Positions 1 through 64,000 of a stretch of DNA of 64,000 nt are shown one piece after another. The notes under the pieces were generated by a model, which saw nothing but the letters and a program-made list of their open reading frames with translations, made no database searches and was not told the origin of the DNA. The DNA lies in IMG/VR virus record IMGVR_UViG_3300018878_000133, positions 1-64,000 of that record; one strand, written 5' to 3'. Origin of the DNA: a virus (taxonomy: Duplodnaviria; Heunggongvirae; Uroviricota; Caudoviricetes). How positions within the stretch are numbered: position 1 is the stretch's first letter; each line of letters begins with the position of its first letter. Position numbers and translations under genes: made by a program.

Positions 1-369
1 AAAGTTCGTGAGGCAGTTTATAATAAATATGACGGGCATTGTGCATATTGTGGTAAGAAAATTGAATATAAAGATATGCAAGTAGATCATCTTATTCCAG
101 TCCAAAGAGAACGGTTTGGTAGCTATACAGAAGAACAAATTGAGTGCTTTGAAAACTATATGCCTGCATGTCGTAGGGATAATCACTACAAACGTTCCCA
201 TTCATTAGAAGTATTTAGAAAAATGATTGAAGAAATACCAAGTAAGCTTTTTCGTGATAATTACATATATAAGGTTGGTTTAGACTATGGCTTAGTCGAG
301 GCTCATGAACATAAAATTAAATTTTATTTTGAGCAAGTAGAAGAATTAACTAAATCAGATAATAAATAA
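1..369 (+). CDS. HNH endonuclease (5'-truncated at window edge)
   Basis: Frame is open from nt 1. 'HCAYCGKK...DHLIPVQ...CRRDNHYKRSH' gives Cys pair, His-His and Asn/His spacing typical of HNH nucleases. Confidence 0.6.
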   Translation, partial: KVREAVYNKYDGHCAYCGKKIEYKDMQVDHLIPVQRERFGSYTEEQIECFENYMPACRRDNHYKRSHSLEVFRKMIEEIPSKLFRDNYIYKVGLDYGLVEAHEHKIKFYFEQVEELTKSDNK

Positions 370-414
370 ACGCTAAATTAATCGATAAGTTTTATTGAAA
401 GGAATAAATTATTT

Positions 415-2268
415 ATGAATATGTTCCGAGCGTTTATGGAACTGGATGCGCTTAATGAATCTTTTGGTGATCGTCAAGACCTCATAAATAAAATTGAAGC
501 TTCTGGCAGAAGCTATAATTTCGATAAATATTCTGATGCACAGTTATATAGAATGTGGCAAAGAATTCAGGATGAGGATAACCAAGAACGAGAGTATTAT
601 GAAATGACACGTGAACCTGAACAGGACGTAGAAGTTAGTTTTTGTGACTACTGCGGTTTAGAACTAAATCCATTAGGCCAGTGTCCAGAGTGTGATCTTG
701 GTGATCGATTAGATGAAGATGTTAAATACTGTTGGTTTGGATACTACTTAGACCGTAAAAATAATAAAAAGTTTATATATGCTTTCAAAGACAATACTTC
801 TCTTGATGCAGACGAAGCCGCAGATATGCTAGAAGATATGATTCCAGAGCCTTATACTAAGTTTGTATTTAGAGGAAGCATTGATAGTTTTCTTGCAGAA
901 AAAGAGGGTTACGCCTTAGTAGAAAACCTTTTAGAGTGGAAGTTAAGCGATGGTTCTTCTATTAGTAAAACTTCCGTAGCTACGAGTGCTCCATCTGCCA
1001 CTACTGCTAAGGCTGTATCTGCTACACAACAAGTACAAAAGCAAGCTGCTTCTGCTGGTAAATATATTGTAACGATAGTAGATGACGGTCATAAGCTAAG
1101 AGCGAGAGCTGACGATGGTGTGCACGGTGAAGCAAATGTAGCTTTTCCTAATAATCTAAGAAACCACGAAGGTCAGCAATATGAGGTAGAAATCCTAACT
1201 TGGAATGGAAAGAATTATCGTGCCTCAGGAGAAATTAATCCAGTAAATAGTGTATCTAATACACAAAATATAAATGAAAAAATTAATAAGGAGAATAACA
1301 AAATGAATTTTTTTGAGACCCTAGACGAGCTTAATAAGCTTTATGAAGCTACAAACGAAGAAGCGCTAGCAGACGAAGTTGCTGCTGAAGAAGAAATTCC
1401 TGTAGAAGATGTCGTTGATGATGAGGTCGTTAAAGAAGAGCCTGAAGTAGACGAGCCTAAGAAAGTTATTTTAGAGTGCTCTAAGTGCGGTGCTCTCGTA
1501 ATCAAGGATGAGTCCGATGTAAAAGCAGACGAAGAATCTGATTTAGTAAATGTTGATGAAGCTTGCGCTTTCTGTGAAGAAACTGCTGGTTATGCTATTG
1601 TAGGTGCTATGGTTCCTTATAAGGCAGCAGAAGAGATTGAAGAAGGCCTTTTTGGCAAGAAAATTGAAAAGACTGTTACTGCTGATAAGGTAAAAAAGGG
1701 AGATAAGATTTTAGCTGTAGGCGGTAGAAAAGAGCAGTATCCAGGTAGGGTTCAAAGCGTTTCAAATCGTGCTAGCGGTGGTGGTGTGGATATTTTCCAC
1801 AGTAATGGCAGCATGTCGCTTGCAAATGATACAGAAGTTCGTGTTTTAACTAAAGAATCTTTAGAAGAGGAAGTATCTCTTACTGAAGGTAAGCTTAAAG
1901 ATAGCCTAAAAAAGGTTGCTACTAGACTTGGCGCCGATGGTGCAACTGTTATAAGAGCCTTTGGTGAGCTAATTTCTAATATTTTACCTGAAAAACAGGG
2001 TGATGCTCTTTATGATGCTGTTGAGAATATGGAAAACAAAGCAACTCTCAAGGCACTTATGAATGGTAATGAAAAAGTTCTTAACACTCTTACTGTTGAG
2101 GATATTGATGAGCTAAAACAGGATATCGAAGAATACGCCAAAACCAAGGCCGCTAAGAAAGCTGGAAAAGCTGATGATAGTGAAAACCTTGATGAGATTT
2201 TAGATGTAAATTTAGATCTTGATGCTAGAGGTTTTGGCGGTAAAGGAAACGATGTTTCTGTTCTATAA
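415..2268 (+). CDS. hypothetical acidic protein with two CxxC...CxxC zinc-ribbon-like pairs
   Basis: 617-aa ORF with RBS-like AGGAATAAAT upstream. 'CDYCG...CPEC' and 'CSKCG...CAFCEE' motifs; very acidic; rho-independent terminator follows. Confidence 0.55.
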   Translation: MNMFRAFMELDALNESFGDRQDLINKIEASGRSYNFDKYSDAQLYRMWQRIQDEDNQEREYYEMTREPEQDVEVSFCDYCGLELNPLGQCPECDLGDRLDEDVKYCWFGYYLDRKNNKKFIYAFKDNTSLDADEAADMLEDMIPEPYTKFVFRGSIDSFLAEKEGYALVENLLEWKLSDGSSISKTSVATSAPSATTAKAVSATQQVQKQAASAGKYIVTIVDDGHKLRARADDGVHGEANVAFPNNLRNHEGQQYEVEILTWNGKNYRASGEINPVNSVSNTQNINEKINKENNKMNFFETLDELNKLYEATNEEALADEVAAEEEIPVEDVVDDEVVKEEPEVDEPKKVILECSKCGALVIKDESDVKADEESDLVNVDEACAFCEETAGYAIVGAMVPYKAAEEIEEGLFGKKIEKTVTADKVKKGDKILAVGGRKEQYPGRVQSVSNRASGGGVDIFHSNGSMSLANDTEVRVLTKESLEEEVSLTEGKLKDSLKKVATRLGADGATVIRAFGELISNILPEKQGDALYDAVENMENKATLKALMNGNEKVLNTLTVEDIDELKQDIEEYAKTKAAKKAGKADDSENLDEILDVNLDLDARGFGGKGNDVSVL

Positions 2269-2292
2269 TTTTTAATAAGATAAATTAATTAA

Positions 2293-2326
2293 TAAAGACT
2301 GGTTTTGTGCCAGTCTTTATTTTTTT
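2293..2326 (+). terminator. rho-independent terminator
   Basis: AAGACTGG-ttttgtg-CCAGTCTT hairpin followed by T7 run. Confidence 0.7.
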
Positions 2327-2408
2327 ACTAAATAATTAATTTTAGTATAAAACCGTTTAGTAAGCTATTGTATATTATAATAGAATGAAAAAATGAAGGA
2401 GTCTTATT

Positions 2409-2831
2409 ATGGCTAATTATATGTTTGTATTACGTCCTACTGAGAAAGTAATAAAGACAGTATGTCCTGAGTGTACTAAACGTGGTGAAGTTTTAAATAG
2501 CTGTCAAACATGTCACGGCTCAGCTATTAAAAAGTATAATTTTACTCAGTATTATGTACAAGATAAGCCTATTCAAATTACTAATATAGATCGTGACCCT
2601 AAAAATGGGGTTTTGCGTTATTGGGAAGGCGCTTGTGATTTTTTCTATGAAACAGTTTATCCTGAACTGAACAGATATGTGCCTGAAGTGCCTCATGGTA
2701 TTCATCTTTGTCATGATACTATGCTATCTGCAAAACAAGAGTGCGAGCGAATTAATAAATACCTTGCAAGCAAAAAGCTAAAGACTAGTAGCATTGTTGA
2801 GGATGATATGTCTCATATTATGAATTTTTGA
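2409..2831 (+). CDS. small Cys-rich (zinc-finger-like) protein
   Basis: 'CPECTKRGEVLNSCQTCHGS' four-Cys cluster near N-terminus; RBS GAAGGAG 8 nt upstream. Confidence 0.5.
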   Translation: MANYMFVLRPTEKVIKTVCPECTKRGEVLNSCQTCHGSAIKKYNFTQYYVQDKPIQITNIDRDPKNGVLRYWEGACDFFYETVYPELNRYVPEVPHGIHLCHDTMLSAKQECERINKYLASKKLKTSSIVEDDMSHIMNF

Positions 2832-3021
2832 GGAGACCTAATATTGGATATTACCTATTGTAATGAAGAATGTCCAATTGGGCAAGAAGCAAGAAACAGT
2901 TTTTTAGAAAGTAATAATTCTGCTTATGATGCCGTTATCGATTTTTGGCATTTTGTAGATAATTGCTCAAAAACTTGCAAGTATAAGCAGGTAGACACAG
3001 AAAATACTAAGGAGTAAATAT

Positions 3022-3552
3022 ATGAAAGTTTGTTGTATTAGTGCAAAAGCACAACATGGTAAAGATACTGCCGCTAGTATTATTAAAGATTACTTAGAAG
3101 CTAAAGGTAATAGAGTGCTGATTACTCATTATGCTGATCTTGTAAAGTTTGTATGTACAAACTTCTTTAACTGGGATGGCCAAAAAGATGAGAAAGGTCG
3201 AACGCTTCTTCAATATGTAGGAACAGATGTGATTTCTTCACAACAGCCATCTTATTGGGTAGATTTTATTGTTGATATCCTTAAGTTTTTTGAGAATGAG
3301 TGGGATTATGTTTTGATTCCTGATTGTCGTTATCCGATTGAATTTACCCAGGTTGAAAAGAATTTTCCTACTAAGCTTCTTAGAGTTGAACGTCCTAATT
3401 TTGAAAGCGGTTTAACAGAAAAGCAGAAACAGCACGTTTCTGAAACTTCTATGGATAATTATAATTTTGATGCGATTATTCATAATGATTCAACTTTAGA
3501 TACTTTTAGAGATAGATTAATCTGGTTTACTGATACTTTTTTGTTAAATTAA
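3022..3552 (+). CDS. P-loop kinase, deoxynucleoside monophosphate kinase-like (T4 gp1-like)
   Basis: 'SAKAQHGKDT' phosphate-binding loop and 'LIPDCRYPIE' resembling the 'GKDT'/'IVPDTRQDHE' motifs of phage dNMP kinases; RBS AAGGAG. Confidence 0.5.
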   Translation: MKVCCISAKAQHGKDTAASIIKDYLEAKGNRVLITHYADLVKFVCTNFFNWDGQKDEKGRTLLQYVGTDVISSQQPSYWVDFIVDILKFFENEWDYVLIPDCRYPIEFTQVEKNFPTKLLRVERPNFESGLTEKQKQHVSETSMDNYNFDAIIHNDSTLDTFRDRLIWFTDTFLLN

Positions 3553-3564
3553 AATAACAAGTCT

Positions 3565-3594
3565 TTGACTTGATTTTAATATATAATATAAATA
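3565..3594 (+). promoter_or_regulatory. sigma70-like promoter candidate (TTGACT ... TATAAT-like)
   Basis: TTGACT at 3565-3570 followed ~17-18 nt later by ATATAA/TATAAA; precedes SPFH gene. Confidence 0.35.
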
Positions 3595-3615
3595 ATTTTT
3601 AAGGAGTTATGAAAA

Positions 3616-4506
3616 ATGGCAATTGGATTTTTTGTAGGTATTTTGTTAGCGGTCTTGGCTATTGGCTGCGGCATTGGTGTTTATTACTGCTCAGAGAATG
3701 ACATTGCGGCTGGTAAGGTAATTTGTATTATTTTAACTGTTATCTTCTGTATTAGCTTTATTGCGGTACCGTTCTCGTTTCGTACTGTGAATTCTGGCGA
3801 GATCGCTGTAGTTAAAACTTTAGGTAAGATTACAGGTACTAGAGACGCAGGCACGAATTTTGACCTTTGGATGACCACTTCTTATTCAAAGTATGATACT
3901 AAGGTGCAGAATGTAGAAATTATTACTGCTGCTTATTCTAGTGATGCACAAACTATGGATGTAGCCATGACACTTCAGTACCGAGTCGTTCCTGATAAGG
4001 TAACTGATATTGCTACTCAGTATGGTACTCTTGAGGTACTACAGGGACGTATTCAGTCTATTGTTATTGAAAAAACTAAGGCTGTACTTTCCTCACATAA
4101 AGCTATGAATATTATTGCAAATAGAGCTGCTATCTCGCCTGAGGTAGAAGCAGCAGTCAAAGCAGCTGTTGACGAGGGCTACTTTATCAGTGTAGAAGCT
4201 GTAGTGCTTACTAATATCGATTTTTCTGATTCTTTTGAAAAAGCAGTAGAGGACAAGATGGTAGCCGAACAGGCAAAGCTTAAGGCTGATTATGATAATG
4301 AGACAAAGATTGCAAAGGCAGAGGCAGATGCAAAAGCTCTTAAAATTGCTGCTGAAGCAGAAGCAGCTGCTAATAAGCTTCTTACTCAATCTCTGACTGA
4401 CCAAGTACTTGAATCTAAATTTTACGAAAAGTGGGATGGCAAGCTTCCTCAGGTTATGGGTGAAGGTTCAGCTATCCTAGATATTAGAGACGAGATTGAA
4501 GAATAA
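3616..4506 (+). CDS. SPFH/band-7 (stomatin/prohibitin-like) membrane protein
   Basis: N-terminal TM helix, then 'RTVNSGEIAVVKTLGKI...DLWMTTSYSKYDTKVQNVEIITAAYSSDAQTMDVAMTLQYRV' typical of the SPFH domain; Ala/Glu/Lys coiled-coil C-terminus. Confidence 0.75.
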   Translation: MAIGFFVGILLAVLAIGCGIGVYYCSENDIAAGKVICIILTVIFCISFIAVPFSFRTVNSGEIAVVKTLGKITGTRDAGTNFDLWMTTSYSKYDTKVQNVEIITAAYSSDAQTMDVAMTLQYRVVPDKVTDIATQYGTLEVLQGRIQSIVIEKTKAVLSSHKAMNIIANRAAISPEVEAAVKAAVDEGYFISVEAVVLTNIDFSDSFEKAVEDKMVAEQAKLKADYDNETKIAKAEADAKALKIAAEAEAAANKLLTQSLTDQVLESKFYEKWDGKLPQVMGEGSAILDIRDEIEE

Positions 4507-4521
4507 CCTTTAAATAACTAA

Positions 4522-4556
4522 AAGCCTAGGGTTAAAATATCCTAGGCTTTTATTGT
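4522..4556 (+). terminator. rho-independent terminator
   Basis: AGCCTAGG-gttaaaatat-CCTAGGCT followed by TTTTATTG. Confidence 0.65.
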
Positions 4557-4592
4557 ATTATATATTGATAAATATTAGTTAGGAGGCGTTAC

Positions 4593-5087
4593 ATGTTAAA
4601 TACTTTGTTTTCAATGACAACTCTATATTTCTTTTTAATTAGTTTAACTAACGTTATTTTATCTAGTACAAAAAGTATCTGTACTGTCAGATATGGCAGA
4701 GGTATTAATGTACTAACCAATGTTATTGCTTATTCTTTTTATACAGTAGTAGTTAAACAGACTGCCAATCTCCCTTTAGAGATTACGGTTATTGCTACAG
4801 CCATTGCTAATGCTTTAGGCGTTTGGATTAGCTATGCTATTTTGGACTTAATTCAGAAAGATAGGTTGTGGAAGATTGAAGTTGTTGTTCCAAAACATTA
4901 CGAAGTAGTTATTCACGAAACGCTTATTCATATTCCGCATGACTATATTGAGGTAGGCCCTAAGACGCTATTTAATTTTTATTGTAGCACAAAAACGGAA
5001 ACTAAAGAAGTTATAGAGCAATGTAAAAAATATCATGGAAGATTTTTTGCTGTAGAGAATAAATATAAAGGATTTGAGAGAGAATGA
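4593..5087 (+). CDS. membrane protein, possible NfeD-like partner of the SPFH protein
   Basis: Several predicted TM helices in the N-terminal half and a beta-rich soluble C-terminus; adjacent to an SPFH gene as NfeD-type genes usually are. Assignment is inference only. Confidence 0.4.
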   Translation: MLNTLFSMTTLYFFLISLTNVILSSTKSICTVRYGRGINVLTNVIAYSFYTVVVKQTANLPLEITVIATAIANALGVWISYAILDLIQKDRLWKIEVVVPKHYEVVIHETLIHIPHDYIEVGPKTLFNFYCSTKTETKEVIEQCKKYHGRFFAVENKYKGFERE

Positions 5088-5449
5088 TTTATACTACCTA
5101 TTTTGCAAAACTTAAAAAATTACCTAAAGATATTATTACTTTTTCTATTTGTGGTAAGGCTCCAGCAGGTTATAAAGGCTTTCAGTATAAGAAGTTAGCG
5201 CCTAAGTATGATTTCTTTATGGAATGGAAACGCACTGGTGATAATGATTATTATATAAAATGTTTTAAAGAGCAGGTCTTAAACAAGTTAAATGCAGATG
5301 AGGTCATATCTGAAATGATAGATCCGCATTCTGGCGTTGATATAGCTCTTGTTTGTTATGAAAAGCCTAATGATTTCTGTCATAGGCATCTAGTAGCTGA
5401 ATGGCTTAGAGAGAATGGTTACAGGTGTGAAGAATTTATATATAATTAA
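5084..5449 (+). CDS. DUF488-family protein
   Basis: C-terminal 'DFCHRHLVAEWLRENGY' matches the conserved 'E..HNHA.VL.E.L' end of DUF488; ATGA overlap with upstream gene. Confidence 0.55.
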   Translation: MIYTTYFAKLKKLPKDIITFSICGKAPAGYKGFQYKKLAPKYDFFMEWKRTGDNDYYIKCFKEQVLNKLNADEVISEMIDPHSGVDIALVCYEKPNDFCHRHLVAEWLRENGYRCEEFIYN

Positions 5450-5460
5450 AGGAGTTTTAT

Positions 5461-6321
5461 ATGAGTAATATTATTGATGGTAAGGTTGTATCAAAAGCGG
5501 TTAAGGAGCGTGTAGCCGAAGAAGTTAAACAACTAAAAGAAAAAAGAGTTTATCCTTGTTTGGCTGTTATCTTAGTTGGTGAAGACCAAGCTTCGCAGGT
5601 ATATGTAAGAAATAAGCAAAAGGCTTGTGAGGAGACGGGTATTATTTCAAGACAGTTTAATTTACCTGCGGATATTGGCCAGGAAAAGCTTATTAGACTT
5701 ATCTACGACTTAAACATTGACGAAGCAATTGATGGTATTCTTGTGCAGCTCCCCCTCCCACCTGGTTATGACGAGAAAGCTGTTTTGAACGCAGTTAGTC
5801 CATACAAAGATGTAGATGCCTTTCACCCAAAAAATGTTGGTAAAATTATGATCGGCGAATATGATTTTCTTCCTTGTACCCCCGCAGGTGTTATGGAAAT
5901 GCTTGACTACTATAATATTGAAGTAGCTGGCAAAGAGTGTGTTGTTGTAGGTAGATCTAATATTGTCGGAAAGCCAATGAGCATGCTATTGCTTCACAAA
6001 GACGGCACTGTCACAACAGCGCATTCTAAAACTAATGACTTGACAGAAGTTTGTCGTCGGGCTGACATTCTTGTGGTTGCCGTCGGCAGTCCTGGGTTTA
6101 TTACAGCAGATATGGTTAAAGACGGCGCTGTCGTTATTGATGTCGGAATTAACCGTGTAGACGGCAAGCTCTGTGGTGATGTCGATTTTGAAAATGTTTC
6201 ACGCAAAACATCATGGATTACTCCGGTACCTGGTGGTGTCGGACCTATGACAATTGCAATGCTTATGCAGAATACCGTCATCGCAGCTAAAAATCAAAAT
6301 AAGTATAAGCTATATCTGTAA
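5461..6321 (+). CDS. folD: bifunctional 5,10-methylene-tetrahydrofolate dehydrogenase/cyclohydrolase
   Basis: Full-length match to the FolD fold: 'ILVGEDQASQVYVRNK', 'DGILVQLPLPPG', 'DVDAFHP.NVG', 'GRSNIVGKPMSMLL', 'PVPGGVGPMTIAML'. Local GC is higher than the surroundings. Confidence 0.9.
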   Translation: MSNIIDGKVVSKAVKERVAEEVKQLKEKRVYPCLAVILVGEDQASQVYVRNKQKACEETGIISRQFNLPADIGQEKLIRLIYDLNIDEAIDGILVQLPLPPGYDEKAVLNAVSPYKDVDAFHPKNVGKIMIGEYDFLPCTPAGVMEMLDYYNIEVAGKECVVVGRSNIVGKPMSMLLLHKDGTVTTAHSKTNDLTEVCRRADILVVAVGSPGFITADMVKDGAVVIDVGINRVDGKLCGDVDFENVSRKTSWITPVPGGVGPMTIAMLMQNTVIAAKNQNKYKLYL

Positions 6322-6366
6322 TTTAAAATTTCTTTTGCTAAATTTAATAGCAAAGGAGATTGTAGT

Positions 6367-6552
6367 ATGTTCAATATTAATAGCAAAACTGATAAAGTTA
6401 ATTTAGATTTTAATGTAAATAAACTTATTATAAAATTAAATAAAGATACATTAGTTGACACTAGCATAGAGCCAAAAGAAATAAAAAGCAACGACCAGGA
6501 GATTCAACCAGTAACTAAACGAGTAACTGAGCCTATGTTTGAAATTTATTAG
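6367..6552 (+). CDS. small hypothetical protein
   Basis: 61-aa ORF with RBS AAGGAG 8 nt upstream; followed by a terminator. Confidence 0.35.
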   Translation: MFNINSKTDKVNLDFNVNKLIIKLNKDTLVDTSIEPKEIKSNDQEIQPVTKRVTEPMFEIY

Positions 6553-6592
6553 GGTAGATTCATTATTGAGTCTACCCTATTTTTATTTTACA
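6551..6592 (+). terminator. rho-independent terminator
   Basis: GGGTAGA-ttcattattga-GTCTACCC followed by TATTTTTATTTT. Confidence 0.65.
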
Positions 6593-6606
6593 AAAGTTAA
6601 GAAAAC

Positions 6607-6618
6607 TGCTAAATTATA
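6607..6618 (+). promoter_or_regulatory. conserved TGCTAAATTATA promoter-like motif (copy 1)
   Basis: Exact 12-mer shared with 19023, 43365 and 44496; lies 33-44 nt upstream of a start codon. Confidence 0.45.
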
Positions 6619-6650
6619 TGATACTAAAATTTTACTAGGAGGGCTTGCGC

Positions 6651-7229
6651 TTGCTAAGTTATTGTACAAATTATCTCGCCACTATGCCGGATATAACTGT
6701 ATATATGAACTGTGATACCAGACTTGCAATAAATTTACGCATGTTTGACTTGGGCGAAAATGACGAGTTTATTTTTGCCATAAAAAATTACAGCTACATA
6801 GACTCGCCATACGTATTTTTATTTCGAGCTAGAAAAACAGACATAGACGAAAACGGCGAAGTCATCTTTAAGATTACTCCTGAAGCATCTAAACACCTAA
6901 AGCCAGGAGCTTTTTATAATTTTGCCGTTTTAATTAATGCTTTTGATCCTAAAGAAGAGACAGAGTATAAAAAGTTAACTGAAAACGGAAATATTCAAAT
7001 TGAATATGGTGCTCAAGATTTACTGATAAAACCTGAACCTGGCGAGTTCCAAGGGTCTATTATTGGAGTACGTTTAGAACTTTTGGACGATATTTCTTCA
7101 ATTGATCCTGATATATATAAATGCGAAGTGCTTGGTGTTAGACTAGAGTTACTGGACGAAATTTCTTCTGTACCTCCGGCTATAAACGAAATTATTAGTA
7201 TGCGTTTAGAGCCTCTAGAAAATAACTAA
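6651..7229 (+). CDS. hypothetical protein with internal tandem repeat (start uncertain, TTG)
   Basis: Track ORF starts at TTG 6645, only 1 nt after the AGGAGGG RBS; in-frame TTG at 6651 is better spaced. C-terminus carries a 3x repeat 'IIGVRLELLDDISSIDP / VLGVRLELLDEISSVPP / IISMRLEPLE'. Confidence 0.5.
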   Translation: MLSYCTNYLATMPDITVYMNCDTRLAINLRMFDLGENDEFIFAIKNYSYIDSPYVFLFRARKTDIDENGEVIFKITPEASKHLKPGAFYNFAVLINAFDPKEETEYKKLTENGNIQIEYGAQDLLIKPEPGEFQGSIIGVRLELLDDISSIDPDIYKCEVLGVRLELLDEISSVPPAINEIISMRLEPLENN

Positions 7230-7244
7230 GGAGGTACACTCTAA

Positions 7245-7541
7245 ATGATTGAATTACGCAAACCTACACAAAAGCCAGTTGTTGTTATACGAGCAGCTAC
7301 TGGCAATGAGCTATCAAACTATGAAAAACGTAAATTAGCTAACATAGAAGATAATGCTCAAGAAAATAAAATTGAGATTATTAAGGTTAATGACCAAAGA
7401 CTTGCAATAGACCCTCTTAATAAAGAGGTTCGTATCGATCTTGGAAATCTTGCTTTTAAAAATAAAGTTGGTCCGCAAGAACTTTCTGCTGATGAACTAT
7501 TTTTTATTAAGTGTGAGCTTGATGACCAAGATTTAGTATAA
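7245..7541 (+). CDS. hypothetical protein
   Basis: 98-aa ORF with strong RBS AAGGAGG. Confidence 0.5.
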   Translation: MIELRKPTQKPVVVIRAATGNELSNYEKRKLANIEDNAQENKIEIIKVNDQRLAIDPLNKEVRIDLGNLAFKNKVGPQELSADELFFIKCELDDQDLV

Positions 7542-7570
7542 ATACACTAATTTTAAGGAGAGAATGTATT

Positions 7571-7855
7571 ATGGCAACTTATAAAGTATGGCTTACTGTA
7601 AAAGATAGCTATGGTAACATTAAGGAAATTCCTGGTGATGAGATCCATGTTGATTTAGCTACTTTGACACCGGACGAAGTTACACAGATTGAAGAAGCCC
7701 TTCCTTTGGAAGACTACTTAAGAAAAGATGAGATGGTGGTAGAATTAGACCCTCATTTTGCAAAGGATGAAGCAGTCGAAGAGGCTGTTAAACAGACTGT
7801 AAAGTATGGAGACTTTAAGTTCAAGGATACCCAATTAAAAGGGGATGGTGAATAA
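7571..7855 (+). CDS. hypothetical protein
   Basis: 94-aa ORF with RBS AAGGAG; stop overlaps next start (TAATTATG). Confidence 0.5.
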   Translation: MATYKVWLTVKDSYGNIKEIPGDEIHVDLATLTPDEVTQIEEALPLEDYLRKDEMVVELDPHFAKDEAVEEAVKQTVKYGDFKFKDTQLKGDGE

Positions 7856-7857
7856 TT

Positions 7858-10800
7858 ATGTCTGAGCTTAATATTAGACGAGGTCTATCTACTGACCTTT
7901 TTATTGATGGGGAGCTTAACCCTAACATAGTTTTAGAAGAAGATTGTTGGTATCTTTGTACAGACACTGCAGAGCTCTTTTTAAGCGTTTTTGATAAAGA
8001 CGATAGTGGCCAAGAATTATTGACGCTAAAGCAGATTAATTATAGTAACAGTGATGGGATAGACTTAGCTGATTACTATAGTAAAGAAGAAATTGATACT
8101 ATAATTAATAATATCGAGCATCCAGCTAATCCTACAAAAGTAAGTGAATTAGAAAATGATGCTAATTACGCTACTGAGCAGCATGTTGAAGCTGCTGTTG
8201 CTGGGCTTACTCCTAAAGTTGAGCAGGTACAAACAAAACTCGAAAAAGAAGTTATTCCTACAGTTGAGCAACAGATTTTACCAACAGTTCAAAAAGTTGA
8301 AACAGAAATTATTCCAACAGTCCAAGAACTTACTGAAAAAGCTGCAACTCAAGAATGGGTAGCAAGTCAAAAATACTTACAAAATAAGTATGAAGTACTT
8401 CCTGTTGACGGAATGTTTGTTAGTTATAACAATAGCGAAGTTAGAGTGAATACTGAGCATGTAGACATCAATGCTCTGCCTCCTCAGAATGCCGGTGATG
8501 GTAGTTCAGATTCTTACTACTATATGACATTCCGAGCATATGCTCCAGAGAATGCTACAAGCGTTATTGAAGGCTCAAATGATAAGATGGATGCGGAGCA
8601 TAGTGCTCTTGCTACTGACAGTTTAGGCAGAAAATATACCACGATATGGTCGGCTATTGCCAACAAGAGTGGTGACAGCTGGTCAAAGTTTGGCGACAGA
8701 TCTACTATTGATAAATACCTTGGATTCTACTACAACTTCCACTGGTATGCTGATGATAAACTTATTAGTAAGGACAAAGTTCGTGTAATTCTTACCAATG
8801 ATACTTGTCACAACGATCTTGTGCCAGATGCTGTTGCTCGTCGTATTGATGAGAGAATAAGTACTGTTGCAGACATTGACCATAAGCACGATGACTTATA
8901 TGATATTAAAGGAACTGCTCAGGCTATTAAAGATGAACTTCTTAATGGCGCAGGTGAAGCTTATGATACTCTTAAAGAGCTTGGAAGCTTAATAGATAAT
9001 AATAAGGACGCTATTGAAGCTTTGACTACTATCGCTACAGGTAAGGCTGACGTAGATCATGAGCATACTGAATATGCAGTTGTTGAGCATAGTCATGCTA
9101 ACTATGCAACAACTGATCATTTACATGAAGATTATGCAAATAAAGTACATGGCCATGAAGAATATGCGACAATAGATCATGCTCATAATGAGTATATTAC
9201 AGAAGACACACTTGACAAAAAAGGCTATCTTACTGAACATCAAAGTTTAGAAGCTTATGCTAAAAAGGATGAGCTGTTTAGTAGAGACTATAACGATTTA
9301 AATAATAAGCCTGAGATTCCTAGTACCGAAGGTTTGGCTACAGAAGAATTCGTTAACACGGCTATCAATAATATAGAGCTTCCTGAGGCTGAACTTTATA
9401 AAGTTGATTTCAACGCTCCTGATTATGCCGAGGCAGTTGAAGCTTACAATAATGGAAAAGTATTAGTTTTAGTTAATGCGGCTCCAGACGTTAATAGCTA
9501 TGCCGTAATGAATTATGTAAGTGAAAAATATATTACATTTACAAAATTCTTAATGAGTAGAAGTGAAACCTACGGCGCATTTAATACTTATTATCTAAGT
9601 CCGGCTAATACCTGGGAAGTTTCAAAAGAAGTTAAACTTAATAAAGTTGAAATTACTGAGGATAACAAGCTCAACGTTGGTAAGCAAGAACTTGACGTCG
9701 CTACTAAGGAGTTTGTTACTCAGAAAATTGCTGAAGCTGAACTAGCTGACCAGGACGTCGACCTTAGCGCTTATTACACTAAGTCTGAAGTTGATGTACT
9801 TATCCCTGCAGTACCTACTAAAGTAAGTGAACTTGAGAATGATGCAAAATATGCTACTGAAGAATATGTAGATAATGCAATTAGTAATATTGAATATCCA
9901 ACAAAAGTAAGTGAATTAGAAAATGATGCAGGCTACATCACTGCTAAAGATATTCCTGAAGTTAATTTATCTAATTACTATAATAAATCTGAAACAGAAG
10001 CCTTAGTTAATGAAGTAATAAATGGAATTGATATTCCTGATACTTCTAGCTTTATTACTATGGAAGATGTTGAAGCTAAAGGTTATTTAACTGAGCATCA
10101 AAATCTTAGTGAATATGCCAAGAAGTCTGAAATTCCTAGTATTGAAGGACTCGCCTCGGAAGATTTTGTTAGAAGTGAAATTGCTAAAGCTGAGCTCAAT
10201 GGTGGCGAAGTAACTGAGGAAGAGCTTGATAATCTTCTTGCGAATTATTATAACAAGACTGAAGTTGATAATAAGTTCAAAGAGCTTGAAATTCCTTCTA
10301 TAGAAGGTCTCGCAACTGAAGAGTTTGTAAATAACGCTATTGCAGGTATTGAAATTCCTGAGACAGAACTATTTGTTGTTGATTTTGCTGCACCGGACTT
10401 TACTGCTGCAATTAATGCATATAACAATGGCAAATTCCTGGTTTTAGCTAATGCTGCTCCTGATGTAAATGGTTACGCAGTGATGAATTATGTCAGAAGT
10501 GACATGATTACATTTACAAAATTCTTAACAAGCAGAAGTGAAGCTTATGGTTCATTTAATACTTATTATTTACACAGTGATAATACCTGGGAAATTTCCA
10601 AAGAAGTTAAATTAAATAAAGTTGAAGCAAACGCTGACGGCGAAGTTAACGGTGAATTAACTAGTATCAGAATTGGTAAAGAGGTTTATAGCCTTCCAAA
10701 TACCGATGGGCTTGCTTCTGAGCAATATGTTAATGAACAGATTTTTGCACTTGAAATTCCAGAGGTTCCTACCAACGTAAGTGCATTTACTAATGATGCT

Positions 10801-11916
10801 GGATATCTTACTGAGCATCAAGATCTTAGCGAGTATGTTAAGAAGACAGAGCTGCCAGTTGTTGATGGTTTTGCAACAAAAGAAGAACTAAATAACGCAA
10901 TCGAGGCCATTGAACATCCAGTAGTGAACTTAGATAATTATGTTACTAAGGATGAGATTGAAGGTTTTATTAGCGAAGTTCCTGCTGAATACATAACTGA
11001 GGGCGAACTCGAATCTAAGGGTTATTTAACACAGCATCAAGATATTAGTCATTTAGCAACTAAGAAAGAAATTCCTGACGTGAGCAATTTCGCTCTAAAG
11101 TCTGATATTCCTGACGTTTCTAAGTTTATCTCAGAAATACCTAGTGAATATATTACAGAAGAAGAGCTTACAGCTAAAGGCTACTTAACTGAACATCAAT
11201 CACTTGAAGATTATTCAACTACTTCAGAAATAGCTAATGCAATTGCAACAGCTGTTGATGTTAAAGCTAATGATACTCCTTTTACAACTGCTAAATTTAT
11301 TAGTAACCCTATTGGAGATTTTAAAGTCGGCGATAATATAAAAGACCTTAAAATAGCAGAAATATTGGCTAAATTATTAGGGCTTACTGATGAACAGCCA
11401 GGACAAGAACCTGAAAATCCTGACGAGCCAGAAGGTATTATAGATAATTTAATAGCTAATGAATTACCTATGTATCAAATAGCTGCTGGTGGCCAACTTG
11501 AGGAAGTTGCTTTTAACTATAAAACGATGACTGTAGAAGAGTCAACAAAAGCTCCTGATACTGCTGGATTCTATCAAGTTATTGATGGTGATACTGTTAA
11601 TGAGTCTGGCTATCAACAATTTACAAGTTATGAAAATGAATTGTTTTATATGATTGCACTTCCAAACAGTCTTGATTTAAACTCAGATAAATTACAAGTT
11701 TCTGTAAAAATTTGGGACAACGGTTCTAAAGAATGGAAAAACACTTCCCCAGATTTTGCAAGTCAATTAACTTGTGATAAAGATCTAATTAGTGAAACAC
11801 TTGAGAGCTGCGGATTAGACGTCCCAACAGTTCCTAATGACTACACACTCTGGGTAAATCTTGATAGTGTAAATAATGGAGAGAAGTATAGATACATCAT
11901 TAAGGAGGTTATTTAA
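7858..11916 (+). CDS. large repeat-containing tail-fibre-like structural protein
   Basis: 1352 aa. Repeated 'KVSELENDA.YAT' and 'IPSIEGLATEEFVNNAI' motifs; an ~85-aa domain duplicated (aa ~510-600 and ~830-920); His-rich HxxxY repeat block. Confidence 0.7.
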   Translation: MSELNIRRGLSTDLFIDGELNPNIVLEEDCWYLCTDTAELFLSVFDKDDSGQELLTLKQINYSNSDGIDLADYYSKEEIDTIINNIEHPANPTKVSELENDANYATEQHVEAAVAGLTPKVEQVQTKLEKEVIPTVEQQILPTVQKVETEIIPTVQELTEKAATQEWVASQKYLQNKYEVLPVDGMFVSYNNSEVRVNTEHVDINALPPQNAGDGSSDSYYYMTFRAYAPENATSVIEGSNDKMDAEHSALATDSLGRKYTTIWSAIANKSGDSWSKFGDRSTIDKYLGFYYNFHWYADDKLISKDKVRVILTNDTCHNDLVPDAVARRIDERISTVADIDHKHDDLYDIKGTAQAIKDELLNGAGEAYDTLKELGSLIDNNKDAIEALTTIATGKADVDHEHTEYAVVEHSHANYATTDHLHEDYANKVHGHEEYATIDHAHNEYITEDTLDKKGYLTEHQSLEAYAKKDELFSRDYNDLNNKPEIPSTEGLATEEFVNTAINNIELPEAELYKVDFNAPDYAEAVEAYNNGKVLVLVNAAPDVNSYAVMNYVSEKYITFTKFLMSRSETYGAFNTYYLSPANTWEVSKEVKLNKVEITEDNKLNVGKQELDVATKEFVTQKIAEAELADQDVDLSAYYTKSEVDVLIPAVPTKVSELENDAKYATEEYVDNAISNIEYPTKVSELENDAGYITAKDIPEVNLSNYYNKSETEALVNEVINGIDIPDTSSFITMEDVEAKGYLTEHQNLSEYAKKSEIPSIEGLASEDFVRSEIAKAELNGGEVTEEELDNLLANYYNKTEVDNKFKELEIPSIEGLATEEFVNNAIAGIEIPETELFVVDFAAPDFTAAINAYNNGKFLVLANAAPDVNGYAVMNYVRSDMITFTKFLTSRSEAYGSFNTYYLHSDNTWEISKEVKLNKVEANADGEVNGELTSIRIGKEVYSLPNTDGLASEQYVNEQIFALEIPEVPTNVSAFTNDAGYLTEHQDLSEYVKKTELPVVDGFATKEELNNAIEAIEHPVVNLDNYVTKDEIEGFISEVPAEYITEGELESKGYLTQHQDISHLATKKEIPDVSNFALKSDIPDVSKFISEIPSEYITEEELTAKGYLTEHQSLEDYSTTSEIANAIATAVDVKANDTPFTTAKFISNPIGDFKVGDNIKDLKIAEILAKLLGLTDEQPGQEPENPDEPEGIIDNLIANELPMYQIAAGGQLEEVAFNYKTMTVEESTKAPDTAGFYQVIDGDTVNESGYQQFTSYENELFYMIALPNSLDLNSDKLQVSVKIWDNGSKEWKNTSPDFASQLTCDKDLISETLESCGLDVPTVPNDYTLWVNLDSVNNGEKYRYIIKEVI

Positions 11917-11918
11917 TA

Positions 11919-12473
11919 GTGGCAGGCTCGCAAATTGAACTACAGTATAAATATTCAGGTAAAGGTCCAGTAGATGCTAAATCATTAGTTAAAACCTATA
12001 ATGATTTGCTACTCTCTGAAACCTGGTATAATGATGCAGGTAAAGTATCTGCATATAATGGTATGATTGTAGCTGTTTGGCTAGATAGTGACTCAGCTAG
12101 AAACGGTATATATTTTTTACATGATAGTACTGTAACGAATATTTTAAAAGTACCTGATGTAACAAATGAAGCTAACTGGCATAAGCTTGGAGGTCTTAAC
12201 GACCTACCAGGCTTAGCCGAGCAAGTAGCAACAATTAAGACAAATCTTGAAACGCTTCAGTCTGAAGTAGATGAGCTACAAGATACCTCTACCGTTGTGG
12301 TAGATACAAAAGAGCAGTTGCCAGATAATGGTATTTCCGGAAGACTTTATGTTGTAACAGAAGAGGCTACTACTTATGTTTGGTACAATAATGAATATCT
12401 TCCTGTCGGCGACGGTGGTACAGATGATGCATCTGATATTGAAATTATTGACGGCGGCGGACCGTCAGCTTAA
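11919..12473 (+). CDS. hypothetical structural protein (GTG start)
   Basis: 184-aa ORF; AAGGAGG 9 nt upstream of GTG. Confidence 0.5.
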   Translation: MAGSQIELQYKYSGKGPVDAKSLVKTYNDLLLSETWYNDAGKVSAYNGMIVAVWLDSDSARNGIYFLHDSTVTNILKVPDVTNEANWHKLGGLNDLPGLAEQVATIKTNLETLQSEVDELQDTSTVVVDTKEQLPDNGISGRLYVVTEEATTYVWYNNEYLPVGDGGTDDASDIEIIDGGGPSA

Positions 12474-12537
12474 ATAAAGTTTTATAATTATCGAAAGATA
12501 ATAATAAATAAAAAATATTTTTTAGAGAGGTAAACAA

Positions 12538-13731
12538 ATGGCACAAAAGACATTGAATACTATTATTGTCTTGAGAAATGGCTCTAAAGAAGCATGGGAA
12601 GCTGATAACAGCTATCGCCTACAAGCTGGTGAAGTTGGTGTTGGCTACATGACTGTTGCTAAGACTATTGATGGTGAAACCAAAAATGTTCAGGTTCCAA
12701 TCATCAAAGTCGGTGACGGTTCAGACACTGCTTGGAAAGACCTTCCTCAAGCAGAAGGTGTTTTTGAGGAAGACCAGATCCTCACTTACAACTTCGGACG
12801 TCATACTACTTCCAACGGTTTCGTAAACGCTGGTGGTAAGGGTATGACAACTTCTGAATGGCTACTTGATGCTCTTTCAGAGACAAAAGATCCTGCTGTT
12901 GGTCAACCTTCATTTAGCATGATGGTGAAGACTCATAACGGTAAGTCTAATGGTACTGTTCTTGGTTATGGTATTGTAACTAACACAGGTACTGCTGAAA
13001 TCGGTAGTAAGATTAAGACAATTTCTTGGGATGGCACATTTAGCGCTGGTTCTTATGAATTTGGTTCTAAGATTGGTGACACAAAATATACTGACACTGC
13101 TACAGGTGTAACAGCTTCTTATGACGTTTCTTGTACTAAAGAAGGTACATTTACCGACGGCGTAGATGGTACTGTTACTCTTAATCCGCAGATTTCTATC
13201 AGTTCTACTTCTTCTGCAGAAGTCGCAAAGATTACAAACGTATGTACTTGGGGCGATTCTCCAAGAACTCCTGTTAATAATGTTGGTGCTATAGTTGATA
13301 GTAAGAGGATTAAAGGTAGTTCTTCTTCTAAAGAGATTACTTTCAGCATTACAGGTTTCCGTGAGGGCTTTTTCTTCGGTACTACTTCTGATGTGACTGC
13401 TACAGCTGATCTAGATAGTGCTACTATTAGAGGTCTTGCTAAGACTGGTGCTAAGTATGCAGCTGGTACAAAGAACATGACTGTTCCTGTTGGTGCTTCT
13501 ACTATTATACTTGCTTGTCCTGCAGGCTCTACTGGTGTAACTAAGGTTTATAATAATACTGTTAATGCAGACATGACTACTTCATTCACTAAGACTGAAG
13601 GTATTTCTGTTGGCGGTGCTGATGCTACTGCTACAAGTATTGGTGACTATGCAGAGAATTATAATGTTTGGACATTTACTCCTGCAGAAGCTTATGGCAC
13701 AGAGACTTCGCTCACTGTTACTTTAGGTTAA
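12538..13731 (+). CDS. tail fibre/receptor-binding protein with conserved N-terminal fibre motif
   Basis: 'IVLRNGSKEAWEADNSYRLQAGEVGV...IIKVGDGSDTAWKDLP' matches the shared N-terminal fibre motif; Gly/Thr/Ser-rich beta C-terminus. Confidence 0.65.
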   Translation: MAQKTLNTIIVLRNGSKEAWEADNSYRLQAGEVGVGYMTVAKTIDGETKNVQVPIIKVGDGSDTAWKDLPQAEGVFEEDQILTYNFGRHTTSNGFVNAGGKGMTTSEWLLDALSETKDPAVGQPSFSMMVKTHNGKSNGTVLGYGIVTNTGTAEIGSKIKTISWDGTFSAGSYEFGSKIGDTKYTDTATGVTASYDVSCTKEGTFTDGVDGTVTLNPQISISSTSSAEVAKITNVCTWGDSPRTPVNNVGAIVDSKRIKGSSSSKEITFSITGFREGFFFGTTSDVTATADLDSATIRGLAKTGAKYAAGTKNMTVPVGASTIILACPAGSTGVTKVYNNTVNADMTTSFTKTEGISVGGADATATSIGDYAENYNVWTFTPAEAYGTETSLTVTLG

Positions 13732-13745
13732 GGAGGAAATAAATA

Positions 13746-16559
13746 ATGGCGGAACTTTTAACTAGAATTCCTACAAATTTAACTGAGTATCCTAATAGCT
13801 TTAAAAGACAGGGTTGTTTCCCTCTAGAAGCTTATAGCGTATTCTATGCTACTGCTGATAAAACTGCTCTTGAGGCTGCTCAGGATTATGCGACCAAAAA
13901 TGCTATTGCATATGTAGGTCAAACACTTGCTGTTGTTACTACTAACGCAGAAGATGCTACTGTAGTAGATAACGTAACATTCTATATTATTGCCGACGCC
14001 GCTGGTACTCTTCAAGAAGTTGGTAAAGCTACTAACGGCGATGGTAAGAGCATCGTTCTTGATGAGAATGGTGTTTTAAGCTTAGCTGGCTTTGAGGCTG
14101 CTGCAGAATCAACTCTTCCACAGAAGCAGGCTGATGGTTCAATCAAGTGGGTTCCAATCGATTCTATTACAGAAGGCGATACTAACACTAAAACTGTAAT
14201 CGCTGCTGGTGATGAAGAGACTCATGTACTAATCGAGAAGGTACGTGATGATGATACAGATACTAATACCTATAAAATCTCTCTCGATCTTTCTGCCTAT
14301 GCTACTACTACTTCTGTAGAGACAGCTATTCAGGGCGTTAAAGATGAGTTTAATGGTAAGATTGGTGCAGCCGCTGAGGGTGACCAAAATGCAACAGGTC
14401 TTTATGCCGCTATTGCAGAAGCTGAGCAGAGAGCTAAAGACTATGCAGATTCTGCTGATGCTGACACTGTTTATGATGACACAGATGTTAAAGCTAGAAT
14501 CAAAGCTATCGAGGATGATTATCTAACTTCTGAAGATGCTTATGACGATACCGAACTTGCTGATCGTGTAACTGCTCTTGAAAAAGATATCGATGATGAA
14601 GCTAAAGCTCGTGAGCAGGCTGATGCTGATACTCTTAATTCTGCAAAGGGCTACACTGACGAACAGATCACTGGGCTTGACATAACCATTGAGAAGAAGA
14701 CTGTTAACGAAGTTGAATCTGACTATATCGTAATTAAGAATAGTGCAGGTACAGAGGTTGCTTCTGTAAATGCTGCTAAGTTCGTTAAAGACGGTATGCT
14801 TGATAGTGCTGCGTATGATAAGGATTCTAAGAAGCTTACTCTTACTTGGAACACTGATGCAGGTAAAAATGCTACTGAGATTGAGCTTAATGACCTTATC
14901 GATACCTACACTGGTGGTAACGGTATTACTGTTAGCACAGACGGTGAAATTGCAATTGATGAAGCTGTAGTTGCTACCGTTTCTGCTTTAAACGATGTTA
15001 AGGCTACTGCTGAAGCAGCACAGACTGCAGACGAAGTTACAAGTGCTATTGAAGAAGCTATTGAGGCTGAAAATCTTGGCCAATATGCAAAAGCTTCTGC
15101 CGTAGAAACAGAACTTGGCAAGAAAGTTGATAATACTACTTATGAACAGCATGTTGCTGACTATACTGCTGACAAGGCTACATTTGCTCTTAAAGCTGAT
15201 GTAAATGCTGACCTTGCTAAGAAAGTAGATGTAGACTCTTATACTACTGACAAGGCAACTTTTGCTGTCAAGTCTGACGTTGAAGGCCAGTTTGAATCTG
15301 TTGGAACACGCATTGGTGATGTTGAAACAGACCTTGCTGATAACTATTATGATAAGACTTCAGCTGATGATAAGTTTGCTACCATTGCAAACGCCGCAAC
15401 TAAAGACGAATTAGCAGGTGTTTCTCAGGTTGCTTCTAATGCTGCTACTAAGGCGGATAACTTAGAAGGTAAAATTAAAGAAATCACTGAGGTTGGCGGT
15501 GAACCTAACTCTATTGAGTACATCGCAGTTAATGGCACTAAGCTAACTCCTTCTGATGATGATAAAACAGTAAATATTGAGGTTCCTGTAATCTCAAACG
15601 TCAAAGTTTCTGACCTTAAAGATGGTCAAAGCTTTATTGACGCTGTTAATGAAAATGCTACCAATATCGGAACTCATGATTCAACTATTGCAGCGATTCA
15701 GCAAAGATTAAATAGTGATGAGACTGGACTAACTGTTCTTAACACTAGATTATCTGCTTTAGAGACTGAGGTCGGTGTTGTTGAATCTTCTAGAATCGAT
15801 TCTCTAGAGGGTATTATTAACGGTGACGGCACTGATAATAACAAGGGTCTTGCTGGTGTTGTTGCTGTTCATGGATCAGATATTGCTGGTCTTAAGACTA
15901 GAGACACTGAGCTCGCCAACCTTATTAAAGCAAACACTGATAAGTTTGATGGCTATTACACCAAAGACGAAGTCGATTCTGCAGTTCAGGGTGCTATTGA
16001 TGCAATTCCAGATGTAGACTTTGATCCTTATCTTGAGAAGGCAACATTTGAAGAGTTTAAGACAGCCAATCAGTCTGCTCTTGATCTTAAAGCAAATGCT
16101 GCTGACGTATATACTAAGGATGAGGCTGATGATACCTTCTTAACAGAAGCACAGGTTGACGCTCGTGTAAATGCTCTTATCGGTGGTGCAAATGCTGAAG
16201 ATACTATTACCAACGTTACAAACCTTATTGAGTTTGTAAACGATAATGCCAGCGATATTGCTCAGCTAGTAACTGATGTAGCTAATAATAAAGCTGCTCA
16301 TGAGGCTAATGCTTTAGCTATTGCTGCTAATACTGCTGCACATGAGAAGAATGCGGAAGATATTGCAGCACTTATTGCTTCTGTTGCGGCTAAAGAAGTT
16401 AAAGAATCTACTGAGATTTCTGTTGCTGCTATTGAAGGCGAAGGTGCTACTGGTGTTCAGCTTGGCATTAAAGAAGTTAATGTTAATAAGCTTGTTCAGA
16501 CTGAGGGCGATGAGCTTATTCTTAACGGTGGTTCTGCTACCGCAAAAGCTACTGAATGA
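13746..16559 (+). CDS. fibrous Ala/Asp/Thr-rich structural protein
   Basis: 937 aa, low complexity with internal repeats ('TYEQHVADYTADKATFALKADV' / 'SYTTDKATFAVKSDV'); AAGGAGG RBS. Confidence 0.65.
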   Translation: MAELLTRIPTNLTEYPNSFKRQGCFPLEAYSVFYATADKTALEAAQDYATKNAIAYVGQTLAVVTTNAEDATVVDNVTFYIIADAAGTLQEVGKATNGDGKSIVLDENGVLSLAGFEAAAESTLPQKQADGSIKWVPIDSITEGDTNTKTVIAAGDEETHVLIEKVRDDDTDTNTYKISLDLSAYATTTSVETAIQGVKDEFNGKIGAAAEGDQNATGLYAAIAEAEQRAKDYADSADADTVYDDTDVKARIKAIEDDYLTSEDAYDDTELADRVTALEKDIDDEAKAREQADADTLNSAKGYTDEQITGLDITIEKKTVNEVESDYIVIKNSAGTEVASVNAAKFVKDGMLDSAAYDKDSKKLTLTWNTDAGKNATEIELNDLIDTYTGGNGITVSTDGEIAIDEAVVATVSALNDVKATAEAAQTADEVTSAIEEAIEAENLGQYAKASAVETELGKKVDNTTYEQHVADYTADKATFALKADVNADLAKKVDVDSYTTDKATFAVKSDVEGQFESVGTRIGDVETDLADNYYDKTSADDKFATIANAATKDELAGVSQVASNAATKADNLEGKIKEITEVGGEPNSIEYIAVNGTKLTPSDDDKTVNIEVPVISNVKVSDLKDGQSFIDAVNENATNIGTHDSTIAAIQQRLNSDETGLTVLNTRLSALETEVGVVESSRIDSLEGIINGDGTDNNKGLAGVVAVHGSDIAGLKTRDTELANLIKANTDKFDGYYTKDEVDSAVQGAIDAIPDVDFDPYLEKATFEEFKTANQSALDLKANAADVYTKDEADDTFLTEAQVDARVNALIGGANAEDTITNVTNLIEFVNDNASDIAQLVTDVANNKAAHEANALAIAANTAAHEKNAEDIAALIASVAAKEVKESTEISVAAIEGEGATGVQLGIKEVNVNKLVQTEGDELILNGGSATAKATE

Positions 16560-16577
16560 AATAATAAGCTAAATTAA

Positions 16578-16612
16578 ATAGGTTACTTGGCATTAATTAT
16601 GCCAAGTAACCT
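16578..16612 (+). terminator. hairpin terminator candidate
   Basis: GGTTACTTGGCAT-taatt-ATGCCAAGTAACC; weak T-tract, so may be attenuating. Confidence 0.45.
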
Positions 16613-16660
16613 GCTAAAATAAATTAAATTTTATTAAATTTTTATAGGAGATAAATAATT

Positions 16661-18952
16661 ATGGCTGATGTAAAGAAATTACAAACTAGAATTGCTCTTA
16701 AGTATGATACTTATGATCACTGGCATGACGAGTCTAAGACTGACCTAGGAGCAAATCTCGTACTTTTAAAAGGTGAGCTCGGTATCTGTGCTATAGAAAA
16801 TAAGAGTGAAGGCGCGCAGACCGCTCCTACAACACTTTTTAAAATTGGTGATGGTACTACCCCTTTTAAGGATCTAAAATGGGCTTCCTCCCTCGCAGCT
16901 GATGTTTATAGTTGGGCTAAGGCTGCAAAGATTGACCGCTCTGGTAAAGTTCTTCGCTTCTTAGATGCTAAAGATAATATTATCGAGTCAGTTACCTTTG
17001 ATTATTATACTGAAGCAGATGTGAAGGCTATTACAAATGGTTTAGATTCCAGAATCGTTGCACTCGAAGGCAAATTCGATGGTGAAGATTCTGTTCAGGG
17101 TCAGATTGATGCTCTTGATGAACGTCTTGAAACCGCTGAAGGCACTATTACAAACCTAGGTAATGATAAACTCGATAAGAGTGTTTATAATGCTTACATC
17201 GCAGGTAAGGCAATGTCTGATGATGAGCTAAAGAGCTATGCAGACGGAAAAGCAAATGCTGCTCAGACTGCGGCCGAAGCAACTGCTGCTGGTGCGTTAG
17301 CTACTGCTAAGTCTGCACTTGAAGCTGCTGACTCTGCTCTTGGTGGTCGTATCGACGCTCTCGTAGGTAACAATGGTACTATTGCTACTGGCGACGCAGC
17401 GACTCTTGAGGCAGCTAAGGCTGATGCTGCTTCTAAGGCTAGTGCTGCAGAGTCTGCTGCAAAGTCTCACGCAGAGACTAAGGCTTCTGAAGCACAGGCT
17501 GCCGCTGAAGCGACTGCTGCTAGTGCACTTTCTAGCGCTGTTAATACTTTAAATACAAAAGATGCAGAGCTCGTTGCTGAGGATACCAGACTTGCTGGTC
17601 TTATCTCTAATAATGCTAATGCTATTGTAACTGAAAAGAGCGACAGAGAGACTGCTATCACTAATGTAACTGATGCTTATACTTCTGCTATTGCAACTGC
17701 TAAGGGTGAAGCTATTGAGGCCGCTAAAGGTGAGACTACCTCTCAGGTAAATGCTCTTGCAGAAACTGTTGCGGCAAATACTAAGGCTATTACTGATAAC
17801 AATTCAGCTGTTACTGCTGAGATTACTAGAGTTGAAGGTCTTGTAACTACTGAAAAGGGTCGTGCTGAAGCGGCTGAAGCAGCTCTTGACGAGCGTCTTG
17901 ATAAAGTTGAAGCATTCTTTGATCCAAAAGATGCTGAAGGTAACTCTGTTACTATTGACAAAGCTCTTGACACTTTAGTAGAGATTCAAAAATATATCAC
18001 TGATGATGACACCGCCGCCGGCAAAATGGTAGAGGATATTGCAGCCAATGCTGATGCTATCGAAGCACTTAGTGACCGTATGGATACAGCAGAGGATGAC
18101 ATTGATGCTCTTGAAGGTCGTGCAACCGCAGTTGAAGGCCGTGCAACTACTCTCGAAGGCAAAGTTGGTAGTCTTGAAACGCTAACTGCAGGTTTTGATG
18201 GTACTATTAAGGCTGCTGTAGAAGCTGCAGCTGCAAAGGGCCAGACTGGTATCGATAATGCTGCTCTTGCGCAGGCTGCAGCGGATGCTGCTCAGGATGA
18301 CGTTGATGCACTTGAAGACGTTGTTGATGGCGTAAAAACAACTGCTGAAGGGGCAGCTGCTGGCGTAACTGCTCTTGAAGGTCGTATGACTACAGCTGAG
18401 GGCAAGATCACTGCTCTTGAGACAGAGTCTGCAAAGCATGCTCTAAAGACAGATGTTGAGACCGAGCTTGGTAAGAAAGTTGACAAAGCTACTTACGAAA
18501 CAGATAAGAATGCCACAGAGCAGGCTCTTGGTAACGTTTATACTAAGACAGAAGCTGATGGTAAGTTTGGGCTAAAGACTGTTGTTGAGAAGAACGCATC
18601 CGATATTGCTGCTAATACTGGTAAAATTGGTGAGAATACTACAGCTATCGCTACCGAGAAATCTAGAGCTGAAGGTCAGGAGGCTGCTATTCGTAGTGAA
18701 TTTGCTGCTGCTGATACTCAGATTAACGCTAGAATCGATACAGCTGTAAATACTACAATTCCTGCTGCAGAGGCTGCTGCTAAAAAACATGCTGATGATC
18801 AGGTAAAAGCTCTTAAGGAAAATGAAGTTGCTGATAACACTGCTGCTATTTCTGCTGTAGATGGTCGTGTTACTGCCCTTGAGGATAGATTTGGTGGTTG
18901 GTTCATAATTGACTGCGGCACTGCTGATACTGTAATAGACGAAACAAAGTAA
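16661..18952 (+). CDS. fibre protein with N-terminal fibre motif and Ala-rich coiled-coil shaft
   Basis: 'IALKYDTYDHWHDESKTDLGANLVLLKGELGI...LFKIGDGTTPFKDLKW', then ~600 aa of Ala-rich heptad-like sequence. Confidence 0.65.
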   Translation: MADVKKLQTRIALKYDTYDHWHDESKTDLGANLVLLKGELGICAIENKSEGAQTAPTTLFKIGDGTTPFKDLKWASSLAADVYSWAKAAKIDRSGKVLRFLDAKDNIIESVTFDYYTEADVKAITNGLDSRIVALEGKFDGEDSVQGQIDALDERLETAEGTITNLGNDKLDKSVYNAYIAGKAMSDDELKSYADGKANAAQTAAEATAAGALATAKSALEAADSALGGRIDALVGNNGTIATGDAATLEAAKADAASKASAAESAAKSHAETKASEAQAAAEATAASALSSAVNTLNTKDAELVAEDTRLAGLISNNANAIVTEKSDRETAITNVTDAYTSAIATAKGEAIEAAKGETTSQVNALAETVAANTKAITDNNSAVTAEITRVEGLVTTEKGRAEAAEAALDERLDKVEAFFDPKDAEGNSVTIDKALDTLVEIQKYITDDDTAAGKMVEDIAANADAIEALSDRMDTAEDDIDALEGRATAVEGRATTLEGKVGSLETLTAGFDGTIKAAVEAAAAKGQTGIDNAALAQAAADAAQDDVDALEDVVDGVKTTAEGAAAGVTALEGRMTTAEGKITALETESAKHALKTDVETELGKKVDKATYETDKNATEQALGNVYTKTEADGKFGLKTVVEKNASDIAANTGKIGENTTAIATEKSRAEGQEAAIRSEFAAADTQINARIDTAVNTTIPAAEAAAKKHADDQVKALKENEVADNTAAISAVDGRVTALEDRFGGWFIIDCGTADTVIDETK

Positions 18953-18976
18953 TAATTAGATACTAATATATGTTTT

Positions 18977-19013
18977 AAGCAGGTGACCTTAAGGTCACCT
19001 GCTTAATTTTTTT
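18977..19013 (+). terminator. rho-independent terminator
   Basis: AAGCAGGTGACCTT-AAGGTCACCTGCTT perfect hairpin followed by T8. Confidence 0.8.
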
Positions 19014-19022
19014 TAATCTATT

Positions 19023-19034
19023 TGCTAAATTATA
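19023..19034 (+). promoter_or_regulatory. conserved TGCTAAATTATA promoter-like motif (copy 2)
   Basis: Immediately after the terminator, 35 nt upstream of the giant ORF's ATG. Confidence 0.45.
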
Positions 19035-19068
19035 CGAACAATAAAACAAGTAGATTGGAGTTAAGCTT

Positions 19069-22000
19069 ATGGCATATAATATCATAAGACATCGTAGAGG
19101 TACTACAGAGGAATGGCAAAAAATTAATTTAGTACCTGAAAACTGTGAACTTGTTATAGAAGAGTGCTTTGATGGGTCTCGTAAATGCAAAATAGGTAAT
19201 GGTAAGACTAAATTTTTAGATTTACCATATGTAGATGACACAACAAAAACTGAGCTACTTAAAAAAATAAATTTAACTGAAAAAACTTTTGACACTAAAG
19301 TATCTAAGATAAAGAGCACACAAGGTGCTTTGCTCGTAACGGTAGAGAATTTAGATGAGAAGCTCACAAAGGCTGAAGAAGCTTTATCCGACTCAATTTC
19401 ATCAAATGTTGAAGTACTTGAAGAAAAACTGGATAAACTCGCAGAATCGACAAGTTCCGATCTAGCTATGAGCATTGCGTCGCTAGATGAAAAGCTTGGT
19501 AAAGAGATAAGTAACAAAGCTACTGGCACAACTAAGCAACTTAAAGCTCTAGAACAAAACGTTAACGGATTAGTGGCTACTTTAGAAGAACACATTCATC
19601 CTGCAATCACAGAACTTGATGTTAAAATTCAGAGCAAAGCAGAAGAACTTGAAAATTTACATTCAGTTGAAGTTCAAAATTTATATAATGAACTGGCTAC
19701 AAAAGCTGCTGAGCTATCTAATAAAATAAATGACTGTATATCAACTGACAAAGCATTACGTAAACTTATTAATGATACAGATACAAAGCAGTCTAAAGAC
19801 CTGCAGGATGCTATTGCTAATTTTGAAATTCAGCTCACCATGGTCGATGATCAGCATAAAAATAAATTGTCTGAGCTTGTACAACAAATAGAGGACCTTA
19901 TAATAGCAGACGGCACATTAGGTCAAGAATTAAATAGCTTTAAACAGCAAAGTTCAGATAGTGTTAATAATATTCTAACTCAGATTAATTCTTTAAATGA
20001 ACAGCTGAGTAATGATGATGTGCTGCTTTTAAATAAAATTTATGAGGTAAGTAATATACTTACTGCAATTACCGCCAGCATACAGGCAGAATTAGATAAT
20101 TTAGAAAAAGATACTAATGATAGATTTACTAGAATTGCTGATGAAATTACAGTAGCTGATCAAGCTCAAAAGGCTTCTTATGAAAATTTATTAACAACAC
20201 TGCTTAATTATGTCACAAAAATCTATGCAGAGATTGCTGATCTCGTAGATGATGATATAATGATTTTAAACAAGGTATATGCAGTAGAAAATGTATTAAA
20301 TGCTAAAATTAACCAGACTAAAAATACTTTAGCTACCGAAATTGCATATGTTTCTGAGGCTCTTAATCAGACTGACAGTCGCTTAACAGATGAAATTGCA
20401 AAAGTAGACGCCAATTTAAATGCTTTATCAGATAAAGTTGATACTAAAATAGTTCAATCAATAACTAATATTGAGAACTCCGTAGCTAAAACAATTGAGG
20501 AAACAAAATCAGAGCTAACTGAAAATGTTGAATCACTTAGATCTACAACTAATCTAACCTTTATAGAAAAACAGGAAACGCTTGATTCTTTAGATAAACA
20601 AATAAAAGATACTCAAAATTCTATAAGCGCTGAAATAAGCGCAGTTACTAGTAGTATTAAAACGAACAAAGAAGAGCTAGAAAAAGAATTATATGAACTT
20701 GGTGAAGTTGTTGAAGCTAACACGACCAGAATAACTGAAACAAATACAGAGCTGGAATTACAGTCAAAACGTATAAATAACCTTATAGCACCTAAGCCGG
20801 GAGAGCTTACTAGAGATGAAGAGGTAATTGACATCAGACTCGGTTATAATGGTATAGATCACGCTTCTGCTGGTGATGCAGTTAGAGCTATTGGTGATGA
20901 CCTCGACGCTCTTAAAGCAAGTCTACCTAGCTATATTCCTTCTAACGCTGTTGATGGTTTGCTCTACGAAGACAATCAGCTATGGTTAACTTCTAAAGAT
21001 ATACCGGTTGGTGACCCAGTAACTATTACTGGAGGCACAGGTGGTGGTGGAAGCATCTCCACGGTTAGAGTAATAAATAATCTTCCTTCTACTTCATTTA
21101 CTATTTCAAAGGGTAATGAAGCATTGATTAATTTCACTTATACATCATTCGAAAATGAAGTACCTACTGGTGATGGTGTTTATTCTGTTGTTATAAATGA
21201 TAAAAAAATTGAGACTCTATCTGGTAGTATTCAACATGGAATAGCTAAGTCTTTGAATGTTGCAGATCATTTAAAAAATGGTTCAAATACTGTTAAGGTA
21301 ACTTGTACTGACCAGTATGGTTCTTTGAGAACTTTAGTATATACCATTTCACAGATTGAACTCCGTCTTGAATCTGCTTTTAATAGTACACAAATTTTTA
21401 ATGATGCTATTACATTCAGATATAAAGTATTTGGGCAGATAGAAAAGACTGCCTATATCTTAGTAGATGGCGCAGAGGTTTCTATTAAAAAACTTGGCGC
21501 AAGTGTTAGTGGTAATGAAATAACCTTGCTAATTCCGAAGCAAGCTCATGGATGCCATAAAATTACTGCTCATGTATCCGCAGTTGTTGGCGACAATACT
21601 GTTACTTCTAATATTCTTGAGTATGAGATTATTTGTATTGAGAATGATAACAATACTGCTATTATCACATCTGTGTATGACTTTGAGGAAGCTACTCAGG
21701 GTGACCTTGTATCAATTCCTTACATGGTTTATGACCCTGCTAAAATTAATAGTGATATCGAACTTATTGTGTACTCTCAGGTAGCTGGCGAATTAATTGA
21801 AATAGACAGAACATCTATTACTGTAGACCGTAGCCAGCAATTCTGGAATACGAGAAAATATCCAAATGGTATTGCAGTATTTGAAATTAGTTATACTTAT
21901 AATTTGTATGGTGTACAAACGACTATTACTAAATCACATACTGTGAGGGTGGCAGAGCTTGAGGTAGATGTATCACCTGAAGAGGACAGTATGCAGCTCT

Positions 22001-25000
22001 ACCTGTCTGCACAAGGTCGCTCAAATAATGAGCAAAATCCAGCCATTTGGGAATATACTCAAGCACCTGATGGTGACAAAACATATAACACGGTTACTAC
22101 TTCTTTTGAGGGTTTTAACTGGACATCTAACGGTTGGATTACTGATAATGCCGGTGATACCTGCTTAAGACTAAATGGTGATGCTAAAGCAATTATTAAC
22201 TTTAAACCTTTTGCTGAAGACTTTAAGGCTAATGGTAAAACCATTGAATTTGAGTTTGTTGTTCGTGATGTTAATGACCGCGATGCTGTTGTAATCGATT
22301 GTTTCGATGGTTCTAAAGGTTTCAGAGCAACCCCAGATACTGCTTTCTTAAAGAGCTCTGGTACAGAGGTTTCTTGCAGATATAAAGATGAGGAGCGTGT
22401 TAGAGTCGCTATAGCAGTAGAACATTCAGATACGACTTCTCGTTTTGTTTCTATATATCTTGACGGTATTCTTTCTGGAGTACAAAGATATGCAGACACT
22501 GATAGCTTTCAGCAGAATAACCCATTAACTATTAAACTGGGTTCAAATTTATGTGGACTTGATATTTATAATATTCGTATTTATAATAAAGCACTTTCAA
22601 CATCTGCCGCTTTAAATAACTATATTGCAGACCAGACTGTGCCTACTACAAGACTACAGCTTATGACGGATAATGATATATTAGACGAAAACGGTAAGGT
22701 TTCATATGATAGAGTAAAAGCTCTCGGGCAGATTCCTATTATTACTTTTACAGGCCCAATGCCTACGTATAAAGGTGATAAAAAGAAGAAGACTACACGT
22801 ATGAAGTTTGAGGACCCAACGCACCCAGAAATGAATTTTGACGTACTTTTGGACCAGATTGACGTACAAGGTACTTCTTCACAGTTCTATATTCGTAAAA
22901 ACTGGAAAGTAAAGCTTCCTGAAGCAAGGGCTCATATGCCTGGGGCCATTCCAGCAAAAGTATTTTGTGTTAAAGTAGATTACGCAGAAGCTACTGGTAC
23001 CCACAATACAGGAGTTGCTAATTACGTTGAAACTTTTTATGATAGAGAAGAAGTAATTCTCCCGCCGCAGAAAGATGATACTAGAGTACGTACAACGATT
23101 CAAGGTTTCCCAATTATTATCTTTGAAAAAGAGACTGAAGACTCTGAACCAGTGTTTTCATCTAAGGGTAACTTTAACTATGATAAAGATGCTGAAAATG
23201 CTTTTGGATTTACTGAAGAGTATAAAGACTACGGCGTAGAATGTTGGGAATTCTGTAATAACACTTCTGACACAGTAAACTTCGCCGGTGAGATCACAGC
23301 TGATTGGCTAGAAGACTTTGAACCGAGATATGTACCAGAATCTGCTAACTTTGAGCGTATTGAAGAACTAAAAGAAGTTGAAGAGCTCGCAGCAAGCGGA
23401 AAAGGTACAATGACATCCGCGCAAAGAAATGAGCTCGCTACTTTAATGTCTAACTGCATTGCTAACTTTAAAGAAATGCATGATTGGGTACTCAGTACAG
23501 CTACATATTCTCTTATAGATGGTAAAAAAGTAGCAATTACCCCTGCACCATTGACTGAACCTATAGTTTATGGTGAAACAACTTATACTGAGGACAATGA
23601 AGAGTATAGATTAGCTAAGTTTAAGTACGAATTTAAAAATTACTTCAACATGCATTATAGTAGCATGTATTATGTATTCACGTTCTTTGCGCTAATGACT
23701 GACCAGAGGGCTAAGAACCTATTCCTTACTCGTTGGAAAGAGGACGATGGTGTTTTTAGATGGTATCCATACTTCTATGATAACGACACAATTTTTGGTA
23801 TCAACAATGAAGGTGCTCTAGTTTTTGACTATTTTCACGAAGATACTGATCAACTCGGTTCTTCTAATGTATTTAATGGTCAGAATAGCGTACTTTGGAA
23901 CAACTTCAGACTCTGTTTTCCAAAAGAGATCGAGGATACTTATTCTGAACTAAGAAGTAGTGGAAAGCTAACCTATAATAAAATTATAGAACAATTCGTT
24001 ACTAATGGTTCTGATAAATGGAGTGCTGCCATCTATAACGCTGACGCAGATTATAAATACGTTTCTATGGCAAGAGAGCATGTTGCTCATAAGGATGAAG
24101 ACGGTAATGAAGTAACTGGTATAGATGCTTCTAACCTTTATCAAGTTCGTGGCCCTGGTGAGCACCATTTAAGATACTTTATTGATAACCGTATAAATTA
24201 CTGTGATAGCAAGTGGTATGCAGGAAACTACCCGAGTGATGATATTTTCTTACGAATTTATACTCCTAAGGCTGCTGACGATGCTACACAGGAAGAAATT
24301 GATCGTATCAACGCTTCTTTGGCTGTTGTACCTGCTAATCCTAATATTACTATAACACCCTTCTCAGATATGTATGCTGGCGTTCGTTATAAGTCTGGTA
24401 CACTTCAGCAACAAAGGTTAAAAGCAGGTGAATCTTACACATTTAAACCGCTAAATGAGAATGAAACATTCGGTGACACTGAGACCGCTATCTATGGTGC
24501 CAGCGAAATCTCTTCTCTTGGTGATTTGTCTGGTTTATATTGTGGTGTTATTAACCTAAGTAATGCTGCAAAATTAACAGAGCTAACTGTTGGTAATCCA
24601 GACTCTGCATATTATAATGATAACTTCCGTGAAATTTCAGTAGGCTCTAATAGGTTGTTGCGCTATATTGATTTAAGAAACTGCTCAGGCCTTGGTATTG
24701 CGGGTGAAAATCCGCAAAAGACTTTGGAGCTATCTGGATGTCCTAATATTGAGCATATTTACACTGAAGGTACTAACCTTACCTCAGTAGACCTGCCTAC
24801 TAGTGGCTATATTAAGACGCTTCATCTTCCTGCATCGATTAATACGCTAGTTATTAAAAATCAACATTATTTGTATCCACAGCGTGGAGAGAACGGTTCT
24901 GATGACTTCATAGACGGATTTTATGTAGAGGGTTACCAAAACATAAGAACTTTGTGTATAGAAAACTGTCCTAATTTGAATACAAATGAAATACTTGCAA

Positions 25001-26823
25001 ATTGCTGCGATAATACTGGCAAGTACACTGTTGAGCGTGTCCGTCTTACCGGTATCGAGTGGGGCACGGCAGAAATGCCTTTAGCTGATGCTAGTTTTAT
25101 CACATCTTTGTTTCCAGTATTTGATGAAGCAGGTAATCTTGTTAGTGGTATAAGAGGTATTGACGAAAAAAACAATCCTTTAGATGACGCTTATTTAGTT
25201 GGTACTTGCTATATTACAAAGCTCACAGGTGAGGAGTATACAGAAATTAAAGCTCATTATCCTTATCTTGATATTATATATGGTGAAATGACTTCAGATG
25301 TTATATTTATGGGTGCTGATGGTGAAACAGTACTACATCGTGAAACCATTATATCATATAATTCTGAGATAGTTGATTGTGAAGATCCGGTCTATTTAGG
25401 TGACGATGGCCAAGTGCCTGAAGGTATGATTGCTAAGCCTACTAAAGATTCTACTGAAGAGTTTAATTACGAGTGGATTGGTTGGACTAGAAAATTAGGT
25501 GAGGGTGTTCATGCGGATGCTTTACTTGGAGTTGCTGGTAATCGAATACTTTATCCTGCTTTTGAGGCAATTAGGCGTAGTTATCTTATAACATTTATAA
25601 ACCAAACTGCCCCAGAGGGAAACCAATTATTAGCTGAAATTTATGTTCCTTATGGTGAAGATGCAGACTACTTTGGCGCTGGCTATCCCACTCCGGTTGT
25701 ACCATCTTCTGATATATATGAGTTTACTGGTTGGCATCCAGCACCAGAAAAAATTGTTGGTCCGATGACTTGCTATGCACAATTTAAGGTATCAGAAAGC
25801 TCCTGGCATGTAGTAGACATTTATGATATTGGTGAATATTATGATTATAATGAAAAGCTACAAGTCGGGCATACGCTCAATCCAGATGGTACAATGGCTA
25901 TTATTAAATATAATAACTATCAAAATGCTGCTGTTACTGTACCAAAAAATATTGAGGTCGCTGGCATGCCTTATACTGTAATACGATTAGGTGGTTTTAA
26001 CGATCATGATGAATTGGAGTTGATTAATTTACCTGATTCTCTAGAAACAATTGATTCAAGGGCTTTCCAAGGCTGTGATACAATAAAAGAAATAACTATT
26101 CCAGTTAATGTTTCTACTATTAATGACGGCGCTTTTGCAGAATGCTTGAAGCTAACGAAAATTAATGTTGCAGAAGGCAATACTAAATTTGTAGTTAAAC
26201 AAAATTGTTTAATTGATAAACAAAGTAAAAAGTTACTTCAAGGTCTAACTAACGAGATTCCACAAGATGGTTCTGTAGTCAGTCTTGGTAGATATTGCTT
26301 TGCTAAAATGCCAATTACAGCTATTGAAATACCTAATGGTGTAAGTTCTATTGCTGACAATGCATTTAGTCATTGTGAGCAACTACAAAATGTTGTGTTG
26401 CCAAGTACACTAAAAGAATTACGTGATATTTGCTTTTCTTGGTGTTATAAGCTATCTGAAGTAGTCTTACCAGAAGGCTTAACTGACATAAGAACTTATG
26501 TATTTAATCAATGTATATTAGAAAGTGTTATAATCCCATCTACTGTAACCAACATCATGGAGAGAGCTTTTGGATATATGTCAACTTTGAAGAGTGTAAC
26601 TTTTAAAAATACTGAAAGTGGTGACAAGCAGCCTTTCTATATTCATCCAGGAGCCTTCATAAATTCTGGTAGCCAGGATAACCCTGTTATATTTAATTTC
26701 CCATGGACAGAAGAGCAACATTACAATTACTATTCTGGAGTAGACGATCAAGGCAGAGAAAAAGACCCAACATTTGGTGCAAGTAATTGTATTCTTAATT
26801 TTGAGTATGAGGAGGAAGCATAA
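19069..26823 (+). CDS. giant multidomain fibre/adhesin with CotH-like and BspA-type LRR regions
   Basis: 2584 aa. N-terminal 'IIRHRRGTTEEWQKINLVPENCELVIEE...CKIGNGKTKFLDLPY' fibre motif, then a ~500-aa coiled-coil. CotH-family-like block 'YVFTFFALMTDQRAKNLFLTRW...YPYFYDNDTIFGINNEGALVFDYFHED'. C-terminal repeats 'NDGAFAEC..L..I.I..G' of BspA/LRR_5 type. Confidence 0.75.
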   Translation: MAYNIIRHRRGTTEEWQKINLVPENCELVIEECFDGSRKCKIGNGKTKFLDLPYVDDTTKTELLKKINLTEKTFDTKVSKIKSTQGALLVTVENLDEKLTKAEEALSDSISSNVEVLEEKLDKLAESTSSDLAMSIASLDEKLGKEISNKATGTTKQLKALEQNVNGLVATLEEHIHPAITELDVKIQSKAEELENLHSVEVQNLYNELATKAAELSNKINDCISTDKALRKLINDTDTKQSKDLQDAIANFEIQLTMVDDQHKNKLSELVQQIEDLIIADGTLGQELNSFKQQSSDSVNNILTQINSLNEQLSNDDVLLLNKIYEVSNILTAITASIQAELDNLEKDTNDRFTRIADEITVADQAQKASYENLLTTLLNYVTKIYAEIADLVDDDIMILNKVYAVENVLNAKINQTKNTLATEIAYVSEALNQTDSRLTDEIAKVDANLNALSDKVDTKIVQSITNIENSVAKTIEETKSELTENVESLRSTTNLTFIEKQETLDSLDKQIKDTQNSISAEISAVTSSIKTNKEELEKELYELGEVVEANTTRITETNTELELQSKRINNLIAPKPGELTRDEEVIDIRLGYNGIDHASAGDAVRAIGDDLDALKASLPSYIPSNAVDGLLYEDNQLWLTSKDIPVGDPVTITGGTGGGGSISTVRVINNLPSTSFTISKGNEALINFTYTSFENEVPTGDGVYSVVINDKKIETLSGSIQHGIAKSLNVADHLKNGSNTVKVTCTDQYGSLRTLVYTISQIELRLESAFNSTQIFNDAITFRYKVFGQIEKTAYILVDGAEVSIKKLGASVSGNEITLLIPKQAHGCHKITAHVSAVVGDNTVTSNILEYEIICIENDNNTAIITSVYDFEEATQGDLVSIPYMVYDPAKINSDIELIVYSQVAGELIEIDRTSITVDRSQQFWNTRKYPNGIAVFEISYTYNLYGVQTTITKSHTVRVAELEVDVSPEEDSMQLYLSAQGRSNNEQNPAIWEYTQAPDGDKTYNTVTTSFEGFNWTSNGWITDNAGDTCLRLNGDAKAIINFKPFAEDFKANGKTIEFEFVVRDVNDRDAVVIDCFDGSKGFRATPDTAFLKSSGTEVSCRYKDEERVRVAIAVEHSDTTSRFVSIYLDGILSGVQRYADTDSFQQNNPLTIKLGSNLCGLDIYNIRIYNKALSTSAALNNYIADQTVPTTRLQLMTDNDILDENGKVSYDRVKALGQIPIITFTGPMPTYKGDKKKKTTRMKFEDPTHPEMNFDVLLDQIDVQGTSSQFYIRKNWKVKLPEARAHMPGAIPAKVFCVKVDYAEATGTHNTGVANYVETFYDREEVILPPQKDDTRVRTTIQGFPIIIFEKETEDSEPVFSSKGNFNYDKDAENAFGFTEEYKDYGVECWEFCNNTSDTVNFAGEITADWLEDFEPRYVPESANFERIEELKEVEELAASGKGTMTSAQRNELATLMSNCIANFKEMHDWVLSTATYSLIDGKKVAITPAPLTEPIVYGETTYTEDNEEYRLAKFKYEFKNYFNMHYSSMYYVFTFFALMTDQRAKNLFLTRWKEDDGVFRWYPYFYDNDTIFGINNEGALVFDYFHEDTDQLGSSNVFNGQNSVLWNNFRLCFPKEIEDTYSELRSSGKLTYNKIIEQFVTNGSDKWSAAIYNADADYKYVSMAREHVAHKDEDGNEVTGIDASNLYQVRGPGEHHLRYFIDNRINYCDSKWYAGNYPSDDIFLRIYTPKAADDATQEEIDRINASLAVVPANPNITITPFSDMYAGVRYKSGTLQQQRLKAGESYTFKPLNENETFGDTETAIYGASEISSLGDLSGLYCGVINLSNAAKLTELTVGNPDSAYYNDNFREISVGSNRLLRYIDLRNCSGLGIAGENPQKTLELSGCPNIEHIYTEGTNLTSVDLPTSGYIKTLHLPASINTLVIKNQHYLYPQRGENGSDDFIDGFYVEGYQNIRTLCIENCPNLNTNEILANCCDNTGKYTVERVRLTGIEWGTAEMPLADASFITSLFPVFDEAGNLVSGIRGIDEKNNPLDDAYLVGTCYITKLTGEEYTEIKAHYPYLDIIYGEMTSDVIFMGADGETVLHRETIISYNSEIVDCEDPVYLGDDGQVPEGMIAKPTKDSTEEFNYEWIGWTRKLGEGVHADALLGVAGNRILYPAFEAIRRSYLITFINQTAPEGNQLLAEIYVPYGEDADYFGAGYPTPVVPSSDIYEFTGWHPAPEKIVGPMTCYAQFKVSESSWHVVDIYDIGEYYDYNEKLQVGHTLNPDGTMAIIKYNNYQNAAVTVPKNIEVAGMPYTVIRLGGFNDHDELELINLPDSLETIDSRAFQGCDTIKEITIPVNVSTINDGAFAECLKLTKINVAEGNTKFVVKQNCLIDKQSKKLLQGLTNEIPQDGSVVSLGRYCFAKMPITAIEIPNGVSSIADNAFSHCEQLQNVVLPSTLKELRDICFSWCYKLSEVVLPEGLTDIRTYVFNQCILESVIIPSTVTNIMERAFGYMSTLKSVTFKNTESGDKQPFYIHPGAFINSGSQDNPVIFNFPWTEEQHYNYYSGVDDQGREKDPTFGASNCILNFEYEEEA

Positions 26824-27515
26824 TGTATAAAATTATACTTAATAATAAGGTTATTGATGTAGTAAAGATACCTCGCTTCTTTAGACTGATGTCTACAGGT
26901 CAAGTAAATCTTACGGATAAGTCTTCCGCTCATGGAATAGTCGGTTCTGATAATACAACTTTATATGCATTTGCTCCTCTGGCGCAGAGAAAGTCAGATA
27001 TAGTTACTATTGAAGAAATTTCTTCTGAAGAGTTTAATAGACTACAGAGTCTATTAAACTCTGGTCAGGAGCCTAGCGCTAATGAATCAGCCCTTGCCAA
27101 GGCCAAGCGTGAAGTTATAAAACGTCTTTCTAATACGTGTAAAAATAAAATTACTGCCGGTTTTTCTGTTACTTTATCTGATGGCGAATTGTGTAGTTTT
27201 AAATTAACTACAGAAGATCAAATTAACTTAATGGTAATTGAAGGTCAGTTAGTTGCGGGAGAAGAAACCTTTATATATCACGCTACTGATAAACCGTGTA
27301 AAATATTTTTACGTGAAGACATGCTTAAGATTGTAAAAACTTTCAGGGCACACGTTCTTTACCATACAACATATTTTAATGCCGCTAAACAGTATATAAA
27401 ATCTCTATCAGACATGGAAAAAGTAAATATGTTTTCTTATGGTACAGATATATCTGAATCGGTAGACAATATGGTAATTAAACAAATTCTTAAAAATGGA
27501 GGTAACTTTAATTAA
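26823..27515 (+). CDS. hypothetical protein
   Basis: 230-aa ORF; its start overlaps the giant gene's stop (TAATG). Confidence 0.5.
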   Translation: MYKIILNNKVIDVVKIPRFFRLMSTGQVNLTDKSSAHGIVGSDNTTLYAFAPLAQRKSDIVTIEEISSEEFNRLQSLLNSGQEPSANESALAKAKREVIKRLSNTCKNKITAGFSVTLSDGELCSFKLTTEDQINLMVIEGQLVAGEETFIYHATDKPCKIFLREDMLKIVKTFRAHVLYHTTYFNAAKQYIKSLSDMEKVNMFSYGTDISESVDNMVIKQILKNGGNFN

Positions 27516-27772
27516 TGAAAGCTAGAATAAGTAATCTACATAAGACCGAGGCAGAATGGCTAAAGTTATCTTCTTTTAAACCAGAAGCAGGGGAATTAAT
27601 TATATATGATCCTGACGACAAAATCAAGTATTCTCGTATTAAAGTCGGTGATGGCGCTAGAACTTTACAAGAATTAGATTTTTTTATAAAATCTACAACG
27701 GAAGATGTTTTATATGAACATCGTTACGATGAAGAGGTTGACGGTGGGCGAATAACCGGTTTACCTGACTAA
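27515..27772 (+). CDS. stand-alone N-terminal fibre domain (possible truncated fibre gene)
   Basis: 85-aa ORF consisting only of the shared motif 'ISNLHKTEAEWLKLSSFKPEAGELIIYD...IKVGDGARTLQELDF'; followed by terminator and a 300-nt gap. Confidence 0.4.
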   Translation: MKARISNLHKTEAEWLKLSSFKPEAGELIIYDPDDKIKYSRIKVGDGARTLQELDFFIKSTTEDVLYEHRYDEEVDGGRITGLPD

Positions 27773-27780
27773 ACAGTAAC

Positions 27781-27832
27781 AAGAGCTTTAAGATAGATTT
27801 ATTAAAAATTTCTCTTAAAGCTCTTTTATTTA
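27781..27832 (+). terminator. rho-independent terminator
   Basis: AAGAGCTTTAAGA-...-TCTTAAAGCTCTT hairpin followed by TTATTTAT. Confidence 0.65.
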
Positions 27833-28074
27833 TATGCTAAATTAAAAGAAGAAAGTAAATTATAAATAAAAAATTTAAGGGTATGTCTGAAAAGATGACT
27901 ATCCTCGTGTCCGAAAATTTGAAAAGATAATTTTAAAGGAGACTTATAATATGAATATAAGATCATTATCAAACTCGTTTGTTATTAAAGTCTAGCTTTA
28001 TTTTATCTAGTAGATAACTAACGGGTTTATTTTATTTATATAAAAAATGATAAAAAGGAGTTAAATATAATAGT

Positions 28075-29772
28075 ATGTCTGCAAAAAAGATTACAACGCG
28101 AATTCAAAATAAGCATGACTTAGAAGTAAATTGGCTTAACGCTACTAATTTTAAACCTCTTGCAGGTGAGATCGTCGTTTATGATACCGAAGTAGACGAA
28201 AATGGAAACGTCCTAGTTGATGCTGAAGGTAATCCAAAATTACCGAAGAATAAAGATGGCACATACAGCAGAACTGAGCCATATACCTATGAACGTATGA
28301 AGATTGGTGACGGTAGAACTCCAGTAAATAAGCTACCTTTTTTTGGTATTGAACAAAAGTCCGAGGAAAGGTATGCTCCAATGGAAGTTGGAGATACAAC
28401 AACTTATGGTATTAGATGGCTTGGCGCAGCATCTATTCCGGAAATAGAAAATCTTCCAATTGCCGAAGGTCTTGATATCTTTAAATGCGTAGATAATACT
28501 GGATATGAAGGAACCTTTAGTATTTGGTACTATGACGATATGGGACAAAGAATTTATCAAACATTTCCCGGAATCAATGGTGCCGTGGATGTCTCTGGAA
28601 TGGACTTTTACAGTTCTTGGCAGCAATTGTTAAAAGAAGATTCTTCTAATGCGTTTGGTTACATGGACCCTCCAGAAACGCTCGGTATTACTTCTATAGA
28701 GATTACTTGGATTGCAGATTGGGCAAAACCTTATTTAGAGATCTACAAAGAAGTACGTATTGAAGACCAATATGTATCCTTTGACTCTCAAAAGTTGACA
28801 GAAGAACAAAAAGCTCAGGCAAGAGAAAATATTGGTCTGCCGCCAGATATATTAGAGCCAGTTATTTTTTCAAAATGGATTGATGGTAATACAGACTATT
28901 CAGATAGTTCAGATGGTATAAAAATTACTGTTGATAGTATTGACACACCTATTTATACATATGCAGATCCAAGTATAGACGGTGCATGGGCTTATTGTTT
29001 TCGAGTAAATAATATAGACTTTGGCTATGTTTCAGGCCTTTATGATTTAATCTACTTCCCAGCTAATAAGAACAATCCTGCAACTTTTACATTAAGAGAT
29101 TTTATTAACTCATTTAGTGCTAGCAGCATTTTATCAGAAACCTCTGCTCCGTATACAATAACGATTACTTCTGACGCAGGAGAGTCTGGTGAAGGTTACA
29201 TCTATGCATATGCTGATAAGAAAAGATTGCGCATAGATACAGATAAGTCTTTAACTCACGATGGTCTTGCAGCGGACGCTAAAGTTGTTGGAGACACTAT
29301 TAATAACCTTGTATCCTGTGAGTATGAATTTGAAGAAACTTCTATTAGCACTATACAAGAAATTACACAAGAACATATTGACAATGGCTTATACTGGAGA
29401 AGGTTTGACGTTGGTGTGGATGATTTTGGTTGTGGTTTATATGGCGAAGACGGTAGCACCCTTAGTTTTGACTATACGGAAGAGCGCGTTGAATCAACTG
29501 ATTCATCTATTACACTAAAAGTAATATTACCCCAAGCAGCACTAGGTCAATTTATTATGATTGACTGGTGGAATGAAAGTGGTGAAGAAGTAAAAGATCC
29601 TTGTTTCCTTAATTCTAAGCCTAAAAATATAAAAATAGGTAATATAAATATTAATATAGCTACTGATGAAGATGTAATGGAAATTTTATCAACTGTGTGT
29701 AGTCTTGAGCCCGTAACAACATCAAACGGTGCTATTCTAACTGATAATAGTGGTGCTGTTTATACAATTTAA
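28075..29772 (+). CDS. tail fibre/receptor-binding protein with N-terminal fibre motif
   Basis: 'IQNKHDLEVNWLNATNFKPLAGEIVVYD...MKIGDGRTPVNKLPF'; 565 aa. Confidence 0.65.
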   Translation: MSAKKITTRIQNKHDLEVNWLNATNFKPLAGEIVVYDTEVDENGNVLVDAEGNPKLPKNKDGTYSRTEPYTYERMKIGDGRTPVNKLPFFGIEQKSEERYAPMEVGDTTTYGIRWLGAASIPEIENLPIAEGLDIFKCVDNTGYEGTFSIWYYDDMGQRIYQTFPGINGAVDVSGMDFYSSWQQLLKEDSSNAFGYMDPPETLGITSIEITWIADWAKPYLEIYKEVRIEDQYVSFDSQKLTEEQKAQARENIGLPPDILEPVIFSKWIDGNTDYSDSSDGIKITVDSIDTPIYTYADPSIDGAWAYCFRVNNIDFGYVSGLYDLIYFPANKNNPATFTLRDFINSFSASSILSETSAPYTITITSDAGESGEGYIYAYADKKRLRIDTDKSLTHDGLAADAKVVGDTINNLVSCEYEFEETSISTIQEITQEHIDNGLYWRRFDVGVDDFGCGLYGEDGSTLSFDYTEERVESTDSSITLKVILPQAALGQFIMIDWWNESGEEVKDPCFLNSKPKNIKIGNININIATDEDVMEILSTVCSLEPVTTSNGAILTDNSGAVYTI

Positions 29773-29799
29773 TATATTTAAAGAAAGGCAAACTTTAAA

Positions 29800-30597
29800 A
29801 TGATAGATGTTATTATTCCTGCTTACAACTGTGCTAGCACACTAGGCAGAACACTTAGTTCACTAGTAGCTCAAACAGATCAGGATTTTACTGTTACAGT
29901 CGTAGATGACTGCTCTACTGAAGATATTAAATCAATAGTAGATGATTACAATGCTAAATTAAATATAAGATATATTCGTAATGAAACAAATATCGGATGC
30001 GGTATGACTAGACAGGTAGGCATAGATAATACTGAACAGAATTTTATAACATTCTTAGATTCAGATGATATGTTTATGCCTTACGCAGTCGAAACTTTTA
30101 ATGAAGTTATCAAAGCTTATCCTGATATAGAATTTCTTCACACGCATTTTTATGAGCAATACACTTTACATGGAGATAATGTTCTAAGTTTACGGACTGA
30201 TAATTATACTGCGTGTCATGGAAAATTATATAATGTTTCATCACTAAAGAAATATAATATCAGAAATTCTCCTGAAGTCAGATGGGCTGATGATTCGTAT
30301 TTTAATTCAATGTGTAATGCATTTATGAAGATAAATACCATCAAGGTAGTGACTATGTTATGGACTTTTAATAAAAATTCTGTGCTTAGAAAAACTGACA
30401 GCGAAAGAGACAAAAAGCAGGATTCTGATTTTATAAATGCTATGTACCTATCTGCAAAATTTATTGCTGAGAATAATGGTGACATGACATATATTAAAAA
30501 AACTGTAGAAGAAATGCAAAACAAATATAAAAATTTAAAAGGTAAAGATTTAGCCTTATTAAATAAAATAATAAATTATACAAGGAGGAAGTCATAA
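29800..30597 (+). CDS. family-2 glycosyltransferase
   Basis: 'IDVIIPAYNCASTLGRTLSSLVAQTDQDFTVTVVDDCSTED' and a 'DSDD' DxD motif typical of GT-A/GT2. Confidence 0.8.
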   Translation: MIDVIIPAYNCASTLGRTLSSLVAQTDQDFTVTVVDDCSTEDIKSIVDDYNAKLNIRYIRNETNIGCGMTRQVGIDNTEQNFITFLDSDDMFMPYAVETFNEVIKAYPDIEFLHTHFYEQYTLHGDNVLSLRTDNYTACHGKLYNVSSLKKYNIRNSPEVRWADDSYFNSMCNAFMKINTIKVVTMLWTFNKNSVLRKTDSERDKKQDSDFINAMYLSAKFIAENNGDMTYIKKTVEEMQNKYKNLKGKDLALLNKIINYTRRKS

Positions 30598-31406
30598 TGG
30601 CTTACCAATACAAAAAATTAAGTGAAGTAGAAATGCACGAAAATCCGTCCTCTCCTAACATTCTTGTTGAAGAAGGCGGAGAAGTTGTAAGAGTTCCAGC
30701 ATCTAACTTAACCACTTCTGGTTCAAAAGTTCAGGCTGACTGGAATGAAACCAATGAAGACAGTCCAGCATTTATTTTAAATAAACCAGATCTAGGTTCA
30801 ATTGGCGGTGGTGACTCAGCGGGAAGCACTGTACTGTATCATGGAAGCTCTGCATCTATTTATGTTGATGAGAATCACTCACAGATTGCCGATTATGGTA
30901 ATATTTATAATGATTTTATAGCTGGTAATAGAGTTCTTGTGAAAAATGACAACAACGGCGCGGTCGTAGAACTTTTAGGTGTTTATTATACAGCTTCAAC
31001 TGGTTCTGAATATGTTAGTTTAGTAATGCTAGATAGAATGAGTCTAGAAGGTGGTTCGCCGGCTATAACTGTACATCAAAGTTCTACAACAACTTCTCTT
31101 AATACAATTGAACCGTCAAAAGTTAGCGCTGACACAGTAGTATATAATAGTAGTTCAGCCGCCAGTGGTACAAATTCTAATCTGTATATAGCATCTACAG
31201 GTGAACGTTGCTCAGCTGCTGTCGCACAAGCAGACCTCAATGCTAATAAACGTATATTAATACACTACTCTAGTGATGAATCTGGTTGGAATATTGCTAC
31301 TTATGCCGTAATTGGTTCATATACTGGCAGTGACGGTTATTTACGTTTAATATTAGTTGAGCCGGCTGGCACTTCACTTAGAACACTTACATTCTATGCC
31401 AACTAA
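30597..31406 (+). CDS. hypothetical structural protein
   Basis: 269-aa ORF, start overlaps GT2 stop; Ser/Gly/Thr-rich. Confidence 0.5.
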   Translation: MAYQYKKLSEVEMHENPSSPNILVEEGGEVVRVPASNLTTSGSKVQADWNETNEDSPAFILNKPDLGSIGGGDSAGSTVLYHGSSASIYVDENHSQIADYGNIYNDFIAGNRVLVKNDNNGAVVELLGVYYTASTGSEYVSLVMLDRMSLEGGSPAITVHQSSTTTSLNTIEPSKVSADTVVYNSSSAASGTNSNLYIASTGERCSAAVAQADLNANKRILIHYSSDESGWNIATYAVIGSYTGSDGYLRLILVEPAGTSLRTLTFYAN

Positions 31407-31419
31407 GGGGTAAATTATT

Positions 31420-32736
31420 ATGGCAAACAACAACTTAATCACAGTTGATGTTTTAGCTTCTGTATTAGGAGCATTTAAAGAGTCATTACAAAAAAATGAC
31501 TCTTTAAATGCTGTTACGGAATCTCAGGATAGTGACGTTCCTGTTCTATTTATTACTGGTTCTATACCGGATTCGAAGAACTATGTTAATGGTGAACTTG
31601 AATATACCTCTAAAACATTAACTTTTAAAGCTTATACAAAAATTAAACTACAAGGAACCTCTACACTAGCGCTTCCAAAAAAGAATTTTACTTTTAAATT
31701 GTTTAGTGATGAGTGGCGTACAATGCCGCTAAGCATTAATTTTAGAAATTGGGGTTCATCTAACATCTTTACTCTTAAGGCAGACTATAACGATATTCTA
31801 CATGCTAGAAACATAGTATGTTCTAATTTATGGAGCAAGGTAGTTGCCAGCAGACATGATTATGATTCATTGCCAGAAGAACTTAGAAATAGCCCAAATA
31901 ATGGTGCTATTGATGGTTTTCCTGTAAAAGTTTATATTAACAATGAATATGTCGGTTTGTATGGCTTAGTTACTAATAAGAATGCCAAACTTTTCGGTAT
32001 GAATGAAAATAATCCTAAGCATACTGTACTTCAGGCTGAATTTAATGATAATGGTAATAGTTCCGTACAAAAAAATCCATGTAACTTTAATACTGTATGG
32101 AATGGTGAAGATACTTATTGGAGTGTTGAAGTCGGTAATGACGTAACAAATATTAAAAATAAATTTCAGACTTTATATGAAAATGTGCATGGTGGTTATG
32201 TTAACAACGTTTCTGATGCTATTACACGTAGTCTTGATAAACAGAGCCTGATAGACTATTACATACTTCAGGACGTCATTCTAGGTACAGATGGCTTAGC
32301 CAAGAACATGCTTCTTGTTACGTATGACTTAGATAAATGGTATTTAAGTGCTTATGATCTCGACGCTACTTTTGACTTATCTTGGGAGGGAGAATTGCTT
32401 AACTCAAGTAGAGTATCATTATTTGGCGACGACGGACGTCCTGCAATTAACAATCCTTACCTAAACCATTATAGTATACTTCCTAGCATTATTGGCAACT
32501 TTTATTCCAATGATTATATTGAGAGATACGCAGAGTTGAGAGAGTCAGTTTTAAGCTATAGTTCAATAATGTACGAGTTTGAAAAATATATTAATAGTTA
32601 TGGTGGCGAAGATGAGGCTATAAAAGATACTATTGCCAATCCGGATATTCCTTTAGTGACCACAAACACTTTAAGCTATTTAAGAACGTTTGTTAAAGAG
32701 CATCTTGAGTACTTAGATTCTAAATATCTTAATTAA
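31420..32736 (+). CDS. CotH-like domain protein
   Basis: 'LIDYYILQDVILGTDGLAKNMLLVTYDLDKWYLSAYDLDATFDLSW' resembles the CotH family core (...DY.......D....N...........W....WDLD.SFG). Confidence 0.5.
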   Translation: MANNNLITVDVLASVLGAFKESLQKNDSLNAVTESQDSDVPVLFITGSIPDSKNYVNGELEYTSKTLTFKAYTKIKLQGTSTLALPKKNFTFKLFSDEWRTMPLSINFRNWGSSNIFTLKADYNDILHARNIVCSNLWSKVVASRHDYDSLPEELRNSPNNGAIDGFPVKVYINNEYVGLYGLVTNKNAKLFGMNENNPKHTVLQAEFNDNGNSSVQKNPCNFNTVWNGEDTYWSVEVGNDVTNIKNKFQTLYENVHGGYVNNVSDAITRSLDKQSLIDYYILQDVILGTDGLAKNMLLVTYDLDKWYLSAYDLDATFDLSWEGELLNSSRVSLFGDDGRPAINNPYLNHYSILPSIIGNFYSNDYIERYAELRESVLSYSSIMYEFEKYINSYGGEDEAIKDTIANPDIPLVTTNTLSYLRTFVKEHLEYLDSKYLN

Positions 32737-32750
32737 GAAAGGTGAATTGA

Positions 32751-34346
32751 ATGGCTAAATATTTAAAAACAGAAGAAGGTTATAAAAACGCTTCTGATAT
32801 ATGTTACTCTAAAGAAGAGACTGATAATAAATTCCTCACCGCCGAAAAGGTTGATAATGCTATTTTAAGTACTACATTATTTACATACACTGTCAGTAAT
32901 ATTGAAGGCGCTACATACGGCTTTGCTTTGAATGACAATGGTTATTATGAGTCTCAGAATAAGGGTAAAGCTGGTTCTTATGCTATTTGTAGAGTAGATA
33001 TTGATGTACCAGAAAAGTGTGACGTTGTATTTGATGTAATTAATTATGCTGAGGCTAATTATGACTATGCCGTATTTGGTACTATAGACAAAGAGTTGGT
33101 GCGGAATGCCGCCAATACGACAACCAATGTAAAAGAGACACTAAAAGGTAAATCAAGTGCATCAGTAATCAATGTTATTTATTCTAATGTATCAGCTGGA
33201 AGTCATTTTATAGAAATTAAATTTATAAAAGATGGTAGTGGTAATAATAATAATGATTCAGCGCAATTTAAACTAATAGATAATAATTCAGAATTACAAA
33301 AAATTCTTCGTAATACACTAAAAGTAGATACAGCTGGTAATAGTTTTGTTAGTGGAAAAATCTATACCGGCACGACAACTACTTCTTCTAATAATCAGCT
33401 ATTAAACAGAAGTGAAGTACAATCATTAGTAAGTACGTCAGTGAGCTCTGCAGTAAGCTCTGCATCAACTAAGCTACAAAGCGCTATTGATAAGAAACTC
33501 GATGGTACGATTGCTGAACTAGTATACACTAGTGAACCTTACGGTAACACAGCAAGGTTCACGGTTAACAGCGCAGACGATGAAATAACTTTGGTGAATA
33601 ATACTAATGGTGATGTATATTACTATGGCGTAGATATAAACGGGAATGAGTTTATTAACTGTAGTTTCGGTTGTCATGCGGGTGAAAGAACAACTACTAC
33701 ACTTAATGAGCTTTACTATTACCATAATGGTAGCTATATGTCAAATCCTTATGGGCCATTTTATCTAGGTTTTAATCTAGATTATTCTATGGGTGATGAA
33801 GGCACTGTTAGCTTCTATGCATCAAGCAAGCACTTAGAAGCCAAAGACTTAATTACTCTCCCCGTATTACAAGAAAAACAGTATACTGTTATATCAAAAT
33901 CAGACATTAACGAACAGAAGACTTATAATATTACTTTGACTGAAACGAATGTTAAAACTGGCATTTTTTGTACTGCTGCTAATTCTGAGGCACATTTATA
34001 TATTACTTTGAAAACGGCTGACGGTAGGTTATTTGCAAATGATCCTAGTTTTGCTGATATATCAGTCTATCTAACATATGAAGGTAATAAACAGAATGTT
34101 TTAGACTGTGGCATTCTAGATAACTTAACAGGAACTGAAGCTGAAAAATTAGCCAGTATTGTAGGGTGTACTCTGGAAATACATGAATATGGTTTTAATG
34201 ATGGAAGTGACTGCGGTGTTAGCAGAATAGAATATATAAATTCACCAGAAATAAAAGCAACAAAGCAGACACTATTAGAGATGGAAATTGAGTGGGAAGA
34301 CGAAAATGAGGGAACTAGCATTTTCAAACTGATTGGGGTTGAATAA
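32751..34346 (+). CDS. hypothetical structural protein
   Basis: 531-aa ORF with RBS AAGGTG. Confidence 0.5.
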   Translation: MAKYLKTEEGYKNASDICYSKEETDNKFLTAEKVDNAILSTTLFTYTVSNIEGATYGFALNDNGYYESQNKGKAGSYAICRVDIDVPEKCDVVFDVINYAEANYDYAVFGTIDKELVRNAANTTTNVKETLKGKSSASVINVIYSNVSAGSHFIEIKFIKDGSGNNNNDSAQFKLIDNNSELQKILRNTLKVDTAGNSFVSGKIYTGTTTTSSNNQLLNRSEVQSLVSTSVSSAVSSASTKLQSAIDKKLDGTIAELVYTSEPYGNTARFTVNSADDEITLVNNTNGDVYYYGVDINGNEFINCSFGCHAGERTTTTLNELYYYHNGSYMSNPYGPFYLGFNLDYSMGDEGTVSFYASSKHLEAKDLITLPVLQEKQYTVISKSDINEQKTYNITLTETNVKTGIFCTAANSEAHLYITLKTADGRLFANDPSFADISVYLTYEGNKQNVLDCGILDNLTGTEAEKLASIVGCTLEIHEYGFNDGSDCGVSRIEYINSPEIKATKQTLLEMEIEWEDENEGTSIFKLIGVE

Positions 34347-34980
34347 TATGTCAAAACCAAGAACAATAAAAATAAATGGTCAGCCAGTAAAGTCTGTTAA
34401 GATAAATGGTAAATTATGGTTTTCTTCTGGACCTACCAAGATCAATACTCCGCATTTACCTCATACTACATTTAGTTACTGTGACAGTTATATAGATGTT
34501 CGTGCCTACCTTGCGGACTACAATGATACTACTGTAAGAATAACTGGCGAATATGAACAGATAGCAAGTGGTACATATGCTATTTATATTGAACCTCTAG
34601 AAGGCTATTGCTGGCGCGATGGAAGCACAGATAGAATAGTGCTTACTTGGGAAATTTTACCTAGACAGGCATCCTACATTACTGTTCGTTACCAAATGCA
34701 AACAAATGACTATGGCGATTGGGATGAGGGATCACTAGTTACTGTGAGTGGTTCGTATTGGATAGACGCCTACGATGAATACGGTCATCTTAGTACATCA
34801 GATTATCTACCTATAAATAATGTATACGGTGATTATTCTTATGAAAATGAATATATCGATATTAGCGGTCATTATGAAGATATTTATTATTCATTTGAAA
34901 TAGAAATACCAGTTATTGATGATAATTATCCAGATACTGTCTATAGTGAAGATAATGGAAATTTAATTTTCTATAGATAA
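34333..34980 (+). CDS. hypothetical protein
   Basis: 215-aa ORF overlapping upstream stop; Tyr/Asp-rich. Confidence 0.45.
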   Translation: MGLNNMSKPRTIKINGQPVKSVKINGKLWFSSGPTKINTPHLPHTTFSYCDSYIDVRAYLADYNDTTVRITGEYEQIASGTYAIYIEPLEGYCWRDGSTDRIVLTWEILPRQASYITVRYQMQTNDYGDWDEGSLVTVSGSYWIDAYDEYGHLSTSDYLPINNVYGDYSYENEYIDISGHYEDIYYSFEIEIPVIDDNYPDTVYSEDNGNLIFYR

Positions 34981-35012
34981 ATAAAAATTTAAATATAAAG
35001 GAGAAGAATACT

Positions 35013-35993
35013 ATGACTAATTTACCTATCAGCGGTGAATTTAAAATCACTGCAATATTTGGTCAGCAAGGAAAATATTGGGCTAATAGTCACAAAGGCC
35101 TTGATATTGTCTGCTCAAATAGAACAATTTACGCCACATGTGATGGTACCGTTCGCAACGTAGCTTTTGACGAGGGTGGCTGGGGACAGTACGTCTCAGT
35201 TGGTGATGAAGCTGGAAACAGACACATTTTTTGTCATCTAGTAAAAGGTAGTGTTAAGGTAAAGAAAGGACAGAAAGTATCTAGAACTACTGTTTTAGGC
35301 ACCATGGGTACTACAGGCAATAGTACCGGTGTGCATCTTCATTATCAAATTAATAATGCAAATAACACAGCTATTGACCCGACACCTTATTTAGGTATTC
35401 CTAATGTTAAAGGCGCATATAATAGCGATAATTACCATATTAGAGATTTATTTAAAGACGACAAAAAGATAGCTTCGTGGGCAAAAGATGCAGTTTACAG
35501 TCTTAAAGAGTCTAAGATTATGAATGGCAATACTGATGGTACTTTTAATCCAACCAATAATATTACCAGACAGGAAATGGCTGTGCTTGTTAACAACGTT
35601 TGTAATGTTAAAAAATATAAATTCACAGCACAGGCTGATAGTGCAAAGTACTTAGACGATAAGAAAATAGCTTCATGGGCAAAAGACGCTGTTTATAGCT
35701 TAAAGAAAAAGAAACTAATGAATGGTGATGGCTCTAACTTTAACCCTACAGCTAATATTACTCGTCAAGAGGCTGCTGTTTTGATAAATAATATTTATGC
35801 AAAGTCAAGCACAGCTTCAACAGCTAAATTCCTAGACGACGCTTTAATTGCTAAGTGGGCAAAAACTGCTGTATATAATCTTAAAAAAGCTGGTATCATG
35901 TCAGGTAAAGGTGCAAACAGATTTGATCCTAAAGGTTATTTAACCAGACAGGAAGCAGCCATGCTTATAAGCAATCTTATCAAAAAGAAATAA
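35013..35993 (+). CDS. M23 peptidase fused to three SLH (S-layer homology) repeats
   Basis: M23 motifs 'HKGLDIV...DGTV...' and 'GTTGNSTGVHLHYQI'; three C-terminal repeats 'DDKKIASWAKDAVYSLK...MNG..DG.FNPT.NITRQE.AVL' of SLH type. Confidence 0.8.
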   Translation: MTNLPISGEFKITAIFGQQGKYWANSHKGLDIVCSNRTIYATCDGTVRNVAFDEGGWGQYVSVGDEAGNRHIFCHLVKGSVKVKKGQKVSRTTVLGTMGTTGNSTGVHLHYQINNANNTAIDPTPYLGIPNVKGAYNSDNYHIRDLFKDDKKIASWAKDAVYSLKESKIMNGNTDGTFNPTNNITRQEMAVLVNNVCNVKKYKFTAQADSAKYLDDKKIASWAKDAVYSLKKKKLMNGDGSNFNPTANITRQEAAVLINNIYAKSSTASTAKFLDDALIAKWAKTAVYNLKKAGIMSGKGANRFDPKGYLTRQEAAMLISNLIKKK

Positions 35994-36031
35994 GTTTTTA
36001 AAATTAAATAACAGAAAGGGGCGAGTAGCCT

Positions 36032-37006
36032 ATGTCTTTTAAGTTGGCTTTATCTGCTGGGCATTATTTGTATACTGCAGGTAAAAGATGCTTAAAGTCT
36101 CTAGACGTGACTGAAACTAGAGAGTGGTGGCTAAATGATCGTATTGCCGATAGGCTTGAGCTCCTTTTGTCTGACTATGAAGGTATAGAGATATTAAGAT
36201 TAGATGATACTTCTGGCAAGAAAGAAATTTCTCTTTCTAAACGCGCCTCAAAATCAGACATGTGGAATGCGGATTTATATCTTGCAATACATCATAATGC
36301 TGGGATTAAAGGAGGTACTGGAGGCGGTATAGTTGCTTATTGCTATAGCGGCACAGTACCTCAAAATACTATTGATTGGCAAAAATCTTTTTATAATGAA
36401 TTAATACGATTAACTGGTCTAAAAGGTAATCGGGCCAACGGATGTGCTAGAGCGAACTTATTTGAATGCCGAGAACCTAAGGCAGACTCAGTTTTACTTG
36501 AGCTTGGCTTTATGGATAGTAAAACAGATGTTCCTATAATTTTAACTCAAGAATATGCTAATAAATGTGCTCAAGCTTGCTGTAATGTAATTGTTAAAAA
36601 AGCTAAATTAAGTAAGAAGGCATATACTGTAAGTAAGATAGATACCTATAAAGTTATTGCTAATTTAAATAAATATTCAAGTGCTGTAGACGCTATTAAG
36701 CAGATTAATAGTAAGGGTACTTATAAAACAGGCACATATTATTTATTTAATAAATATCCAAATGGTATAAGTGGAATGTACAATATTACCACTGATAGAA
36801 CAGGTAATACAGCAGGCGCTTGGATTAACCCAGCAGAAAATAAAATTAATAATAAGCTTTATAGAGTTAGAAAGTCTAAAAATGACGCAAAAACTCAAAA
36901 AGGTGCATACTCAAATTTAGAGAATGCAAAAGCTGCTTGTAAAAAAGCAGGTAAAGGTTATCATGTATTTGATTCTGACTATACAATAGTTTATTCAAAT
37001 ACTTAA
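36032..37006 (+). CDS. N-acetylmuramoyl-L-alanine amidase (Amidase_3-type endolysin) with C-terminal binding domain
   Basis: 'LAIHHNAG', 'ELGFMDSKTD' and the Glu/His spacing characteristic of Amidase_3; sits just upstream of small membrane ORFs. Confidence 0.75.
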   Translation: MSFKLALSAGHYLYTAGKRCLKSLDVTETREWWLNDRIADRLELLLSDYEGIEILRLDDTSGKKEISLSKRASKSDMWNADLYLAIHHNAGIKGGTGGGIVAYCYSGTVPQNTIDWQKSFYNELIRLTGLKGNRANGCARANLFECREPKADSVLLELGFMDSKTDVPIILTQEYANKCAQACCNVIVKKAKLSKKAYTVSKIDTYKVIANLNKYSSAVDAIKQINSKGTYKTGTYYLFNKYPNGISGMYNITTDRTGNTAGAWINPAENKINNKLYRVRKSKNDAKTQKGAYSNLENAKAACKKAGKGYHVFDSDYTIVYSNT

Positions 37007-37034
37007 TATAACTTAAAGTAAAGGAGAATCTTAA

Positions 37035-37439
37035 ATGCAATTAGATTGGTTAGACATTTTGTACAAAGTTTTTGAAGTAGCAATTATTCCGATTCTCGGT
37101 GCAGCTACTGTTTATTTAGTAACCCTTATTAAAGCTAAAAAGCAGGAACTGCTTGAGAAAGCAAAAAACGACACAACTAAGAAGTATATTGAATTACTTG
37201 ATAAAACAGTTACTGAGTGTGTTATTGCTACAAACCAGACATTTGTAGAGGCTTTGAAGAAGGAAGGATCCTTTGATATTGAAGCACAGAAAAAAGCTTT
37301 TCAGCTTACCTATGATGCTGTTTTAGACATCTTAACAGATGATGCACAGATTTATTTAAATGAAGCTGTTAAAGACCTTAAGGCGTATATTACAACTAAG
37401 ATTGAATCTGAGGTTGTTGTTGTAAAGCAGGCTGCTTAA
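37035..37439 (+). CDS. single-TM protein, holin/lysis-accessory candidate
   Basis: 134 aa; hydrophobic helix 'VFEVAIIPILGAATVYLVTLI' then a charged tail; adjacent to the endolysin. Confidence 0.4.
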   Translation: MQLDWLDILYKVFEVAIIPILGAATVYLVTLIKAKKQELLEKAKNDTTKKYIELLDKTVTECVIATNQTFVEALKKEGSFDIEAQKKAFQLTYDAVLDILTDDAQIYLNEAVKDLKAYITTKIESEVVVVKQAA

Positions 37440-37458
37440 GCTTAGGAGGTAATACCTA

Positions 37459-37683
37459 ATGACAAATAAACCAAAGAAAAATGTAAAAGTATCTAATATA
37501 TTATTAGTAGTTATTTGTACTATGATAACATTATATACAATAGCTGCTTTTGTACTACAATTTTTTACGAGTGTTGAAATTTCTTCTACACTAACAACTA
37601 GCTTTTTCTCATTTTGGGCTGGCGAATTGTTAATGCTTTGTGGTATAAAAATTAGTAAAGTTATAAAAGATCGTGATGAATAA
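37459..37683 (+). CDS. two-TM small membrane protein, holin candidate
   Basis: 74 aa; two hydrophobic helices and a charged C-terminus 'KVIKDRDE'. Confidence 0.45.
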   Translation: MTNKPKKNVKVSNILLVVICTMITLYTIAAFVLQFFTSVEISSTLTTSFFSFWAGELLMLCGIKISKVIKDRDE

Positions 37684-37731
37684 AAGTAAAGGCAACTAAA
37701 AATATAAATAAATTTAGAGAGGTAAAATTGT

Positions 37732-38043
37732 ATGCAACGAGTATATGGTGAGTTCGATATTACTGGAACAACCTCTGAAAATGTTGTTCAAGCAATAAGA
37801 GAACATGAAGTAAGTCTTGAACTAAACAAGGTGCCTGAAAATTTTGTACTTAGAAAATTAGGTATTAAAGTAGACGCTGCTTGCGAAGTTGAAGTAAATG
37901 GCAGAGACTTTTCTATTAATGCTAAAGAACCTTTAGAATTTGGCTATGATAGTATTAAAGTGAATAGTCTGGTATTTAAAACGACTGGAATAAATGCAGT
38001 TGTTAGATACATGTATTTTAGAGAGGATAAGGTGTATCAATAA
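37732..38043 (+). CDS. hypothetical protein
   Basis: 103-aa ORF; start-stop overlap with next gene (TAATG). Confidence 0.4.
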   Translation: MQRVYGEFDITGTTSENVVQAIREHEVSLELNKVPENFVLRKLGIKVDAACEVEVNGRDFSINAKEPLEFGYDSIKVNSLVFKTTGINAVVRYMYFREDKVYQ

Positions 38044-38771
38044 TGAGTATGTACGACCTTCCTTTCTTCCCTGTTGCTGGTGGTATAGGAGACACCGGCA
38101 AAGACGGTATTTCTCCTACAATTACAGTTACAGATACTGATGGTGGGCATAGATTAACTATCGTAGATGCTGTTGGTTCAAAAACTGTAGATATTTTAGA
38201 CGGTGCTGATGGCATTGATGGTCAGCAAGGCGCTGCTGGCAAAAACGGAATAAATGCCATAATCACAGGTGCTACCGCATCTGTTGATAATACTTCTGGA
38301 ACACCTAAAGTCTCTGTGGCTTTAGGTGGTACTGAAAGTGCTAGAACTTTTGAATTCTCTTTTACAGGGTTAAAAGGTGCTAAGGGTGACCAAGGTCCTC
38401 AAGGAGCTAGTATCCAAGGAGAAAAGGGTGATACAGGTGATAATGGTTTAACACCGTTTATTAATGATGCAGGCAACTGGCAAATAGGTGATAATGATAC
38501 CGGCATAAAAGCTGCTGGAACTGCTGGTAAAGACGGCATAGGTATTAAATCAATATCTATAACTGATACTGATGAGCTTTTGATTACCTACACTAATAAT
38601 GACGAAGTTAATCTTGGTAAAATTGTTGGCAATGATGGTGTACAAGGCCCTGCTGGACCTCAAGGAGAACCTGGCCAACGTGGTGAAACTGGCCCTGCTT
38701 ATGTATTAACTGAAAGTGATAAAGCTGAAATTATTGCTGCTGTTGTTGCAGAAATTAATTCACAAGCTTAG
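38043..38771 (+). CDS. collagen-like (Gly-X-Y) repeat fibre protein
   Basis: Multiple G-x-x runs: 'GADGIDGQQGAAGKNG', 'GAKGDQGPQGASIQGEKGDTGDNG', 'GNDGVQGPAGPQGEPGQRGETGP'. Confidence 0.7.
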   Translation: MSMYDLPFFPVAGGIGDTGKDGISPTITVTDTDGGHRLTIVDAVGSKTVDILDGADGIDGQQGAAGKNGINAIITGATASVDNTSGTPKVSVALGGTESARTFEFSFTGLKGAKGDQGPQGASIQGEKGDTGDNGLTPFINDAGNWQIGDNDTGIKAAGTAGKDGIGIKSISITDTDELLITYTNNDEVNLGKIVGNDGVQGPAGPQGEPGQRGETGPAYVLTESDKAEIIAAVVAEINSQA

Positions 38772-38797
38772 ATTTAATTGAAAGGCATTTGATATAA

Positions 38798-39517
38798 ATG
38801 ATTAAATTTAGAAGAGGAAAAACTGCTACCTGGTATAAACAAAAGACGCCATTAGAAGATGGTCAGCCAGGCTATGATAAAGATACACATAAAATAAAAA
38901 TTGGTGATGGAAAATCTTCTTGGAGCACGCTGCCAAGTGCCAGTGGTCTTTCTGCAGAAGAAATTTTATCGTCCGAGGTAGAGGCTAAAAACCGTCGCAC
39001 AAAATTATTAAATATACTAGTTAATCCAGTGGCGGCTCTATTAAAGAGAGAAAGCCCGGCAGTTATTACTTACGGAACAGATGCGCCCGACGAGAAAACC
39101 GTCGGGCAAATCTATTTACAGCATTATGATGCTGAACCTGAAGTTGATTATGTAGTAGAATCTGGTGTCGGTAATGGTTGGGTGTACCAAAAATGGTCTT
39201 CAGGCATAGCAAAATGTTCTATGTCTTTAGTTGTTACTACAACTGTTCAAACCGAGTTAGGTGAATCATTATTTAAAAATTCTACTGAAATACCTAGGAT
39301 TAAATATCCATTTAATTTTATAAGCACAGCTGAATTAAAGACTCCAGCTGAAGTTGCTACAGTACAAAGTCCAGACGGTCTTGTATGGTTAGCTACGGCT
39401 AAAAACGGTACAAATACATTAAAAGAATCAGCATCTTATTATATAGTAAGCTCAAATAAGCAAGATAATAGTGCTAATTATAAAATATCAATAAGTGTTA
39501 CTGGTTTTTGGAGATAA
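38798..39517 (+). CDS. tail fibre protein with N-terminal fibre motif
   Basis: 'MIKFRRGKTATWYKQKTPLEDGQPGYD...IKIGDGKSSWSTLP'. Confidence 0.6.
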   Translation: MIKFRRGKTATWYKQKTPLEDGQPGYDKDTHKIKIGDGKSSWSTLPSASGLSAEEILSSEVEAKNRRTKLLNILVNPVAALLKRESPAVITYGTDAPDEKTVGQIYLQHYDAEPEVDYVVESGVGNGWVYQKWSSGIAKCSMSLVVTTTVQTELGESLFKNSTEIPRIKYPFNFISTAELKTPAEVATVQSPDGLVWLATAKNGTNTLKESASYYIVSSNKQDNSANYKISISVTGFWR

Positions 39518-39541
39518 TAAAATTTAAGTGGAGTAAGTTAA

Positions 39542-40588
39542 ATGACAAAATCAATAAGAATAGGTCATGCGTCGCTTAGTGAAAATCGTACAGCTTATGG
39601 TGAAGCTGGCGACCAGGGCTATTATGATGAGTATGGCCGCCACAACGAAGAAGTTAGAATACAAAAGTATTCAGAAAAAACTATAAAAACATCAAACTTT
39701 CACACTGTACTAAGACCAAAAGATTCTGCTGTAGCGGAAAAGTCTGTTATTGCTTGTGAACAGGGTTGTAATAATAATTGTGTAGGGTATTCGCAGAATG
39801 ACCGCCTTTCACTTTATAATGAAGCAGAAAAAGTTGGTTTCGACCTCTCTAAGATAACAGTTAATTGTAACACAGACTGTTCAGCATTTATGGCTGTATG
39901 CGCGATAGCTGCCGGTGTCAATGTGTCTAAAAGTGTAACTACCACATCTATGGTAAAAGCTTTTAAGGATAGTAATAAGTATAATGTTATAACTGACACT
40001 AGTTATTTTAGCGATATTAGTAAACTTGCTCGTGGCGATATATTAGTTAAGCATGGTCACACCATAATGGTTTTAGGAGATGAGGGATCTTCAGCAGATC
40101 CTAGTGTTCCAGGCCCAGAAGTTACTAGTACAATTAGCTTTTCTGGTTTAAAATTAAACGCAAATCTAACTAAAATAACAACATCTTCAATAAGTCTAGC
40201 ATTAGATATTATTAAAATAGAGAATGATGAAGTAGTAGATTCAGTTGATAACACTGAGTATAATTGGTCCTATTTATTAAGTCCAATTACAGCTAAAACT
40301 GAACCATCAGCTGTATCTTTGAGTATGAAAAGTAATAATATAACAATTAATAATGGAATATCTAAAGATTCTACATATAAATTAATAATAAAAGCAACAA
40401 AAAAGTCAGATTCTACAGTATACACTTCGCCAAATATTATTTTTACTACAAAGACAAGTTTTGTGCAGTCTACTAAAACACAAAAGTTTGGTACTGGCAA
40501 TTTTAATAATATAAAAAAATGTAATATGCTTATTAATATAAAAGACTCTTTTAAGCCTACTATTTTATATCATAAGGAGGAGCTATAA
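39542..40588 (+). CDS. hypothetical protein, possible Cys/His peptidase-like N-domain
   Basis: 'NCNTDCSAFMAVCA' ... 'ILVKHGHTIMVLG' gives a Cys-then-His arrangement like NlpC/P60/CHAP enzymes; the family is not confidently recognised. Confidence 0.4.
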   Translation: MTKSIRIGHASLSENRTAYGEAGDQGYYDEYGRHNEEVRIQKYSEKTIKTSNFHTVLRPKDSAVAEKSVIACEQGCNNNCVGYSQNDRLSLYNEAEKVGFDLSKITVNCNTDCSAFMAVCAIAAGVNVSKSVTTTSMVKAFKDSNKYNVITDTSYFSDISKLARGDILVKHGHTIMVLGDEGSSADPSVPGPEVTSTISFSGLKLNANLTKITTSSISLALDIIKIENDEVVDSVDNTEYNWSYLLSPITAKTEPSAVSLSMKSNNITINNGISKDSTYKLIIKATKKSDSTVYTSPNIIFTTKTSFVQSTKTQKFGTGNFNNIKKCNMLINIKDSFKPTILYHKEEL

Positions 40589-40591
40589 GAA

Positions 40592-43363
40592 TTGGCAACA
40601 CTAATAATAGGTGATTTTACAGCTGCACAGATGCACAAACAACACAGAAGAAATGATGAGCTTTATCACGAATTTTCCTACCTTACTGATGATTCTGGTG
40701 AGCTTTCTTGGTTAACAACTAATGCAAAAAATACTATATCATCATTATCCACAAATATTAATAACGTTGTTATAATGATAGGCTTTAATGATTGTGTATA
40801 TAGTTGTATTTGGGATAGTGCTTATAAATTAACTGATATTACTGAAAAGTATATAAATGCAATTAATGACTTAAAAGCTCAGTATCCTAATTTAAAATTT
40901 TATGTTTGCTCTGTTATTCCTGTAGACAGTGATTATCCGCATTCAGAATGCTCAGGCGGAGCTATTTCTAAAAGCAAATTAAATGAGAAAATAGACTCAT
41001 TTAATACGGAAATAAATACAGCAATAACCGACGGCAAATGTAATGTAGCAGGTTTTATAGACTGTAATAAGTATCTAAAAGAGATGAATTTTAGCACTTT
41101 TGACGGTAAACGTTACACAAGAGATGCTATTGTAGCACTAAAAAATTATATTGGATGTTATGTCGATGTATTTACCTCATTTGGTAATTTAACTAGCTTA
41201 GATGGCCCGAGATTTGACTTAAATGAATATCTTGTGTCTGGCAAACTTGTGCCTATTCCACCAAAGGAAGCTGAGCAAGACATCTATAATTATTATGCCA
41301 GCAATAAACAAACTGCTCATGAGGGCACAGGCTCTTGCCCGGCTGGAAAACTAGGTAAAAACCCACATAACCCGCATGATAAAGAGAGTTGGTTTGTACT
41401 TCCAAACTGTAATGCGTATGCTTGGGGTAGATTTGCTGAAATTTATGCAGGACTAACTGGTGATAGTGAACTTGAAAAAAATCCAATAACAGGCGAAGGT
41501 AAATTTTCGTTTATTAATAATAGCCAGGTACTTCCAGGTAAATGGGTTGATATAGCAAAAGGAGAGGGTTATACAGTTTCTTTTGAACCAGAAGTTGGGG
41601 CGGCTGCTTGCTGGCATAAAAACGACCTTGGCGAAGGTCATATAGCCATTGTTGAATATGTATCAGAAGATCGAAATACTATTATAACATCTGAAAGTGC
41701 ATGGTCAAATAACTATAGTTCATGGATTGGTTATGACCCAAATAACAATTCAAAATGGGGACATTTTTTTGTTGCGGAGCGTCACCGAGGTACTAATGGT
41801 CAATGGAATGATCTCGCGCCCAACCATAGATTTGATGGTTTTATTTATCAACCTACAAATAATAGAATAGTCGTTAATAAGTCAGAAGAAACTACAGATG
41901 ATACACCACAACAAGTTGTATTAGATACTGTAGCTAAATCTGATGTCACATGTTCTAATGTAGATTTGCGCAGCTATCCTGAAAAAATGACAAAAAATGC
42001 TTTATATATTTGGCAATATTTATGTGGAAAAGGTTGGTCACCTTCAGCAGTTGCTGGAGTGCTTGGTAATATGGAAGTTGAATCTGGTATGAACCCAGGT
42101 AGAGGCGAAGATGGAGGTAGTGGTTTTGGGCTAGTACAGTGGACACCGGCAAATGATACTTTAATACCTTGGTGTAATAAAAATGGTTTAGATTATACAG
42201 ATATTAATGCACAGTTAGATCGAATTATATATGAAAAAGATACTAATATAGAATATAAAAAAGGTGTCGTTGGAAGAGAATTTGGAATTAAAACGTTTGA
42301 TGAATTTGCAACTAGTGATAAAGACCCTTATACTTTGGGGTGTGCTTGGGCTTTTGATTATGAGCGTTCAGGAGTAGCTATTTGGGGATTTCATCGTAAT
42401 ATAAAAAATGCTAATGTACTGCCTCCACATAGTGGTACTAATTCAGATGGAAGTAAATGGCGACGTACCTATTGTGCTAAAAAAGATTATGATTCAAACT
42501 GTGAAACAACTTGTGAAGCTTATGAGAGCTGTTACAAAAATAGATTCGGAGAAACACGCTGCAATCAGCGAAAAGAAGAAAACAGAGATGTCTTATGTGA
42601 TGAAAGAGGAGGAGCTGCAGAAAGATGGTATGAACGCTTTTCTGGAAAATCTTTTACTGCTAAAAAAGATTTTCTAGCTACAAATCTTATATTGACCAAG
42701 CAAACGCCCACCACAATTAACGCTGCATTTATAACGTTATTTGGAACATCTGGTAGTTGTAGACTTATAAATAATAAGAATGCTTTAGAAATCAATCCGA
42801 CAATAATGATGTCAGACCCTATAGACAATATTAGTATTGGTACTTTTAAATGCGCTAATTTAGTTCCAAATACTGAATATACTATGCTTGTAAGTGTTAA
42901 AAACGACAGCTCTGGAGAAGAAGTATTACTCTCACAAGTATTTACAACTGAGCAGAGCCGCCCAGTACCAGTTAAAACAGCAGAACTTATCACTACGGAT
43001 AACAAAATGCCTTATAACTCTTTTCAATTAAAAACTTCTAAAATTTCAGACTGGGGCTATTGGAAAGTGCATGGTAAGAAAGATACTGAGCTGAAGCAAA
43101 GTTATGGATATACTATCAAGTTAATAGTAAATGGCACTGTAAAAAAAGAAAAAAAATTAAAATCATTAAATAAACCTTTAGATTTCAACATAACTGAATA
43201 TTTTGAATATATACCAAAAATAGGAGATAATATTCAGATAGGTATTCGTACTTGGACGGTAGATAATAATGGCACCATTGTTTATGATAGCCAAGTGGTA
43301 ACAACGTCTAATCCTATTTGTATGTTAACAAAACCTATAGTAACTTATTTAAATACAAATTAA
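40592..43363 (+). CDS. tail-associated multidomain cell-wall hydrolase (SGNH-like N-term, CHAP, phage tail-lysozyme-like domain)
   Basis: TTG start 10 nt after AAGGAGG. 'IIGDF...MIGFNDC' is SGNH-like. CHAP signature 'NCNAYAWGR...GEGHIAIVEYVSEDRNTIITSESAWS'. 'AGVLGNMEVESGMNPGRGEDGGSGFGLVQWT' is tail-lysozyme-like. Confidence 0.7.
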   Translation: MATLIIGDFTAAQMHKQHRRNDELYHEFSYLTDDSGELSWLTTNAKNTISSLSTNINNVVIMIGFNDCVYSCIWDSAYKLTDITEKYINAINDLKAQYPNLKFYVCSVIPVDSDYPHSECSGGAISKSKLNEKIDSFNTEINTAITDGKCNVAGFIDCNKYLKEMNFSTFDGKRYTRDAIVALKNYIGCYVDVFTSFGNLTSLDGPRFDLNEYLVSGKLVPIPPKEAEQDIYNYYASNKQTAHEGTGSCPAGKLGKNPHNPHDKESWFVLPNCNAYAWGRFAEIYAGLTGDSELEKNPITGEGKFSFINNSQVLPGKWVDIAKGEGYTVSFEPEVGAAACWHKNDLGEGHIAIVEYVSEDRNTIITSESAWSNNYSSWIGYDPNNNSKWGHFFVAERHRGTNGQWNDLAPNHRFDGFIYQPTNNRIVVNKSEETTDDTPQQVVLDTVAKSDVTCSNVDLRSYPEKMTKNALYIWQYLCGKGWSPSAVAGVLGNMEVESGMNPGRGEDGGSGFGLVQWTPANDTLIPWCNKNGLDYTDINAQLDRIIYEKDTNIEYKKGVVGREFGIKTFDEFATSDKDPYTLGCAWAFDYERSGVAIWGFHRNIKNANVLPPHSGTNSDGSKWRRTYCAKKDYDSNCETTCEAYESCYKNRFGETRCNQRKEENRDVLCDERGGAAERWYERFSGKSFTAKKDFLATNLILTKQTPTTINAAFITLFGTSGSCRLINNKNALEINPTIMMSDPIDNISIGTFKCANLVPNTEYTMLVSVKNDSSGEEVLLSQVFTTEQSRPVPVKTAELITTDNKMPYNSFQLKTSKISDWGYWKVHGKKDTELKQSYGYTIKLIVNGTVKKEKKLKSLNKPLDFNITEYFEYIPKIGDNIQIGIRTWTVDNNGTIVYDSQVVTTSNPICMLTKPIVTYLNTN

Positions 43364-43364
43364 T

Positions 43365-43376
43365 TGCTAAATTATA
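43365..43376 (+). promoter_or_regulatory. conserved TGCTAAATTATA promoter-like motif (copy 3)
   Basis: Exact 12-mer 37 nt upstream of the 43413 ATG. Confidence 0.45.
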
Positions 43377-43412
43377 TATGAAATAAGATTTCTTTGAAAG
43401 GACTTTATATAA

Positions 43413-44432
43413 ATGGCAAAAGAATTAAAAAATACTATTGTAATTGAAAATTCTACTGGTACTGAAGAAACCTTTAATATAAATGCTGTTGAGGCAGAGC
43501 TAGCTCATACAGCTAATAAGTTAACATCTAAGTTAACTCTTACAAAAGTCAATCTTACCGGTGAGGAAAGTTCAATAGAATTTGATGGCTCTTCTAATCA
43601 AAGTTTAAAAGTTGTTCCAGCAGGTGGAGGTAGTTTTAAGGGTAGAATAACAGTTCCTAATATAGGCGACACTGTTACAGATCAAAAGTCGGTTTTGAAT
43701 TGGTATGATATTAAAAATAAAGTTGTCGATGGCGCGGTAGAAGAATTAGCAAAAACTTCTATTTCTTACAGCTGGGATGGCTCTAATTTAAGCGCAGCTA
43801 CTGATATACCGCAAAGTGCTTTTAATAAAATTCATAGTATAAGTATAATTACCGGTAACGAAAACAACTTAAAAAAGTTTTCAGCTTATAATAAAGTAAA
43901 TAAAAAATTTTCTACTTACTTATATATAAGCAGTGGTACTGGAAATATTTATTTTGGTACTTATGACGAGACAGAACCTTTAAAATTAGCAACTAATGCT
44001 ACACATATAGTTAATGAATTAAATGAGTCAGAGAGTTATGATTATGCGGAAATTGTGAAATTAGCAGAAGAACTCGATAACTTAGATGGAAAAATTGAAG
44101 AAATTAATGACTCAATTAATAACTCTTCTGAAGGTTTACTTGCTCGTCTTGATGCAATACAGCCTATAGTAACTGAATTAAATAGAACAAAAGTGCCAAA
44201 TATTATAACAGACCTTGATAACATTCTAAAAGGTTCTACAAAGGTTCCTAACACTGAATTAGCAGACCTTGCTACAAAAGCAGTATCGGATACGGAAGGT
44301 AAGCCTATTCATTATAATTATTATCGATCTACTTATAAAACTGATCGTACAAATTCTATTTATTTTAGAACGGCTGCCCCAACAGATTCTGATGGTACTG
44401 AAGGGGATATATGGATTGTGTACAATAGTTAA
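43413..44432 (+). CDS. hypothetical structural protein
   Basis: 339-aa ORF; followed by a terminator. Confidence 0.5.
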   Translation: MAKELKNTIVIENSTGTEETFNINAVEAELAHTANKLTSKLTLTKVNLTGEESSIEFDGSSNQSLKVVPAGGGSFKGRITVPNIGDTVTDQKSVLNWYDIKNKVVDGAVEELAKTSISYSWDGSNLSAATDIPQSAFNKIHSISIITGNENNLKKFSAYNKVNKKFSTYLYISSGTGNIYFGTYDETEPLKLATNATHIVNELNESESYDYAEIVKLAEELDNLDGKIEEINDSINNSSEGLLARLDAIQPIVTELNRTKVPNIITDLDNILKGSTKVPNTELADLATKAVSDTEGKPIHYNYYRSTYKTDRTNSIYFRTAAPTDSDGTEGDIWIVYNS

Positions 44433-44439
44433 CACATAA

Positions 44440-44482
44440 ATAAAAATAGCCTTAGTATTTTTTAGCTAAGGCTATTTTTATT
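44440..44482 (+). terminator. rho-independent terminator
   Basis: AATAGCCTTAG-tattttt-TAGCTAAGGCTATT followed by TTTATTT. Confidence 0.7.
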
Positions 44483-44495
44483 TACTAAAAGTATT

Positions 44496-44507
44496 TGCTA
44501 AATTATA
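44496..44507 (+). promoter_or_regulatory. conserved TGCTAAATTATA promoter-like motif (copy 4)
   Basis: Exact 12-mer 28 nt upstream of the 44535 ATG, right after the terminator. Confidence 0.45.
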
Positions 44508-44534
44508 TAGACTTATACTATAAGGAGACTAGAG

Positions 44535-44906
44535 ATGTCAACTAAAATAATTAAACTAAATCGTGGCGATTCTTACATATTTAATATAGATATAACAGAA
44601 AATAATTCAACTGTAAAGCACTTATTAGGTACTAATGAGGCTGTATACTTTGCTTTATTATATCCAAATCAAAGATTTGAAGAGGCTATTGTTTTAAAAG
44701 GTTACAGTTTAGATGATCAAAATCCAGAAACAGGCAAAATTTCTATTAAAATAGAGCCAAATGATACCAGAGCTTTAACACCAGGAGTATATTATTATAC
44801 TGTTAAACTTCAACGAGGCGGCACCTTGGAAGTTGTTGATGACTTTGATGATGCAGAAGAAGTTAGAACTTTAATAGAAAGAACAAAATTTATCATAAAT
44901 GAATAA
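44535..44906 (+). CDS. hypothetical protein
   Basis: 123-aa ORF with RBS AAGGAG. Confidence 0.5.
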   Translation: MSTKIIKLNRGDSYIFNIDITENNSTVKHLLGTNEAVYFALLYPNQRFEEAIVLKGYSLDDQNPETGKISIKIEPNDTRALTPGVYYYTVKLQRGGTLEVVDDFDDAEEVRTLIERTKFIINE

Positions 44907-45090
44907 AATAACTGAAAAATTTATCGTATAATAAATTAAAAAATAATAAAAGTATATTATATATAATAATATAATTAATTATTATAATATATTTATAATA
45001 TATTTTTTATTTGCACAGCAAAATTTTTTAGTTATTGTTGTGCAAAATTTAAAACTTAATACTGTATAATATGATGTAATTAATTTAGAG

Positions 45091-45113
45091 CCAATACTTA
45101 TTTCTTAATGCTG
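45091..45113 (+). repeat. repeat family 'TAGAGCCAAT(A/G)CTTATTTCTTA' copy 1
   Basis: Other copies at 45163-45184, 47378-47399 and 48438-48458; copies 1 and 4 are followed ~30-35 nt later by TTGGCCTTTAT. Confidence 0.55.
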
Positions 45114-45162
45114 GTATAACAGGATACATAAAAGTAGTGTAGTTTGGCCTTTATTATTTATT

Positions 45163-45184
45163 GAGTCTATGCTTATTTCTTACT
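45163..45184 (+). repeat. repeat family copy 2 (TGAGTCTATGCTTATTTCTTA)
   Basis: Near-identical 15-nt core ATGCTTATTTCTTA. Confidence 0.5.
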
Positions 45185-45354
45185 ATCAAGCCATATATTT
45201 TTGATTAACAGAAGCTAGACCAAAATGTACGAGCACAACATTTAAAGAAACTGTACTTATTTCTAAACAATTTTATGGGAAAATTATTTAGTCAGTTCTA
45301 AATATTGTGCTCGTTTTAATTTAAATAATAATAAAAATTAAGGAGAATAGTATT

Positions 45355-47352
45355 ATGCAAATTAACGAAACTTTGAAGTCTATTTTAAGAACTCGTCATT
45401 ATTTAGTTATTGATGATAGTGATTTGGCTACAAATAATTCAGCTTATTTAAACGCATATTTGTTAGCTAATTTCGGTATTATTGTAGATAAGCCTAGTTT
45501 TCTTACTAAGACTATGGTTAATCAGATTGACGAGGAATTTCATTTGAATGTTCCTAAGTCTTTTTATGAGAATCCTCAGGATACTAAATATTTTACTTGT
45601 GAAGAGCTTTTGATTGAGCAGATTGTTTCTTATTTTGCATATGGCTCGGACCTTGGTAGAATTGAAATTTTTAAGAAAGATCTTCCTGAATATGTTGTAG
45701 GTGATGAGCTTAAACTTAGAACCTTCTATATTATAAATAATGAAGAAGCTCGTAAAACTCTATACGATATTACGGATGCTTATTGTGCTTACACTCGTCC
45801 GTTTTCGTGTGATGAATTAGCTGAATTTCTTACTTTGTTTACTAATGGTTTTTATGATGGGTCAGAGGAAATTAAGTGTAAAGACAATGTTTTTGCGCTC
45901 CTTCCTACAGATAAAAGATTTGCTAGATTCTTAGATAAAAAAGATATTGTAAAGCTTTCTGTTCAAAGATTTGGAGATAAAGCACAATTCAAGAATTGCA
46001 AAAAGAATCCTTATGCTTGGAAAGAATTACAGATGCATTTCAGTGAAATTGCTTCTTATATTCCTTATGTAAAACATTGTCCTATGTCTAAGAAACAGGC
46101 AAAGTATTTTAATAAAATCGTTTCTCTTGGCAACCTAAAATTACCCAAAGAAACTAATGTGCAGTCCCCTGATAGAGCGGCTCTTAAAATGCTTTCCGAT
46201 GGTGATATTGTTGCTGCGGCTGATATTTATGCTTCTAATGGTTCTATGTTAGAACGTCGCATTAAGATGCTTCTTTCAAGAGCAAATCCTCAGGAAGCTG
46301 TTGAAATTCTTAATATGATTCCTGCATCTAATCCTGTAGTTCTTTATCAGCTTCTTGCAACTCTTTCAGCAGATGATACTGAAGCAAGAACCTTTACTTA
46401 CTTCCATAATAATAAAGTAAAAACTCACAAGGAAACTGACTATGAAGCTAAATGGCGAAAGTCTAGACTTAACGAAAATACACGTAAGTTCCTTGCTTCT
46501 GTTTGTCTTGATAAGATTAAAGAATATTACAAGTCTTTGCCTTCTCTTGGTAAGATTTATGTAGCTGATAATTTCTATAAGTTAGGTATGCCTACTAATA
46601 CTTCTGCTAGCGGTAAGGGTATTGATGTACTTCCTATTGGAAGCCGTATACCTTGTACTGGAAATAATATTAGAACTTTTGTACATTGGAAGAAAGCTTT
46701 TGATATTGATTCTTCTCTTATCGTTGTAGATAAAGATGATAATTTGTCTACTATGGGCTGGTTCAATTATGGTGCAAAATCTTTTGGAAATGATATCCTG
46801 TTCTCCGGTGATATTACTGGTCCTAATGGTGCAGAGTACTTTGATATTAACCTCGACTCTCTTGCCAAAAAAGGTTATAAGTATGTAGTTCAGACTTTCC
46901 ATGGTTACTGCAGTGAACTTAACAGTGGTGAGATTTATGCTGGTTACCAGAATAAAGAAAATCTTAATACTAAAGCTTGGGATCCTAAGAACATTGAGAT
47001 GCAGTTTAAGGTTTATGGTGATTCTCGTGCTTGCGTAGCTTTTGCTATTGACATTCAGAATCGAGAAGTAGTCATTCTTAATCAGATTCTTGACAGTGAT
47101 GATAGAGTAATTAGACCTGAAGGTTTTAAGACTATCGAAAAATACTTACAGGCTAATTATCTTGACGTTAATATTGGTATGATTGCCGAGTGTCGTGGCG
47201 AGCTTGCGGATAATCCTATGGATGCAAACGTTGTATTTGATGATACTTATGCTCCAGTCATTTCTGAAGACTCTGATGATATCGACCCTGTAAAGCAGAC
47301 CATTATCAGAAGTTATGAATTAGAAAAATTAGTAGCTTTTGTTAATAATTAA
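45355..47352 (+). CDS. hypothetical 665-aa protein
   Basis: Long ORF with RBS AAGGAG; no family recognised by eye. First gene after the AT-rich region and immediately upstream of the tRNA island. Confidence 0.5.
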   Translation: MQINETLKSILRTRHYLVIDDSDLATNNSAYLNAYLLANFGIIVDKPSFLTKTMVNQIDEEFHLNVPKSFYENPQDTKYFTCEELLIEQIVSYFAYGSDLGRIEIFKKDLPEYVVGDELKLRTFYIINNEEARKTLYDITDAYCAYTRPFSCDELAEFLTLFTNGFYDGSEEIKCKDNVFALLPTDKRFARFLDKKDIVKLSVQRFGDKAQFKNCKKNPYAWKELQMHFSEIASYIPYVKHCPMSKKQAKYFNKIVSLGNLKLPKETNVQSPDRAALKMLSDGDIVAAADIYASNGSMLERRIKMLLSRANPQEAVEILNMIPASNPVVLYQLLATLSADDTEARTFTYFHNNKVKTHKETDYEAKWRKSRLNENTRKFLASVCLDKIKEYYKSLPSLGKIYVADNFYKLGMPTNTSASGKGIDVLPIGSRIPCTGNNIRTFVHWKKAFDIDSSLIVVDKDDNLSTMGWFNYGAKSFGNDILFSGDITGPNGAEYFDINLDSLAKKGYKYVVQTFHGYCSELNSGEIYAGYQNKENLNTKAWDPKNIEMQFKVYGDSRACVAFAIDIQNREVVILNQILDSDDRVIRPEGFKTIEKYLQANYLDVNIGMIAECRGELADNPMDANVVFDDTYAPVISEDSDDIDPVKQTIIRSYELEKLVAFVNN

Positions 47353-47377
47353 TATATTTTATTGTAATATATTTATA

Positions 47378-47399
47378 GAGACTATGCTTATTTCTTAAC
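47378..47399 (+). repeat. repeat family copy 3 (TAGAGACTATGCTTATTTCTTA)
   Basis: Same core motif, directly upstream of the permuted tRNA-like element. Confidence 0.5.
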
Positions 47400-47408
47400 G
47401 CCTTTTAA

Positions 47409-47480
47409 GCGGGTGGTCGTTGGTTCGAATCCAACCATTTCATCTGTTAGGTGAAATGTAGCTCAGCGGTAGAGCACCTT
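47409..47480 (+). ncRNA. permuted tRNA-like element (T-arm + 3' acceptor strand joined by a 5-nt loop to 5' acceptor strand + D-arm)
   Basis: 'GTTGG-TTCGAAT-CCAAC CATTTCATC tgtta GGTGAAATG TAGC-TCAGCGGTA-GAGC'. GGTGAAA pairs with TTTCATC (one G-U) across a closing loop; no anticodon arm. Confidence 0.4.
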
Positions 47481-47569
47481 TTAGCTAGTCCAAATATTTT
47501 TAATAATTTATTAAATTATTAATTTAATAAGTGCTAAATTTATAAAGAACACATTGTATAATAAAATAC

Positions 47570-48230
47570 GTTAGGTGCCACGAAGCGTTGGTTTAGGCTG
47601 TGATTTAAGGTCAACGCCTAACTCTAGCGAAGAAGCAGCAGTGGTAAATGGAGTGTGATGAACAGCCTTAAATTGGTTTGTAAGTGTTGAAAACCTTTCA
47701 ATGAGATAAGTAATGCTTATGAGATTGATAAAAAACTTAAAAAAATAAATTCGGTTGAACTCCGATATGTCTATGAGGATGCACTGTGGAATAGATGATT
47801 AGTTGGATGCTCCGTAAGGGTCATTACAAGGTCATTTCCTCATAGATGAACCGCCCGCAGGCCATTAACTAGCATAGGCCGTTCCGTTTTATTATTGGCG
47901 GATGATTAAGGACAGTAGGGACAACTTCGCCTGCCGAGAGAATGAAGCTCGCTCAGGTAAAAGCCATAAGCTATCTGGTAACAGAACGTGGAATTAATGA
48001 TGAGAGATAAGTTGTCAGATAATCAGTGGGAAAGATTATCATTTATTCCGTAGTGAGTATAAAGCCATATTAGAATACGCTACAACGTACAACTTTGGAA
48101 ACGGACGCCTGTACAGCGTGACCCAAAGGTAGCAGAGTTTAGGCATAATAGTTTAATGGTAGAACACGGCCGAGTGTTGGGCTGGGTGGCGGTTCAATTC
48201 CGAATGTTGCCGACCAAAAAGAAAAACTCT
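47570..48230 (+). ncRNA. ORF-free GC-elevated structured segment (candidate large ncRNA/intron-like element)
   Basis: ~660 nt with no ORF >=60 aa in any frame. TGTATAAT promoter at 47565; long-range inverted repeats (GCGTTG...CAACGC; TCTATGAGGA...TCCTCATAGA); contains a tRNA-like 5' half (GGCATAATAGTTTAATGGTAGAAC) near its end. Confidence 0.35.
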
Positions 48231-48437
48231 TAAAAGTATTTAGATATGAAAAAGCAAGGTAAACGAATTAGATGCTGGTCACAAGAGTTAATGATAGAAG
48301 AAAGACCGTTGGAAGTGGTTGCAAACGCGAAGCCAACCCTTGCTCCTAAAGGTGAGAGTCCTTTAGCGGAAAAAATATTTTTAAAATTTTTTTAAAACAC
48401 TATAAATTTTAAGTAATTAGATTGTATAATATAACGC

Positions 48438-48458
48438 ATAGAGCCAATGCTTATTTCT
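48438..48458 (+). repeat. repeat family copy 4 (TAGAGCCAATGCTTATTTCT)
   Basis: Preceded by TTGTATAAT (48422-48430) and followed by TTGGCCTTTAT. Confidence 0.5.
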
Positions 48459-48505
48459 GCTGAATAGCGATCATCTTTTAAATGAATTTAGCTTGGCCTT
48501 TATAT

Positions 48506-48644
48506 GCGGGATTGGCGGAATAGGCAGACGCAAGGGACTTGCTTGATGACATAGTGTCTATCTAGTAGGGGCAGTACCTACATCAAGTACCAAAAATCCC
48601 TCGGTAGTGATACCGTATCGGTTCAAGTCCGATATCCCGCACCA
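48506..48644 (+). tRNA. tRNA-Leu-like gene with ~52-nt insertion in the anticodon loop
   Basis: Acceptor GCGGGAT/ATCCCGC + ACCA; Leu-type D-arm TGGCGGAATAGGCAGACGC; long variable hairpin CGGTAGTGATACCG; T-arm ATCGG-TTCAAGT-CCGAT. Anticodon stem AGGGA/TCCCT encloses 59 nt, including a 7-bp hairpin CTTGATG...CATCAAG. Confidence 0.5.
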
Positions 48645-48727
48645 GACCTTTATGTTTTTCAGTTTCTGTTGAATGGGTTAAATAGAAACGACCGTTTTGC
48701 TAGTTTTAAGTGCATAAACTAGTTTAT

Positions 48728-48804
48728 GGACCATTAGCTCAGTTGGTTAGAGCTCCCGGCTCATAACCGGTCGGTCCTAGGTTCGAGTCCTAGATGGTCC
48801 ACCA
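48728..48804 (+). tRNA. tRNA-Met (anticodon CAT)
   Basis: GGACCAT-TA-GCTC-AGTTGGTTA-GAGC...CTCATAA...CTAGG-TTCGAGT-CCTAG-ATGGTCC-A-CCA; clean cloverleaf. Confidence 0.85.
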
Positions 48805-48809
48805 TATAT

Positions 48810-48897
48810 ACGCCATTAGCTCAGCGGTGAGGGCACTGGTCTTATACACCACGGTAATCTTCGGGATTGCGAGGTTCGACTCCTCGATGGCGTACCA
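48810..48897 (+). tRNA. type-II (long variable arm) tRNA with apparent TAT anticodon
   Basis: Acceptor ACGCCAT/ATGGCGT, D-arm GCTC-AGCGGTGA-GGGC, anticodon arm CTGGT-CTTATAC-ACCAC, 17-nt variable hairpin with TTCG loop, T-arm CGAGG-TTCGACT-CCTCG, ACCA. Confidence 0.55.
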
Positions 48898-48965
48898 AAG
48901 AGTGAGAATTTAGAGGTAACGATGTAGCACACTCTTCTATGAAAAAAGCAACCTTCGTTACATAT

Positions 48966-49117
48966 GGCGCGTTGGTCAAGCGGTTAAGACACCGCCCTTT
49001 CGTTAGATTAGCCAAAAGGTAAGGCAGGCCACTAGAGATAGAGGTTATGTGTCAGTTCGAGTCTGACATCTAGCACCAACGGCGGTATCACGGGTTCGAT
49101 TCCCGTACGCGTCACCA
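48966..49117 (+). tRNA. tRNA-Glu-like gene (anticodon-loop CTTTC..AC) interrupted by a 77-nt tRNA-shaped insertion
   Basis: Outer gene GGCGCGT-TG-GTCAAGCGGTTAAGAC-A-CCGCC-[..]-GGCGG-TATCA-CGGGT-TCGATTC-CCGTA-CGCGTCA-CCA. Insert 49012-49088 has its own acceptor GTTAGAT/ATCTAGC, D-arm GCC-AAAAGGTAA-GGC, T-arm GTCAG-TTCGAGT-CTGAC and terminal ACCA. Confidence 0.5.
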
Positions 49118-49270
49118 CAGGGGTTATAATTAGTGGATAAGGTTCCCCAGCAGAAAAATGCCCATTCCATAGGATAGTAACCTTAATTTATAGAAGTAGT
49201 TTATTCATATGGTCACAGTGCCGCGGGCAAGGTTTAAATGAAAATATAAATTAAAATAACTTTTATTTAT

Positions 49271-49347
49271 TGGGCAGTAGCCAAGTCGGTAAGGCAACGG
49301 ACTTTGACTCCGTCATTTCGCTGGTTCGAGTCCAGCCTGCCCAGCCA
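49271..49347 (+). tRNA. tRNA-Gln (anticodon TTG)
   Basis: TGGGCAG-TA-GCC-AAGTCGGTAA-GGC-A-ACGGA-CTTTGAC-TCCGT...GCTGG-TTCGAGT-CCAGC-CTGCCCA-G-CCA. Confidence 0.8.
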
Positions 49348-49354
49348 AAATTGT

Positions 49355-49444
49355 GGAGGAGTACTCAAGCTGGTCGAAGAGGACGCACTGCTAACGCGTT
49401 AGGCCCGAAAGGGTGCGGGAGTTCGAATCTCCCCTCCTCCGCCA
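49355..49444 (+). tRNA. tRNA-Ser (anticodon GCT)
   Basis: GGAGGAG...CTGCTAA loop, long variable arm TAGGCCCGAAAGGGTG, T-arm GGGAG-TTCGAAT-CTCCC, CTCCTCC-G-CCA. Confidence 0.8.
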
Positions 49445-49467
49445 AATTATTTATTTAGAGGTACTTT

Positions 49468-49638
49468 ATGAAGGTAAAGTTACAGTGCCCAGAATGTAAT
49501 CACGAATGGGAATCTAATTATTGGAAATGGATCTTGAAAGCTCCTTTTCATGAATTTGTGTTTTTCCGAATGAAAGACTATAGAAGAACAAAATGTCCTA
49601 AATGTGGTAAAAAGTCTTGGATAGCACGAACTAGATAA
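49468..49638 (+). CDS. small zinc-ribbon protein (56 aa)
   Basis: MKVKLQCPECNHEWESNYWKWILKAPFHEFVFFRMKDYRRTKCPKCGKKSWIARTR; RBS AGAGGT 6 nt upstream. Below the 60-aa cutoff of the ORF track. Confidence 0.45.
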   Translation: MKVKLQCPECNHEWESNYWKWILKAPFHEFVFFRMKDYRRTKCPKCGKKSWIARTR

Positions 49639-49640
49639 TA

Positions 49641-49715
49641 TCTGCGTAATAGTTTAACTGGTAAAACACCTGACCTAATCTGTTGGGAGACACGGTTCGA
49701 GTCCGTAAGCGTAGT
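49641..49715 (+). ncRNA. tRNA-like element with good D- and T-arms but unpaired acceptor ends
   Basis: TAGTTTAACTGGTAAAAC D-arm, CTGAC-CTAATCT-GTTGG, ACGG-TTCGAGT-CCGT; 5' TGCGTAA and 3' AGCGTAG do not pair. Confidence 0.35.
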
Positions 49716-49926
49716 GCTATATAGTATTTTAATAAGTTCCCACTGGGTGGACTGGGGCGGGAATATCGTTGGACGTGAGAATCAGCTAATCGTCACCAGG
49801 GAGTAGAGTAGCCGTGCCCCTGTATTGATACTGGTAGTGCTTTATTGATAAAAGATAAACGTATTGTTAAAGGATGCTACACTGGTAATCTGGTGAACAA
49901 TGTAAGTAGTCCACGGTGAATTTTAT

Positions 49927-50000
49927 AGGTCGTTGGTGTAACGGTAGCATGACTGGCTCCAACCCAGTTGGTCAGGGTTCAAATCCTTGGCGGCCTGCCA
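49927..50000 (+). tRNA. tRNA-Trp (anticodon CCA)
   Basis: AGGTCGT/GCGGCCT acceptor (2 G-U), ACTGG-CTCCAAC-CCAGT, CAGGG-TTCAAAT-CCTTG, G-CCA. Confidence 0.75.
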
Positions 50001-50346
50001 TTAATATAATCTTTCTGAGGCGGCAGAGTACACTTAAGAGACGAAGCAATGCCAAAGGGCCCCCGAACTGTGGTGGAAGAAGTAAAGGCTGAAAAAATGA
50101 TCGGTACCACGAGAGATTCCCGCTGACTTGTGTTACAGTGGTGAGACTGAACGCCGACCTTCACAAGAGGTACCTAACGGGTTAGTAAGCAAGAATCGGG
50201 TCCAGGATGAGGAGTGGCTACGCAGACCAACTTAGTAATTTATCATACCATGCACGTCCCCGTATGGAGAGTGCTAAATACATGGTCGTAAGTGAAAATA
50301 GTGTCTAGGCGTAGAGTAAGAAAGCTTATATTATTTTTTAACTATA

Positions 50347-50420
50347 TATGCGGAGATAGTTTAATTGGATAGAACGCCGGCCTTTTGGTCGGAAGTATAG
50401 GTTCAAATCCTACAACCGTA
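50347..50420 (+). ncRNA. tRNA-like element with 6-nt 'anticodon' loop and unpaired acceptor
   Basis: GCGGAGA-TA-GTTT-AATTGGATA-GAAC-G-CCGGC-CTTTTG-GTCGG...ATAGG-TTCAAAT-CCTAC-AACCGTA; 5'/3' ends not complementary. Confidence 0.35.
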
Positions 50421-50736
50421 ACATAAGGACATCCTTCCTGATATTTAAAAATCACACAAATGGATCGAAGCTTAACGTAATCGGAGCGTACGGTGTTAGT
50501 CACACAAATCTTAAACGTATGACTGGTTTCTATGAAGGGTAAAGAGATAAAGGTTTCCCTTAATCTGGACCGACCAGAGTAGATGTGATACTACATAAAC
50601 AAAAGCCTAACCTGATTTGATTTATGTCAGTCAAGGGGTCGACTCAACTGCAGAACGAGTTACTCATAAATCTTTTTCTTTATAAAATAAATTCTTAAAT
50701 AAATTCTTGATGCTCTGCTGCGACATAAAGATGTTT

Positions 50737-50760
50737 TGTACTGTATAATATTAGTACAGT
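50737..50760 (+). promoter_or_regulatory. extended -10 promoter (TGTATAAT) embedded in a palindrome
   Basis: GTACTG-TATAATAT-TAGTACAG: inverted repeat flanking the -10 element, ~45 nt upstream of the 50803 ATG. Confidence 0.5.
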
Positions 50761-50802
50761 CAATAAAATTCTAATATCTTTATGTATCGAAGGGAGTAAA
50801 TA

Positions 50803-51567
50803 ATGAGTATTATTTTTAAGATGCTGAAGTATCTGAAAAACTACAGTAATCTTATAAAAACGTGCACAATTATTGCACTTGTGATTATAGTAGCTATACA
50901 AGCTATTAGTTTTACTAGTCACAGATCTTCATATAAAGAAGAAGTATCGGTATTACAAACAGAACTTGATTCTTTAAGAAAACAAAATGAAGAGTTAGAA
51001 ACAAAAGTGTCTGAGCAAGAAGAGACACTTGTTGAGAATGAGAAAGTCCTTCTTGACAAGGACGCACAAATCCAAGAGCTTAAAAAAGAATTACAGGAAA
51101 CTAAGAAGGTCGTTTCACAACAGAAGCAGATAGTTTCAAATTCTTTTAAGGCTGATGGTAATTATAACCAGGCTACTAAGGTATGGAAATCATTAAAAGC
51201 TTTAGGTCTTAATGATTACGTGTGTGCAGGTATCATGGGTAATATTATGGCAGAAGTTGGTGGTCAAACGCTTGATATTTCAAGATGGCCTCAGTATAGT
51301 CAAAAAACTTATTATGGTATTTGTCAGTGGGCTGGCAGTAGGAAACAAAGACTTCTAAATGATTTTGGCACAACACTTGAAGACCAGATAAGGTTTTTAT
51401 CTGTTGAATTGTTTGAAGTAATTCCGAAAGGCAATTCTTTCTATAATATGCAAGATGAAAAAGAAGCAGCATTGTATTTTGCAAAATATTATGAGAGATG
51501 TGGGTCTGGATCTTATGGCGTGAGACAACAAAATGCTACAAAAGCATTACAGTATTTCGTGAAGTAA
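50803..51567 (+). CDS. membrane-anchored coiled-coil protein with phage tail-lysozyme-like domain
   Basis: N-terminal TM helix (CTIIALVIIVAIQAI), Glu/Lys/Leu coiled coil, then 'CAGIMGNIMAEVGGQ...YGICQWAGSRKQ' paralogous to the domain in the 40592 ORF; RBS AAGGGAG. Confidence 0.6.
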   Translation: MSIIFKMLKYLKNYSNLIKTCTIIALVIIVAIQAISFTSHRSSYKEEVSVLQTELDSLRKQNEELETKVSEQEETLVENEKVLLDKDAQIQELKKELQETKKVVSQQKQIVSNSFKADGNYNQATKVWKSLKALGLNDYVCAGIMGNIMAEVGGQTLDISRWPQYSQKTYYGICQWAGSRKQRLLNDFGTTLEDQIRFLSVELFEVIPKGNSFYNMQDEKEAALYFAKYYERCGSGSYGVRQQNATKALQYFVK

Positions 51568-51964
51568 GAAAAAGACAGATATGTTTAACAAGTATTAAAA
51601 ATAGTAAAACATATTTAAGAATGAGTGTCAAGCTAAGAATTTAATTTATAAGAATATTATAGCCAGCTATCTATGAGTTGGCTATATTACATAAATTAAT
51701 TTACAGAAAAAATAAGATTTTTATAAAATATTTAAATTTTTTACTGTATAATATTACATGGTAATTTTTACCATTGTTTTGTGAATAGCTTTATTAATCA
51801 TATGCATTCCCCTTTCAATGATACATATGATACAAAGCAACAAAGTCCAAACGGTGAAAGCCCGACAAGACTTGAGAGAAAGAGCTTGGCAATTTTTAAA
51901 ATTCTAATTTAGATTATACGCTAAATTAGATATAGAATAAAAATAATTTAAGGAGATATTAGCT

Positions 51965-52082
51965 ATGAAAAAGTCAGTTAATTTTAATTATAATTCACTA
52001 ATTAAAACAGCTGGCGGAGCTATGCCTAAATTTGATTATTCAAGACCACCAGAGTGGCGTCATTGGTTATTCAGTGAGTAAA
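51965..52082 (+). CDS. small hypothetical protein (38 aa)
   Basis: RBS AAGGAG; terminated by the hairpin at 52101. Confidence 0.3.
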
Positions 52083-52100
52083 AATACTCGATAATCTAGT

Positions 52101-52141
52101 GACGCTTATAATGATTAAATTCATTTAAGCGTCATTTTTTA
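52101..52141 (+). terminator. rho-independent terminator
   Basis: GACGCTTA-...-TAAGCGTC followed by ATTTTTT. Confidence 0.65.
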
Positions 52142-52212
52142 TGCTTAAAATATTTATAAAATTTGTTAAAATATATAAATTCGTATCGTATAATAAATAT
52201 GTAATTAAATAT

Positions 52213-52290
52213 GAAGTGAAAAGGGACTCATAAGGCTGACAAAAAGTGTAGGCACTGAGGTTAGTTCGACTCTAACTCACTTCCACAAGG
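52213..52290 (+). ncRNA. D-arm-less tRNA-like element
   Basis: Acceptor GAAGTGA/TCACTTC, T-arm GTTAG-TTCGACT-CTAAC, internal 'CTCATAA' (Met-anticodon-loop-like) but no D-arm or anticodon stem. Confidence 0.3.
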
Positions 52291-52468
52291 TTAAGAGATA
52301 AGCCAAGATGTTTTTGCAAGAACGTCAAAATCTCCTGAGAGACGCGAAACTCCGAAAGTACAACACACTACAATGTATGGACGAAAAAGCCTTCAATGGT
52401 ATTCTGCAAGAAGTAAAATACAGAATCAGACTTATTCATTAGTGTGATGTAGATAAGTCATTTAATAT

Positions 52469-52551
52469 GCGGGCGTGGTGGAATGGCAGACACGATAGAT
52501 TTAGGATCTATTGCCAAAAGCGTGCAGGTTCAAGTCCTGTCGCCCGCACCA
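52469..52551 (+). tRNA. tRNA-Leu (anticodon TAG)
   Basis: GCGGGCG...ATAGA-TTTAGGA-TCTAT, variable arm TGCCAAAAGCGT, GCAGG-TTCAAGT-CCTGT-CGCCCGC-A-CCA. Confidence 0.8.
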
Positions 52552-52726
52552 AATGGTACCATTAACCGAAAGTCCAGACCGTTAAAGGAGTCGGCGAACG
52601 GGAAAGATATAATAATAAATCAAACTCCCGCCTGGCACGCGGACGGAATCTTTCTAGAAAGTCAAGGCCTCATGAACCTTGTGTCCGCAACCAAAAACAA
52701 TGCGGTATAGTTACCGCTTTATATAT

Positions 52727-52802
52727 GCGCCATTAGCTCAGTAGGAAGAGCAAAGCACTTTTAATGCTTAGGTCCCGCGTTCGAGCCGCGGATGGCGCAC
52801 CA
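52727..52802 (+). tRNA. tRNA-Lys (anticodon TTT)
   Basis: GCGCCAT-TA-GCTC-AGTAGGAA-GAGC-A-AAGCA-CTTTTAA-TGCTT-AGGTC-CCGCG-TTCGAGC-CGCGG-ATGGCGC-A-CCA. Confidence 0.85.
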
Positions 52803-52812
52803 AACCTAATAT

Positions 52813-52910
52813 CACGATATAGCTTATGTGGTAAAGCATCCGAATCCCAGGAAAAAGACCAAGATTGATTTCTTGAAGATAAGTAGGTTCAAGTCCTGCT
52901 GTCGTGTCCA
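52813..52910 (+). ncRNA. over-long tRNA-like element (~97 nt) without a canonical anticodon arm
   Basis: Acceptor CACGATA/TGTCGTG + T-CCA, D-arm GCTT-ATGTGGT-AAGC, T-arm GTAGG-TTCAAGT-CCTGC. The 44-nt central region forms CAAGA-TTGATT-TCTTG instead of a 5+7+5 anticodon arm. Confidence 0.35.
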
Positions 52911-53240
52911 AGAGGTTGAGCCCCTCTGTACAAGGCTACCACGTGTTCCTACGAAAGTGGAGAGTTTTGAAAGTGATTTATCTATAAAACTTTCCCCCTT
53001 ATAGTTCTTACTGCTTGTTCATCTAAGTTTGGGGTCAATAACTTAATCTAAAGTGTAAGTAGCGGAATTAATTTACTTCCGAAAATAGGATAAGGAAACC
53101 GGTCCTGTAAATTAATTTTTTAGATGAGTATACAAGAAGTCAAAGTAAGGGACCGTAATCTCTACTGATTAACCTTAGTATACATGTGGGTTATACAGTT
53201 TCGTTGGTGCAACTCCAACCTCATCTGTTTTATTTTATAT

Positions 53241-53326
53241 GGAAAGATATACCGTAAGTGGTAGCGGGGCAGACTGTAAATCTGTTGCCTCAGGCTCGGG
53301 TGGTTCGACTCCATCTCTTTCCACCA
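53241..53326 (+). tRNA. tRNA-Tyr (anticodon GTA)
   Basis: GGAAAGA...GCAGA-CTGTAAA-TCTGT, long variable arm, GGTGG-TTCGACT-CCATC-TCTTTCC-A-CCA. Confidence 0.75.
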
Positions 53327-53434
53327 CGTTGCCGTTTGTAGCAAATAGTCGTTGGGTCAGAGGTAGTAATCAGCCGGCTTAGATTATTATCGTAACGAGA
53401 TTCGCGGTTGAGGGACCTTAACTTCGCCAAAAAT

Positions 53435-53510
53435 CTAGGTGTAATTCAGTTGGTAGAATGCTTGATTTGGGATCAAGATGCCGCAGGTTCGAGTCCTGTC
53501 ACTTAGACCA
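53435..53510 (+). tRNA. tRNA-Pro (anticodon TGG)
   Basis: CTAGGTG-TA-ATTC-AGTTGGTA-GAAT-G-CTTGA-TTTGGGA-TCAAG...GCAGG-TTCGAGT-CCTGT-CACTTAG-A-CCA. Confidence 0.8.
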
Positions 53511-53773
53511 GAAGGGCAGAGAGCAAATGTCCGCCAGCCCTAGTGCTTAAATGAAAGTAATTACTAAGTAAATCTTGCTGCGCATATAGATTGAAAACGT
53601 TATTAGTAGTTGAAAGCAGGTCAAGAGAGGCGAGATGTGTGGTTCTAGGGAATCCTTAACCTATTTATATGTACAGTGCCTACGAGTCAGTAAAGAAGCC
53701 GCAATTAGTGGTAGCCCAGTGTGTGGAGTGACTTTTAGCTGTGAGAGCTATCGGGGTCAACACTGTATAACAT

Positions 53774-53850
53774 GCAGCACTGGTGTTTAATGGCTAGCAT
53801 CTCTGCCTTCCAAGCAGATGGTACGAGTTCGAGTCTCGTGTGTTGCTCCA
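53774..53850 (+). tRNA. tRNA-Gly (anticodon TCC)
   Basis: GCAGCAC...TCTGC-CTTCCAA-GCAGA...ACGAG-TTCGAGT-CTCGT-GTGTTGC-T-CCA. Confidence 0.8.
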
Positions 53851-54081
53851 CTTGTAGGTAGCTCCTACTGATTTGAGCGGTTTGCTTGCCCTCAAAAAGA
53901 ATGAAAATGACATAACAGAATAGGTTTTAGTGACGTAATCAGCTGTAATGACGTGCTACTGGCATTATGCGAGACCTTAAAAATTTAACGGTTCGACCGT
54001 TAAGGAAACTACGGTAGTCTGGTATGAAAGGCTATGAACCTGGATGGAATTTATTCTATTATGTAAAAGTATTATTTATAC

Positions 54082-54168
54082 GCACTTGTGGCGAAATTGG
54101 CAAACGCGCTATCTTGAGGGGGTAGTGATCGAAAGGTCTTGTGGGTTCGAGTCCCACCAGGTGCACCA
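54082..54168 (+). tRNA. tRNA-Leu (anticodon GAG)
   Basis: GCACTTG-TG-GCG-AAATTGGCAAA-CGC-G-CTATC-TTGAGGG-GGTAG, variable arm TGATCGAAAGGTCT, GTGGG-TTCGAGT-CCCAC-CAGGTGC-A-CCA. Confidence 0.75.
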
Positions 54169-54202
54169 TAATTTATACTAAAGAAACAATGGAGAATTAA
54201 AA

Positions 54203-54535
54203 ATGGCTATTAAGTATATTACTATTCCAGAAAAGAAAATGACTGTAGGTATTTTGGAAAATACAGAATTTGATGCAGTTCTTGCTATTCAAAAGAAATT
54301 AGAAGGTACTTCACTTGGTTGTACTTGGACTAGCTACTTAATGCCAACAAGTTTTAAGTCTTCTACTGTATGTCATCCTGATGATGAGTTCGATGTTGAG
54401 GTTGGTAAACAGGTAGTTAAAGATAAACTATTGAAAAACTACTATAAGAGTCTCGATAAGAAGTTTAATCAGTTTGAGCAGGATGTTAAAAAGCTCTATG
54501 ATAACTTATTTGTAGACGAAAAGTCGGAGCTTTAA
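54203..54535 (+). CDS. hypothetical protein
   Basis: 110-aa ORF between tRNAs; RBS GGAG 8 nt upstream. Confidence 0.45.
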   Translation: MAIKYITIPEKKMTVGILENTEFDAVLAIQKKLEGTSLGCTWTSYLMPTSFKSSTVCHPDDEFDVEVGKQVVKDKLLKNYYKSLDKKFNQFEQDVKKLYDNLFVDEKSEL

Positions 54536-54647
54536 AATACATAAACCTACTATTGTATGGGTGGTAAATAGCGGTAAGTATATATCGACATAGCCGGTTG
54601 AAAGTATACCGGATATACCAAATAGGTGAGAAGCCTTTTAAATATAT

Positions 54648-54736
54648 GGAGAGGTACCGAAGTGGTTATAACGGAACGGTCTTGAAAACCGTCGACCCGA
54701 AAGGGTCCGTGGGTTCGAATCCCACCCTCTCCGCCA
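54648..54736 (+). tRNA. tRNA-Ser (anticodon TGA)
   Basis: GGAGAGG-TA-CCG-AAGTGGTTATAA-CGG-A-ACGGT-CTTGAAA-ACCGT, variable arm CGACCCGAAAGGGTCCG, TGGG-TTCGAAT-CCCA-CCTCTCC-G-CCA. Confidence 0.85.
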
Positions 54737-54762
54737 CGATTAAATTTAAGGGAGTTGTTTTT

Positions 54763-54888
54763 ATGACTAGAGACGCACAGTATTTTGAAAATCGTATTGC
54801 ACTTTTGTCAGGTCGTGATCGAGATAATAACAGCATTATTAAAAAGCTTCAGAGACAGCTTCGTAAAGAGTTAGCGAAAAATAAATAA
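54763..54888 (+). CDS. small basic protein (41 aa)
   Basis: MTRDAQYFENRIALLSGRDRDNNSIIKKLQRQLRKELAKNK; AAGGGAG RBS 8 nt upstream. The 5' part of track ORF 54598..54888 is actually tRNA-Ser. Confidence 0.35.
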   Translation: MTRDAQYFENRIALLSGRDRDNNSIIKKLQRQLRKELAKNK

Positions 54889-54904
54889 TTTAGTTTATTT
54901 TATT

Positions 54905-54916
54905 AGCTAAATTATA
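54905..54916 (+). promoter_or_regulatory. AGCTAAATTATA (one-mismatch copy of the TGCTAAATTATA motif)
   Basis: 11/12 identity to the late-gene motif; ~70 nt upstream of tRNA-Asn. Confidence 0.3.
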
Positions 54917-54986
54917 TTGCAGCATAAAACAATGTCAATGAAGTTTTAGACAACCGGTGCTTGCACTGCTTGTATTTTTGTAATTG

Positions 54987-55062
54987 ATTTTATATTCCTC
55001 GTTAGTCCAGTAGGTAGAACGGCGGACTGTTAATCCGTATGTCGGTGGTTCGAGTCCACCAC
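54987..55062 (+). tRNA. tRNA-Asn (anticodon GTT)
   Basis: TCCTCGT-TA-GTCC-AGTAGGTA-GAAC-G-GCGGA-CTGTTAA-TCCGT-ATGTC-GGTGG-TTCGAGT-CCACC-ACGAGGA-G-CCA. Confidence 0.85.
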
Positions 55063-55630
55063 GAGGAGCCAGGTGGGTTTCGTAGAGTTACCGTTGAATA
55101 ACTATGTGCTTGTCGTTTTAAGAAACGAGTGGGTATAAAGCCCCACAAATATCAAATAGTAAGGGCACATGCGAGCTATGAAACCAGAAGTTAAGTAGTG
55201 AAGGAAGCATGGGTGTGGCTGGTTACCGCTTTATCAAAAATCATAGTGTTAACTATGTGAGGTAAAGATGTCTATGTGGTGATATCTACTGTGAACTGTT
55301 GTGCGAGTTCACCTATTTGATAGGGCTGGTTGAAAGACCCTGGTCCATCGAGTAAGGGAACATATCCCTTAACAAAATCCTTAATGGTCATTGTGCTGAC
55401 AATGTGGTAATCTGAAACATAGAATTTTGGTGTAAAGACTAAAATGTTTGGGCAAACGATAAATGCTCCCAAATTTGCTTATTAAGGAATAAGATAGTTG
55501 GCAGACAACGATAAAATCAGTTATAGCCTGTACCCTTGAGAAACTCGTATCAGGTAATTTATATTACTGTGGATAAGCAGGCAAGTAGTGAAATAAAAGG
55601 GTAAGAGAATAAACTACATTATAAAATATA
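55063..55630 (+). ncRNA. ORF-free GC-elevated segment (candidate structured RNA)
   Basis: ~570 nt between tRNA-Asn and tRNA-Met-like. No plus-strand ORF >=60 aa; only a 66-aa minus-strand ORF of doubtful reality. Many G/C-rich local hairpins (e.g. GGGTATAAAGCCCCAC). Confidence 0.3.
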
Positions 55631-55631
55631 T

Positions 55632-55706
55632 CGCGGGGTAGAGCAGAGGTAGCTCACTGTCCTCATAAGTCAGGTGTCGAAGGTTCGAATCCTTCCCCCG
55701 CCTCCA
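55632..55706 (+). tRNA. tRNA-Met-like (anticodon CAT) with C1xC72 and one anticodon-stem mismatch
   Basis: CGCGGGG-TA-GAGC-AGAGGTA-GCTC-A-CTGTC-CTCATAA-GTCAG-GTGTC-GAAGG-TTCGAAT-CCTTC-CCCCGCC-T-CCA. Confidence 0.6.
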
Positions 55707-55850
55707 AAGGTTCGCTTGTACCTTGCCAACACAAGTACGCACGGCTCAGCGGTAAATGAGCGTAACGGCAGTTCGCAGGAAGTTATGCGAACTAAGCGTT
55801 GGTACTACAGCAATGTGATACAAAGCATCGGCAATGCACTGTAGCTATAT

Positions 55851-55936
55851 GGCAAATTGGTGTAAGGTAGCATAAGACAGAATGCCCTATCAACGGGATT
55901 GGATTGTCAGGAACTAGTTCGAGTCTAGTATTTGTC
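55851..55936 (+). tRNA. tRNA-like gene with ~16-nt insertion in the anticodon loop
   Basis: Acceptor GGCAAAT/ATTTGTC (no CCA), T-arm ACTAG-TTCGAGT-CTAGT; anticodon stem GACAG/TTGTC encloses a 23-nt loop containing the mini-hairpin GCCC-TATCAAC-GGG. Confidence 0.4.
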
Positions 55937-56168
55937 TTTTAAGCTTCTTTGTTATAGCATTAATGCGCATTATCTATGCAATCCAAGGCTACGGTAATCG
56001 ACCTATAACAGAAGACAAATTGATGCATCAATCGTTTCACCAAGGTGTGAGCGGGTCAACATTCCAAGAGTAAGAACTTTGGTTGAGGAATGAGAGGTTT
56101 AATATAGATAGGATGAACAGTTAGCAACGCTTGAGGTAACCTTAAAAAACTCAGCCATGCTACCATAT

Positions 56169-56313
56169 GGCTCCGTAGTTCAGATGGTTAGAACGCCTGC
56201 CTGTGCTTTATTAGTTTAATAGTAAAACACTCTTATAAAGAGATGCTAGTGCAAGACTAGTATAAGGCTCCACACGCAGGAGGTCGTCGGTTCGATCCCG
56301 ATCGGAGTCGCCA
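56169..56313 (+). tRNA. tRNA (anticodon-loop remnants CTGTG..AC or CT..CACAC: His/Val-like) interrupted by a 68-nt tRNA-shaped insertion
   Basis: Outer gene GGCTCCG-TA-GTTC-AGATGGTTA-GAAC-G-CCTGC-[75-nt loop]-GCAGG-AGGTC-GTCGG-TTCGATC-CCGAT-CGGAGTC-G-CCA. Insert carries acceptor-like CTTTAT/ATAAGG, D-arm-like GTTT-AATAGTA-AAAC and T-arm-like CTAGT-GCAAG-ACTAG. Confidence 0.5.
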
Positions 56314-56522
56314 AAGGTCTACTGTTAGGTATTTTCATACGACCTTATACAAATAAACATTTAGAAAATATGCGGGAGCTTAGAGGTACGGTAGACTTAT
56401 CTACGAAGCGTTTTGACCCGGTTAAAACTCGAAACGAATCGTGTTTATAAGAAGCAATCATGAGCTCTTTTTAATCATGGTGTAGGCGAGGGTTGAGACC
56501 TGCATAACAGTCCCTCTTATAT

Positions 56523-56595
56523 GCTGGTTTAGCTCAGTTGGTAGAGCAGCTCACTTGTAATGAGCAGGTCGGGGGTTCAAGTCCGTCAACCAGCT
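56523..56595 (+). tRNA. tRNA-Thr (anticodon TGT), no encoded CCA
   Basis: GCTGGTT-TA-GCTC-AGTTGGTA-GAGC-A-GCTCA-CTTGTAA-TGAGC-AGGTC-GGGGG-TTCAAGT-CCGTC-AACCAGC-T. Confidence 0.7.
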
Positions 56596-56665
56596 GACTC
56601 ACAATGGACATACCTTCACGTGGTGTGAGTTGTTAATTAAACTGAATTGTCCAATAAATAAGTAA

Positions 56666-56705
56666 CCTAGTTAGTAATGCAGCTGCTACTAAGTTACTAA
56701 CTAGG
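56666..56705 (+). promoter_or_regulatory. large imperfect palindrome overlapping RBS/start region of the GIY-YIG gene
   Basis: CCTAGTTAGTAA-tGCAGCTGCtactaag-TTACTAACTAGG; 12-bp perfect arms around the palindromic GCAGCTGC core. Confidence 0.5.
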
Positions 56706-56713
56706 TGATTCTT

Positions 56714-57385
56714 ATGGCTTATATTTATAAAATTACAAATAATCTTAATGGCAAGGCTTACATAGGTCAAACACTTTATTCATTAGAAAAAAGGTTTGCA
56801 GAGCATTTAAAAGACAGCGCTAGAACTGGTCACAGTAAAAGACCTCTGTACAAAGCTATGTTAAAGTATGGTTATTCAGCTTTTACTATAGAAGTTGTTG
56901 AAGAACTAGCTGATGATCCAGAGCTTTTAAATGACCGAGAAATTTATTGGATTACGAAATTTCATACTTTTTGTAAAGATCCGCTTGGTCCTGGTTATAA
57001 CGCTACTTTGGGTGGCGGAAGCAAGATGCTTTATGATAGACGCGCGATTATTCAGTATTTACGTAATAATAATTGTGTTAAGGATGCTGCAGAAGTTTTT
57101 AAGTGCACAAAAGACACAATTATCGATATTGCTAAAGCTGCTAATATTCAAGTTAAGTCTAGCCCGGATTTAGTAAAAGAGCTTTATAGTAAACCAATAA
57201 ATATTTATGATTTAAAAAATAATTTAATTCATAGTGTTACTAATTCTTATGAAGCTGAGCAGTGGATTCGAGATAGTGGTATTTCTGATGCTAAAGGCGG
57301 CGCAATTAGAGCTCACATTCTAGAGGTTTGCAAAGGTAAACGAAAAACTGCTTATGGCTTTATATGGAGATACTTGAAAGATTAA
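56714..57385 (+). CDS. GIY-YIG homing endonuclease (free-standing, seg-like)
   Basis: 'YIYKITNNLNGKAYIGQT...RFAEH' GIY-YIG catalytic motif at the N-terminus and a basic C-terminal DNA-binding region. Track ORF starts at GTG 56705; the ATG at 56714 is preferred. Confidence 0.8.
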   Translation: MAYIYKITNNLNGKAYIGQTLYSLEKRFAEHLKDSARTGHSKRPLYKAMLKYGYSAFTIEVVEELADDPELLNDREIYWITKFHTFCKDPLGPGYNATLGGGSKMLYDRRAIIQYLRNNNCVKDAAEVFKCTKDTIIDIAKAANIQVKSSPDLVKELYSKPINIYDLKNNLIHSVTNSYEAEQWIRDSGISDAKGGAIRAHILEVCKGKRKTAYGFIWRYLKD

Positions 57386-57444
57386 TTTGTTGAATATGAC
57401 TGGCGTTAATGCTTAGGTAGCGAGGCGAAAAGTGATAGCTAAAG

Positions 57445-57497
57445 AACTTGCGGTGTACAGTTTCCTAACCGGCCGAGTCAGTCATATTTATATATGC
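57445..57497 (+). ncRNA. tRNA minihelix-like element (acceptor stem + T-arm only)
   Basis: TGCCCGT-tatggcgttga-GTGGG-TTCGAAT-CCTAC-CGCGGGCA-CC. Confidence 0.3.
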
Positions 57498-57613
57498 CCG
57501 TTATGGCGTTGAGTGGGTTCGAATCCTACCGCGGGCACCGAGTGCTGTTAACAAGCACAAAGATTTGCAAATGTGTTTTAGTTCTGGACGTAATTAACCC
57601 AGGGCTAAGATAT

Positions 57614-57689
57614 GGGCCCATAGCTCAATTGGGAGAGCACTAGTCCTGCAAACTAGAGGTCGCGAGTTCGACCCTCGCTGGGTCCACCA
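57614..57689 (+). tRNA. tRNA-Ala (anticodon TGC)
   Basis: GGGCCCA-TA-GCTC-AATTGGGA-GAGC-A-CTAGT-CCTGCAA-ACTAG-AGGTC-GCGAG-TTCGACC-CTCGC-TGGGTCC-A-CCA. Confidence 0.85.
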
Positions 57690-57738
57690 AAAGGTTTTTA
57701 AATATTTTTTAAAATTAAATTAAAATTTTAAAAAACAT

Positions 57739-57750
57739 ATTGTATAATAT
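57739..57750 (+). promoter_or_regulatory. extended -10 promoter TTGTATAATATA
   Basis: TGn-TATAAT consensus; starts an ORF-free unit that ends at the 58451 terminator. Confidence 0.5.
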
Positions 57751-58450
57751 AATATCAACAATTTGTACCTTGAAAGATAAATATAATTACTAACTCAGTG
57801 CTAAACACAAGACACGCTTCTTGTGCTGAGAATGCAACTAAGCGAAAGCTGAACAATGTGTGATGGTAACATAAGAGGGATACCTCGGAAACCGCGCTAC
57901 TTATATATGCGAGTATATGAGTTAAGGGTAGGACCCGAAACATATGTTGTATGTGCTGATGTTATAGCAAGTAATGGTAGGAAGAGTCTCGTGAGAGTAA
58001 TAGAAAGCTTGGTTAATAGCTGAGCCGAATCCAAGTTAGGGTTTAGTTGGTGACTGTATTACACCTTGGAAATGCCAATAATCTCATTTGTCGTGAACCA
58101 TAGAAATGTGGGTATAAGAGATTCAAGTAACCTCCTAGTAGCCGAAGACAATTAACAAAGAATTAATGCTAGTATATAATTAGGAATACTGATATTAATT
58201 TTTTCTGAATAGACGGTGAGGGGTGCAGGTAATCAATCCTGTCATAGTTTATGTAGTCCAGGGCTTGGCCGTTAACCAAGTACCCAGATTTCGTGGCAAG
58301 AAGTTAGGGGTCGCTCCCCGAAGCTCAGACTTGTCATCTATGTGACCGAATGTACTTGAATATAACAAGTGGTAAGGCGAAGGCCTAGGAATGTATTATA
58401 TTTATCTTTGAATGTATAAGGTGTACCTCCTTTGTTTATTTTGCAAGGAT
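57751..58450 (+). ncRNA. candidate long non-coding RNA (promoter-to-terminator unit without ORF)
   Basis: ~700 nt, GC noticeably higher than flanking DNA, bounded by the TTGTATAAT promoter and a strong intrinsic terminator. No plus-strand ORF >=60 aa. Confidence 0.35.
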
Positions 58451-58492
58451 TTTTTTTAAGAAAGTTACTTAGATATAAGTAACTTTCTTTTT
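58451..58492 (+). terminator. rho-independent terminator
   Basis: AAGAAAGTTACTTA-gata-TAAGTAACTTTCTT perfect 14-bp hairpin followed by T8. Confidence 0.8.
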
Positions 58493-58579
58493 TTTATTGT
58501 ATGATATTATAGTAAAAGTTTATGATCAAGTAATGATGAATTGGAATATCTTTATCGATTATGTATGGGAGAATTTAAA

Positions 58580-59131
58580 ATGAAAAAACCATTAGTTGTT
58601 AATTTAACAGGAGCTCCAGGTGCTGGAAAAAGCACTGGTGCAGCAACTATTTTTGCAGAGCTTAAAAAAGCTGGTGTTAATGCAGAACTTGTAACAGAAT
58701 TTGCTAAAGATAAGACCTGGGAGCATAATATTATGGCTCTAGGTTGTCAAGAATATGTGTTTGGTAAACAGTCTTATAGATTACGTAGATGCCGAGATGA
58801 TGTCGATGTGATTGTGACTGATAGCCCGCTTCCTCTTAGTATTATTTATAATACTAATCCTGCAATAACTGAGTCTTATCCAAGGTTAGTCATGGATGTT
58901 TATAATACATATGAAAATATTAATTTCTTTATTAACAGAGTTAAACCTTACAACCCTAAAGGCCGAAATCAGACAGAAGAAGAAAGTGATCGTATAAGTG
59001 TCCGCATTAAAGATTTATATAAAGGTCTTGGTATTGATTATTTTGAAATTAACGGCGATAATGAAGGTTATGACTATGCAGTTAAGACTGTATTAAGCAT
59101 ACTAGCAGGAGGTATAAAATATGAGTACTAA
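58580..59131 (+). CDS. P-loop NTPase (NadR/AAA_28-like kinase fold)
   Basis: Walker A 'LTGAPGAGKSTGAA'; Walker-B-like 'VDVIVTDSPL'; RBS GGGAGAA 7 nt upstream of the ATG at 58580. The track ORF begins earlier at 58541. Confidence 0.55.
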   Translation: MKKPLVVNLTGAPGAGKSTGAATIFAELKKAGVNAELVTEFAKDKTWEHNIMALGCQEYVFGKQSYRLRRCRDDVDVIVTDSPLPLSIIYNTNPAITESYPRLVMDVYNTYENINFFINRVKPYNPKGRNQTEEESDRISVRIKDLYKGLGIDYFEINGDNEGYDYAVKTVLSILAGGIKYEY

Positions 59132-59975
59132 AGATGCACTTGGTGATAGAATGAAAGAATTCTATGAAAATAGGAGTAAACATTATCTACCTAGACGAGT
59201 TCCTGTAATCATTAGACTTGACGGCAAAGCTTTCCACACCTTCACTAAAGGTCTTAAGAGGCCTTATGACGAGATTTTCCACAATACTATGAATGCGACT
59301 ATGAAGTATCTCTGTGAGAATATCCAGGGTTGTAAGCTTGGTTATACACAGTCAGACGAAATCACTCTTCTTCTCACAGACTATGACACTCTTGATACCG
59401 ATGCTTGGTTTGGTTATAATGTGCAGAAAATGTGCAGCGTGTCAGCAAGCATGGCAACAATGGTTTTCAATAAGTATCTTAGAGAATTAATTGATAATTA
59501 TTTACAGTCTGATGTATGGGTAAACCATTATTGGGAAGAAGATGTTGAGAAATATGCTAATACATTAAAGAAGGCTATTGACAATGGTGCAATGTTTGAT
59601 TCTCGCTGTTTTAACATTCCTAAAGAAGAAGTTACCAACTGCTTCATCTGGCGTCAGCAGGATGCTACTCGCAACGCAATTCAGATGCTTGGTCAGTGCA
59701 ACTTCTCTCATAAGGAACTACACGGTAAGTCTTGCAATGACATTCAAGATATGTTAATGACTCAGAGAGGTATCAATTTTAATGATATGCCTACTGAGTT
59801 TAAACGTGGTGTCTGCTGTAATCGTGTAGAAAAAGAAGATATTTGTATTGATTTTAAAACAAAAGAAGAGACTCGCTGTATGAGAAGTGAATGGGTAATC
59901 GATAAAGAAATTCCCATTTTTACTCAAGATAGATACTACATTGAACGGTGGGTTTACTCAGAAGGAGATAAATAA
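59121..59975 (+). CDS. Thg1-like protein (tRNA-His guanylyltransferase / 3'-5' nucleotidyltransferase family)
   Basis: 'VPVIIRLDGKAFHTFTKGL..PYDE.F...M' and 'GYTQSDEITLLL' match the Thg1 palm-domain signatures (V.RIDG..FH.F...F.KP.D; GESDEYSF). Confidence 0.7.
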   Translation: MSTKDALGDRMKEFYENRSKHYLPRRVPVIIRLDGKAFHTFTKGLKRPYDEIFHNTMNATMKYLCENIQGCKLGYTQSDEITLLLTDYDTLDTDAWFGYNVQKMCSVSASMATMVFNKYLRELIDNYLQSDVWVNHYWEEDVEKYANTLKKAIDNGAMFDSRCFNIPKEEVTNCFIWRQQDATRNAIQMLGQCNFSHKELHGKSCNDIQDMLMTQRGINFNDMPTEFKRGVCCNRVEKEDICIDFKTKEETRCMRSEWVIDKEIPIFTQDRYYIERWVYSEGDK

Positions 59976-60767
59976 ATGCCTAAGCTTTTTGTTGTTTCTG
60001 ATATTCACAGTTTCTTAGAACCACTTAAAAATGCTTTAGACAGAGCAGGTTTTGACCCTAATAACGAAGAACACTGGCTGATTTCGTGCGGCGATTGCTT
60101 TGATAGGGGTCCTAATAGTATTGAATTGTTGCACTATTTAATGTCGCTTGAGCGAAAGATTCTAGTAAAAGGTAATCATGACCTACTTTTTGACGATCTT
60201 TGCGCAAGATGTTTTCCATATAGCCACGATAAGTCTAATGGCACTGTAAGAACTGTTCAAGACCTCGGTGGAAGTCCTCTTCCGGCGGATTTTGCTAAGT
60301 GCTGTGATACAGCTTTGAATAAAACGGCAGCGTATCGCGACCTACTTGTAAACTATTTTGAAACTGAAAAGTATATTTTTGTTCATAGTTGGATTCCTAC
60401 TATTACTCATTATGATAAAGGTGCTAGTAAGCCTTGGCACCAGGTTGGAAAATACTACGAATACAATGAGAACTGGCGTAATGCTTCCGAGGTAGAGTGG
60501 GAAGAAGCTATGTGGGGTAATCCTTTCTGGAAAGCACAAGACGGTATGAACAAAACCGGTAAGACAATCGTATTCGGACATTGGCATTGTTCTTTAGGTC
60601 ATTTATGCGATAGTCAAGGTGAGCTATCAGAGTTTGGTGATGATGCCAAGTGGGATCCGTACTTTAACGAATCTCAAGGAATCATCGGCATTGATCGCTG
60701 TACTGCACATACTGGTGAAGTTAACGTACTAGTTTTAGATGATAATTTTATTGGAGGCGATAATTAA
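59976..60767 (+). CDS. calcineurin-like metallophosphoesterase
   Basis: 'VVSDIHS', 'CGDCFDRGPNS', 'VKGNHDLLF', 'GHWH' match MPP motifs I-V (DxH, GDxxDRG, GNHD/E, GH). Confidence 0.75.
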   Translation: MPKLFVVSDIHSFLEPLKNALDRAGFDPNNEEHWLISCGDCFDRGPNSIELLHYLMSLERKILVKGNHDLLFDDLCARCFPYSHDKSNGTVRTVQDLGGSPLPADFAKCCDTALNKTAAYRDLLVNYFETEKYIFVHSWIPTITHYDKGASKPWHQVGKYYEYNENWRNASEVEWEEAMWGNPFWKAQDGMNKTGKTIVFGHWHCSLGHLCDSQGELSEFGDDAKWDPYFNESQGIIGIDRCTAHTGEVNVLVLDDNFIGGDN

Positions 60768-61101
60768 CATGGTTGCTTTTAGTAAAGAAGTTTTTATCGA
60801 GACTTTAAATAAGATTAAAGACGGCTATAAACGCCGTTCAAAGTTTGAAAAAGCTGTAACTGAAGTTTGTGATTCGTTTTTTATTTGTAATGTAGGGCAG
60901 GAGTGGCTAGACCAGCTAATAAAAGTTCTTGAGTTCGGCATGAATGATTTGCCTAATAGAAAATATGGTTCAGTAATTAGTTGGTGGCTTTGGGAAAATG
61001 TTGATAAGAAGATCTGGTGTGAAGCTGATGGAGTAAAATATGAAAAAGACCTCACTACTCCTGAAGCTTTATACGATTATTTAGTAGAAAAAGCTGGTTA
61101 A
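60739..61101 (+). CDS. hypothetical protein
   Basis: 120-aa ORF overlapping the upstream gene's end; followed by a terminator. Confidence 0.4.
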   Translation: MIILLEAIINMVAFSKEVFIETLNKIKDGYKRRSKFEKAVTEVCDSFFICNVGQEWLDQLIKVLEFGMNDLPNRKYGSVISWWLWENVDKKIWCEADGVKYEKDLTTPEALYDYLVEKAG

Positions 61102-61127
61102 TTTTTATAACCAGCTTTATTTTTTCA
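61092..61127 (+). terminator. rho-independent terminator
   Basis: AGCTGGTTA-atttt-TATAACCAGCT followed by TTATTTTTT. Confidence 0.7.
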
Positions 61128-61174
61128 TTCTTTATAGTGTATTATATTATAGAATAACTTATTGAGGTGTTAGT

Positions 61175-61615
61175 ATGGCAAACAAATATGCTTGGTCGCG
61201 AAGAAGTGACGATGAAATTTGGCGGGGTGGACCGTGTGACTCGATACGAGAGTGTGTAGAGGAAGCTCAATGGGAAGAATATAAGTTAGAAGATACTTTC
61301 GCTCTTGGTCTTATTGAAAACTATGAGGTCAATTATGACTTTGCTCAAGATATTGTCGAAAGACTTTGTGAAGATGCTTGGGATGAAGTCGGTGAAGCTT
61401 CTGACGGTTGGCTTGACAGCGCTAAAAGAGAACAGTTAGATCTTTTAAATGAACGAATCGCACCTATTGTTAAAGAATGGCTGAAAGAGATAGGAGAACA
61501 GCCTAGCTTTTATAAGGTGTTGCCTTTTGAAGAGTGTACTCTCAAGGAAGCCTTAGATATTCATAATGAAAAAGTAGCAAACATGTCAAGAGGCGGCAAA
61601 ATAGAAAATCAATAA
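61175..61615 (+). CDS. hypothetical acidic protein
   Basis: 146-aa ORF with RBS GAGGTG. Confidence 0.45.
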   Translation: MANKYAWSRRSDDEIWRGGPCDSIRECVEEAQWEEYKLEDTFALGLIENYEVNYDFAQDIVERLCEDAWDEVGEASDGWLDSAKREQLDLLNERIAPIVKEWLKEIGEQPSFYKVLPFEECTLKEALDIHNEKVANMSRGGKIENQ

Positions 61616-61656
61616 TACATAATAAAATAAATTAAATATAAGGAAGGTATTTAAAA

Positions 61657-61932
61657 ATGTTTATTCTTAGTGGTGGTAAAGGTATTGGTAAAACTAAAAC
61701 TTTGATTGAGCGAGTAAAAGCTGAAGATGGTATTCTTATTTGTGAGGATACGACTGCTATGCGAGAGCGTGCATATGGTTATGGTATTACTGGACTTAAT
61801 TTAATGTCTTATGACGAATTGTATGCGTGCCCGATTGAGAGCTATGATAAACCTATTTACATTCATGATATTAATAAGTTTATTAAATGTGGTTTCCATG
61901 AAGTTAAAGGATATAGTGTTTGTAATGAATAA
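61657..61932 (+). CDS. small protein with Walker-A-like 'SGGKGIGKT'
   Basis: 91-aa ORF; RBS AAGGAAGG. Confidence 0.4.
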   Translation: MFILSGGKGIGKTKTLIERVKAEDGILICEDTTAMRERAYGYGITGLNLMSYDELYACPIESYDKPIYIHDINKFIKCGFHEVKGYSVCNE

Positions 61933-62155
61933 TAAAAATTATTTATATGCAGTGCGTGATGCTTCGACAGGTAAGCTCGTAAGAGATATTACCAACCCTG
62001 GACATAAGTTTTGGGAAAAGCGTGGAAATTGCCAGAAAGCAATTGATGAGTATAATGATAAATTATCTGGTAATGGTTCTATGCGTTATTTTAGAACTAA
62101 ATACGAAGGCCCATTGGAGCTTGTTACTTTTGAGCTTGTTGAAGTAAAAGAATAA
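61925..62155 (+). CDS. hypothetical protein (start ATG 61925 preferred over overlapping 61811 start)
   Basis: Track ORF 61811..62155 overlaps the previous gene. The internal ATG ('MNNKNYLYAV...') abuts the upstream stop (TAATGAATAA). Confidence 0.4.
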   Translation: MNNKNYLYAVRDASTGKLVRDITNPGHKFWEKRGNCQKAIDEYNDKLSGNGSMRYFRTKYEGPLELVTFELVEVKE

Positions 62156-62164
62156 TGGTTTTAA

Positions 62165-62202
62165 AGAAAGTTGGTTAATTATGCCAACTTTCTTTTTATT
62201 TT
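62165..62202 (+). terminator. rho-independent terminator
   Basis: AAAGTTGGTTAATTATGCCAACTTT hairpin followed by CTTTTTATTTT. Confidence 0.7.
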
Positions 62203-62245
62203 GTTGTATTATATATTATTGATATAAAAATTGGAGGACTTTATT

Positions 62246-62410
62246 ATGAAAAAGGAAGCATCTATTGATAGAAGAATGTTTAAAAAATCACCTGAAGAAC
62301 TTGAACTCTACATGTATTTCAAAAAACGTGGCTTCAAGCTTGAGAACAAAAAGGGAAAGGGCTCTTATGAGCGCCGTCCTAAGCATATTTGGAGGTTTTT
62401 AAATGACTGA
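62246..62410 (+). CDS. small basic protein (54 aa), translationally coupled to downstream NTase
   Basis: RBS TTGGAGG 7 nt upstream; stop TGA overlaps the next ATG (ATGACTGA). Confidence 0.4.
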   Translation: MKKEASIDRRMFKKSPEELELYMYFKKRGFKLENKKGKGSYERRPKHIWRFLND

Positions 62411-63197
62411 AAGAGAACTTAAGATTTGTGAAAGACTAAAGCACGATTATAATTATGTGAAAAATCAAGGATATGAAGTTTTTGGCATATTTTTGCAAGG
62501 CTCACAGAATTATCAGTTGGATTATGAAGGCAGTGATATCGATACAAAGTGCATTGTTCTGCCTTCCGCTGAAGACCTTATTTTAAATAAGCAGCCTACA
62601 AGTACTACTCTTATATTAGAAGACAATTCACACATTGATTTAAAAGATATTAGACTTATGTGGCAATGTTTTAAGAAGCAGAACGTAAACTACCTTGAGA
62701 TTTTATTTACTGAGTTCTTTTACGTACCGCGCGACTACTTTTATTTTTGGCTCGAGATGCTTAGAATTAATGAGGATATCGCACACATTGATAATTATGC
62801 TGCTGTAAATTGTATCGTCGGTATGATCTTAGAGAAGAACGCTGCTTTGTGTCATCCTTATCCTACGTTAAAAGACAAGATTGATAAGTATGGATATGAT
62901 AATAAACAGCTTCACCATATTATTAGATGTAGAGAATTTCTTGACAGATACATTGATGGTGTATTATACAAAGATTGTCTAATTCCATACGACCGTGAAT
63001 ACTTAATTAGTGTAAAAGCTAATTATAGATATGATTTAGATCAAGCAAAAGCTATTGCAAAAGAAGCTGTTGACTATGCTAAAGCTAGAAAGCAGGCTTA
63101 TATAGATACTAATGAACGTAAGGTAGCTGAAGATACTTGTAACAGAATGGACTGTATTTTAGTAGATATCCTAACTAAATACTGGACGGAGAATTAA
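62403..63197 (+). CDS. Pol-beta-superfamily nucleotidyltransferase with helical C-terminal domain
   Basis: 'FGIFLQGSQNYQLDYEGSDIDTKCIV' matches the GS-x(9-13)-[DE]h[DE]h NTase active-site signature. Confidence 0.6.
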   Translation: MTERELKICERLKHDYNYVKNQGYEVFGIFLQGSQNYQLDYEGSDIDTKCIVLPSAEDLILNKQPTSTTLILEDNSHIDLKDIRLMWQCFKKQNVNYLEILFTEFFYVPRDYFYFWLEMLRINEDIAHIDNYAAVNCIVGMILEKNAALCHPYPTLKDKIDKYGYDNKQLHHIIRCREFLDRYIDGVLYKDCLIPYDREYLISVKANYRYDLDQAKAIAKEAVDYAKARKQAYIDTNERKVAEDTCNRMDCILVDILTKYWTEN

Positions 63198-63198
63198 T

Positions 63199-63465
63199 AT
63201 GAATTGTTGTGTATGTGGTAGAGCTGGTAGTGATGTTGAAGAACATAAAAATACTTTAACAAATCAAATGGCTCCATATTGTTTAGATTGCTTATGGAGT
63301 GGTCGCGAGCCTTATAAAGATTTAGTTGATTTTGGTTGGGACTTTGGCTGGTTTAATAAAACATATCAGCAAAAAGTGATTATCCCAACGTTAACTTTTA
63401 ATAATAAAACTGTACAGCAATTTAATGAAGAAGTAAGAAAGAAACGAGCTGAAAAATATAATTAA
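63199..63465 (+). CDS. small Cys-containing protein
   Basis: 'MNCCVCGRAGS...CLDCLW' putative metal-binding; 88 aa. Confidence 0.4.
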   Translation: MNCCVCGRAGSDVEEHKNTLTNQMAPYCLDCLWSGREPYKDLVDFGWDFGWFNKTYQQKVIIPTLTFNNKTVQQFNEEVRKKRAEKYN

Positions 63466-63475
63466 GGAGGTACAT

Positions 63476-64000
63476 ATGTCTGTTTTTGTAATGATGGTAG
63501 GTTTACCTGGAAGTGGTAAAAGTACTTTTATTGAACGTAATTATCCTAATTATAGCGTACATAGTAGCGATGCTATTAGAGAAGAACTGTCTGGCGATGT
63601 AAATAACCAAAATATTAATAAGCAGGTGTTTGAACTCCTGCACAAGCGCGTAAAAGAAGACCTTTCTGACGGAAAGAACGTAGTATATGATGCAACTAAT
63701 ATCAGTTGGAAGCGTCGTAAGGCATTTTTACAAGAATTAACTAATATAGATTGTTTTAAGCGATGTATTATTATGGCTACTCCTTTTGAATTATGCGTTC
63801 AAAGAAATCAGGAGCGATCTCGTGTGGTGCCTTACCATGTACTTGAACGTATGTATAAGAGCTTTGATATCCCATGGTACAATGAAGGTTGGAATATGAT
63901 TGAAATTGCTTATGCAAATGCAGAAGCTATGAGCAAATATGGCGATTGGAGCCATTTTGTTACTGACCATTTCGATTTTAATCAGGAAAGTAAATGGCAT
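63476..64000 (+). CDS. polynucleotide-kinase-like P-loop kinase (T4 Pnk kinase-domain-like), 3'-truncated by window
   Basis: RBS AAGGAGG. 'MMVGLPGSGKSTFIE' Walker A; '...SRVVPYHVLERMYKSF' parallels T4 Pnk '...KAVPIDVLRSMYKSM'. No stop before nt 64000. Confidence 0.6.
   Translation, partial: MSVFVMMVGLPGSGKSTFIERNYPNYSVHSSDAIREELSGDVNNQNINKQVFELLHKRVKEDLSDGKNVVYDATNISWKRRKAFLQELTNIDCFKRCIIMATPFELCVQRNQERSRVVPYHVLERMYKSFDIPWYNEGWNMIEIAYANAEAMSKYGDWSHFVTDHFDFNQESKWH

What the first reader, a model, noticed from the sequence alone, without database searches (positions are those of the whole stretch)
48506..48644. Leu-type tRNA with a 52-nt hairpin-containing insertion in the anticodon loop
All type-II Leu features are present: 3-bp D-stem GCG/CGC with AATAGGCAGA loop, long variable hairpin, T-arm and ACCA. 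The AGGGA/TCCCT anticodon stem encloses 59 nt, including a 7-bp stem CTTGATG...CATCAAG. With 55851-55936 (16-nt extra hairpin) this gives four independent tRNAs with anticodon-loop insertions of different sizes. That points to a shared insertion preference rather than a one-off accident.
Basis: seen in the sequence. Interest (0 to 1): 0.65.

Follow-up and report, generated by a model that had tools for sequence, protein, structure and literature searches.

The report
tRNA-shaped intron inside phage tRNA-Leu
A jumbo-phage leucine tRNA gene is split in its anticodon loop by a 52-base insert that mimics the top half of a tRNA, one of a family of such inserts whose ends match normal tRNA processing sites, hinting at an undescribed way of splicing tRNAs in bacteria.

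Summary
Window 48506-48644 is a type-II tRNA-Leu(UAA) gene with a 52-nt insert (48541-48592) exactly between U34 and A35. Intron-less alleles, one 90% identical in a related phage, read CTT|AAAA at this point.

The insert is not a plain hairpin. It has a 7-bp end-to-end stem, an abutting 5-bp/7-nt-loop hairpin, then one free base plus CCA. That is a tRNA acceptor/T-arm minihelix.

Two more tRNAs in the window carry the same kind of insert: Glu at 49002-49078 and Asp at 56205-56272. The Glu insert scores as a tRNA by itself (41 bits).

In 110 loci I found 17 distinct inserts in seven tRNA species. All start at the inner +1 and end after N-C-C-A/G. All restore a canonical loop when removed.

The stems of both inserts and exons covary, so these are maintained genes, not wrecks. 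The inserts are not group I or bulge-helix-bulge introns.

My best guess at the mechanism is inferred, not shown: RNase P cuts the 5' junction, a nuclease that respects the CCA end cuts the 3' junction, and an RNA ligase seals the exons. I found no ligase gene.

"Enigmatic" tRNA-containing introns were reported in Lak megaphages in 2019. This is a distinct, leaderless, CCA-terminated variant.

The parts
48506..48540 (+). 5' exon of tRNA-Leu(UAA): acceptor 5' strand, D arm, anticodon-stem 5' strand AGGGA, loop nucleotides C32 U33 U34
   Evidence: Its 24-mer GGAATAGGCAGACGCAAGGGACTT is shared with intron-less Leu(UAA) genes.
48541..48592 (+). 52-nt tRNA-like (minihelix) intron, inserted between U34 and A35
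   Evidence: ARAGORN -i gives i(36,52). Empty-site alleles fix the boundaries. Removal gives a canonical tRNA-Leu(taa) recognised by default ARAGORN. The intron alone has no Rfam match.
48541..48547 (+). 5' strand of the intron's acceptor-like stem (GCTTGAT); G48548-C48581 can add an 8th pair
   Evidence: 7/7 pairs with 48582-48588. Position 2 changes C-G to G-C in the L020 homologue.
48565..48581 (+). T-arm-like hairpin GTAGG-GGCAGTA-CCTAC (5 bp, 7-nt loop), abutting the 3' strand of the acceptor-like stem
   Evidence: This geometry is present in 17/17 family members. The fold constrained to it costs only 0.5 kcal/mol over the MFE. The two-sequence alifold consensus with L020 is exactly acceptor stem plus this hairpin. 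The first pair covaries, G-C to A-T.
48582..48588 (+). 3' strand of the acceptor-like stem (ATCAAGT)
48589..48592 (+). Unpaired discriminator-like A plus CCA; the last base of the intron is the A of CCA
   Evidence: A 4-nt tail N-C-C-A/G occurs in 17/17 members, also in a scan that did not require it. The two C's are invariant.
48593..48644 (+). 3' exon: loop nucleotides A35 A36 A37 A38, anticodon-stem 3' strand TCCCT, long variable arm, T arm, acceptor 3' strand, ACCA
   Evidence: Across four intron-bearing Leu alleles the exon stems are 100% paired, and 10 of 25 pairs change on both sides.
48966..49117 (+). Second case: tRNA-Glu(UUC) with a 77-nt intron at 49002-49078 between C36 and A37 (loop CTTTC|AC)
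   Evidence: Rfam tRNA 49.5 bits with an 80-nt insertion. The intron alone scores 41.2 bits as a full-length tRNA. The spliced product is called tRNA-Glu(ttc). ARAGORN's 'SeC' call is a mis-parse.
56169..56313 (+). Third case: tRNA-Asp(GUC) with a 68-nt intron at 56205-56272 between U35 and C36 (loop CTGT|CAC)
   Evidence: Rfam tRNA 50.5 bits. It obeys the rule at 7/7 pairs plus T-CCA. The spliced product is called tRNA-Asp(gtc). The L020 homologue is 92% identical and ends in CCG.
58541..60767 (+). Context only, link not shown: three genes directly after the tRNA array and ROOL RNA. They encode a P-loop kinase (AAA_28), a Thg1-like 3'-5' nucleotidyltransferase and a metallophosphoesterase.
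   Evidence: Pfam and PHROG hits. The same trio sits next to the array in relative L024. It may instead serve ribozyme-processed or damaged tRNAs.

Best explanation
Window 48506-48644 is a functional-looking tRNA-Leu(UAA) gene of a ~220-kb rumen/gut jumbo phage. It is interrupted between U34 and A35 by a 52-nt member of a family of tRNA-shaped introns.

Each intron is a whole or stripped-down tRNA gene nested in the anticodon loop of another tRNA. What is always kept is the tRNA 'top half':
- a 7-bp acceptor stem joining the intron's two ends
- a 5-bp/7-nt-loop T arm stacked on it
- one free base plus CC(A/G)

The exon-intron junctions are exactly the inner +1 and the base after position 76.

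Proposed mechanism (inferred):
- The inner tRNA mimic brings in the ordinary tRNA end-processing enzymes as 'splicing endonucleases'.
- RNase P cuts 5' of inner +1. This leaves the 5' exon with a 3'-OH.
- An endonuclease that measures the CCA end cuts after inner A76. Precedents from established knowledge are RNase Z of Thermotoga maritima and RNase BN of E. coli, which cut after CCA. This leaves a 5'-phosphate on the 3' exon.
- The two exon halves stay together through the outer acceptor, D and anticodon stems, as a tRNA nicked in its anticodon loop.
- An ATP-dependent RNA ligase seals the nick, as T4 Rnl1 does for broken anticodon loops.
- The products are mature tRNA-Leu(UAA) and a free 52-nt minihelix.

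The patchy distribution, and related introns sitting in different tRNA species, indicate that the element is or was mobile.

Graded confidence:
- genuine member of this intron family: about 0.95
- removed to give a working tRNA: about 0.7
- RNase P makes the 5' cut: about 0.5
- the whole pathway as stated: about 0.35-0.45
For: SHOWN:
1. Exact boundaries come from empty-site alleles.
2. There are 17 distinct introns in 7 tRNA species: Leu-UAA 34/35; Asp-GUC, Asn-GUU and Gln-UUG 35/36; Glu-UUC, Met/Ile-CAU and Gly-UCC 36/37. All have a 7/7 terminal stem, an abutting 5-7-5 hairpin and an N-CC-A/G tail.
It returned the same 17, all with the 4-nt NCC(A/G) tail.
4. The splice position varies in outer-tRNA numbering but is constant in inner-tRNA numbering. 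The determinants therefore lie in the intron.
5. In-silico removal gives canonical tRNAs in 17/17 cases.
6. In the intron top half, 11 of 12 pairs change on both sides. The covariation score is 0.89 against 0.28 for shuffles.
7. The invariant columns are G53, C56, C61, C74 and C75. Base 76 is A or G and the discriminator is free. C74/C75 are the bases that pair with RNase P RNA (established knowledge: Kirsebom & Svard 1994; Wegscheid & Hartmann 2007 for type B).
8. The base before the 5' cut is a pyrimidine in all 7 species, U in 5 of them. U(-1) is the RNase P preference.
9. The 77-nt Glu intron is a tRNA by Rfam's own threshold.
10. Exons of intron-bearing Leu alleles keep a perfect cloverleaf through 10 double-sided changes.
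11. The interrupted gene is normally the only gene for that anticodon in its locus.
12. The precursor's MFE keeps both the outer cloverleaf and the inner stem (z = -2.7).

INFERRED: the identity of the nucleases and the ligase. Acceptor/T minihelices with 3' NCCA are classical RNase P substrates (McClain, Guerrier-Takada & Altman 1987).
Against: - No RNA data: neither splicing nor any cleavage has been observed.
- No RNA ligase gene (Rnl1, Rnl2 or RtcB) was found in the 64-kb window or in 10 kb beyond it. About 146 kb of the phage genome could not be read.
- In Firmicutes, the likely host group, RNase Z is inhibited by CCA. CCA-encoding precursors are finished by exonucleases, which would destroy the 3' exon. 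The 3' cut therefore has no obvious enzyme.
- The nearby kinase and phosphoesterase genes point to 2',3'-cyclic-phosphate/5'-OH chemistry. RNase P and RNase Z produce the opposite ends.
- Lak-megaphage introns carry a 26-30-nt hairpin leader before the inner tRNA. An RNase P cut alone cannot define their 5' splice site, so the model does not generalise without change.
- The 52-nt target has a non-canonical T loop (GGCAGTA) and no D arm. It would be a weaker RNase P substrate.
Confidence: 0.42

Rival explanations
1. Same intron and same outcome (a spliced tRNA), but excision is by a dedicated phage or host metal-independent endonuclease that recognises the inner minihelix. It would leave 2',3'-cyclic-phosphate and 5'-OH ends. 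These would be healed by the kinase and phosphoesterase genes next to the array and then sealed, as in T4 Pnkp/Rnl1 or fungal Trl1, or sealed directly by RtcB.
For: - RNA end-healing genes cluster directly downstream of the tRNA array: AAA_28 kinase, Thg1-like protein and metallophosphoesterase.
- A Pol-beta-type nucleotidyltransferase-like protein lies at 62403-63197.
- A Pnkp-type kinase fused to an HD domain, and a cREC protein, lie just beyond the window.
- The same kinase/Thg1/phosphoesterase trio is found in L024.
- A YrlA-like RNA at 47391-47510 is associated with rsr/rtcB repair operons in bacteria (established knowledge).
Against: - No candidate endonuclease and no ligase was identified.
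- The healing genes have simpler explanations. One is repair after host anticodon nucleases. Another is clean-up after self-cleaving ribozymes, such as the pistol ribozyme that follows a tRNA in relative L029.
- It does not explain why exactly the RNase P determinants (12-bp stack, C74, C75, pyrimidine at -1) are what is conserved.
Confidence: 0.2
2. The nesting is a production device, not splicing. Processing releases the inner tRNA-like RNA and/or two tRNA halves as the functional products, for example decoys for host tRNA-targeting defences. The exons are never rejoined.
For: - The inner top half is conserved and covaries.
- The array holds several other non-decoding tRNA-like genes (52813-52910, 55851-55936, 48142-48212) and a YrlA-like RNA.
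- The phage therefore makes tRNA mimics anyway.
Against: - Removing the insert restores a perfect 7-nt loop in 17/17 cases.
- The exons keep every cloverleaf stem and the anticodon loop sequence. Halves as such would not need that.
- The interrupted gene is usually the only one for its anticodon.
- The intron's bottom half is not conserved at all.
Confidence: 0.12
3. A selfish DNA insertion (a mobile tRNA-derived element) that simply inactivates the tRNA gene, so the interrupted genes are pseudogenes.
For: - Distribution is patchy: 4 intron-bearing against 27 intron-less distinct Leu(UAA) genes in the family.
- Similar introns occur in different tRNAs. For example GTTTGAG...CTCAAGC-ACCA is found in Met (L041) and in Leu (L083).
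- Free-standing GIY-YIG and HNH homing-endonuclease genes are interspersed in the arrays.
- No ligase was found.
Against: - Exons of alleles that have diverged (about 80% protein identity between phages) show 100% pairing with 10 compensatory pairs and an unchanged anticodon arm.
- The intron itself is under structural selection.
- Insertion always leaves a restorable canonical loop.
- There is no backup gene in most loci.
- Mobility and splicing are not exclusive, as group I introns show.
Confidence: 0.12
4. A self-splicing or self-cleaving RNA: a miniature group I-like intron, or a small ribozyme pair.
For: - Bacterial and phage tRNA anticodon loops are classic group I sites, and U34/A35 of tRNA-Leu(UAA) is the cyanobacterial site.
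- The 5' exon ends in U.
- Relatives carry 180-250-nt introns at such sites (L029 3199-3533; L046, L051) and a pistol ribozyme.
Against: - 52 nt is far below any group I core.
- There is no terminal G (the intron ends in A).
- No Rfam ribozyme or intron hit was found at E<=10 on the intron or E<=0.1 on the array.
- The only conserved elements are tRNA top-half elements.
Confidence: 0.04
5. An archaeal/eukaryal-type intron cut at a bulge-helix-bulge motif by a splicing endonuclease.
For: Location in the anticodon loop, and ARAGORN/tRNAscan-type programs can model it as such an intron.
Against: - Both junctions lie at the same end of a 7-bp helix: 0 nt before it and 4 nt after it. They are not in two 3-nt bulges across a 4-bp helix.
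- Positions are 34/35, 35/36 and 36/37, not 37/38.
- The context is a tailed phage with ROOL RNA and Gram-positive-type lysins.
- No EndA-like gene was seen.
Confidence: 0.02

Closest known systems
'Enigmatic' introns in Lak megaphage tRNAs (Devoto et al. [quoted passage not shown]
   Same: - Non-group-I inserts in the anticodon loop of phage-encoded tRNAs that contain a tRNA-like unit.
- Presence/absence polymorphism between related phages.
- No mechanism is known.
- On re-reading their Table S6, the inner unit also has a 7-bp acceptor stem and a TTCGAAT-type T arm.
- The 3' splice site lies at, or within 1 nt of, its discriminator.
- The Gly(UCC) site, and the Asn(GUU) site as I read their 'Tyr' hosts, coincide with those found here.
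   Different: - Lak introns begin with a 26-30-nt leader (5-bp hairpin plus A-rich linker) before the inner +1, and they lack CCA.
- Here the intron starts exactly at inner +1 and ends exactly after an encoded CCA (CCG in two cases).
- Here the intron can be reduced to a 51-52-nt minihelix with no D or anticodon arm.
- The lineage differs: ~220-kb phages with ROOL RNA and Gram-positive-type lysins, against 540-kb Prevotella phages.
- The structural rule and its match to RNase P determinants were not stated in those papers, as far as the held library shows.
Group I introns in bacterial and phage tRNA anticodon loops (e.g. cyanobacterial tRNA-Leu(UAA), U34/A35)
   Same: - Same host gene type, and for Leu the very same phosphodiester.
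- The 5' exon ends in U.
- Patchy, mobile-element-like distribution.
- Neighbouring homing-endonuclease genes.
   Different: - 52-133 nt against more than 200 nt.
- No P3-P9 core and no terminal G.
- No Rfam hit.
- The conserved structure is a tRNA top half.
Archaeal/eukaryal tRNA introns (bulge-helix-bulge, EndA/TSEN plus RtcB or Trl1)
   Same: Protein-dependent cut-and-ligate logic, with the exon halves held together by the tRNA body.
   Different: No BHB geometry, variable position, bacterial-virus context.
tRNA-like processing signals: MALAT1/mascRNA and the mitochondrial 'tRNA punctuation' model
   Same: Works like it: an embedded tRNA shape recruits RNase P (5' side) and a 3' tRNA endonuclease to cut a longer transcript at the exact ends of the mimic.
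   Different: There the flanks are not rejoined. Here the flanks are two halves of another tRNA and must be ligated to be useful.
Phage T4 anticodon-loop repair (PrrC break healed by Pnkp, sealed by Rnl1)
   Same: The presumed ligation substrate is a tRNA nicked in its anticodon loop. Phage genomes of this size commonly carry such repair enzymes (PMC7824862).
   Different: In T4 the break is host-inflicted damage. Here it would be a programmed step. No Rnl1 or Rnl2 was found in the DNA available.

Membership tests
tRNA (Rfam RF00005), type II tRNA-Leu(UAA) | Cloverleaf scoring above the Rfam gathering score | tested here: met
   40.0 bits against a gathering score of 29, with the loop insertion treated as a local insert. 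The spliced sequence is called tRNA-Leu(taa) by default ARAGORN.
tRNA (Rfam RF00005), type II tRNA-Leu(UAA) | Long variable arm, 3-bp D stem and 7-nt anticodon loop CUUAAAA after removal of the insert | tested here: met
   Read directly from the sequence. The anticodon arm is identical to intron-less Leu(UAA) genes.
tRNA (Rfam RF00005), type II tRNA-Leu(UAA) | Mature, aminoacylated tRNA is actually produced | not testable with these tools
   Needs RNA data.
tRNA-shaped (nested-tRNA) phage intron family, as defined here | 7-bp stem pairing the first 7 nt with nt -11..-5 of the insert | tested here: met
   G48541-T48547 pairs with A48582-T48588, 7/7. This holds in 17/17 members.
tRNA-shaped (nested-tRNA) phage intron family, as defined here | 5-bp/7-nt-loop hairpin directly abutting the 3' strand (T-arm geometry) | tested here: met
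   48565-48581 GTAGG-GGCAGTA-CCTAC. The loop sequence is non-canonical in the Leu minihelix introns.
tRNA-shaped (nested-tRNA) phage intron family, as defined here | 4-nt single-stranded tail N-C-C-A/G forming the 3' end of the insert | tested here: met
   ACCA at 48589-48592. It is found in 17/17 members, also when not required by the scan.
tRNA-shaped (nested-tRNA) phage intron family, as defined here | Located in an anticodon loop, and removal restores a canonical 7-nt loop | tested here: met
   CTT|AAAA.
Lak-megaphage type tRNA intron | 26-30-nt hairpin-plus-linker leader 5' of the inner tRNA | tested here: not met
   Here the intron starts at inner +1. Compare.
Lak-megaphage type tRNA intron | Inner tRNA-like unit whose 3' end marks the 3' splice site | tested here: met
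   Here the site is after the encoded CCA. In Lak it is at the discriminator, within 1 nt.
Group I intron | Conserved catalytic core (P3-P9), more than about 200 nt | tested here: not met
   The intron is 52 nt, with no Rfam hit at E<=10 or in the array at E<=0.1.
Group I intron | U at the end of the 5' exon and G as the last intron base | tested here: not met
   U34 precedes the intron, but the intron ends in A, and in CCA or CCG across the family.
Bulge-helix-bulge (archaeal/eukaryal) tRNA intron | Two 3-nt bulges holding the splice sites, separated by a 4-bp helix | tested here: not met
   Both junctions flank the same end of a 7-bp helix. The internal loop has 3-5 nt on the 5' side and 6-8 nt on the 3' side.
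Bacterial RNase P substrate (works-like claim) | 12-bp coaxial acceptor/T stack, single-stranded 5' leader and 3' tail with C74 C75 | tested here: met
   The sequence features are present, and C74/C75 are invariant.
Bacterial RNase P substrate (works-like claim) | Actual cleavage 5' of intron G1 by RNase P | not testable with these tools
   Needs an in-vitro cleavage assay or 5'-end mapping.

The most novel reading that the evidence does not exclude
Bacteria and their phages have a further, so far undescribed, route of tRNA splicing in which the intron is itself a tRNA mimic. RNase P and a tRNA 3'-end nuclease, the universal tRNA maturation enzymes, act as the two splicing endonucleases because the splice sites are the inner tRNA's own +1 and CCA ends. 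An RNA ligase then closes the anticodon loop. The element would be a mobile 'tRNA-in-tRNA' parasite that pays its way by being processed out with machinery every cell already has.
Probability: 0.35. Interest if true: 0.9.

Novelty: new variant of a known kind. Interest (0 to 1): 0.72.

Why it matters
Only two ways of removing tRNA introns are established: self-splicing group I introns (bacteria, organelles, phages) and the bulge-helix-bulge endonuclease pathway (archaea, eukaryotes). Introns that fit neither have been reported in large phages since 2019 and left as 'enigmatic'.

This window, with its relatives, gives a simple and testable rule for one lineage. The intron is a tRNA top half, and its first and last bases are the inner tRNA's +1 and CCA end.

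That rule turns an open puzzle into bench experiments: RNase P cleavage of a 139-nt transcript, end mapping and ligase tests.

If the mechanism holds:
- it would be a new splicing pathway built from housekeeping enzymes
- it would explain how tRNA-derived elements can invade essential genes harmlessly
- it would show that standard tRNA finders mis-assign isotypes for such genes. Here Glu was called SeC, Asp was called His, and Met was called Trp. That affects inferences about phage codon use and recoding.

Tried and rejected
- **Alternative canonical fold without an insert:** none from default ARAGORN or Rfam.
- **Group I or small-ribozyme identity:** no Rfam hit on the intron or the array.
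- **BHB geometry:** rejected from the junction layout.
- **Close relatives among cultured phages:** none. BLAST hits are tRNA-level only and stop at the exon/intron boundary.
- **Relatives in IMG/VR:** no relative through the neighbouring protein. No intron-bearing Leu or Glu by pattern. Met pattern hits were all chance.
- **GTDB genomes:** the Leu exon pattern with a 45-75-nt gap gave only chance matches. So no cellular genome was seen with this exon context plus intron.
- **Covariance model of full-length introns:** abandoned because MAFFT mis-registered the ends of several sequences. I used fixed-register trimmed sequences (A2) and my own structural scans instead. One scan script timed out.
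- **Search for an RNA ligase or a dedicated nuclease:**
  - Pfam or PHROGs was run on every sizeable window ORF, and both on most of them; nothing was found.
  - Ten further kb were covered mainly by precomputed Pfam marks plus a few PHROG/NCBIfam scans; nothing was found.
  - The tools do not allow walking further along the 220-kb contig.
- **The 264-aa nucleotidyltransferase-like protein:** its structure prediction failed (pLDDT 40), and a PDB sequence search gave nothing.
examined and excluded from the class.
- **Literature:** ten searches found descriptive reports only and no mechanism.
Full report
**1. The observation**

The stretch 48506-48644 reads as a complete type-II tRNA except for its anticodon loop. 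It has:
- acceptor stem GCGGGAT/ATCCCGC followed by ACCA
- a 3-bp D stem
- a long variable hairpin and a T arm
- anticodon stem AGGGA/TCCCT enclosing 59 nt instead of 7

Default ARAGORN and the 64-kb Rfam gathering scan report nothing here. So there is no alternative canonical fold. ARAGORN with intron search calls tRNA-Leu(taa) with a 52-nt intron. Rfam's tRNA model with laxer filters scores 40.0 bits, against a gathering score of 29, around a loop insertion. The 139-nt precursor's minimum-energy fold keeps the outer cloverleaf and an inner stem (z = -2.7).

**2. Exact boundaries**

The exon 24-mer GGAATAGGCAGACGCAAGGGACTT occurs in 14 IMG/VR loci. In 12 of them it continues AAAATCCCTCG, which is the intron-less tRNA-Leu(UAA). 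In the other two (L003, L009) the tRNA sequence breaks off in or just after the anticodon loop.

Within the same phage family, L022 13138-13222 is an empty-site allele. It is 90% identical to the in-silico spliced window gene and has the same acceptor stem. The insert is therefore 48541-48592, between U34 and A35, with no register ambiguity.

**3. What the insert is**

- The first seven bases (GCTTGAT) pair 7/7 with 48582-48588 (ATCAAGT).
- A 5-bp/7-nt-loop hairpin (48565-48581) abuts that 3' strand.
- The insert ends with an unpaired A plus CCA.

This is the layout of a tRNA acceptor stem, T arm, discriminator and CCA: a minihelix. The fold constrained to it is within 0.5 kcal/mol of the MFE. 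It is also the consensus fold with the homologous 52-nt intron of a relative (L020). There the acceptor pair 2-71 changes C-G to G-C, and the first T-stem pair changes G-C to A-T.

**4. Not alone in the window**

- tRNA-Glu(UUC), 48966-49117, carries a 77-nt insert at 49002-49078 (loop CTTTC|AC).
- tRNA-Asp(GUC), 56169-56313, carries a 68-nt insert at 56205-56272 (loop CTGT|CAC).
- Both inserts obey the same rule.
- The Glu insert alone scores 41.2 bits as a full-length tRNA in Rfam. Only its anticodon loop is abnormal.
- The 52-nt Leu insert alone matches nothing. It is a stripped-down version.
- ARAGORN's isotype calls for these genes (SeC, His) come from forcing the intron to a canonical position. 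Removing inner +1..CCA gives loops typical of Glu and Asp.
They are not members.

**5. Context**

The window belongs to a ~220-kb phage seen in many metagenome assemblies. It contains:
- tail and lysin genes up to about 47 kb
- a tRNA array from 48.5 to 57.7 kb
- a ROOL RNA at 57770-58406
- then a P-loop kinase, a Thg1-like enzyme and a metallophosphoesterase

No cultured phage is close.

**6. The family**

I fetched about 95 related loci, mostly from rumen and gut metagenomes. They were reached through the 665-aa protein upstream of the array, plus look-ups of two other window proteins.

- ARAGORN with intron search gave 22 distinct introns of at least 30 nt. This run covered all 110 loci then held (1.25 Mb, 742 tRNA calls). 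The 110 include the window and the 14 unrelated IMG/VR loci.
- Fifteen of these obey the rule at 7/7 pairs plus N-CC.
- My own structural scan added two Gly(UCC) hosts.
- It returned exactly the same 17, all with 7/7 pairs and a 4-nt N-C-C-A/G tail. The only extras were register-shifted duplicates and three long (145-191-nt) candidates without the N-CC tail, which I take to be artefacts of neighbouring tRNA genes.

| Host tRNA | Splice site (outer numbering) |
|---|---|
| Leu-UAA | 34/35 |
| Asp-GUC | 35/36 |
| Asn-GUU | 35/36 |
| Gln-UUG | 35/36 |
| Glu-UUC | 36/37 |
| Met/Ile-CAU | 36/37 |
| Gly-UCC | 36/37 |

The site is fixed for each tRNA species but varies in outer numbering. In inner numbering it is always +1 and after 76. 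The base before the 5' junction is always a pyrimidine (U in five species, C in two).

All 17 spliced products are canonical tRNAs. Intron-less orthologues exist for the Met and Gln cases in the window itself (48728, 49271).

**7. Selection**

On the fixed-register alignment of intron ends (A2):
- 11 of 12 stem pairs change on both sides
- 99.5% of cells pair
- the covariation score is 0.89, against 0.28 for shuffles and at most 0.17 for slid partners

One caveat applies: 7/7 acceptor pairing was a selection criterion in one scan, although not in ARAGORN's detection.

The invariant columns are G53, C56, C61, C74 and C75 in tRNA numbering. Base 76 is A (15 cases) or G (2 cases), and the discriminator varies.

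The exons of the four intron-bearing Leu alleles pair in 100 of 100 cells, with 10 of 25 pairs changed on both sides and an unchanged anticodon arm. The interrupted gene is usually the only one for its anticodon in the locus. These are maintained genes, not decaying insertions.

**8. Chance controls**

- Exon-only patterns scanned across GTDB genomes and IMG/VR gave 26 chance matches. None had tRNA context, and none had more than 5/7 pairs in the would-be stem.
- Block-shuffled loci give 17-30 hits to the full geometric rule.
- Comparable spurious hits occurred in the real sequence. They were AT-rich junk or ordinary tRNAs with weak flanking pairs, not canonical loops.
- For that reason only hits validated by outer-tRNA restoration are counted.

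**9. Mobility**

- Intron-bearing alleles are a minority: 4 against 27 distinct Leu-UAA genes, 1 against 24 for Glu, and 2 against 17 for Asp.
- Related introns sit in different tRNAs. Examples are the GTTTGAG/CTCAAGC-ACCA acceptor in Met of L041 and Leu of L083, and shared T-arm/acceptor segments between Gln, Gly and Asn introns.
- Free-standing GIY-YIG and HNH endonuclease genes are interspersed in the arrays. The window's own is at 56705-57385.
- Collaborative homing is a reasonable idea for how the intron spreads, but I did not test it.

**10. Mechanism (inferred)**

What is conserved is exactly what bacterial RNase P reads:
- a 12-bp acceptor/T stack
- a single-stranded leader, preferably with U at -1
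- a 3' tail whose C74 and C75 pair with the ribozyme

Minihelices of this kind are known RNase P substrates. I therefore propose three steps:
- RNase P makes the 5' cut.
- The 3' cut falls right after CCA. That needs an endonuclease that respects the CCA end. Precedents are T. maritima RNase Z and E. coli RNase BN.
- The nicked tRNA, held together by its own stems, is sealed by an RNA ligase.

Weak points:
- There are no RNA data.
- No ligase gene was found in the 74 kb I could read.
- Firmicute RNase Z is inhibited by CCA.
- The neighbouring healing enzymes point to cyclic-phosphate/5'-OH chemistry.

The main rival is a dedicated nuclease followed by heal-and-seal ligation. The healing genes may equally serve tRNAs cut by host nucleases. 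They may also serve tRNAs cut by ribozymes such as the pistol ribozyme that follows a tRNA in relative L029.

**11. Comparison with what is known**

The insert is not a group I intron. It is too small, it has no terminal G, and it has no model hit. It is not a BHB intron either, because both junctions sit at one end of a 7-bp helix.

The closest precedent is the set of 'enigmatic' introns of Lak megaphage tRNAs. One of them was noted to 'encode a possible tRNA' (PMC6784885). A 2026 survey also noted that such introns 'could encode another tRNA' in 262 jumbo-phage genomes (PMC13037316).

Re-reading the Lak Table S6 shows:
- Each Lak intron has a 26-30-nt hairpin-plus-linker leader. This is followed by a tRNA-like unit with a 7-bp acceptor stem and a TTCGAAT-type T arm.
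- There is no CCA, and the 3' splice site lies at the discriminator, within 1 nt.
- Their 'Tyr(GTA)' hosts have short variable loops. They parse better as Asn, CTGT|..|TAA, which is the same site as here.

In both lineages, then, the 3' splice site is the 3' end of the nested tRNA gene as encoded. Only in the present lineage is the 5' site the inner +1.

**12. Verdict**

The finding is real and correctly interpreted in outline. It is a member of a crisp, selected and probably mobile family of tRNA-shaped introns. It is a new, leaderless, CCA-terminated variant of a phenomenon that has been described but not explained. The sequence rule gives a concrete, testable splicing hypothesis.

Noticed in passing
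window 57770-58406: Full-length ROOL RNA (286 bits) directly after the tRNA array. The same arrangement occurs in relative L029 (9509-10156, 300 bits).
   Followed up: partly
window 47391-47510: Y RNA-like (YrlA) match with a tRNA-like domain (T arm CGTTGG-TTCGAAT-CCAACC, D arm GTAGCTCAGCGGTAGAGC). It scores 39 bits, E = 8.6e-7, below the gathering score of 69. It lies in the 1.15-kb non-coding stretch before tRNA-Leu. No Ro/Rsr gene was seen.
   Followed up: partly
window 52813-52910, 55851-55936, 48142-48212, 49642-49715, 50349-50422: Several degenerate or non-decoding tRNA-like genes with good acceptor and T arms but irregular anticodon regions (extra hairpins, 6-nt loop, anticodon 'aat'). 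52813-52910 is conserved in relative L024 (18275-18372).
   Followed up: partly
window 48810-48897: tRNA-Ile(UAU) with a 15-nt extra hairpin (AATC-TTCG-GGATT) in the variable region, unusual for an Ile tRNA.
   Followed up: no
window 58541-60767, 62403-63197; L110 10278-11222 and 19208-19594 (beyond the window): RNA end-repair style gene set next to the tRNA array: AAA_28 kinase, Thg1-like 3'-5' nucleotidyltransferase, metallophosphoesterase, a Pol-beta-type nucleotidyltransferase-like protein, a Pnkp-type kinase fused to an HD domain, and a cREC protein. No ligase was seen.
   Followed up: partly
window 56705-57385: Free-standing GIY-YIG homing-endonuclease gene inside the tRNA array, about 400 nt downstream of the intron-bearing tRNA-Asp. 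Relatives have GIY-YIG and HNH genes at comparable places (L028, L029).
   Followed up: no
L018 and L019 position 1 (= window 49002): Two contigs from independent assemblies (JGI 3300018427; ENA ERZ27248326) both begin exactly at the first base of the tRNA-Glu intron and continue 2.7 kb downstream. This suggests co-existing variants that differ immediately upstream of the intron boundary. The null explanation is ordinary assembly-graph branching at tRNA repeats.
   Followed up: partly
L029 2769-2839: Pistol self-cleaving ribozyme (65 bits) immediately after a tRNA (2686-2765) in a related phage's array. None was found in the window.
   Followed up: no
L029 3199-3533; L046 5110-5380; L051 1825-2095: Much larger introns (about 180-250 nt) in tRNA-Leu(UAA) and tRNA-Lys(UUU) of relatives, at anticodon-loop sites. 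They are group-I-sized, but the one locus scanned (L029) gave no Rfam hit at the gathering threshold; L046 and L051 were not scanned.
   Followed up: partly
window 55322-55368: DUF3800-XI RNA motif match (40.1 bits, just above the gathering score of 37.8) inside the tRNA array.
   Followed up: no
window 49716-49926, 50001-50348, 50423-50802, 51568-52468, 55707-56168: Long G+C-richer non-coding stretches between tRNAs with no ORF and no Rfam match. They may hold further structured RNAs.
   Followed up: no
window 19069-26823: A 2584-aa protein with BspA-type leucine-rich repeats in the structural module. Also a CotH kinase-like protein (31420-32736) and an FolD-like enzyme (5461-6321).
   Followed up: no

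What the first reader, a model, noticed from the sequence alone, without database searches (positions are those of the whole stretch)
48966..49117. tRNA gene whose anticodon loop carries a 77-nt insertion that is itself tRNA-shaped and ends in ACCA
The outer gene is a near-perfect Glu-type tRNA with acceptor GGCGCGT/ACGCGTCA-CCA, D-arm, anticodon stem CCGCC/GGCGG and T-arm CGGGT/CCCGT. The loop between CCGCC and GGCGG is ~85 nt instead of 7. The inserted segment (49012-49088) has its own acceptor pairing GTTAGAT/ATCTAGC, D-arm GCC-AAAAGGTAA-GGC, T-arm GTCAG-TTCGAGT-CTGAC and a terminal A-CCA. A second gene at 56169-56313 shows the same architecture with a 68-nt insert bearing D-arm-like, T-arm-like and acceptor-like pairings. 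I am not aware of an established family of tRNA-shaped insertions in tRNA anticodon loops; bacterial tRNA introns are normally >200-nt group I introns.
Basis: seen in the sequence. Interest (0 to 1): 0.8.

Follow-up and report, generated by a model that had tools for sequence, protein, structure and literature searches.

The report
tRNA-shaped introns in phage tRNAs
Three transfer-RNA genes of this large gut phage are split inside the anticodon by short inserts that mimic the top half of a tRNA and run exactly from a tRNA's first base to its CCA tail, which suggests a way of splicing tRNAs with the cell's ordinary tRNA-trimming enzymes that has been glimpsed before but never explained.

Summary
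The insert coordinates were 10 bases off: it lies at 49002-49078. A third interrupted gene was missed.

- **Genes.** tRNA-Leu(UAA) 48506-48644, tRNA-Glu(UUC) 48966-49117 and tRNA-Asp(GUC) 56169-56313 each carry a 52-, 77- or 68-nt insert inside the anticodon loop.
- **Boundaries.** Each insert runs from base 1 of a 7-bp acceptor-like stem to N-CCA. Removing exactly that stretch restores the 7-nt loops seen in uninterrupted orthologues of related phages.
- **Wider family.** I found 18 more distinct inserts of this architecture in 19 other phage contigs. They sit in Gln, Leu, Ile, Lys, Glu and suppressor tRNAs, at positions 32/33 to 36/37.
- **Shared structure.** All keep a 12-bp acceptor/T-stem stack, with strong covariation. 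D and anticodon arms are often lost.
- **Mechanism (inferred, about 0.45).** RNase P cuts at the insert's 5' end and a tRNA 3'-end endonuclease cuts after CCA. An Rnl-type RNA ligase then seals the exons; two insert-bearing relatives and other relatives of this phage encode one.
- **Novelty.** Not unprecedented. Lak megaphage papers noted "enigmatic" tRNA introns that "may encode a tRNA". This leaderless, CCA-ended variant and its mechanism are undescribed in the literature I could search.

The parts
48506..48644 (+). Interrupted tRNA-Leu(UAA) gene. Exon 1 is 48506-48540, the insert 48541-48592 and exon 2 48593-48644. The insert sits between anticodon positions 34 and 35.
   Evidence: - ARAGORN intron mode finds it.
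- The MFE fold shows an outer cloverleaf plus an inner hairpin domain.
- After removing the insert, ARAGORN in default mode calls tRNA-Leu(taa).
- The spliced sequence is colinear with uninterrupted orthologues, loop CTTAAAA.
48541..48592 (+). 52-nt mini tRNA-like insert: acceptor GCTTGAT/ATCAAGT, a 3-bp D-like hairpin, no anticodon arm, T-arm GTAGG-GGCAGTA-CCTAC abutting the acceptor 3' strand, then A-CCA.
   Evidence: - Sequence read; fold.
- Inserts with the same T-arm and the same site occur in L293 and L338 Leu genes.
48966..49117 (+). Interrupted tRNA-Glu(UUC) gene. Exon 1 is 48966-49001, the insert 49002-49078 and exon 2 49079-49117. The insert sits between positions 36 and 37.
   Evidence: - Rfam tRNA 49.5 bits; fold.
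- The spliced form is called tRNA-Glu(ttc).
- It is 91% identical to the uninterrupted L126 orthologue, with a compensatory G6:C67 versus C6:G67 change.
49002..49078 (+). 77-nt tRNA-like insert: full acceptor, D and T arms, a degenerate anticodon arm (irregular hairpin, GAGA loop), ending in A-CCA.
   Evidence: Rfam tRNA 41.2 bits on the insert alone; fold -20.4 kcal/mol.
56169..56313 (+). Interrupted tRNA-Asp(GUC) gene. Exon 1 is 56169-56204, the insert 56205-56272 and exon 2 56273-56313. The insert sits between positions 35 and 36.
   Evidence: - Rfam tRNA 50.5 bits; fold.
- The spliced form is called tRNA-Asp(gtc).
- The restored loop CTGTCAC matches the orthologues.
56205..56272 (+). 68-nt tRNA-like insert: acceptor GCTTTAT/ATAAGGC, D-arm TAGTTTAATAGTAAAAC, a shortened anticodon arm (CTCTT-ATA-AAGAG), T-arm GCTAG-TGCAAGA-CTAGT, ending in T-CCA.
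   Evidence: - Rfam tRNA 40.5 bits on the insert alone.
- 66% identical to the insert in L338 tRNA-Ile, with a shared D-arm.
58541..60767 (+). RNA-end-repair genes directly after the tRNA cluster: a P-loop kinase-like ORF (58541-59131), a Thg1-like 3'-5' polymerase (59121-59975) and a metallophosphoesterase (59976-60767). These are candidate accessory machinery. Any link to the inserts is inferred, not shown.
   Evidence: Pfam AAA_28 4e-13, Thg1 2.4e-31, Metallophos 5.4e-14; PHROG matches to Pnkp-type 'RNA ligase' modules.
62403..64000 (+). RlaP-like Pol-beta nucleotidyltransferase (62403-63197), an 88-aa ORF of unknown function (63199-63465) and the N-terminal part of a polynucleotide kinase + HD protein (63476 onward, cut by the window end). 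In relative L061 the orthologues of the RlaP-like and kinase-HD genes sit directly after an Rnl-type RNA ligase gene.
   Evidence: - Pfam RlaP E = 0.024 (below the cut-off), AAA_33/KTI12/HD; PHROG polynucleotide kinase.
- 57% identity to L061:5430-6233, next to the PF09414 ligase at L061:4002-5165.

Best explanation
The three inserts are protein-dependent tRNA introns that imitate the 'top half' of a tRNA.

Each keeps three features:
- a 7-bp acceptor stem stacked on a 5-bp T-stem with a 7-nt loop;
- a discriminator base;
- a CCA tail.

These are what tRNA end-maturation enzymes recognise. They occupy exactly the stretch from tRNA position +1 to position 76.

**Proposed pathway.**
1. The gene is transcribed as one RNA. 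The outer tRNA and the inner mimic fold as independent domains (predicted folds).
2. RNase P cuts immediately 5' of the mimic's base 1. This leaves a 3'-OH on the 5' exon (inferred).
3. A tRNA 3'-end endonuclease cuts right after the CCA, leaving a 5'-phosphate on the 3' exon. Candidates are an RNase Z/BN-type enzyme working in the 'after-CCA' mode, or a phage enzyme (inferred; this is the weakest step).
4. The two exon halves stay paired through the acceptor and anticodon stems. The nick in the anticodon loop is sealed by an ATP-dependent Rnl-type RNA ligase of the kind encoded by related phages (inferred).
5. The result is ordinary tRNA-Leu(UAA), tRNA-Glu(UUC) and tRNA-Asp(GUC).

Recognition rests on the intron, not on the host tRNA, so the intron can sit at any position of the loop. 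Positions 32/33 to 36/37 are seen.

The inserts descend from tRNAs whose D and anticodon arms decayed. They have spread between tRNA genes and between phages.
For: **Boundaries (shown).**
- In all three window genes, deleting exactly [base 1 of the inner acceptor stem ... CCA] restores a 7-nt loop identical to that of uninterrupted orthologues: CTTAAAA, CTTTCAC, CTGTCAC.
- ARAGORN in default mode then calls standard tRNAs with the anticodon in register.

**Insert-free orthologues (shown).**
- Syntenic relatives with 70-84% identity in the neighbouring lysozyme-like gene carry uninterrupted genes.
- The Glu exons differ from these by a compensatory acceptor pair.

**Family (shown).**
- 21 distinct inserts, in the window and 19 other contigs, in Asp, Gln, Glu, Ile, Leu, Lys and suppressor tRNAs at positions 32/33, 34/35, 35/36 and 36/37.
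- All 21 have a 5-bp T-stem, a 7-nt T-loop and no spacer before the acceptor 3' strand. None of these was a search criterion.
- Core length varies from 10 to 42 nt, so only the top half is conserved.

**Covariation (shown).**
- 97.8% of cells paired against 61.1% in shuffles (0 of 500 shuffles reach it).
- 11 of 12 pairs show double changes.
- Slid controls pair at 33-45%.

**CCA specificity (shown).**
- 21 genuine CCA-ended inserts, against 0-2 for six of seven control trinucleotides. CAA gave 13, of which 10 are shifted re-parses of CCA-ended inserts, one is the A-CAA variant and two are tandem-tRNA chimeras.
- 10 of 12 inserts that were not ascertained through a CCA-containing pattern still end in N-CCA.
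- The L133 Glu gene encodes no CCA of its own, yet its insert does.

**Spread (shown).**
- The L290 Lys(36/37) and L324 suppressor(35/36) inserts are 77% identical.
- The window Leu exons are 86% identical to the interrupted L293 gene, against 72-75% to the syntenic uninterrupted genes.

**Ligase (shown in relatives only).**
- A PF09414 RNA ligase lies on the same contigs as the interrupted tRNAs of L364/L061 and L338.
- It is also present in the window phage's nearest IMG/VR relatives by Thg1 identity, L040 (75%), L050 and L056.

**Established knowledge (from memory, not tested here).**
- Acceptor/T-arm minihelices with 3'-RCCA are sufficient RNase P substrates.
- RNase P and RNase Z leave 3'-OH/5'-P ends, which Rnl-type ligases join without end healing.
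- Thermotoga RNase Z and E. coli RNase BN can cut after CCA.
Against: - No RNA data: nothing shows that spliced tRNAs exist.
- No known general bacterial endonuclease cuts precisely after an encoded CCA. In Bacillus-type RNase Z the CCA is an anti-determinant (from memory), so step 3 has no identified enzyme in a Firmicutes-like host.
- No RNA ligase gene was found in the 73 kb of this phage that I could read. About 150 kb of the genome remained out of reach.
- The repair genes beside the tRNA cluster are a kinase, phosphoesterases and an HD domain. These heal 2',3'-cyclic-phosphate/5'-OH ends, not the ends that RNase P and RNase Z leave.
- Those genes also occur in relatives without inserts, so they are not specific to the inserts.
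- Most family members carry a non-canonical T-loop, GGCAGUA. Its fitness as an RNase P or RNase Z determinant is unknown.
- One variant ends in CAA instead of CCA (L293 Ile).
- Acceptor pairing (at least 6 of 7) and the CCA were search criteria for part of the data set.
Confidence: 0.45

Rival explanations
1. The inserts are true introns, but a dedicated endonuclease removes them. This would be phage-encoded or a host anticodon-nuclease-like enzyme that docks on the tRNA-like domain and leaves 2',3'-cyclic-phosphate and 5'-OH ends. The phage's kinase, phosphoesterase and HD proteins would heal those ends, and an Rnl- or RtcB-type ligase would seal them. This is the logic of archaeal and eukaryal tRNA splicing and of T4 Pnkp/Rnl1 repair.
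For: - A healing toolkit lies directly after the tRNA cluster: AAA_28 kinase-like, metallophosphoesterase, polynucleotide kinase + HD, and an RlaP-like nucleotidyltransferase.
- In L061 the same genes flank an RNA ligase.
- The non-canonical GGCAGUA T-loop conserved in most inserts could be an identity element for a dedicated protein.
- This route needs no 'after-CCA' activity from RNase Z.
Against: - No candidate endonuclease was identified.
- The repair cassette also occurs in relatives whose Leu, Glu and Asp genes are uninterrupted. Thg1-like genes alone are widespread in phages.
- The GGCAGUA loop also occurs in free-standing tRNA-like genes, so it is not intron-specific.
- It does not explain why the boundaries coincide exactly with tRNA positions +1 and 76.
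Confidence: 0.2
2. The composite RNAs are processed but never re-joined. tRNA-end enzymes release the inner tRNA-like RNA, and that RNA and/or the tRNA halves are the functional products, for example decoys for tRNA-targeting defence nucleases or regulators. The host tRNA gene would serve only as a well-expressed, well-folded carrier.
For: - The inner element has everything needed to be released as a stable RNA with mature ends.
- The host tRNAs are mostly U34 or Q34 species (Lys, Glu, Gln, Leu-UAA, Ile-UAU, Asp). From memory, these are classic targets of anticodon nucleases.
- No ligase was seen in the readable part of this genome.
Against: - Exact restoration of a 7-nt loop with the right anticodon in 21 of 21 cases would be unnecessary if the exons were never joined.
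- The exons remain flawless tRNAs with compensatory changes.
- The interrupted genes are the only Glu, Asp and Leu(UAA) genes in the cluster, while relatives keep intact copies.
- The inner sequences evolve fast outside the top half. That argues against a sequence-specific function.
Confidence: 0.15
3. These are inert insertions. Degenerate tRNA copies landed in tRNA genes, for instance as retro-copied products of mis-ligation during anticodon-loop repair, and killed them. The genes are pseudogenes tolerated because the host supplies the tRNAs.
For: - Close relatives lack the inserts, so they are recent and dispensable.
- The inserts begin and end at mature-tRNA ends, as expected if a mature tRNA-like RNA had been ligated into a nicked loop.
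- One variant has lost the CCA.
Against: - The same insert persists at the same site in diverged tRNA-Gln genes (acceptor ACCGCAG versus AGGGGTA), with compensatory changes in both of its helices.
- There is strong covariation across the family.
- The outer genes show no decay (Rfam about 50 bits despite the insertion).
- The phage lineage is abundant, with 24 or more contigs.
Confidence: 0.12
4. The inserts excise themselves as small ribozymes.
For: The inserts are small, structured and conserved in shape. Small self-cleaving ribozymes next to phage tRNAs are known (HDV-like 'theta' ribozymes; from memory).
Against: - No Rfam ribozyme family matches at E <= 1 over 48000-58500, or at E <= 10 on the inserts alone.
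- The only conserved features are generic tRNA top-half features.
- The core between the helices varies from 10 to 42 nt with no conserved sequence.
- Two precise cleavages plus a ligation are beyond any known small ribozyme.
Confidence: 0.03

Closest known systems
'Enigmatic' tRNA introns of Lak megaphages (Devoto et al. 2019, Nat Microbiol, PMC6784885; echoed for alternative-code jumbo phages in PMC13037316)
   Same: - The inserts interrupt the anticodon loop of phage-encoded tRNA genes.
- They contain a tRNA-like element whose acceptor 3' strand abuts the 3' exon.
- They are present or absent between close relatives.
- They have no Rfam intron match.
- By my reading of their Table S6, all four listed introns (Tyr, Phe, Thr, Gly) hold a tRNA-like element, not only Thr.
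   Different: **Lak introns:**
- 79-114 nt long.
- They start with a small hairpin plus an A/U-rich linker of about 27-30 nt before the tRNA-like part.
- They carry no CCA and end 0-1 nt after the discriminator.
- All sit at position 36/37.
- They have canonical GGTTCGAATCC T-arms and lie in CCA-less genes.

**Window type:**
- It has no leader and runs exactly from +1 to CCA.
- It occupies four different loop positions, including inside the anticodon triplet.
- It is often reduced to a 45-56-nt acceptor/T-arm minihelix.
- It mostly carries a GGCAGUA T-loop.

The papers I could read propose no mechanism for either type.
Group I introns in bacterial and phage tRNA anticodon loops
   Same: Both are intervening sequences in the anticodon loop of bacterial-type tRNA genes. 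Both are sporadic among relatives. Homing-endonuclease-like ORFs lie nearby (GIY-YIG at 56705-57385).
   Different: Group I introns are self-splicing ribozymes of more than 200 nt, with a conserved P3-P9 core and a terminal G. These inserts are 45-77 nt, have no Rfam match and end in A (of CCA).
Archaeal and eukaryal tRNA introns (bulge-helix-bulge motif, EndA/Sen endonuclease, RtcB or Trl1 ligase)
   Same: They are short and protein-dependent, lie in or near the anticodon loop, and are excised by two endonucleolytic cuts followed by ligation. Archaeal introns also occur at non-canonical positions.
   Different: There is no bulge-helix-bulge motif: the junctions lie in an asymmetric internal loop (1-5 nt against 6-10 nt) between the anticodon stem and the inner acceptor stem. 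The recognisable determinant is a tRNA top half. The setting is a bacteriophage of bacterial type, and no EndA was seen in the 73 kb read.
tRNA-like processing signals cut by RNase P and RNase Z (MALAT1 mascRNA, mitochondrial tRNA punctuation, plant t-elements, engineered tRNA-gRNA arrays)
   Same: In both cases a tRNA mimic embedded in a longer transcript defines exact cleavage points at its own 5' and 3' ends.
   Different: There the flanking RNAs are simply released. Here the flanks are the two halves of another tRNA and must be re-joined to make sense. That pairing of punctuation with ligation has not been described.
Phage T4 Pnkp/Rnl1 repair of anticodon-loop breaks made by PrrC
   Same: A nicked anticodon loop held together by the tRNA body is the substrate. 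The phage encodes a kinase, a phosphatase and a ligase. The tRNAs affected are the same kinds (Lys, Glu, Gln and similar).
   Different: That is repair of damage, not removal of a genetically encoded insert. A ligase has not yet been found in this phage.

Membership tests
Lak-megaphage-type tRNA introns (Devoto 2019) | The insert lies in the anticodon loop of a phage tRNA gene and contains a tRNA-like element abutting the 3' exon. | tested here: met
   for the window. Table S6 sequences read.
Lak-megaphage-type tRNA introns (Devoto 2019) | A 5' leader (small hairpin plus A/U linker, about 27-30 nt) separates exon 1 from the tRNA-like element. | tested here: not met
   In all three window inserts the acceptor stem starts at the first intron base.
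Lak-megaphage-type tRNA introns (Devoto 2019) | No CCA; the 3' boundary lies 0-1 nt after the discriminator. | tested here: not met
   The window inserts end in A-CCA, A-CCA and T-CCA. The boundary is 3 nt after the discriminator.
Group I intron | A conserved catalytic core (P3-P9), typically more than 200 nt, and a terminal G. | tested here: not met
   The inserts are 52-77 nt, have no Intron_gpI match at E <= 1, and their last base is A.
Bulge-helix-bulge (archaeal/eukaryal) tRNA intron | Both splice sites lie in 3-nt bulges separated by a 4-bp helix. | tested here: not met
   The folds and the sequence place the junctions in internal loops of 3-5 nt on the 5' side and 6-8 nt on the 3' side, with no central 4-bp helix.
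Bulge-helix-bulge (archaeal/eukaryal) tRNA intron | A splicing endonuclease (EndA/Sen) is encoded by the organism. | tested here: inconclusive
   None appeared among the ORFs of the tRNA cluster and its downstream region (window 39.5-64 kb) and on to about 73 kb that were scanned. About 150 kb of the phage genome and the host are unknown.
Genuine decoding tRNA (for the inner elements) | A cloverleaf with a 5-bp anticodon stem and a 7-nt anticodon loop. | tested here: not met
   - The Glu and Asp inserts pass the Rfam tRNA gathering score (41.2 and 40.5 bits).
- Their anticodon arms are an irregular hairpin and a 5-bp stem with a 3-nt loop.
- The Leu insert has no anticodon arm.
- ARAGORN calls none of them.
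RNase P / tRNA 3'-end-enzyme substrate (tRNA top-half mimic) | A 7-bp acceptor stem stacked without a gap on a 5-bp T-stem with a 7-nt loop, then a single-stranded N-CCA. | tested here: met
   21 of 21 distinct inserts; covariation.
RNase P / tRNA 3'-end-enzyme substrate (tRNA top-half mimic) | Actual cleavage at +1 and after position 76. | not testable with these tools
   Needs enzymology or RNA end-mapping.
Small self-cleaving ribozymes (hammerhead, HDV-like/theta, twister, pistol, hatchet) | A match to the family's covariance model. | tested here: not met
   No such Rfam match at E <= 1 in 48000-58500, nor at E <= 10 on the inserts alone.

The most novel reading that the evidence does not exclude
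This would be a third way of splicing tRNAs. The intron is a mimic of a mature tRNA. The housekeeping end-maturation enzymes excise it: RNase P at +1 and an endonuclease after CCA. A phage RNA-repair ligase re-seals the anticodon loop.

The same chemistry run in reverse would make these introns mobile at the RNA level. A mature tRNA-like RNA with a 5'-P and a CCA-3'-OH would be ligated into an anticodon loop nicked by a defence nuclease, and the product would then be copied back into DNA.

This would explain three observations:
- the boundaries are exactly mature tRNA ends;
- the sites vary from 32/33 to 36/37;
- the hosts are the tRNAs that anticodon nucleases typically attack.
Probability: 0.3. 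Interest if true: 0.9.

Novelty: new variant of a known kind. Interest (0 to 1): 0.68.

Why it matters
Bacteria and their phages are thought to have only self-splicing (group I) introns in tRNA genes. Protein-dependent tRNA splicing is treated as an archaeal and eukaryal trait.

- **Testable mechanism.** These elements are short, non-catalytic introns whose only conserved feature is the part of a tRNA that RNase P, RNase Z and the CCA enzyme read, and whose ends are the ends of a mature tRNA. If the proposed route is right, tRNA splicing can be assembled from housekeeping end-processing plus an RNA-repair ligase.
- **Wider questions.** That bears on how tRNA introns and split tRNAs arise. It also gives a routine function to phage RNA-repair ligases beyond counter-defence.
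- **Annotation.** Default tRNA finders miss these genes: ARAGORN missed all three here. Phage tRNA repertoires, codon-usage inferences and suppressor-tRNA calls in gut jumbo phages are therefore undercounted.
- **Open problem.** The Lak-phage 'enigmatic introns' have stood unexplained since 2019. The leaderless CCA-ended variant offers a cleaner test case.

Tried and rejected
- **Exact-pattern scans of IMG/VR** for the Glu and Asp anticodon stems split by 50-85 nt gave only chance hits in coding DNA (loci L001-L033).
- **The Asp pattern in GTDB genomes** returned only tandem or partial tRNA duplications and one chance hit. There is no sign of such inserts in bacterial chromosomes at that site.
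- **Thg1-anchored IMG/VR loci** mostly had no tRNAs within 10 kb. ARAGORN 'intron' calls there were chimeras of adjacent tRNAs.
- **INPHARED.** There is no close relative of the window by DNA, and no match to two interrupted genes of the family from IMG/VR relatives, Gln and Leu(32/33). No cultured phage is known to carry them.
- **Copies of the inserts elsewhere** in the window or in related loci: none found by blastn-short.
- **Ribozyme, group I and BHB readings** were rejected (see the membership tests).
- **An RNA ligase in this phage** was not found in window ORFs or up to about 73 kb.
  - The upstream look-up failed because the protein is not on record.
It failed because the list was saturated by one abundant human-gut phage.
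- **The 665-aa ORF before the Y-RNA-like element** as a Ro/Rsr homologue: no Pfam or PDB sequence hit.
- **RNase P making the 3' cut** on the nicked outer tRNA was considered. I rejected it because the cut lies 2-6 nt upstream of the helix and its position varies.
Full report
**1. The observation**

The window is part of a phage of about 220 kb known only from metagenomes. The source contig is ena:ERZ27248370:k141_4000472, and the phage's proteins occur on 24 or more contigs.

Positions 47.4-58.4 kb form a tRNA cluster on the + strand. ARAGORN in default mode finds 18 tRNAs there and misses the region of the finding.

For 48966-49117:
- Rfam's tRNA model matches it end to end at 49.5 bits, and 56169-56313 at 50.5 bits (gathering score 29).
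- The inner element lies at 49002-49078, ten bases upstream of the stated coordinates.
- The minimum-free-energy folds keep the outer cloverleaf and place the insert as a separate domain on top of the anticodon stem.

Reading upstream, I found a third gene of the same design, tRNA-Leu(UAA) 48506-48644, with a 52-nt insert at 48541-48592.

**2. Boundaries**

Suppose each insert is taken as [first base of its own 7-bp acceptor-like stem ... discriminator-CCA]. What remains of the outer loop is then exactly seven bases:

| Gene | Loop pieces | Restored loop | Anticodon | Insert position |
|---|---|---|---|---|
| Leu | CTT + AAAA | CTTAAAA | UAA | 34/35 |
| Glu | CTTTC + AC | CTTTCAC | UUC | 36/37 |
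| Asp | CTGT + CAC | CTGTCAC | GUC | 35/36 |

This is not just a convenient reading.
- I used homologues of the lysozyme-like ORF inside the cluster to fetch syntenic tRNA clusters. They come from related 219-235-kb phages and from shorter contigs with 70-84% protein identity.
- Wherever those loci cover the genes, Leu(UAA), Glu(UUC) and Asp(GUC) are uninterrupted.
- The in-silico spliced window genes are colinear with them, with the same loops.
- No other placement of the boundaries reproduces those loops.
- After deletion of the inserts, ARAGORN in default mode calls normal tRNA-Leu(taa), Glu(ttc) and Asp(gtc).
- The Glu exons differ from the closest orthologues by a compensatory acceptor pair, G6:C67 versus C6:G67. 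Glu, Asp and Leu(UAA) have no other gene in the cluster.

The outer genes therefore look like maintained tRNA genes, not wrecks.

**3. The inner elements**
- Alone, the Glu and Asp inserts pass Rfam's tRNA threshold, at 41.2 and 40.5 bits. Neither has a usable anticodon arm.
- The Leu insert is only an acceptor stem, a 3-bp hairpin and a T-arm.
- The three are not copies of one another, and none has another copy in the window or in the related loci.

**4. A family beyond the window**
- A metagenome scan for the Glu anticodon stem split by 48-78 nt did not require CCA. It gave one true hit, L133: a different tRNA-Glu gene without an encoded CCA. It carries a 75-nt cloverleaf-like insert at the same 36/37 site, ending in T-CCA.
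- Its T-arm, GTTGG-GGCAGTA-CCAAC, has the same loop as the window's Leu insert.
My estimate of chance hits for the second pattern was about one.
- I wrote a scanner with these criteria: a 7-bp terminal stem (at least 6 of 7 paired), N, CCA, the outer loop restored to 7 nt, and an anticodon stem of at least 4 of 5 pairs. Each hit was then verified by ARAGORN on the spliced sequence, with the anticodon in register.
- It yielded 21 distinct inserts in the window and 19 other contigs:

| tRNA | Insert position | Distinct inserts |
|---|---|---|
| Gln(UUG) | 35/36 | 4 |
| Leu(UAA) | 32/33 | 4 |
| Leu(UAA) | 34/35 | 4 (one in the window) |
| Glu(UUC) | 36/37 | 2 (one in the window) |
| Ile(UAU) | 34/35 and 36/37 | 1 each |
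| Lys(UUU) | 34/35 and 36/37 | 1 each |
| amber-suppressor-type (CUA) | 35/36 | 2 |
| Asp(GUC) | 35/36 | 1 (window) |

- Several contigs carry two to four interrupted tRNAs: L338, L293, L364 and L314.
- One of these contigs, 3300045988_096339 (L364), is the same contig as L061, which was found independently as a Thg1 relative of the window phage. So at least some of these phages belong to the same broad group as the window phage.
- A homologue of that contig's ligase is labelled by NCBI as coming from an Anaerobutyricum hallii MAG. This hints at Clostridia hosts and is not proof.

**5. What is conserved**
- All 21 inserts have a 5-bp T-stem (20 of them perfect), a 7-nt T-loop and no spacer between the T-stem and the acceptor 3' strand. 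Together this is the 12-bp coaxial 'top half' of a tRNA. None of these three features was a criterion of the relaxed scanner.
- The region between the two helices ranges from 10 to 42 nt and has no common sequence.
- On an alignment of the top halves of 19 of them:
  - 97.8% of cells form standard pairs, against 61.1% in shuffles (0 of 500 reach it);
  - 11 of 12 pairs show changes on both sides;
  - structures slid by 1-3 columns pair at 33-45%.
- Caveat: acceptor pairing was a search criterion. T-stem pairing was not.
- CCA specificity:
  - The same scanner verified 24 inserts ending in CCA. Of these, 21 are genuine and 3 are artefacts or alternative parses.
  - It found 0-2 for CCT, ACA, TCA, GCA, CTA and CCC.
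  - Of the 13 hits for CAA, 10 are one-base-shifted re-parses of CCA-ended inserts, one is the genuine A-CAA variant and two are tandem-tRNA chimeras.
- Of 12 inserts not ascertained through a CCA-containing pattern, 10 end in N-CCA. These 12 are the three in the window, L133, and bystander inserts in L293, L303, L314, L338 and L364.
  - The exceptions are an L293 Ile insert ending in A-CAA and an L364 suppressor(UUA) gene with a 69-nt insert that is not tRNA-like.

**6. History and spread**
- Relatives as close as 84% identity in the neighbouring protein lack the inserts.
- The window's Leu exons are 86% identical to the interrupted Leu gene of L293. They are only 72-75% identical to the uninterrupted Leu genes of the syntenic relatives.
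- The Lys(36/37) insert of L290 and the suppressor(35/36) insert of L324 are 77% identical.
- The window's Asp insert shares its D-arm and 66% identity with the Ile insert of L338.
- The 49-nt Gln insert sits at the same site in two clearly different tRNA-Gln genes and shows compensatory changes in both helices.
- The elements are therefore tRNA-derived, persist under structural selection, and have moved between tRNA genes and between phages.
- Free-standing GIY-YIG and HNH ORFs lie in the clusters.

**7. Mechanism**

Shown: the architecture, the exact boundaries, the covariation and the existence of insert-free orthologues.

Inferred: everything about enzymes.

The features kept are exactly those that define substrates of tRNA end-maturation enzymes. 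The boundaries are the two bonds those enzymes make.
- RNase P would cut 5' of base 1 and leave a 3'-OH on exon 1.
- A cut after CCA would leave a 5'-phosphate on exon 2.
- The halves remain base-paired.
- An ATP-dependent Rnl-type ligase can seal such a nick without end healing.

Recognition of the intron rather than the host tRNA explains the four different loop positions.

Evidence on the ligase:
- A PF09414 RNA ligase is encoded on the contigs of L364/L061 and L338, within about 0.4 kb of the stretch that carries L338's four interrupted tRNAs.
- It is also encoded in the window phage's nearest IMG/VR relatives by Thg1 identity: L040 (75%), L050 and L056.
- In L061 it is followed by orthologues of window genes 62403-63197 (RlaP-like, 57% identity) and of the kinase-HD gene.
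- RlaP distribution is reported to mirror that of RNA ligases in jumbo phages (PMC7824862).

Weak points:
- No RNA data exist.
- No ligase has yet been seen in the 73 kb of this phage that I could read.
- No endonuclease is known to cut after an encoded CCA in Firmicutes-type hosts.

The main rival keeps the splicing but replaces RNase P and RNase Z with a dedicated endonuclease. That enzyme would leave cyclic-phosphate/5'-OH ends, which would give a role to the kinase, phosphoesterase and HD genes next to the cluster.

**8. Comparison with what is known**

Literature searches for tRNA-like introns found no described family or mechanism. Two papers record the phenomenon:
- Devoto et al. 2019 on Lak megaphages: 'enigmatic introns', with the tRNA-Thr intron 'itself may encode a tRNA'.

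Their Table S6 shows a related but different design:
- a 5' hairpin and an A/U linker precede the tRNA-like part;
- there is no CCA;
- the 3' boundary lies 0-1 nt after the discriminator;
- the site is always 36/37;
- the genes themselves are CCA-less.

That boundary is where RNase Z cuts CCA-less precursors. This fits the general idea that the 3' junction follows the rules of tRNA 3'-end processing, but the parallel is my inference.

Group I, bulge-helix-bulge and ribozyme memberships fail on defining features (see the membership tests).

**9. Verdict**

The feature is real and is more extensive than reported. It is best described as a new variant of a little-studied kind: leaderless, CCA-terminated tRNA-mimic introns. 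It comes with a concrete, testable splicing model.

Confidence that these are functional introns is about 0.65-0.7. Confidence in the specific RNase P / after-CCA cut / Rnl route is about 0.45.

Noticed in passing
window 57770-58406 (+): A full-length ROOL RNA (Rfam RF03087, 286 bits, gathering score 99) lies directly after the last tRNA and before the RNA-repair genes.
   Followed up: no
window 47391-47510 (+), with ORF 45355-47352: A Y-RNA-like (YrlA) match scores 39 bits, below the gathering score of 69. The sequence reads as a permuted tRNA-like module, with the 3' half (T-arm GTTGG-TTCGAAT-CCAAC) before the 5' half. It directly follows a 665-aa ORF that is conserved in relatives and has no Pfam or PDB sequence match. 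This may be a Ro/Y-RNA-type pair, but that is untested.
   Followed up: partly
window 55322-55368 (+): A DUF3800-XI RNA motif (RF02975) scores 40.1 bits against a gathering score of 37.8.
   Followed up: no
window 52813-52910 (+); L128 3958-4055: - A tRNA-like gene (Rfam 35 bits) has about 34 nt where the anticodon region should have 13.
- It ends in T-CCA and no clear anticodon stem-loop can be drawn.
- It is conserved in a relative, with compensatory changes in the acceptor and T stems.
- It is a different kind of oddity from the tRNA-mimic inserts.
   Followed up: partly
L140-L370 (IMG/VR), e.g. L350 4010-4083, L154, L228: - A T-loop GGCAGUA, usually with a D-loop UAAAAGUA, marks a large class of phage RNAs in more than 100 loci.
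- The class includes free-standing 74-nt tRNA-like genes with normal anticodon loops and 56-102-nt tmRNA-like ends (GGGG...CUCCACCA).
- In the second scan, none of the 112 motif occurrences lies inside an ARAGORN default tRNA call.
- Why these phages replace the canonical T-loop is unexplained.
   Followed up: partly
window 58541-60767 and 62403-64000; L061 4002-7095: An RNA-end-repair gene set lies after the tRNA cluster: kinase-like, Thg1-like, metallophosphoesterase, RlaP-like and polynucleotide kinase + HD. In relative L061 the RlaP-like and kinase-HD genes follow an Rnl-type RNA ligase with an N-terminal OB domain. In the window phage that position holds only small ORFs.
   Followed up: partly
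window 56705-57385 (+); L338 4852-5607 (-): Free-standing homing-endonuclease-like ORFs sit inside the tRNA clusters: a GIY-YIG in the window, about 390 nt after the interrupted Asp gene, and an HNH in L338. They may help interrupted tRNA genes spread, as reported for SegB in the T4 tRNA region (from memory).
   Followed up: no
L364 9919-10063 (-); L364 9794-9912 (-) and L293 12781-12900 (-); L120 9530-9651 and L126 7408-7530: Related phages carry other kinds of interrupted or expanded tRNA-like genes:
- a suppressor(UUA)-type tRNA with a 69-nt insert that is not tRNA-like;
- a tRNA-Asn with about 40 nt inserted between the D-arm and the anticodon stem;
- a conserved 122-nt tRNA-like gene with extra hairpins.
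   Followed up: no
window 50349-50422, 49642-49715 and 48142-48212 (+): Three marginal tRNA calls:
- one with an abnormal anticodon loop (ARAGORN '???', Rfam 32 bits);
- an 'Ile(aat)' at 25 bits, which occupies about the same place in the gene order as an amber-suppressor-type tRNA (cta) in relative L120;
- a weak tRNA at 24.8 bits with a mismatched T-stem.
   Followed up: no
window 47520-48140 and 48215-48505 (+): Within the tRNA cluster there are long stretches without ORFs of 50 aa or more and without any Rfam match. They could hold further structured RNAs. I did not analyse them.
   Followed up: no
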